From NCBI GenBank assembly GCA_029856435.1, contig JAHQXB010000067.1, forward strand, positions 1 through 18,909: 18,909 bases of DNA. The letters are read 5' to 3'. Positions 1 through 18,909 of the stretch are shown piece by piece. Origin of the DNA: Candidatus Jordarchaeia archaeon (GTDB taxonomy: Archaea > Asgardarchaeota > Jordiarchaeia > Jordiarchaeales > Jordiarchaeaceae). The notes below the pieces were generated by a model. It was not told the origin of the DNA and did not search any database. It saw nothing but the letters and a program-made list of their open reading frames with translations. The stretch's first letter is position 1. Each line of letters starts with the position of its first letter. A program made the position numbers and the translations under genes.

Positions 1-124
1 GGAACATAGCCGCAAAACATCCCATGTGCCGTCCTTTACCGTTGGCGGCGAAAGCCCTCCATGAACCCCTAATGATAAAGGTGAGAGGGAAGGGATGAAA
101 ATCTACAAATCCCACAACGGTAAA
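1..124 (+). mobile_element. tnpB: 3' end of a tnpB gene (IS200/IS605- or IS607-type) and right-end region, cut by the window edge
   Basis: Frame starting at 3 reads NIAAKHPMCRPLPLAAKALHEPLMIKVRGKG* (stop 96-98), resembling the post-RuvC-III 'NIA...' tail of archaeal TnpB. Nested stems are present: 35-44 pairs with 115-124, and GGC-GAAA-GCC at 47-56. Confidence 0.6.
21..124 (+). ncRNA. Putative omegaRNA/reRNA scaffold overlapping the tnpB 3' end
   Basis: Perfect 10-bp long-range stem TTTACCGTTG (35-44) / CAACGGTAAA (115-124) encloses a GAAA-tetraloop hairpin (47-56) and a CCCTC/GAGGG stem (55-59/85-89). TnpB guide scaffolds are known to overlap the tnpB 3' end. Confidence 0.45.
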
Positions 125-428
125 TACATATAACTATTAGGATAAGGAATGGAAGAATCAAAGCATAAAAAATAAACTGGAACATGCCATGCTCGCGAAA
201 CCGCTTCGAAAACTCCCTTCCTTTCGAAAAAAGCTTCATTTAGGGCATTCTTCACCAGCTATAACCGCTTATCAAAAAGGACAAAAACAGAATTCTTGAG
301 AGCCTCAATGGCATAGCACCCCGTTTTCGGCCGCAACAGCTCAAACAAGTACAAGAGGTTTAAAAAGTCTTATAATGGAATTCAGCTCATGTCCAATCCA
401 ATAACCTAAATTGTTGGAGGATTAATAA

Positions 429-1499
429 TTGGATGAGATTTACAGAAGGCTGAGAGAGAAGCTTGATCAGGTTCCCATTGGATTTCCAGAAAGCAAAGGA
501 GCCATTGAGATTCTCAAAAACCTTTTCACCCCTGAAGAGGCGGAACTAGCACTCAACCTTCCTATGGTTACCAAGTCTCTTGAGGAAATAGCCGCCGAGC
601 TAAATGAAGACCCCGCAATTCTTAGAGAGAAGCTTGATAGTATGGCTAGCAGAGGAACAGTTTTAGCCGTAGAAAAGGGAGGAAAACTGCTTTACCGGTT
701 GCTACCATCTGTGGTGGGGTTTTGGGAGACTCCCTTCTGGCCAGGAAGAAGAGATGAGAGAACACTAAAACTTGCCCCCCTGTGGAGAAACTATTTTGAA
801 GAAAAATTTGCCTATGAAGTGGGTGACCGGAAACAGATCATATTCCGCATCATACCCGTAGACATTGCCATATCTCCCAAATCCATGATTACCCCCTTTG
901 AAGATGTTATGGAACTCCTCAAACCACTAAACTACTTCGCAGTTGCCCATTGTCCCTGTAGACAGATTGCAGCCTTTACCGGAGATGGATGCAACCACTC
1001 CCTTGAGGTGTGTCTGCACTTTGACAGTATGGGAGAATATATGGTAAAACACGGAATGGCGAGAGAGATAACTAGAGAGGAAACCATAAAAATTCTCAGA
1101 AAAGCCAACGAGGAAGGTCTCGTCCACATGACAGATAATCACCAGGGAAAAATCACCACAATATGTAACTGTTGCGGGTGCTGCTGCATATTCTTCAGAA
1201 TGCTTAAAGAAATGAACCTCCCCAGAGCAGTGGCAAAATCCAACTATGTAAGCAAGGTGGACACCGAGCTGTGCGCCGCCTGCGGAACCTGCGCCGAGCG
1301 TTGTCCCATGCAAGCAATAAAGGTAGATGACTTCGCAGTGGTAAACGAGGAAAAATGCGTGGGATGCGGAGTCTGTTACCCCACATGCCCACAAAAAGCC
1401 ATAACCCTCGTAAGGAAGCCTGAAGACAAAATCATGGAAATTCCAGACAGAAAAACATACATAAACAACCTCCTCAAAGAAAAGGGACTAATCCCATAA
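429..1499 (+). CDS. Cys-rich 4Fe-4S dicluster domain protein with N-terminal HTH-like region
   Basis: C-terminal 2x CxxCxxCxxxCP ferredoxin motifs (CAACGTCAERCP, CVGCGVCYPTCP); central HCPCR, C-N-H...C and CNCCGCCC motifs; TTG start with GGAGG at 416-420. Confidence 0.85.
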   Translation: MDEIYRRLREKLDQVPIGFPESKGAIEILKNLFTPEEAELALNLPMVTKSLEEIAAELNEDPAILREKLDSMASRGTVLAVEKGGKLLYRLLPSVVGFWETPFWPGRRDERTLKLAPLWRNYFEEKFAYEVGDRKQIIFRIIPVDIAISPKSMITPFEDVMELLKPLNYFAVAHCPCRQIAAFTGDGCNHSLEVCLHFDSMGEYMVKHGMAREITREETIKILRKANEEGLVHMTDNHQGKITTICNCCGCCCIFFRMLKEMNLPRAVAKSNYVSKVDTELCAACGTCAERCPMQAIKVDDFAVVNEEKCVGCGVCYPTCPQKAITLVRKPEDKIMEIPDRKTYINNLLKEKGLIP

Positions 1500-1768
1500 C
1501 CAGAAACCAACTTCTCACCAGAAAGTAACAAAATATACTCGCGGAAAAAAGTACCCGATACGTTTGCCCTTGTACCAACCATAATTCCAGCGAATCCCTA
1601 AAAAATTTCAAGCGTATTTGCGTTAAGACAATTAATATATTTCTGCTCTTCGTGGGATGCTTTATAAGACAGGTAACCAGTTATTTCTTTTGATTCGTTA
1701 AGCGAAGAAGTTCGCATTTGATTCCCAACCTTCACTCTTTAAAGTGGTGAACTGGCGGAGGCGTAGCC

Positions 1769-2731
1769 TTGTTAGTTTTGGGAGTTGATGGTGGGGCCAC
1801 AAAGACTGTATGTGTGGTGGCTGATGAAAATTTCAAAATTTTGGGAGTGGGATTAGCTGGTTCCAGTAACTACCACGTGGTAGGTGTAGAAGCAGCCCAG
1901 AAGAGTGTTGCTCTCGCCCTTAAGCGAGCTATCCCTAAGCTTAAAAACAGTATTGACGTCTGCTGTTTTGGTATAGGTGGTCTCAACACTAAAATGGACA
2001 GAAAGATAATCTCAGGATTTATAAAGCCCCTTGTGACTGCTAGAAAACATATAATTGTCAATGATGTAGTTATTGCCTTTCACGCTGCCACCTGTGGAGA
2101 GCCCGGAATTGTCATGGTTGCGGGAACTGGATCCATAGCCTACGGAGTTAGTCCAGAGGGAAAAGAAGGAGTTGTAGGCGGCTGGGGATGGCTTATAGGA
2201 GATGAGGGAAGCGCTTTCTACATAGCAAAAAAGGCATTAATGAGTGCTTCCAAGGCTTATGACGGCCGCGGAAAACATACAAGTCTTGTGGAAATCTTCT
2301 GCAATCACCTAAAAATTTCCAAGTTTGAAAACATCATCTCCAAAGTTTATGAAGAAATGAAGCCCCGAGACCTAGCATCATTGGCCCCCCTAGTTACACA
2401 AGCCGCCCAAAACGGAGACGAGGTGGCCCAAAACATACTGGAGGATGCTGCGAGGGAACTGGCACTGACAGTTAAAGCCCTAGCAGAAAAGCTAAACATG
2501 AAGGGGCGCTTCACTGTTGGAGCTGCGGGCGGTGTTTTCAAATCCCAACCTGTTTGGAAATTATTCCAGAGCGAAGTTCAAAAACATGTTTCTGGAGCTG
2601 AGTTAACTAAACCATTAGAGTATCCCGTGATTGGAGCCCTAATAATGGGATTCAAAAACCAGAAAATGACGGTAACTCCAGATGTTAGGGAGGAACTTGA
2701 GAAGGATTTGAAAACCCGACTTGAAAAATGA
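1769..2731 (+). CDS. BadF/BadG/BcrA/BcrD-type sugar kinase, likely N-acetylglucosamine kinase
   Basis: Motifs GVDGGATKT, NDVVIA, AGTGS and GGWGWLIGDEGS; adjacent to nagA and a GlcN6P deaminase. Confidence 0.85.
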   Translation: MLVLGVDGGATKTVCVVADENFKILGVGLAGSSNYHVVGVEAAQKSVALALKRAIPKLKNSIDVCCFGIGGLNTKMDRKIISGFIKPLVTARKHIIVNDVVIAFHAATCGEPGIVMVAGTGSIAYGVSPEGKEGVVGGWGWLIGDEGSAFYIAKKALMSASKAYDGRGKHTSLVEIFCNHLKISKFENIISKVYEEMKPRDLASLAPLVTQAAQNGDEVAQNILEDAARELALTVKALAEKLNMKGRFTVGAAGGVFKSQPVWKLFQSEVQKHVSGAELTKPLEYPVIGALIMGFKNQKMTVTPDVREELEKDLKTRLEK

Positions 2732-2737
2732 CTCATT

Positions 2738-3775
2738 TTATATTTTTACAACTTTTTTCAGGTGGCGAGGTGCATCCGGGTTCAAGCCATTACCCACACA
2801 GTAGTGATAGGCAAACAATTGCAAAGGAATTATTTGAATGGTGGGGGAGAGAGCTTCGTCCACCCCGGGGGTGGTAAGGGTTTGGTTGGCTGGAACGTTA
2901 GCTCCACTCGTTACTGCTAGAACGTTGGCCCCCTTCTCTTTTATCTCTTTGATGAGTTCCACGTATTCCTTGCTGGGTCTTTTTGGAACCAAGCATATTA
3001 CAAGGGTTTTTTCGTCAACTACTGCTATTGGGCCGTGTCTAAACTCCAGTGGGTGGTAGGCTTCTGAGTGAATGTAGGATGTTTCTTTGAGTTTTAGGCT
3101 TCCCTCAAGGGAGGCTCCGTAGCTTGAGCCTCCTCCCAGAAAAATGAATTTCTGTGAACCGCAGTTTAGCGCTAGTTCACGCATCTTTTCGCCCAGGGTG
3201 AGCGTTTCTTGGGCGAGTTCTGGCATTTTCCTTGCCTGGCTTAACTGTTTTCCCACATCTTTGCCCCTGTTTTGGGCGTAGTGGAGTGCTAGGAGCTGGA
3301 GTGCGTAAACTTGGGTGGTGAAGGTTTTCGTCATTATCACACTTTTCTCCTCTCCAGCATTGACTGTTATTGCTAGTTTTGAGTTTCTGGCCATGCTGCT
3401 TTCGCGGGTGTTTGTGATGCTTACTGTGAATGCTCCAAGCTGGTTTGCTTTGGAGATTGCTCTGACGGTTTCGGTGGTTTCGCCTGAGCGGGAGACTCCT
3501 AAGGCTGCTGCTTGGCTTTTGGCTTGTGGTGGAGGATACTCATAGAACTCTGAGGAAGGTGTGACATATGCGTCGACTTCGGCATAGGTTTCTAGGGCGG
3601 ATTTTCCGCAGAGACAGATATAATGAGAGGAACCGCACCCGAAAAGGTAGAACCTATACTCTTTTTCGGAGAGAATTTTGGCAACCTTCTCAATGTTCCC
3701 TTCTTCAAGGAGAGTTCTCCTGAGGGCGTCGGGCTGCTCATAAATTTCCCTTAGCATATAATGCTCCATACTCAC
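2738..3775 (-). CDS. glmD: SIS-domain glucosamine-6-phosphate deaminase (GlmD/NagB-II type; GlmS isomerase-like, no glutaminase domain)
   Basis: Motifs MLREIYEQP, GCGSS, SRSGET, TKTF, LKLKE, EFRHGP and PRHLKKVV; 345 aa with no N-terminal Cys glutaminase domain; nag context. Confidence 0.8.
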   Translation of the reverse strand: MSMEHYMLREIYEQPDALRRTLLEEGNIEKVAKILSEKEYRFYLFGCGSSHYICLCGKSALETYAEVDAYVTPSSEFYEYPPPQAKSQAAALGVSRSGETTETVRAISKANQLGAFTVSITNTRESSMARNSKLAITVNAGEEKSVIMTKTFTTQVYALQLLALHYAQNRGKDVGKQLSQARKMPELAQETLTLGEKMRELALNCGSQKFIFLGGGSSYGASLEGSLKLKETSYIHSEAYHPLEFRHGPIAVVDEKTLVICLVPKRPSKEYVELIKEIKEKGANVLAVTSGANVPANQTLTTPGVDEALSPTIQIIPLQLFAYHYCVGNGLNPDAPRHLKKVVKI

Positions 3776-4034
3776 ACCTTACCTTCTCGCCTAGAAAAAG
3801 GGGAAGTGGACTCTAACCCTAAAAACATAAAACATTTGGGAATCCAACATACTTCCACGTACCTACATTATGGGGTTTCCCACCGAGCAGTGGAGTGGGG
3901 TGTTCACCCAATGGGTTTTATTATATTTTTCAATTTGTTTCGCCCTTAAAAAGGTGAGGGCTTCCTAATGATTACATCTCAACAATGTGCCCCTTTGTCC
4001 TTTTTCTACTTTTTTCAAAAAAACATTTGAATTC

Positions 4035-4062
4035 TGAAAATTTTTCAAATTTACAATGTAAA
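4035..4062. promoter_or_regulatory. Two adjacent 13-bp palindromes (candidate operators) in the glmD-nagA divergent region
   Basis: TGAAAA-T-TTTTCA (4035-4047) and TTTACA-A-TGTAAA (4050-4062), both 6-1-6 dyads. Confidence 0.3.
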
Positions 4063-4270
4063 GTTGCAAAAAATTCAGCAAACACACAATGAAGGCAAAA
4101 ATTAAAAACTGTGCAAACAGCGCAGACACTTAAAAATTCTTAAATAGCATTCCGCCCCTATCAGAAAGACAAGTTTACAGCCGGTTAAACGTTTAAGACT
4201 CCACTACTTTCTGCAGTCTCAGCCCCTGTCTTGGAACTGTCCCTTTCAGAAGTCGGAGTTGTGATTTATT

Positions 4271-5455
4271 ATGGTTGGGGAAATTCTTGCAGTCAGGTGC
4301 GGTAGAATACTTACACCCTTAAGGGAAATAAGTGACGGCGTTATTCTAGTTCAGGGAGGCAGAATAGTATCCTTGGGAGTTAATGGCGAGTTGACCGTTC
4401 CCAGCGGTGCCAAAACCTTAAACTTTGAAGACAAAATAGCTGTTCCCGGATTCTTAGACATTCACATCCATGGAGGAGGAGGACACGACGTGATGGAAGC
4501 CTCAGAAGAAGCAGCCACAGGTTTAGCTCTTTTTGCTTCTAGACACGGGACGACATCCATTCTCCCCTCAACAGTTTCCGCCCCTCACCATAGCCTACTA
4601 AAAGTTGTGAAGGTTCTTGGAGAAATGGTGGGGAGGGAAACAGGGGGGGCCGAACTACTGGGCATCAATCTCGAAGGACCCTACATTAATCCTAAAATGC
4701 GGGGAGCCCACAACGCCAAACACATAAGGCTCCCTTCAGTGAATGAGTTTAAAGATTTGTGGAAGATGTCAGGTGAACAGCTGAAAATAGTGACGCTGGC
4801 CCCCGAATTAGAGGGAGCTGAGAAACTTTTGGCAGAGCTCCACAAACTGGGAGTGGTGGCCGCAGTTGGCCACTCAGACGCCACCTACAGTGAAGTCGTG
4901 GAGGCAGTTAGTCTTGGTCTCAGCCACGCAACCCACATTTTTAACGGTATGAGAGGGTTCCACCACAGGGAGCCTGGGACAGTAGGGGCGGCTCTACTTT
5001 GTGAGAAGCTAACAGCCGAGGTTATTTCTGACAATATTCACGTGCACCCAGAAGCAGTAAGACTGTTGACCAAAGTGAAGGATCCCAGCCTCATAGTTCT
5101 TGTGACGGACTCCATTATGGCTGCTGGGATGCCAGACGGAGAGTACCGATTGGGGAACCAGAGGGTTACCGTGAAAAACGGTGTTTGTATACTGGAATCC
5201 GGAAGCCTTGCAGGAAGCACTCTGACAATGGAGGCCGCCATAAGAAACACTGTCCGAGCTGCGGGTCTCCCCTTACAGGTAGTTTTAAGGATGGCAACTG
5301 TAAACCCTGCAAGAGTTATTGGTGTCGGTGAGAGGAAGGGAAGCTTGGAGCCAGGCAAAGACGCCGACATAACCATAATAGACAGTGAGGTAAACGTTTA
5401 CGCCACAATAGCGAGAGGAAAAGTAGTTTATGGGAAGGATTTATTGGGTAGGTAA
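4271..5455 (+). CDS. nagA: N-acetylglucosamine-6-phosphate deacetylase
   Basis: Amidohydrolase motifs PGFLDIHIHG, LEGP, GHS, THIFNGM, VTDS and LAGSTLTM. Confidence 0.95.
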   Translation: MVGEILAVRCGRILTPLREISDGVILVQGGRIVSLGVNGELTVPSGAKTLNFEDKIAVPGFLDIHIHGGGGHDVMEASEEAATGLALFASRHGTTSILPSTVSAPHHSLLKVVKVLGEMVGRETGGAELLGINLEGPYINPKMRGAHNAKHIRLPSVNEFKDLWKMSGEQLKIVTLAPELEGAEKLLAELHKLGVVAAVGHSDATYSEVVEAVSLGLSHATHIFNGMRGFHHREPGTVGAALLCEKLTAEVISDNIHVHPEAVRLLTKVKDPSLIVLVTDSIMAAGMPDGEYRLGNQRVTVKNGVCILESGSLAGSTLTMEAAIRNTVRAAGLPLQVVLRMATVNPARVIGVGERKGSLEPGKDADITIIDSEVNVYATIARGKVVYGKDLLGR

Positions 5456-5549
5456 AGAACATTTTATACATGCTCCTGTTGAAAATCTCTCTAAAGGTAC
5501 GGTGACTGGTGAACACCATTTTGCGATTTGGATGCAAAAAAAGGGGTGA

Positions 5550-5693
5550 ATGAGTTTGGGAACAAGAAAGGTTTACTGCATTTGGTGTGGTAGAAGATAT
5601 CTGCTATCCACCAGCGAGAAATTAAAGGAGACAGTTTGTCCAAACTGCGGCAAAAAAGGCAAAATATATACAGTCATCGACGATTCGACCTAA
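5550..5693 (+). CDS. 47-aa zinc-ribbon microprotein (absent from the ORF track)
   Basis: MSLGTRKVYCIWCGRRYLLSTSEKLKETVCPNCGKKGKIYTVIDDST*; two CxxC pairs; GGGGTGA SD directly upstream of the ATG. Confidence 0.75.
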   Translation: MSLGTRKVYCIWCGRRYLLSTSEKLKETVCPNCGKKGKIYTVIDDST

Positions 5694-5785
5694 AAGCCAG
5701 CCACCAAACCATAATCCTTTCTTCCCGGGTAACACGTATTAGAGAATAAAAAGAATTTGGAAACTTTGGCTACTGCCCCTTCCTG

Positions 5786-5821
5786 AAAAAAATAAGAAAA
5801 AAATGGGAAGTGAAGGAAAAA
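5786..5821 (-). terminator. Oligo-T terminator region of the DUF35/thiolase-fold operon
   Basis: T5, T7 and T7 runs on the minus strand within about 50 nt downstream of the stop at 5837. Confidence 0.5.
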
Positions 5822-5836
5822 CGATCTCTTTTTTAT

Positions 5837-6337
5837 TTATTTTATGGGTTCCACCCCGATGATGTCGCTTAGTTTTCCTTCGGGTTTTTCCTTCCAGACC
5901 GCTTGAACCCTCATTCCTATGTGTGCTTCCTCAGGCTTGGCGTTCAGCAGTATCGTTGTATATTTTGAGTTGGTGCCGTCAAAATTGACCAGTACCATTA
6001 TTAGCCTCTCTCCTTCCTTGAGCCACCCCATTTCCACGGGATCCATTCCTAAAACCTTTACTTGGCCCCTCTTTACCGCCTGACTCAAAGTGAAGGACCT
6101 AACTGTGCCCTTGTCACTCACAGTTACCCGGGCATCTATTTTTCTCCAGCATCTACCACAAATGTTTCTCATTGGCACGTATACGAATCCGCAGCCAGTG
6201 CACAGCGACCCAATTATTTTCTTCTGCTTAAATCCCTCAAGTAGTTCCTGATAGAGTAGGGGTGCCTTATAAACGTAGGAGCCTACGGGCCACACGCCTT
6301 CCACTGCAATTGTTTCTTTTCTCACCTTCTTCGACAT
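5837..6337 (-). CDS. DUF35 Zn-ribbon/OB-fold acyl-CoA-binding protein
   Basis: CTGC...YVPMRNICGRC rubredoxin-like ribbon followed by OB fold (GTVRSFT...GMRVQAVW); operonic with thiolase-fold genes. Confidence 0.9.
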   Translation of the reverse strand: MSKKVRKETIAVEGVWPVGSYVYKAPLLYQELLEGFKQKKIIGSLCTGCGFVYVPMRNICGRCWRKIDARVTVSDKGTVRSFTLSQAVKRGQVKVLGMDPVEMGWLKEGERLIMVLVNFDGTNSKYTTILLNAKPEEAHIGMRVQAVWKEKPEGKLSDIIGVEPIK

Positions 6338-6341
6338 TATC

Positions 6342-7598
6342 TCACCACCTCAACCTAGGGCTATCTCCCAGAACTGTTACCACTGTAAAGTTGGTTGAGC
6401 CACCCCAACCGTGGGCTACAGCGTTCCTTACGTCCCTGGGCACTTGGTGCCCCTCAGCTTTACCCATTATTTGTAGGGCGCACTCCGCCACTCTCTGCAT
6501 AGCTGAGGAACCTATGGCATTAGTGGAGAGTACACCGCCTGAAGGGTCAATGGGCATTTTGCCGTCTATCTCTGTTTCCCCCTCTTCTAGGGGAATCCAA
6601 GCCTTACCATCATCAAAGAGAAGCAGCCTCTCTGAATACATCAATTCCTGGTGGGGGAAGGGTTGATAAATCTCCGCCACATCAATCTCTTCTCTGGGAT
6701 TCTTTATCCCCGCCATCCGGTAGGCCTTCATGGCCGCAATTCTGCACTGAATCTGCTCCGAAGTATCCAGTACGGATACCCCTTGAGCGTTTTCCGCCTG
6801 CTGATTCTCCTCATCGGCACACGCCGCGAGTCCCCTCACCCAGGCGGGCCTATCAGCCTTTCTCGCTATTTCTTCGGAGGCAATCACAATGGCTGAAGCT
6901 CCATCACTTGCCGGGCAAATGTGTCCCATTCTCAACGGGTAAGCAACAATTTCGCCAAACCTAGGATGCTTTGCTAGGGATTCAGCGGTGCAGTTGGGCC
7001 ACTGGATATGGGCATACTTATTCTTGGCAGCGTTTCTACGGGATTTGGCGGCAACCATATCCAAATGTTCGATTTTGCATCCAGAGCGGTGCATGTACTC
7101 ACATGCCTGGTATGCGGAAACTCCTGCTGCTGCGCCAACTCCCCCACCATAGGCAAAACTGGTTCTCACATCGACTCCATTTGCCAGTAGGTGAAACATG
7201 TTTGCCAGTCCCACATGGGCTAACCCCATTGTTGCTCCGGGCTCTTTACTATCTGAGTGTTTTTCAAATCCTATGGCTAGAACAGTGTCGAAGAGTCCCG
7301 AAGCCACCTGATACATTCCACACTGGGCCACAGAGCCTCCAGTTGTGCCTCCCGTGGCTATTCTGAGCACTGGCTTGCCAGGAGCACCGAATAGTTCTCC
7401 GCTCCACAGCTCTGCTTGGCAGATTCCTCCGAAGCCTTGCATATTCCCTATGGCAATGGCGTCTATGTCTTGGGGGCCTAGTTCGGCGTCCTCTAATGCC
7501 TTCCAGGCTGCCTCTGCTATCATTTCTGCAGTGTTAATGTCTCTTCTTATTCCATGTTTGGTCTGTCCAACACCAATTACTGCAATGTTTCGCCACAC
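6342..7598 (-). CDS. Thiolase-fold (SCP2-type) protein, Ltp3-like probable retro-aldolase subunit
   Basis: Motifs AVIGVGQTK, CPASDGASA, EIYQPF and PSGGVLSTNAIG. The nucleophile position reads RIATGGTTGGS (no Cys) and the GHP motif reads TNA (no His). Confidence 0.8.
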   Translation of the reverse strand: MWRNIAVIGVGQTKHGIRRDINTAEMIAEAAWKALEDAELGPQDIDAIAIGNMQGFGGICQAELWSGELFGAPGKPVLRIATGGTTGGSVAQCGMYQVASGLFDTVLAIGFEKHSDSKEPGATMGLAHVGLANMFHLLANGVDVRTSFAYGGGVGAAAGVSAYQACEYMHRSGCKIEHLDMVAAKSRRNAAKNKYAHIQWPNCTAESLAKHPRFGEIVAYPLRMGHICPASDGASAIVIASEEIARKADRPAWVRGLAACADEENQQAENAQGVSVLDTSEQIQCRIAAMKAYRMAGIKNPREEIDVAEIYQPFPHQELMYSERLLLFDDGKAWIPLEEGETEIDGKMPIDPSGGVLSTNAIGSSAMQRVAECALQIMGKAEGHQVPRDVRNAVAHGWGGSTNFTVVTVLGDSPRLRW

Positions 7599-8761
7599 TA
7601 CTCCTCACCTCCCAGAATGAAGACTATGTTTTGCTGGGCACATATGCCAGTTTGGCCGTGGGCTAGGGCTCTCCAAGCTCCCGATACTTGGTGAGCTCCA
7701 GCTTCTCCCCTTATCTGCATTGTGGCTTCAACTATTCTTATTAGCCCTGTGGCGGATATGGGGTCTGCTGAGAGGGCTCCGCCGCTGGGGTTTACTGGTA
7801 GTTGCCCATCGTTGAAGGTTGCACAGCTATCTATCAGGGTTCCTCCTCTGCCTTCCTCACAGAAGCCTAGAGCCTCATAAATCATGAGCTCCTCATGGGC
7901 ATATCTTTCTGATACTTCGGCTACGTCTAGTTCTGCGAAAGGGTTCTTTATGCCCGCCATCTGGTAAGCTTTCCTCGCCGCGATTTCTAGCCCCTCAAGC
8001 TTGTAAAGCTTTCTGTCTCTGAGATATGAGTCTTGACAGCTGCCCACACCTTTTATCCAAACGGGGCAGTCTGAAAGCTCTCTTGCCTTCCTCTCTGAGG
8101 CTAAAACCACCGCTGCGGCCCCATCACTTATGGGGGACATGGTGAGTTCCCTTATAGGGTCACAGTAAAGCTTAGAGTTTAACACTTCTTCCAGTGAGAT
8201 TCCGGGCATTCTGCGGTGTGCGTGGGGATTCTTGGCGGCGTTGCTTAGGTTCTTCACGGAAACTATGGCTGCCTCATCTTCAGATACGCCGTACTTGTTC
8301 ATATATATTCTTGCTTGGATAGCTGCTGCGGAGATATCATTTAGAACTCCTATTTGCCTATCGAAGGTGGGGTCTAGGGTGTAGACTGAGATCTGGTGGG
8401 GGTTGAAGGTTGAACCCTGAGTGTTAGCCACTATTAGTGCTATGTCGTGGGTTCCTGAGAGTATTTTGAGCATGCCATAGAAGAGAGCGTTGGCTCCATC
8501 CATCTCCACCTTAGTGTAGTCCTTAAGGTAGGCTCCGATGGGCATAGTGAGGAAAAGCTCGGAAATGGTTCTACCCTCATAGTAATCGTTTGTGGCGTTA
8601 ATCACTGTGTCAATATCCTCCCTTCCAATACCAGCCATCTCGGCGGCTTCCTTGGCCACCTCAAAAACCATGTCCTCCCTCGTCATTGGCATATTTGCCT
8701 GATGGAAAGACTGAGCATACCCAATTATTGCGACCTTCTCTCTCATCAATTTAGGTTTCAC
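7598..8761 (-). CDS. Thiolase-fold (SCP2-type) protein, Ltp4-like subunit (true start may be ATG at 8746)
   Basis: KVEMDGANAL in place of the thiolase ENACASG motif; SPISDGAAA; PSGGALSADPI (no His); C-terminal QQNIV. Confidence 0.8.
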   Translation of the reverse strand: MKPKLMREKVAIIGYAQSFHQANMPMTREDMVFEVAKEAAEMAGIGREDIDTVINATNDYYEGRTISELFLTMPIGAYLKDYTKVEMDGANALFYGMLKILSGTHDIALIVANTQGSTFNPHQISVYTLDPTFDRQIGVLNDISAAAIQARIYMNKYGVSEDEAAIVSVKNLSNAAKNPHAHRRMPGISLEEVLNSKLYCDPIRELTMSPISDGAAAVVLASERKARELSDCPVWIKGVGSCQDSYLRDRKLYKLEGLEIAARKAYQMAGIKNPFAELDVAEVSERYAHEELMIYEALGFCEEGRGGTLIDSCATFNDGQLPVNPSGGALSADPISATGLIRIVEATMQIRGEAGAHQVSGAWRALAHGQTGICAQQNIVFILGGEE

Positions 8762-9231
8762 CCCTCCGGTTTGAATCCTTTAATGTCGGAGATTTGGCCC
8801 CTGGTCTCCTCCTGCCAGACCACATTCACCATGATGCCCGCCTTAAGTTTTTCTGGATCCACGTCTATTAGGGGCATAAATATTGTTGAGTCTGCGCCCT
8901 CCAGCTTTATGGCTCCAATTGCCTTAGGCTTTTCTAAGTCTCGAAAGTTGCCGTTACCATCCAGTTCAACATAAGCCGTTGTGAAGCCTATCAAAACTCC
9001 CTTACCGGAAAGTTCAACCAGGTTGTTTGCATCCATTTTTGCTGAGCACTTGCCACACCATGCTCTTGGGGGAACATAAGTGTAGTTACACTTAGAACAT
9101 TTGGCTCCCAATATTTTCTTGTTTCCCAGTTCTCTGATGAATCTATCCATGAGTTCGCCAACAGACCACTTGAACCCGGCGACGACTGGAATTCCCCTAA
9201 CTGGTATAACTTCCTCTTTTAGGCCTTTCAA
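8758..9231 (-). CDS. DUF35 Zn-ribbon/OB-fold acyl-CoA-binding protein
   Basis: CSKC...VPPRAWCGKC plus OB fold (GIMVNVVW); TTG start with AGGAGG SD. Confidence 0.9.
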   Translation of the reverse strand: MKGLKEEVIPVRGIPVVAGFKWSVGELMDRFIRELGNKKILGAKCSKCNYTYVPPRAWCGKCSAKMDANNLVELSGKGVLIGFTTAYVELDGNGNFRDLEKPKAIGAIKLEGADSTIFMPLIDVDPEKLKAGIMVNVVWQEETRGQISDIKGFKPEG

Positions 9232-9280
9232 ATTAACCCTCCTTAAAGTTCAAAATTTGTAGAAACGCTTGAAAAGTATC

Positions 9281-9300
9281 TATTAGACAGCCTAATAAAA
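9281..9300 (-). promoter_or_regulatory. TATA-like box overlapped by a palindrome upstream of the DUF35/thiolase-fold operon
   Basis: TTTTATTA on the minus strand (9300-9293) overlaps TATTAG-N5-CTAATA (9281-9297). Confidence 0.4.
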
Positions 9301-9653
9301 TTAACGTCAACAAAATGACTATGCAAAAAATGAATAAAAAGGATAAAACCTTTTTCGCAACTAAATATTGATGCATGGATTAAAAAATATGAACACCATC
9401 GGATTTAACTAAAATGGCTATTAAAACTCTTTTAGAAAAATAGGAGAAGATGGGAGAACTGTTTGAATGCCCATGCTAACAGTTCTAAAATAGCGGTGTT
9501 TAAATGGAATTATGCTGAACTATAGAGTTTCTCATTAATTTTTTCCTAAACCTATCCTTAACCGGGGTTATTTAAGGCTTCTTTCACCAAAAAAAGGCGG
9601 AAAAAACCATACCTTCTTGAAGAGAAAAGGAAAAAATTAAATGGAAAGTCTAT

Positions 9654-9945
9654 ATTGTAGGGCACAATTCCCGTTGTTCTGAACCAGACACCCCTTCTCC
9701 AAACGATTTCCGTATCGGTAAGCCTGTAAAAAATGTTATAATAATACCTCCTAATCCAGAACAAAGAAAAAACCAGTATAGGCAGAACAACAAATACCGA
9801 ATAGACAGCAATACTGGTAACTGCAAGTTGATCCAGAAACAGTAGGGGAAAATACCAGGGCAAAAGAAACAAAAAGCAATCACCAAGTAAGTATAGTAGA
9901 GTTTCCTAAGCTGTGGAGCGGGTTTAAACTCTTCACCAATCTATG
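9654..9945 (-). pseudogene. Truncated, frameshifted bacterial-PH-domain (bPH_2-like) membrane protein
   Basis: IGEEFKPAPQLRKLYYTYLVIAF / LFLLPW...YRLTDTEIVWRRGVWFRTTGIVPYN. Start is damaged (TAG at 9943-9941), frameshift at the A5 run 9871-9875, and homology stops after VPYN. Confidence 0.7.
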
Positions 9946-10165
9946 CTCTAAAACCCTTCTTCAAAAAGTCGACCTCCCAAAAACTTTAAACAACCACCTA
10001 TAAATAGGGCTTAATGCCCTTCAACAACTAAACCAGAATTTCACGCAGCCAAATATAAACATACCCAATGCACAGGAGCCGCAAACCAAAACCAACCATT
10101 TAGACAAGTGCATAGTTTAAAACGTACAGAATCAGAACGTCAAAAAATTGGGGGAGGCACCCTTT

Positions 10166-11314
10166 TTAAATGGATATGGGATACCTTCCGTATTTTTTAA
10201 TGGAGTTGACTAGTGCTTCAACATTTTCTGGTGGGGTGTCCCTCGGCACTTGGTCTCCGAAAACCATGCAGCCCCCTCCGGGAGCTAAGACTTTTATTAG
10301 TTTTTTAACGTGGTTTTCTATTTCTTGGGGAGTTCCCTTGCTTATGATTCCCGCTCTCACTCCAAAGAACCAGGGCTTCTTCAGTCTATTAGACATTTCC
10401 TTAATCTTCTCCGGCGGCAACCAATCCGACTCCAACATAACCACATTGCCCACCAGTGACCCTGTATTAACCACCACATCTTCCATAATTTTTTCCCATC
10501 CCGGAATCTCCACCACGGGGAAGCCTCCCGCCCACATCATAGGACCAAGTCTCTTCATGATCTCTTTCGTATGTGGAATCACATAGTCGTAGACAAGCTG
10601 GGGACTTGTAGGTGGGATGCATGAAAAGGCATCTGCAAGTGCCGGAAAGGCTGCTACACCTCCCAGCGCTTCCTTCTGCGCTTTTATAAATGCTTCAATG
10701 ACGTCGACGCAGAAATCGAGGGTTTTGTGGGCGAATTCCGGGTTTTTCCTGGTATCCCTTACTAGGCTATTGAATCCCCGGATTTGCACTGCCATAGACC
10801 AGGGTGCGGAAGCCACCAGGGCAGTAAAAGCGTATTCCCCTAACTTTTCTAGGTATAGTTTGGTGCCCTCAATGACGTAGGGTCCGCGGCCAGCCTTTGT
10901 GAAGTCTGGTATTTCCAGCTTTTCCAGGTCCCTGGGCTCCTTGATTAGGGGTTCGAGAATGACTGGAAAGCTGTCTTCTGGGAACAGCATTTTTGCTCCC
11001 AGAGCTTCGGCCTCGTAATTGTAGGCGTCGGCGAAGGCTCCTGGTATGTCGAACTTGTACTTTATTGCTGTAAATAGCTGAGCATACAACATTTTCTTGG
11101 GATCAGTGCATAGTTCTCTAACAGTTATCCCAGCTACCCTCGCGGCGTGGTCGTGTATCTGCATAAAGACTGGCATTCTATCTGGCTCCTGGAACATGAA
11201 TATCTTGGTGAACCGCTCTAGTGTGGGGTGGGGTTCCTTTGAGGCCATATCCTTAAACTTTTCAGCCAGCTTATCTATCTCAGCATCTATATTGGCTTCA
11301 GTTAATTTAACCAT
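10166..11314 (-). CDS. URO-D/MtaA-CmuA-fold corrinoid-dependent methyltransferase, paralog 1
   Basis: Motifs EPDRMPV, EAEALGAK, IPDF..GR.PYV, RG...L.RD.RKNPE, GT.QEI and TP.EN; directly downstream of the corrinoid protein gene. Confidence 0.85.
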   Translation of the reverse strand: MVKLTEANIDAEIDKLAEKFKDMASKEPHPTLERFTKIFMFQEPDRMPVFMQIHDHAARVAGITVRELCTDPKKMLYAQLFTAIKYKFDIPGAFADAYNYEAEALGAKMLFPEDSFPVILEPLIKEPRDLEKLEIPDFTKAGRGPYVIEGTKLYLEKLGEYAFTALVASAPWSMAVQIRGFNSLVRDTRKNPEFAHKTLDFCVDVIEAFIKAQKEALGGVAAFPALADAFSCIPPTSPQLVYDYVIPHTKEIMKRLGPMMWAGGFPVVEIPGWEKIMEDVVVNTGSLVGNVVMLESDWLPPEKIKEMSNRLKKPWFFGVRAGIISKGTPQEIENHVKKLIKVLAPGGGCMVFGDQVPRDTPPENVEALVNSIKKYGRYPISI

Positions 11315-11326
11315 TCTCTTCTCCTC

Positions 11327-11965
11327 CTATACCTTTACTAGTTTTTTCGCCACCTCAACTGCCTCCAGGGCATCGTCGGCGAAGGCATCGGCACCCACCT
11401 CTTCCACATGTTTGGGGTAGACTGACGCTCCCCCAATTAGATACTTTATGTTTTTTCTTACGCCTGCCTTTTTCATTTCTTCGTTGAGTTTTCTGAGCTC
11501 GTCTATGGTTGTGGAGATGTATGATGAGGCTCCCACTATTTGAGGTTTCTCTTTCTTGATGGTTTCTATGAATTTTTGGGGTGAAACATCTATTCCCAGG
11601 TCAACTACGTAGAATCCCGCTCCGCGGAGCATGGCCACTACAATGTTTTTTCCAATGTCGTGTACGTCTCCCTGACAGACTCCCATAACGATTTTTCCCA
11701 AGAATTCTTTGCCTGCTGTTGGGAGTTGGGGAAGAATCAGCTTTAGTCCCTCACTCATGGCCTCAGCAGCCATAACTAGGTCGGGAACGAAGTACTCTTT
11801 GTTCTCGTATTTTTTGCCCACTTCGTCCATCGCTTCGCCCATAGCTCTTATGACATCTATGGGTTTAACACCTTTTTCTAATAATTTTTTAACTGCTTCT
11901 TTTGCTGAGTCAGACTCCCCATTTATGATTGCTTCTTTTAGCACATTTAGTGTATTTTCAGACAA
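11327..11965 (-). CDS. Methyltransferase cognate corrinoid protein (MtaC/MtbC/MttC family)
   Basis: Four-helix cap (YFVPDL) plus B12-binding GDVHDIGKN (DxHxxG), VDLG and IGGA motifs. Confidence 0.92.
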   Translation of the reverse strand: MSENTLNVLKEAIINGESDSAKEAVKKLLEKGVKPIDVIRAMGEAMDEVGKKYENKEYFVPDLVMAAEAMSEGLKLILPQLPTAGKEFLGKIVMGVCQGDVHDIGKNIVVAMLRGAGFYVVDLGIDVSPQKFIETIKKEKPQIVGASSYISTTIDELRKLNEEMKKAGVRKNIKYLIGGASVYPKHVEEVGADAFADDALEAVEVAKKLVKV

Positions 11966-11979
11966 GACACATAACCTTC

Positions 11980-12023
11980 TTAGAGAGATATCTTTCTAAT
12001 TGTCCTTATTTTTCTATTATTTA
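11980..12023 (-). promoter_or_regulatory. Promoter of the corrinoid/methyltransferase operon with a 20-bp dyad over the predicted start site
   Basis: TTAAATAA on the minus strand (12023-12016); TTAGAGAGATATCTTTCTAA (11980-11999) is palindromic except for one pair. Confidence 0.5.
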
Positions 12024-12565
12024 ACTATTTACTTTACGTATTAAGCAGTTTTAGTGGAAACTCTGCTTTAGCCAGTGTTCTTCGAGTCCCTTTTTGAGGG
12101 AAGAGGGCAATTGGTTCTTTTGTGGCGTGCAAATCTTATTTTGAGTTTATTCGGTTGAAAAATGTTTAATTGTTGGCTTTTTGGAATGGGAATTGATTTC
12201 CTTTTACTGCATGTTTTTAGGTTTAGAGCCCCTTTTTTCTGGGCTCACTCTTTTGGTGGGTGGGAGCATAAATGTTTGTTTGCACTTGTTTTTGGATAGA
12301 ACTTGTTAAAACCCATTTTTCGCAGGTTTGGGAATCCGCGAAATGGGATTGCGTAGTGTCCCATCATCACACTTCCAAATTTTGAGAAAATAAATATATC
12401 AGGCCGGTGAAAAAGCAAAAGCACCTCCAAACCATTCTTGAGAAAAGCACAATCACCCAAAGAGCTCCACAGAACCTACGAAATATCGGTTAAAAAATAA
12501 TTTAAATGTGAGGGAGTAAAATAGTATAGGTGGGTGTACATGCACCCTTTAATGAAGAACGGAGG

Positions 12566-13455
12566 ATGAGAGATGTGATGAGAGCTAAAGCAGAGAACGC
12601 CTCGGTCACCCTGGTATTCAGAGAACCAGTCTCGTGGGAGGCGGCCTCTGCCCTAACATGCACCCCAGGGAATAGTTGTTACTCCTTGGGGAATAAAAAC
12701 ATTTTGGTGTTCTTCACGGCACAATTAATTTGGTGTCTCCTGCTGCGTGTTATTTGTTTTTTGGCCTTCATCGTCCTTTTGGGGTGCCCTTTTCGGCTTT
12801 TTACCCTGCAGAATAAATCATAATGGGCTTCGATATGGGGACACAGGACGCGACATAAACGTACACCCAAAAAGTGACTCCCAGTTAATTGTGCCTTCTT
12901 CACACGCGGAAAAAACATAACCAGCGGTAAGGTTCAAGACCTCCCCCTAAATATCCTTGTGAAGAAACCCTGGCGCGGCTTCACGCTGAACGGGGAGAAC
13001 GTTGAAGACCTGTGCTTCAGACTCGCTTTCGACCACGCCCTCATGCTCGCCGAGGACATAGCTTGGGATGAGCGGGAGAAAAAGAAGGGAAAGAAGGCAA
13101 AGTGGGGAAAGAAAAAACAGTCACATGCCCTTCTACTACAGAATTACGAGAAAACCACCACAGGCTTCAGGGAACAATACGAAGCCGCAAGAAAGTTGCT
13201 AGGCCAGGTGGGCAGGAACGAAACTTCGCCAACATGGAGGTCAGAGCGGGCAAAAGTTACTACGGGGAGCAGGAGAATTATGACAAGGTCCTCAGGCTGG
13301 GGGCTATTCATCGCAAAATCAGGCGTGTATTGTTCCTCCTTGGGATGAGGCGCTTTTTCGTTCTCCTCGGAAAACTGCTTCCTGAGGAAGTGGCCCTACT
13401 CCAGTTCATGGAGCAGACAATCTGTGGAAAAACAGGCTTAGTCCACCCCATTTAA
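12566..13455 (+). pseudogene. Orphan gene of about 234 aa, interrupted by a MITE and a frameshift
   Basis: Removing 12718-12903 (186 bp, 62 codons) joins ...NKNILVFFT to RGKNITSGKVQDLPLNILVKKPWRGF... in one frame. One extra G at 13210-13212 joins this to QERNFANMEV...VHPI*. GGAGG SD at 12561-12565. Confidence 0.7.
12718..12895. mobile_element. 178-bp MITE with terminal inverted repeats and 8-bp target-site duplication
   Basis: GGCACAATTAA (12718-12728) / TTAATTGTGCC (12885-12895), extendable to 18 of 22 matches; TTCTTCAC directly repeated at 12710-12717 and 12896-12903. Confidence 0.9.
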
Positions 13456-13657
13456 TCCGCTTCACAGCCTCCACCACAAGAAGACTGGAACATGTAGAGT
13501 AGAGGGAGAAACGTACATCCCAAACAAGTATGGGAACACAGAAAAAGGCAAAACGCCCCCCCACGCCAATTACTTGCTATTAAAAACATTTTTTATGTTT
13601 TGTCTAAGAAGCAGAGCTTATGTAGGTTTTTTAACAAGTTCGCAGTAGCCAAAAGAT

Positions 13658-13881
13658 TTAAACGTATAACACCTTCATATTTTTGTCTTTTCTATGCGGA
13701 GTTGATTTGTCTAGGAACAGCGAGAACCGCCTATATCCGAACCTTCTCTTCGTCTCCTTCAGGAATTTCAGGAAATTTTCACTGCCTATATTGGGGTTTT
13801 GTCTGAAGAGCTGTCGGTCGTCCTGATCAGGGTGCCGAAGATGCAGGTCTTCGGATGTGATCTTGTGGTCAGTACCGTTGG
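13658..13881 (-). mobile_element. IS630-family transposase remnant (internal DDE fragment, frameshifted)
   Basis: PTVLTTRSHPKTCIFGTL / DRQLFRQNPNIGSENFLKFLKETKRRFGYRRFSLFLDKSTPH resembles the recalled archaeal IS630 segment GSH..TC.FG....GRQLFRQ...F..FL......LFLD.A..H. Confidence 0.7.
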
Positions 13882-13921
13882 CTGTTTTAGCAAAATATAT
13901 CAGTAAGCGTGAATATACTAA

Positions 13922-13948
13922 ATGGTGATGGTGATGGTAATGGTGATA
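13922..13948 (+). repeat. Hexamer tandem repeat (ATGGTG) at the antitoxin start
   Basis: ATGGTG ATGGTG ATGGTA ATGGTG ATA, encoding MVMVMVMVI. Confidence 0.75.
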
Positions 13949-14182
13949 GAAGGACGTGTAGACGATCAGGGTAGATTAGTAATACCAAAAGATATCAGGG
14001 AGAAATGGAGGTTAAAAGGCGAGGTAGACATAGTTGAGGTAGATGATGGAGTGTTAATCCGCCCCAAAAAAGGTGGATGGAAGAACTTTCTATCTAAAAA
14101 AGTGAAGGTTGATTGGGACAGGGCTGTTGCCGTTTCTCTTGAGAAAGTTTCGGTTGACGAGTTGATGTTTGGTGAATCATAA
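13922..14182 (+). CDS. AbrB/MazE/SpoVT-family antitoxin
   Basis: VDDQGRLVIPKDIREKW swapped-hairpin motif; stop overlaps the PIN gene start (TAATG). Confidence 0.9.
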   Translation: MVMVMVMVIEGRVDDQGRLVIPKDIREKWRLKGEVDIVEVDDGVLIRPKKGGWKNFLSKKVKVDWDRAVAVSLEKVSVDELMFGES

Positions 14183-14760
14183 TGTTGAGGAAGATGATTG
14201 ACGCTAATATCTTAGTTTACGCCCTTGTGGAGGGGCATCCTGCAACGGATGCATGTGAAGAATTCATCAGGAGAGTGAGTGAAAAAAAGTTGCTGGTGAC
14301 CACACCCCTAACTCCATTCGAAATCTACTATGTGCTCTGGAGGATTTATGGGTTAAGCAGAAACGAGGCATTTGAACAAGCGGTCTCACTCTTCGATTCT
14401 CCTATAGAGTTCATGCGCATCACAGAAGAGGATGCACGTATGGCTCTCAAAAAAGTTGTGGAGCACTCTATAGAAGCAAATGATGCTCTGCTTTTAGTCT
14501 CTTGTCTCCAACATGGCATATCCTCATTAGCATCAGATGACACGAGGTTGCTGAAGGCCTGCCAAGAGGAGGGGGTGCACACCGAGAAACCAATTGATGC
14601 CAAAATTAGCCAAAAGATGGAAATGTGGGAGAAAGAGAAACTGCCGGAAAAAGGTGCTCAGAGAATGCTCCTCAGAATCTACAACTGGCTACTGGATAAA
14701 GATCCTAAAGTTGCAGAGGAGTTTAAGCAAGCTACCGGTAATATGAAGAGACTCCCTTAA
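14182..14760 (+). CDS. vapC: PIN-domain (VapC) toxin with a C-terminal extension of about 55 aa
   Basis: Acidic PIN residues present in IDANILVY, FEIYYVL, NDALL and SDD; coupled to the AbrB-family gene. Confidence 0.85.
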   Translation: MLRKMIDANILVYALVEGHPATDACEEFIRRVSEKKLLVTTPLTPFEIYYVLWRIYGLSRNEAFEQAVSLFDSPIEFMRITEEDARMALKKVVEHSIEANDALLLVSCLQHGISSLASDDTRLLKACQEEGVHTEKPIDAKISQKMEMWEKEKLPEKGAQRMLLRIYNWLLDKDPKVAEEFKQATGNMKRLP

Positions 14761-14833
14761 TCAGCACATGAAAGTTATGGAAATTTTTATACCTTAAATA
14801 CTGATACATATTCCATGGTGGGGGAGAAGTGTT

Positions 14834-15128
14834 ATGAATTTTGAGGGAACTTTTTTGGGAGCCTAGTTTTCGATGGGAAAAGGTATGGACACGACATATT
14901 GGTTCTTCCGGATGGCAGGGTGGAGAAAAGGAGGAAAATCTTTCCATATCTGTTTTCGGAACTAGTCACAAACTAGTTTCAGAAGTTGAATTCTTAAAAG
15001 AAGCCGAATTAATTATTATAAGCACTGGTCAAAGCAGTTTATTGAGGCTAACAGGGAAGCTGAGGATTGGGTGAAAAATAGGTATAAGAGTTTCTTTCTC
15101 CAACGCCAATTATTTTTTTAACAAGTTC
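14834..15128 (+). pseudogene. Mth938-like domain (DUF498/DUF598) pseudogene
   Basis: Pieces across frames: MNFEGT / FGSLVFDGKRYGHDILVLPDGRVEKRRK / NLSISVFGTSHKLV...IIISTGQSSLLRLT / EAEDWVKN / PTP; four apparent single-base losses. Confidence 0.75.
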
Positions 15129-15194
15129 TTTTGGATAAAAAGATCTATTTAGTTGTTTTACTACGTTTTAGAAGGCTATAATTAGTGACCGCTT

Positions 15195-15704
15195 TTGTAT
15201 GGCACAAAATGGGTGAGGTTTTCTTTGAAAGGCAGACCCAGATTGTTTAAATCAGACTTGGTGAAGGTCACCATGAGGATTCCCGAGAGTTTGAAAAAAA
15301 GAATCGAGGACTATGCGGAGCGTAACGAGATTAATTTTAATGAGGCAACGCGGAGACTATTCTTGAGTGGACTGGAGGGGCCTCGTCTCAGGAATCAGGG
15401 GTTTAACTGGTTTCAGAAGCTTTTTGAGGATGCTCCAAAGTCTCCTCTTTTTGAGGATTTCAAAGAAGCTTTTATTAGGATTCTGGGAGAATTTCTGAGT
15501 GGATATTTCGAGAAGAATCCTCATGTTTTGGCGGAAGGCATAGCTGGCTTCCTTGGGGGTCACCTAAAATATTCAGAGGATATTTTGGGCATTGAGAGGG
15601 GAATGCTGGCTAAAGCTGTGGCTGCGGGAAATCCTGAGGTAGAGAAAAGAATGTCAGAGCTACTTGAAAATATGTTGTGGATAATGGAGTGGATTCACAA
15701 GTAA
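15195..15704 (+). CDS. Ribbon-helix-helix (CopG-like) protein with helical C-terminal domain (start may be GTG at 15261)
   Basis: KVTMRIPESLKKRIEDYAERNEINFNEATRRLFLSGL fits the RHH pattern. Confidence 0.7.
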   Translation: MYGTKWVRFSLKGRPRLFKSDLVKVTMRIPESLKKRIEDYAERNEINFNEATRRLFLSGLEGPRLRNQGFNWFQKLFEDAPKSPLFEDFKEAFIRILGEFLSGYFEKNPHVLAEGIAGFLGGHLKYSEDILGIERGMLAKAVAAGNPEVEKRMSELLENMLWIMEWIHK

Positions 15705-15733
15705 ACCCAAACGGACACGCTAAATGGAGGAAT

Positions 15734-15945
15734 TTGAGTTTGAACCGATTAAATAACATTATTGTTTGTGGTGTTTGTGGAAAAAGGCGGAGAAACACAG
15801 ACATTGCCTATATAGAGTACATACAGGTGTCGCTGTTTGTTCAAGTTGTGCTTTGAGGATAAGCATGGATCTAGTTAAGCGTGACAAAGAATGTTTAGAA
15901 GAAATTGACGAATTCCTCAAAAACAAGATTGAGAATGAAGAGTGA
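15734..15945 (+). pseudogene. Frameshifted C4 zinc-finger small protein (ClpX-type spacing), about 70 aa
   Basis: GGAGG SD then TTG; MSLNRLNNIIVCGVCGK / AEKHRHCLYRVHTGVAVCSSCALRISMDLVKRD...ENEE*; one A missing from the run at 15781-15785. Confidence 0.65.
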
Positions 15946-16053
15946 ATCCAGTAACCTTTCTTGCTAGCATATGATGAGAGATTACTGTTGGTTTATTTGT
16001 TCTGCCAAGGCTAAGGTGGCTCTCTGCGGAAAAATCTCTGGGATGAATCCAAA

Positions 16054-16326
16054 ATGGACATTATTCTTGAGAGTCTGAAGAACCTGATAGCTAAAATATA
16101 TTCGGGTGTGACTAAGGGAATCGAGGAGAATATTGAAAATTGCTGGAGAGAGCTCTGGGAGAAAAAGCAAGATAATAAATTATCCCCGGAATCAATCAGG
16201 GAAAACCAAGAACTCCTCACAAAGATAGTAATACTCGTAGAGGCCTTTCTCAGCGAACAATTAAAAATAGATGAGCTACACCAAAAAATAAAAAGAATTC
16301 TGAAAATGGAGAATATAAAACTTTGA
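16054..16326 (+). CDS. Hypothetical helical protein, possibly the remnant of a longer gene
   Basis: 90-aa ORF; the same frame extends 31 codons upstream to TTG 15961 across a single TAA at 16012-16014 (LAYDERLLLVYLFCQG*GGSLRKNLW). Confidence 0.45.
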   Translation: MDIILESLKNLIAKIYSGVTKGIEENIENCWRELWEKKQDNKLSPESIRENQELLTKIVILVEAFLSEQLKIDELHQKIKRILKMENIKL

Positions 16327-16403
16327 AATCGTATCAATCTCCTGTGTAGAAACATATACTTACAAAAAAACTTTTTTAGTTATGTAGAAAGAAAGGAGGG
16401 AGT

Positions 16404-16627
16404 CTGGAACGATTTTACCCACCCAACTTTTTGGGTATGAATTCCCTTGGTCGTCGATTCTAATAGTTGCATTTTACGTGGGCGTCGTAGTGATTTGGGT
16501 CATCGTGGCCCGATGGGTTTATGGGGATGCAAATGAACGTGGTATGGATGCTGCACTTTGGGCAGTTCTGGTATTCCTATTTGGGCTAATAGCACTTATT
16601 ATCTATCTGGTTAAAAGACCGAGCTAA
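16404..16627 (+). CDS. Small PLDc_N-like two-helix membrane protein (5' end damaged; intact GTG start possible at 16478)
   Basis: IWVIVARWVYGDANERGMDAALWAVLVFLFGLIALIIYLVKRPS* matches WVY.DA..RG...W..LV...G....IYL..R; GGAGG SD at 16395-16399; not in the ORF track. Confidence 0.7.
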
Positions 16628-16711
16628 ACCTATCCAAACGCTGGAAACTTAGAATGTTGACAGATTATCCGTCAAGGAAAAGTCACTTACCAAGAAGCAA
16701 GAGATTCAGAA

Positions 16712-17860
16712 TCATTCCACTGATATGGGGTACTTCCCATACCTTTTTATGGAGTTTATGAAGGCTTCGAAGTTTTCGGCTGGCGTGTCTACGGGGATAG
16801 GGTCACTTATTACAGCGCAGCCCCCGCCGGGACCAAGTATCTTTATTTTACTTTTAATGTAGTTTTCTATTTCTTTGGGCGTGCCTTTGCTTATGAGGGC
16901 TGATCCCACTCCAAATGCCCATGGTTTGTGGAGCCTGTGTGACATTTCCTTGACCCTCTCAGCTGGTAGCCAGTCGGACTCCAACATGATAAGGAAGCCC
17001 ATCTGTGTACCGGTCTTCGTCACAGAGTCTTCAACGATTTGCTCCCACTGAGGGATTTCGCAAACAGGGTAGCCCCCAACCCACAGTGCCATTCCCAGTT
17101 TCTTTATAAGTTCCGCTGCGTATGGAAACACGTAATCGTAGACTATTTGGGGGCTGGCTGGAGGGATACATGAGAAAGCATCATTTATAGTGGGAACTGC
17201 TGCAACCCCCGCTGCTTCCCTCTGAGTTTTCACAAAGGTTTCAATAACATCAACGCAGAAATCCAGTAGCCTCTCCACGAATGCGGGGTTTTTTCTGGTT
17301 TCTCTAACTAAATTGTTGAAACCCCTCAATTGCACCGCCAGCGACCAGGGACCATTAGCCACTATGCCCAGAAGACCATAATTTCCCAGTTTCTCCAAGT
17401 ATAGCCTGTTTCCCTCCATAACGTAAGGTCCGCGGCCAGCCTTTGTGAAGTCGGGTATATCCAGTTTTTCCAGTTCCTTGGGCTCCTTAATTAGGGGTTC
17501 AAGGATAACCGGCCAGCTGTTTTCAGGATAGTACATTTTTGCCCCCAAGGCTTCGGGCTCAAAATTGTAAAGGTCAGAAAGGTTAACCACGGTGTCCATT
17601 TTGAATTTCACAGCTGTGTAGAGTTGGGCGTAGAGCATTTTTTTAGCGTCTGTGCAAAGTTCCCTAATTGTTATTCCTGCCATTCTTGCTGAGAACTGGT
17701 GCACCGTGGTTGAGACTGGCATTCTATCCGGCTCTTGAAAAAACATAATCTTTGTGAATCTTTCCAAGAAAGATTGAGGCTCCTTTGAAACCCTTTCCTT
17801 AAACTGCTCAGCCAACCTATCTATCCAAGCATCAATATTCCCCTCTTCAAATTTGGGCAT
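16712..17860 (-). CDS. URO-D/MtaA-CmuA-fold methyltransferase, paralog 2
   Basis: 382 aa, roughly 60% identical by eye to 10166-11314; GGAGGAG SD. Confidence 0.85.
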   Translation of the reverse strand: MPKFEEGNIDAWIDRLAEQFKERVSKEPQSFLERFTKIMFFQEPDRMPVSTTVHQFSARMAGITIRELCTDAKKMLYAQLYTAVKFKMDTVVNLSDLYNFEPEALGAKMYYPENSWPVILEPLIKEPKELEKLDIPDFTKAGRGPYVMEGNRLYLEKLGNYGLLGIVANGPWSLAVQLRGFNNLVRETRKNPAFVERLLDFCVDVIETFVKTQREAAGVAAVPTINDAFSCIPPASPQIVYDYVFPYAAELIKKLGMALWVGGYPVCEIPQWEQIVEDSVTKTGTQMGFLIMLESDWLPAERVKEMSHRLHKPWAFGVGSALISKGTPKEIENYIKSKIKILGPGGGCAVISDPIPVDTPAENFEAFINSIKRYGKYPISVE

Positions 17861-18336
17861 ACCACTCTCCTCCAGTCAAAAATTATCCACCATAACCTTT
17901 GAAAAATGGGACTAATTACTTAAAACTCTTTTGCAGGAAAGTCTTTGGGTGTTTCAGCCCTTTGAAACTCTTGATTGTAATCAGCCAGCGAAAACCGGGT
18001 GATGTAGAATCGTTCGATTTCGCCTCAAAAAGGGGGTGTTTATAGGGATTCTTTCACGATTTGGAGCCTTATTAGGGAGATGGAGCCGAATAAATCTGCA
18101 TCACCAGCCAGCCACAAAAACAGATCCCTACAAATAGGAGTACTGCCTAAACATATGGATAGCCATCTACCTTTTCAGAAAAACAAACACAAAAAAGAGT
18201 AAAAACTCTAACCCTCTCAGGCTCTTTAGTGCCCGATATTCTGCATTGGGTAATTCTCCGAAATATTCAGTCTGGATCATATTTTTCCTCAAGAGGGAAG
18301 AGTTATATTGTTAAACTTTACTACTTTGTGATACCC

Positions 18337-18582
18337 ATGGTTAAACTTAGACTAAGAGTTGGCCCTAAAGGGCAGATAGTGCTCCCAAAAATGGTGAGGC
18401 ACAAACTGAACATTAAGCCATGCAGTTACGTATTAGCGGACTTCAGGGAGGACAGTCTAATCCTACAGAGAGCGCCGGATGTGGAGGAGTTCTTAGAATG
18501 GTTGAAAAAGTCTCGGAAGCCTCTGGCAAAGGAGGTTTCCAAGCTTAGCATAGAGGATGAGGCCCTTGAAGATATTCCTTGA
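18337..18582 (+). CDS. AbrB/MazE/SpoVT-family antitoxin (81 aa; start reassigned from 18229)
   Basis: MVKLRLRVGPKGQIVLPKMVRHKLNIKP; GTGAT SD upstream of ATG 18337. Confidence 0.85.
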   Translation: MVKLRLRVGPKGQIVLPKMVRHKLNIKPCSYVLADFREDSLILQRAPDVEEFLEWLKKSRKPLAKEVSKLSIEDEALEDIP

Positions 18583-18725
18583 TTCCTCTTACCTGATATA
18601 TCTAAGATACGCGGAAAGTGACACGGTTTTCAATTATGTTATAAAGTTCCTCTTGGAAGCCGTTAAGCAGGAAAAACGCTTAATGGTTAACATGATAGTT
18701 ATAGATGAAACTGTTTGGATTTTAT
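18566..18725 (+). pseudogene. vapC: 5' part of a PIN/VapC toxin interrupted by an IS200/IS605-type insertion
   Basis: MKIFLDSSYLIYL...VIDETVWIL contains the first two PIN acidic residues; PIN-like sequence then stops at a hairpin-bearing element. Confidence 0.75.
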
Positions 18726-18909
18726 CTACACTTCGCAAGAAGACCCCTTCCGAAAGAGAGGGGATGAATTGCGGTTGAACTTAAATAACTCTTACAATCT
18801 AAAAAGTTTTTGGGATGTTCCCTTGCAGAAAATACGACAGAGACCTGAATGCGTGTGTAAATATAGCCCATAGGGTAACGAGCTCTATGGGATGGGGGAG
18901 CCGTGAGCC
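18726..18909 (+). mobile_element. tnpB: Internally deleted IS200/IS605 element: end hairpin plus tnpB 3' remnant, running off the window
   Basis: Hairpin CCCCTTCCGAAAGAGAGGGG (18744-18763); frame from ATG 18815 reads MFPCRKYDRDLNACVNIAHRVTSSMGWGSREP (TnpB RuvC-III DRD.NA..NIA) only about 110 bp from the element start. Confidence 0.75.

Follow-up and report, generated by a model that had tools for sequence, protein, structure and literature searches.

A corrinoid methyltransferase module without the MtaA-type zinc triad in a Candidatus Jordarchaeia archaeon

In the genome of a Candidatus Jordarchaeia archaeon, a stretch of 18,909 nucleotides (contig JAHQXB010000067.1, positions 1 to 18,909; the whole stretch that was analysed, here called the window) carries a gene for a small corrinoid protein next to one for a methyltransferase of the URO-D fold, and a second copy of the methyltransferase gene. 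What could such a module do if its enzymes lack the thiol-activating zinc triad of MtaA? We think that it probably transfers methyl groups in a corrinoid-dependent manner, as a demethylase unit of the Mto or O-demethylase type, in which two MT1s would share one corrinoid protein.

The module and its fold

The features on which the argument depends are as follows.

10166..11314, minus strand: URO-D-fold corrinoid methyltransferase copy 1 (P0001, 382 aa; PF01208, E 2.3e-39), the proposed MT1
11315..11326, minus strand: spacer of 12 nt containing GGAGGAG, from the stop codon of the corrinoid protein to the ATG of the methyltransferase, read directly from the sequence
11327..11965, minus strand: corrinoid (cobamide) methyl-carrier protein (P0002, 212 aa), with the DxHxxG motif as GDVHDIG
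12015..12024, minus strand: TATA-like TTAAATAATA, about 55 nt upstream of the start codon of the corrinoid protein; by sequence reading, possibly an archaeal promoter
15195..15704, plus strand: 169-aa ORF (P0267) between both methyltransferase genes, conserved in relatives; possibly a regulator
16712..17860, minus strand: URO-D-fold methyltransferase copy 2 (P0003, 382 aa; PF01208, E 6.9e-36)

The pair had been described in an initial annotation as a corrinoid methyltransferase module, and both genes, with their PF01208 and B12-binding domains, bear this out. The short spacer with its GGAGGAG implies that P0002 and P0001 are co-transcribed and that their translation is coupled. P0002 contains the domains B12-binding_2 (PF02607, E 8e-19) and B12-binding (PF02310, E 7e-24), and it matches the model for a "methyltransferase cognate corrinoid protein" (TIGR02370) with E 1.6e-56 and 190.9 bits, under the cut-off of 215.3 bits. 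P0003 is 66% identical to P0001, and we propose that it is a second MT1 using the same corrinoid protein. An ORF like P0267 (86-91% identity) is found at the equivalent position in three related loci (L014, L016 and L060). Its N-terminal part resembles, by eye, a ribbon-helix-helix domain. Neither P0267 nor the second small ORF, at 16054-16326, has a significant match in Pfam, and the same is true of the first 270 aa encoded by the ORF at 429-1499 (best E 0.04-0.3).

P0001 belongs to the UroD superfamily (135.8 bits for PF01208, with a gathering cut-off of 23.9 bits). Its AlphaFold2 model (pLDDT 94 overall) matches MtaA (4ay7) with a TM score of 0.75 and uroporphyrinogen decarboxylase (UROD, 6w2o) with 0.74 in Foldseek. 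Like MtaA, MtbA and MtsA (TIGR01463, NF004889), it has the E103-A-L-G and D-T-P-P-E-N motifs and a DxHxxG corrinoid partner, and an hhalign comparison with 30 MtaA-like proteins shows homology along the entire length (probability 100%, E 2.4e-68). However, it scores far under the cut-offs of four models of MtaA/CmuA-type CoM methyltransferases (TIGR01463, NF004889, NF040654 and NF041608; 53.5 vs 235.4, 48.6 vs 244, 37.1 vs 400 and 28.1 vs 600 bits).

Compared with MtaA, P0001 also has about 30 extra N-terminal residues. The initial annotation had pointed to an extra N-terminal helix common to both copies, and the shared stretch NIDA.ID.LAE.FK does form a helix (residues 9-25) in the AlphaFold2 model. 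The extension is not unique to these enzymes, since at least 20 extra residues are also present in the bacterial sister group, in 51 of 90 members.

The zinc-ligand positions

The thiol-activating His-x-Cys...Cys zinc site of MtaA reads Glu-x-Pro...Asp in P0001. MAFFT, HMMER (against MtaA 4ay7) and hhalign all align the L-H-I-C-G of MtaA with V268-E269-I270-P271-G272, and its C-terminal G-C with G353-D354. His/Cys/Cys is thus replaced by Glu269/Pro271/Asp354, and Glu/Pro/Asp is also present in P0003, so the triad is missing in both copies, as had been claimed at the outset. The strings quoted for this claim are present (MWAGG and FGDQVP in copy 1, LWVGG and ISDPIP in copy 2), but the assignment of MWAGG to LHICG is eight residues off: the three aligners choose VEIPG, eight residues after MWAGG. 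A strand at residues 260-263 (MMWA) in the DSSP assignment of the AlphaFold2 model fits the MWAGG register, unlike the aligners. We adopted the register of the aligners, which comes from sequence and profile alignment rather than from residue-level superposition on MtaA. No His or Cys falls at the ligand positions whichever register is taken.

This absence is neither chance nor decay. Glu/Pro/Asp occupies the three aligned positions in 26 of the 31 clade members, and the other five also lack His and Cys there (Gln at the first position in 3/31, Lys in 1/31, and a gap at the third position in one). Both copies are under purifying selection, with dN/dS against orthologues of 0.05-0.09 for copy 1 and 0.10-0.12 for copy 2. 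The loss of the triad is old, and it is under selection, as the initial annotation had judged from the change shared by both copies. It is also not unusual for the URO-D fold. The triad is kept by 70 of 293 sampled relatives, and absence, in the other 223, is the majority state. We looked for a relocated zinc site built from Cys residues as well. The four best-conserved ones (C69, C202, C232 and C349) are dispersed over helices and the N-terminal end of a strand, and C232 and C349 vary within the clade. We reject such a site as improbable.

Another type of metal site could be present. The enzymes might be metal-dependent MT1s in which, for example, His54, Glu269 and Asp354 (or Cys232) bind Zn or another divalent metal that polarizes an ether or amine leaving group. 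The vanillate MT1 has a Glu/Glu/His motif, a proposed metal site that polarizes the leaving group, and the zinc-containing O-demethylase MT1s studied by Studenik et al. in 2011 reportedly use motifs other than that of MtaA. Of the three positions that are ligands in MtaA, two have a carboxylate (D354 in all clade members aligned at that position, E269 in 88%). H54 does not vary in the clade, and the homologous RQAGR loop of UROD places it at the C-terminal end of strand 1. Zinc-containing O-demethylase MT1s are indeed known, but both CdmB, the chloromethane:corrinoid methyltransferase of Acetobacterium dehalogenans, and MtvB are zinc-free URO-D-fold MT1s that are active without metal; for CdmB, EDTA and Zn are without effect and the 1.57 Å structure is metal-free (PMC13222342). 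In addition, the Gln and Lys that replace E269 in some clade members would be unexpected at an essential ligand, the second ligand position is Pro, and all three positions vary freely in sister groups. We consider a differently built metal site unlikely.

Gene context and the direction of methyl transfer

The demethylase reading draws on gene context, which we examined in related loci from genome and metagenome contigs with ORFs that we called ourselves. The pairing of the corrinoid protein with copy 1 is kept in seven contexts (the window, L013, L014 and L060-L063), among relatives that are 76-95% identical. Upstream of the pair there is a second methyltransferase copy, at a distance of 163 bp in L061 and of about 1.8 kb in L014 and L060. 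Near the Jordarchaeum orthologue (L015), a corrinoid protein-MtrH pair is found 1.6 kb away.

The clade containing P0001 and P0003 lies inside a supergroup without the triad (SH-aLRT 99) that is widespread in Thermodesulfobacteriota, Chloroflexota and Actinomycetota. The nesting of the clade among bacterial sequences suggests acquisition from bacteria. In at least 10 bacterial loci of the supergroup (for example L020-L025, L032 and L043), genes for a corrinoid protein, a URO-D protein, MtrH and RamA form a single operon, often adjoining MFS transporters. Since MtrH would be the MT2 of these operons, the URO-D protein must, by elimination, be the MT1. It is this context that argues for MT1 activity, because no studied member of the supergroup was found and no characterized enzyme was placed in it, in a tree to which MtoB, MtvB, OdmB, VdmB, MecC/E and CmuA are external.

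We postulate that P0001 and P0003 are each a substrate-specific MT1 for a methylated non-thiol compound. The substrate would be held at the C-terminal face of the TIM barrel and its methyl group presented to the Co(I) of P0002, yielding CH3-Co(III). An MtrH-type MT2 would then transfer the methyl group to tetrahydromethanopterin (H4MPT), and a RamA-type ATP-dependent activase would re-reduce the Co(II) that arises from accidental oxidation. Zinc/thiolate chemistry would not be used, and it is presumably through conserved carboxylates and aromatic residues that the enzymes would deal with the leaving group. Candidates are D96-x-Y98-N99-x-E101, found supergroup-wide, and in the clade H54, W172, W261, E269, D297, W298 and D354.

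As the initial annotation had said, the window contains no MT2, H4MPT methyltransferase or activase. Such genes are nevertheless encoded elsewhere in the genome, where we found 4 MtrH and 3 RamA-type activators (RACo_C_ter), all on other contigs, along with about 15 corrinoid proteins and 14 URO-D paralogues. Because neither partner is in the window, we infer that MtrH and RamA would act with the module in trans.

It could instead be proposed that P0001 and P0003 are MT2-type, MtaA-like enzymes, which would transfer the methyl group from CH3-Co(III)-P0002 to a non-thiol acceptor, or to CoM in a zinc-independent manner, with the MT1 encoded elsewhere. MtaA, MtbA and MtsA, the best-studied URO-D-fold corrinoid enzymes, are MT2s, and MtaA 4ay7 is among the top fold matches. 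No alternative MT1 (a homologue of MttB, MtaB or MtmB) lies beside the pair within the window, and coenzyme M synthesis is predicted in Freyarchaeia (PMC11291895). However, the triad that would activate the thiol is missing, the scores against the CoM-methyltransferase models are far under their cut-offs, and the bacterial operons already hold an MT2 in MtrH. We regard the MT2 role as quite unlikely. Coenzyme M is an improbable partner, in line with the non-CoM substrate proposed in the initial annotation, and a demethylase (MT1) role is the best reading.

Two further observations count against a demethylase module. The closest non-archaeal relatives (36-37% identity) belong to Planctomycetota; they are surrounded by glycoside hydrolases, and no corrinoid protein lies within 7 kb of them. 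The neighbourhood also gives no hint of a substrate, and the neighbours differ among relatives. The window has GlcNAc genes and a DUF35-thiolase operon, L062 has a glycyl-radical enzyme, Fe-ADHs and an SDR, L063 has TetR, ZIP and a DNA-alkylation repair protein, and L064 has FAD/CCG oxidase genes. That the URO-D-fold proteins are not methyltransferases at all, being decarboxylases or other TIM-barrel enzymes with an incidental corrinoid neighbour, would fit the Planctomycetota contexts and the best solved relatives in a plain sequence search (uroporphyrinogen decarboxylases, E 6e-8), but it is highly improbable given a hemE score (TIGR01464) of 30.8 bits against a cut-off of 302.95, the change of the UROD substrate-binding motif RQAGR to MQIHDH, the coupled spacer and conserved pairing that mark a functional pair, and the corrinoid protein/MtrH/RamA operons in which the wider supergroup is embedded.

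Known systems and possible substrates

The demethylase module that we favour has a close parallel in the Mto system of Methermicoccus shengliensis and Archaeoglobus fulgidus (PMC8630106). Both have two diverged URO-D-superfamily MT1 paralogues (MtoB1 and MtoB2 in Mto) adjoining one small corrinoid protein (MtoC). In Mto, the MT2 is the MtrH homologue MtoA, with H4MPT as its methyl acceptor, and MtoD is a RamA-type activase; the genome studied here has the same gene types, which would play the same roles. The bacterial relatives have exactly the four-gene operon of Mto. In contrast, the cluster in the window consists of MT1 genes and a corrinoid protein only, no aromatic-compound genes or transporter lie near it, and MtoB (47-48 kDa) is longer than the enzyme of the window (382 aa) by about 40 residues.

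CdmB is likewise a zinc-independent URO-D-fold MT1 with a separate corrinoid protein, and homologues of it are reported in Asgard archaea. The window enzymes are not close to it, however, and a deep split in the superfamily separates the two. CdmB (9rui), the solved relative of MtoB, is matched with E 0.003 by P0001, 2.3e-7 by the clade profile and 8e-88 by a paralogue from the same genome (C83) whose lineage joins that of P0001 no earlier than the root of the tree. The Foldseek matches of the P0001 model in the PDB did not include 9rui, which may be missing from the library used (entries released up to April 2026). P0001 did not group with a characterized O-demethylase or dehalogenase MT1 in a comparison that covered CdmB, by sequence and not by structure, with MtoB, MtvB, OdmB and VdmB outside it. 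P0032, which belongs to the bacterial sister group, had no PDB match at E <= 0.001. Thus, the initial annotation's "undescribed system" is of a kind already known in its Mto layout, as are zinc-free enzymes of this fold; it is for the enzyme branch itself that no studied member was found.

Whereas CdmB has a hydrophobic, aromatic-lined channel for haloalkanes, the window clade has many conserved acidic and Trp residues at its strand ends (D96, D228, D297, D354, W172, W261 and W298). These suggest a polar or cationic substrate. One conceivable but doubtful proposal is that the Freyarchaeia/Jordarchaeia clade is an MT1, metal-free or with a carboxylate-ligated metal, for a polar non-aromatic methyl donor, such as a methylated amine or a sugar or amino sugar bearing an O-methyl group. 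Hints in this direction come from the predicted abundance of Asp, Glu and Trp in the pocket, the glycoside hydrolases around the Planctomycetota relatives, and the nesting of the clade among bacteria. If correct, this would be a new route from such compounds to methyl-H4MPT in a non-methanogenic Asgard archaeon.

Genomes of Freyarchaeia and Jordarchaeia contain large sets of corrinoid methyl-transfer genes, and the numbers found here point to a lifestyle of demethylating many compounds without making methane. If the substrate of this branch were identified, hundreds of genes could be annotated together, and it would become clear what these Asgard archaea feed on.

The corrinoid methyltransferase module and its surroundings

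The window corresponds to contig C26 of an Asgard archaeal genome (3.5 Mb, completeness 98%), and its nearest protein matches carry the labels Candidatus Freyarchaeota, Lokiarchaeia and Jordarchaeaceae. The features relevant here are as follows.

429-1499, plus strand: 356-aa protein with two C-terminal 4Fe-4S motifs
10166-11314, minus strand: P0001 (copy 1), URO-D-fold protein, 382 aa (PF01208, E 2.3e-39)
11327-11965, minus strand: P0002, corrinoid protein, 212 aa; domains B12-binding_2 and B12-binding; base-off/His-on motif GDVHDIG
13922-14760: MazE/PIN (VapBC-like) pair
16712-17860: P0003 (copy 2), paralogue of P0001 (66% identical)

P0001 starts 12 nt downstream of the P0002 gene and is preceded by GGAGGAG. 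P0002 matches the NCBIfam model "methyltransferase cognate corrinoid protein" with E 1.6e-56, slightly below the model cut-off. In close relatives, both paralogues and the corrinoid protein lie in a single compact cluster. For example, two related loci (L014 and L060) have the order copy 2, small conserved ORF, corrinoid protein, copy 1 in less than 5 kb, and in a third (L061) 163 bp separate copy 2 from the corrinoid protein-copy 1 pair downstream of it. The window has about 2.9 kb of extra DNA (within 12000-15190) between the corrinoid gene and the conserved 169-aa ORF, compared to a gap of about 340 bp in L014 and L060. Because this DNA contains small ORFs and the VapBC-like pair, we conclude that the cluster was split by insertions.

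The neighbours of the module gave no consistent hint of a substrate across relatives. The N-terminal 270 aa of the 429-1499 protein matched no Pfam family; a 278-aa relative (30% identical) is upstream of the copy 2 orthologue in L016, L019 and L060. A DUF35-thiolase-thiolase-DUF35 operon (5837-9231) still adjoins the module in L014, L060 and L061, down to 75-85% protein identity, and is not adjacent to it in L062 and L063; this linkage may be mere synteny. On the metagenome contig L062, a glycyl-radical enzyme of 979 aa (741-3680, minus strand), which carries an SCP2 sterol-carrier domain at its N-terminus and is followed by two Fe-alcohol dehydrogenases, adjoins an 81%-identical corrinoid protein-URO-D pair.

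Conserved loss of the zinc triad

The AlphaFold2 model of P0001 (33-sequence alignment as input) is a TIM barrel with pLDDT 94 and an additional N-terminal helix (residues 9-25). Its Foldseek matches are MtaA (4ay7) and uroporphyrinogen decarboxylases (TM 0.74-0.75). The initial annotation aligned the zinc-binding LHICG of MtaA with MWAGG. The strings that it quoted are all present and common to both copies, but MAFFT, HMMER against 4ay7, and hhalign of the clade profile (P0001, P0003 and archaeal relatives) against 30 triad-keeping MtaA-like proteins (100% probability, E 2.4e-68) instead place V268-E269-I270-P271-G272 opposite LHICG and G353-D354 opposite the C-terminal G-C, so that His/Cys/Cys becomes Glu/Pro/Asp. 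The MWAGG register is structurally conceivable, as DSSP on the model assigns a strand at 260-263. In either register, the ligand positions of P0001 hold no His or Cys. Thus, the triad is indeed absent, although the register had to be corrected.

The view that this loss was selected rather than decayed is supported by residue conservation and low dN/dS. Glu/Pro/Asp occurs in 26 of the 31 sampled clade members; the others have Gln (three) or Lys (one) at the first position, or a gap at the third (one). Pro271 is invariant, and Asp354 is found in all members aligned at that site. Compared with orthologues, copy 1 has a Nei-Gojobori dN/dS of 0.05-0.09 and copy 2 one of 0.10-0.12.

Loss of the triad is not unusual among the relatives sampled. 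The sample combined the results of two protein searches and two contig scans with the organism's own genome; only 70 of its 293 sequences keep His/Cys/Cys, and the many other states include H-D-N, H-C-H, H-D-H, C-E-A and Y-K-C. The 14 URO-D paralogues of the genome are comparably diverse at these positions. The twelve besides P0001 and P0003 (contigs C67, C86, C52, C83, C152, C78, C49 and C130) have widely divergent segments, including LHVCG..GC, IHNCG..GC, HSDG..GH, HCDG and FYEGD; at least seven adjoin corrinoid proteins, and only two have an MtaA-type triad. Zinc-free substrate:corrinoid methyltransferases (MT1) of the URO-D fold are also known: neither EDTA nor zinc affects CdmB, whose 1.57 A structure is metal-free, and the Moorella O-demethylase likewise lacks zinc, in contrast to the zinc-containing enzymes for veratrole and vanillate (PMC13222342). 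CdmB homologues are reported from Asgard archaea, and many clades of the UroD superfamily are uncharacterised (PMC13222342).

Relationships and gene context of the supergroup

P0001 scored far under the cut-offs of the curated models for MtaA/CmuA, CoM methyltransferase, MtbA and HemE. Its close clade (at least 54% identity) was found only in Freyarchaeota/Jordarchaeia assemblies and metagenome contigs. Its distribution across the class, sampled by 11 species genomes, is patchy: four of the six from the genus, this one included, have it, whereas it is absent from the other two, one of them complete in a single contig, and from all five of the other family. FastTree (293 sequences) and IQ-TREE (50 sequences) gave the same three nested groups. 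The clade (SH-aLRT 99) nests within a small group that also has Planctomycetota proteins of 36-37% identity (SH-aLRT 98), and this group lies in a triad-less supergroup (SH-aLRT 99), whose signature, D96-x-Y98-N99-x-E101-x-E103-A-L-G, is 91-100% conserved inside and rare outside. The 12 other paralogues, one of them MtaA-like (LHVCG...GC) and one CdmB-like (on C83; E 8e-88 to 9rui), connect to P0001 and P0003 only at the root. We found no characterised supergroup member: a PDB search with a bacterial member gave no match at E <= 0.001, and all hits in a protein atlas were unnamed URO-D clusters, from Chloroflexota and Thermodesulfobacteriota.

The strongest evidence on function is the gene context of the supergroup. 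Homologues in Thermodesulfobacteriota, Syntrophaceae, Anaerolineae and other bacteria belong to a four-gene operon, corrinoid protein-URO-D-MtrH-RamA (L020-L025, L032, L043 and others), frequently adjoined by MFS transporters. With MtrH as the methylcorrinoid:acceptor methyltransferase (MT2), the URO-D protein would be the MT1. The operon is arranged as in the Mto system, where MtoC is methylated by MtoB1 and MtoB2, two members of the URO-D superfamily with 57% similarity; the MtrH-like MtoA transfers the methyl group to H4MPT, and cofactor reactivation falls to MtoD (PMC8630106). The genome studied here has four MtrH and three RamA-type activase genes, on other contigs, and in the Jordarchaeum orthologue locus (L015) a corrinoid protein-MtrH pair is 1.6 kb away. 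That locus, from Candidatus Jordarchaeum madagascariense, encodes consecutively (283-5350) an MtmB-like protein (PF05369, E 4e-57), an FAD-binding protein, a corrinoid protein and MtrH, a short way upstream of the copy 1 orthologue; these genes may form a methylamine-type module in this Asgard archaeon.

No corrinoid protein was found within 7 kb of the closest non-archaeal relatives (36-37% identity; L017, L018, L069, L070 and L075, from Planctomycetota and metagenomes). Two of them (L017 and L018) lie amid glycoside hydrolases resembling GH2 and GH123 and a TIM-barrel protein similar to xylose isomerase. These genomes have one small corrinoid protein only, located elsewhere.

Proposed role

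The supergroup operon layout, the compact cluster in relatives, and the MtrH and RamA genes in the genome suggest that P0001 and P0003 are probably two substrate-specific MT1 enzymes sharing the corrinoid carrier P0002, with the methyl group passing to methyl-H4MPT through MtrH acting in trans. Clade-invariant residues (H54, D96/Y98, W172, D228, W261, E269, E295/D297/W298 and D354) gather at the C-terminal ends of the predicted barrel strands. The predicted pocket, rich in tryptophan and acidic residues, appears unlike the hydrophobic channel of CdmB, the one O-demethylase/dehalogenase-type MT1 compared by sequence with the clade, and might fit a polar or cationic substrate.

The initial annotation proposed a candidate undescribed system with a zinc-independent or differently ligated methyltransferase and a non-CoM substrate. 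This interpretation is partly supported: P0001 and P0003 appear to be zinc-triad-free, non-CoM corrinoid methyltransferases, most likely acting as demethylases. The claim of an undescribed system does not hold, given the Mto layout and zinc-free CdmB. P0001 and P0003 are an uncharacterised branch of a known kind of enzyme, inside a known system architecture.
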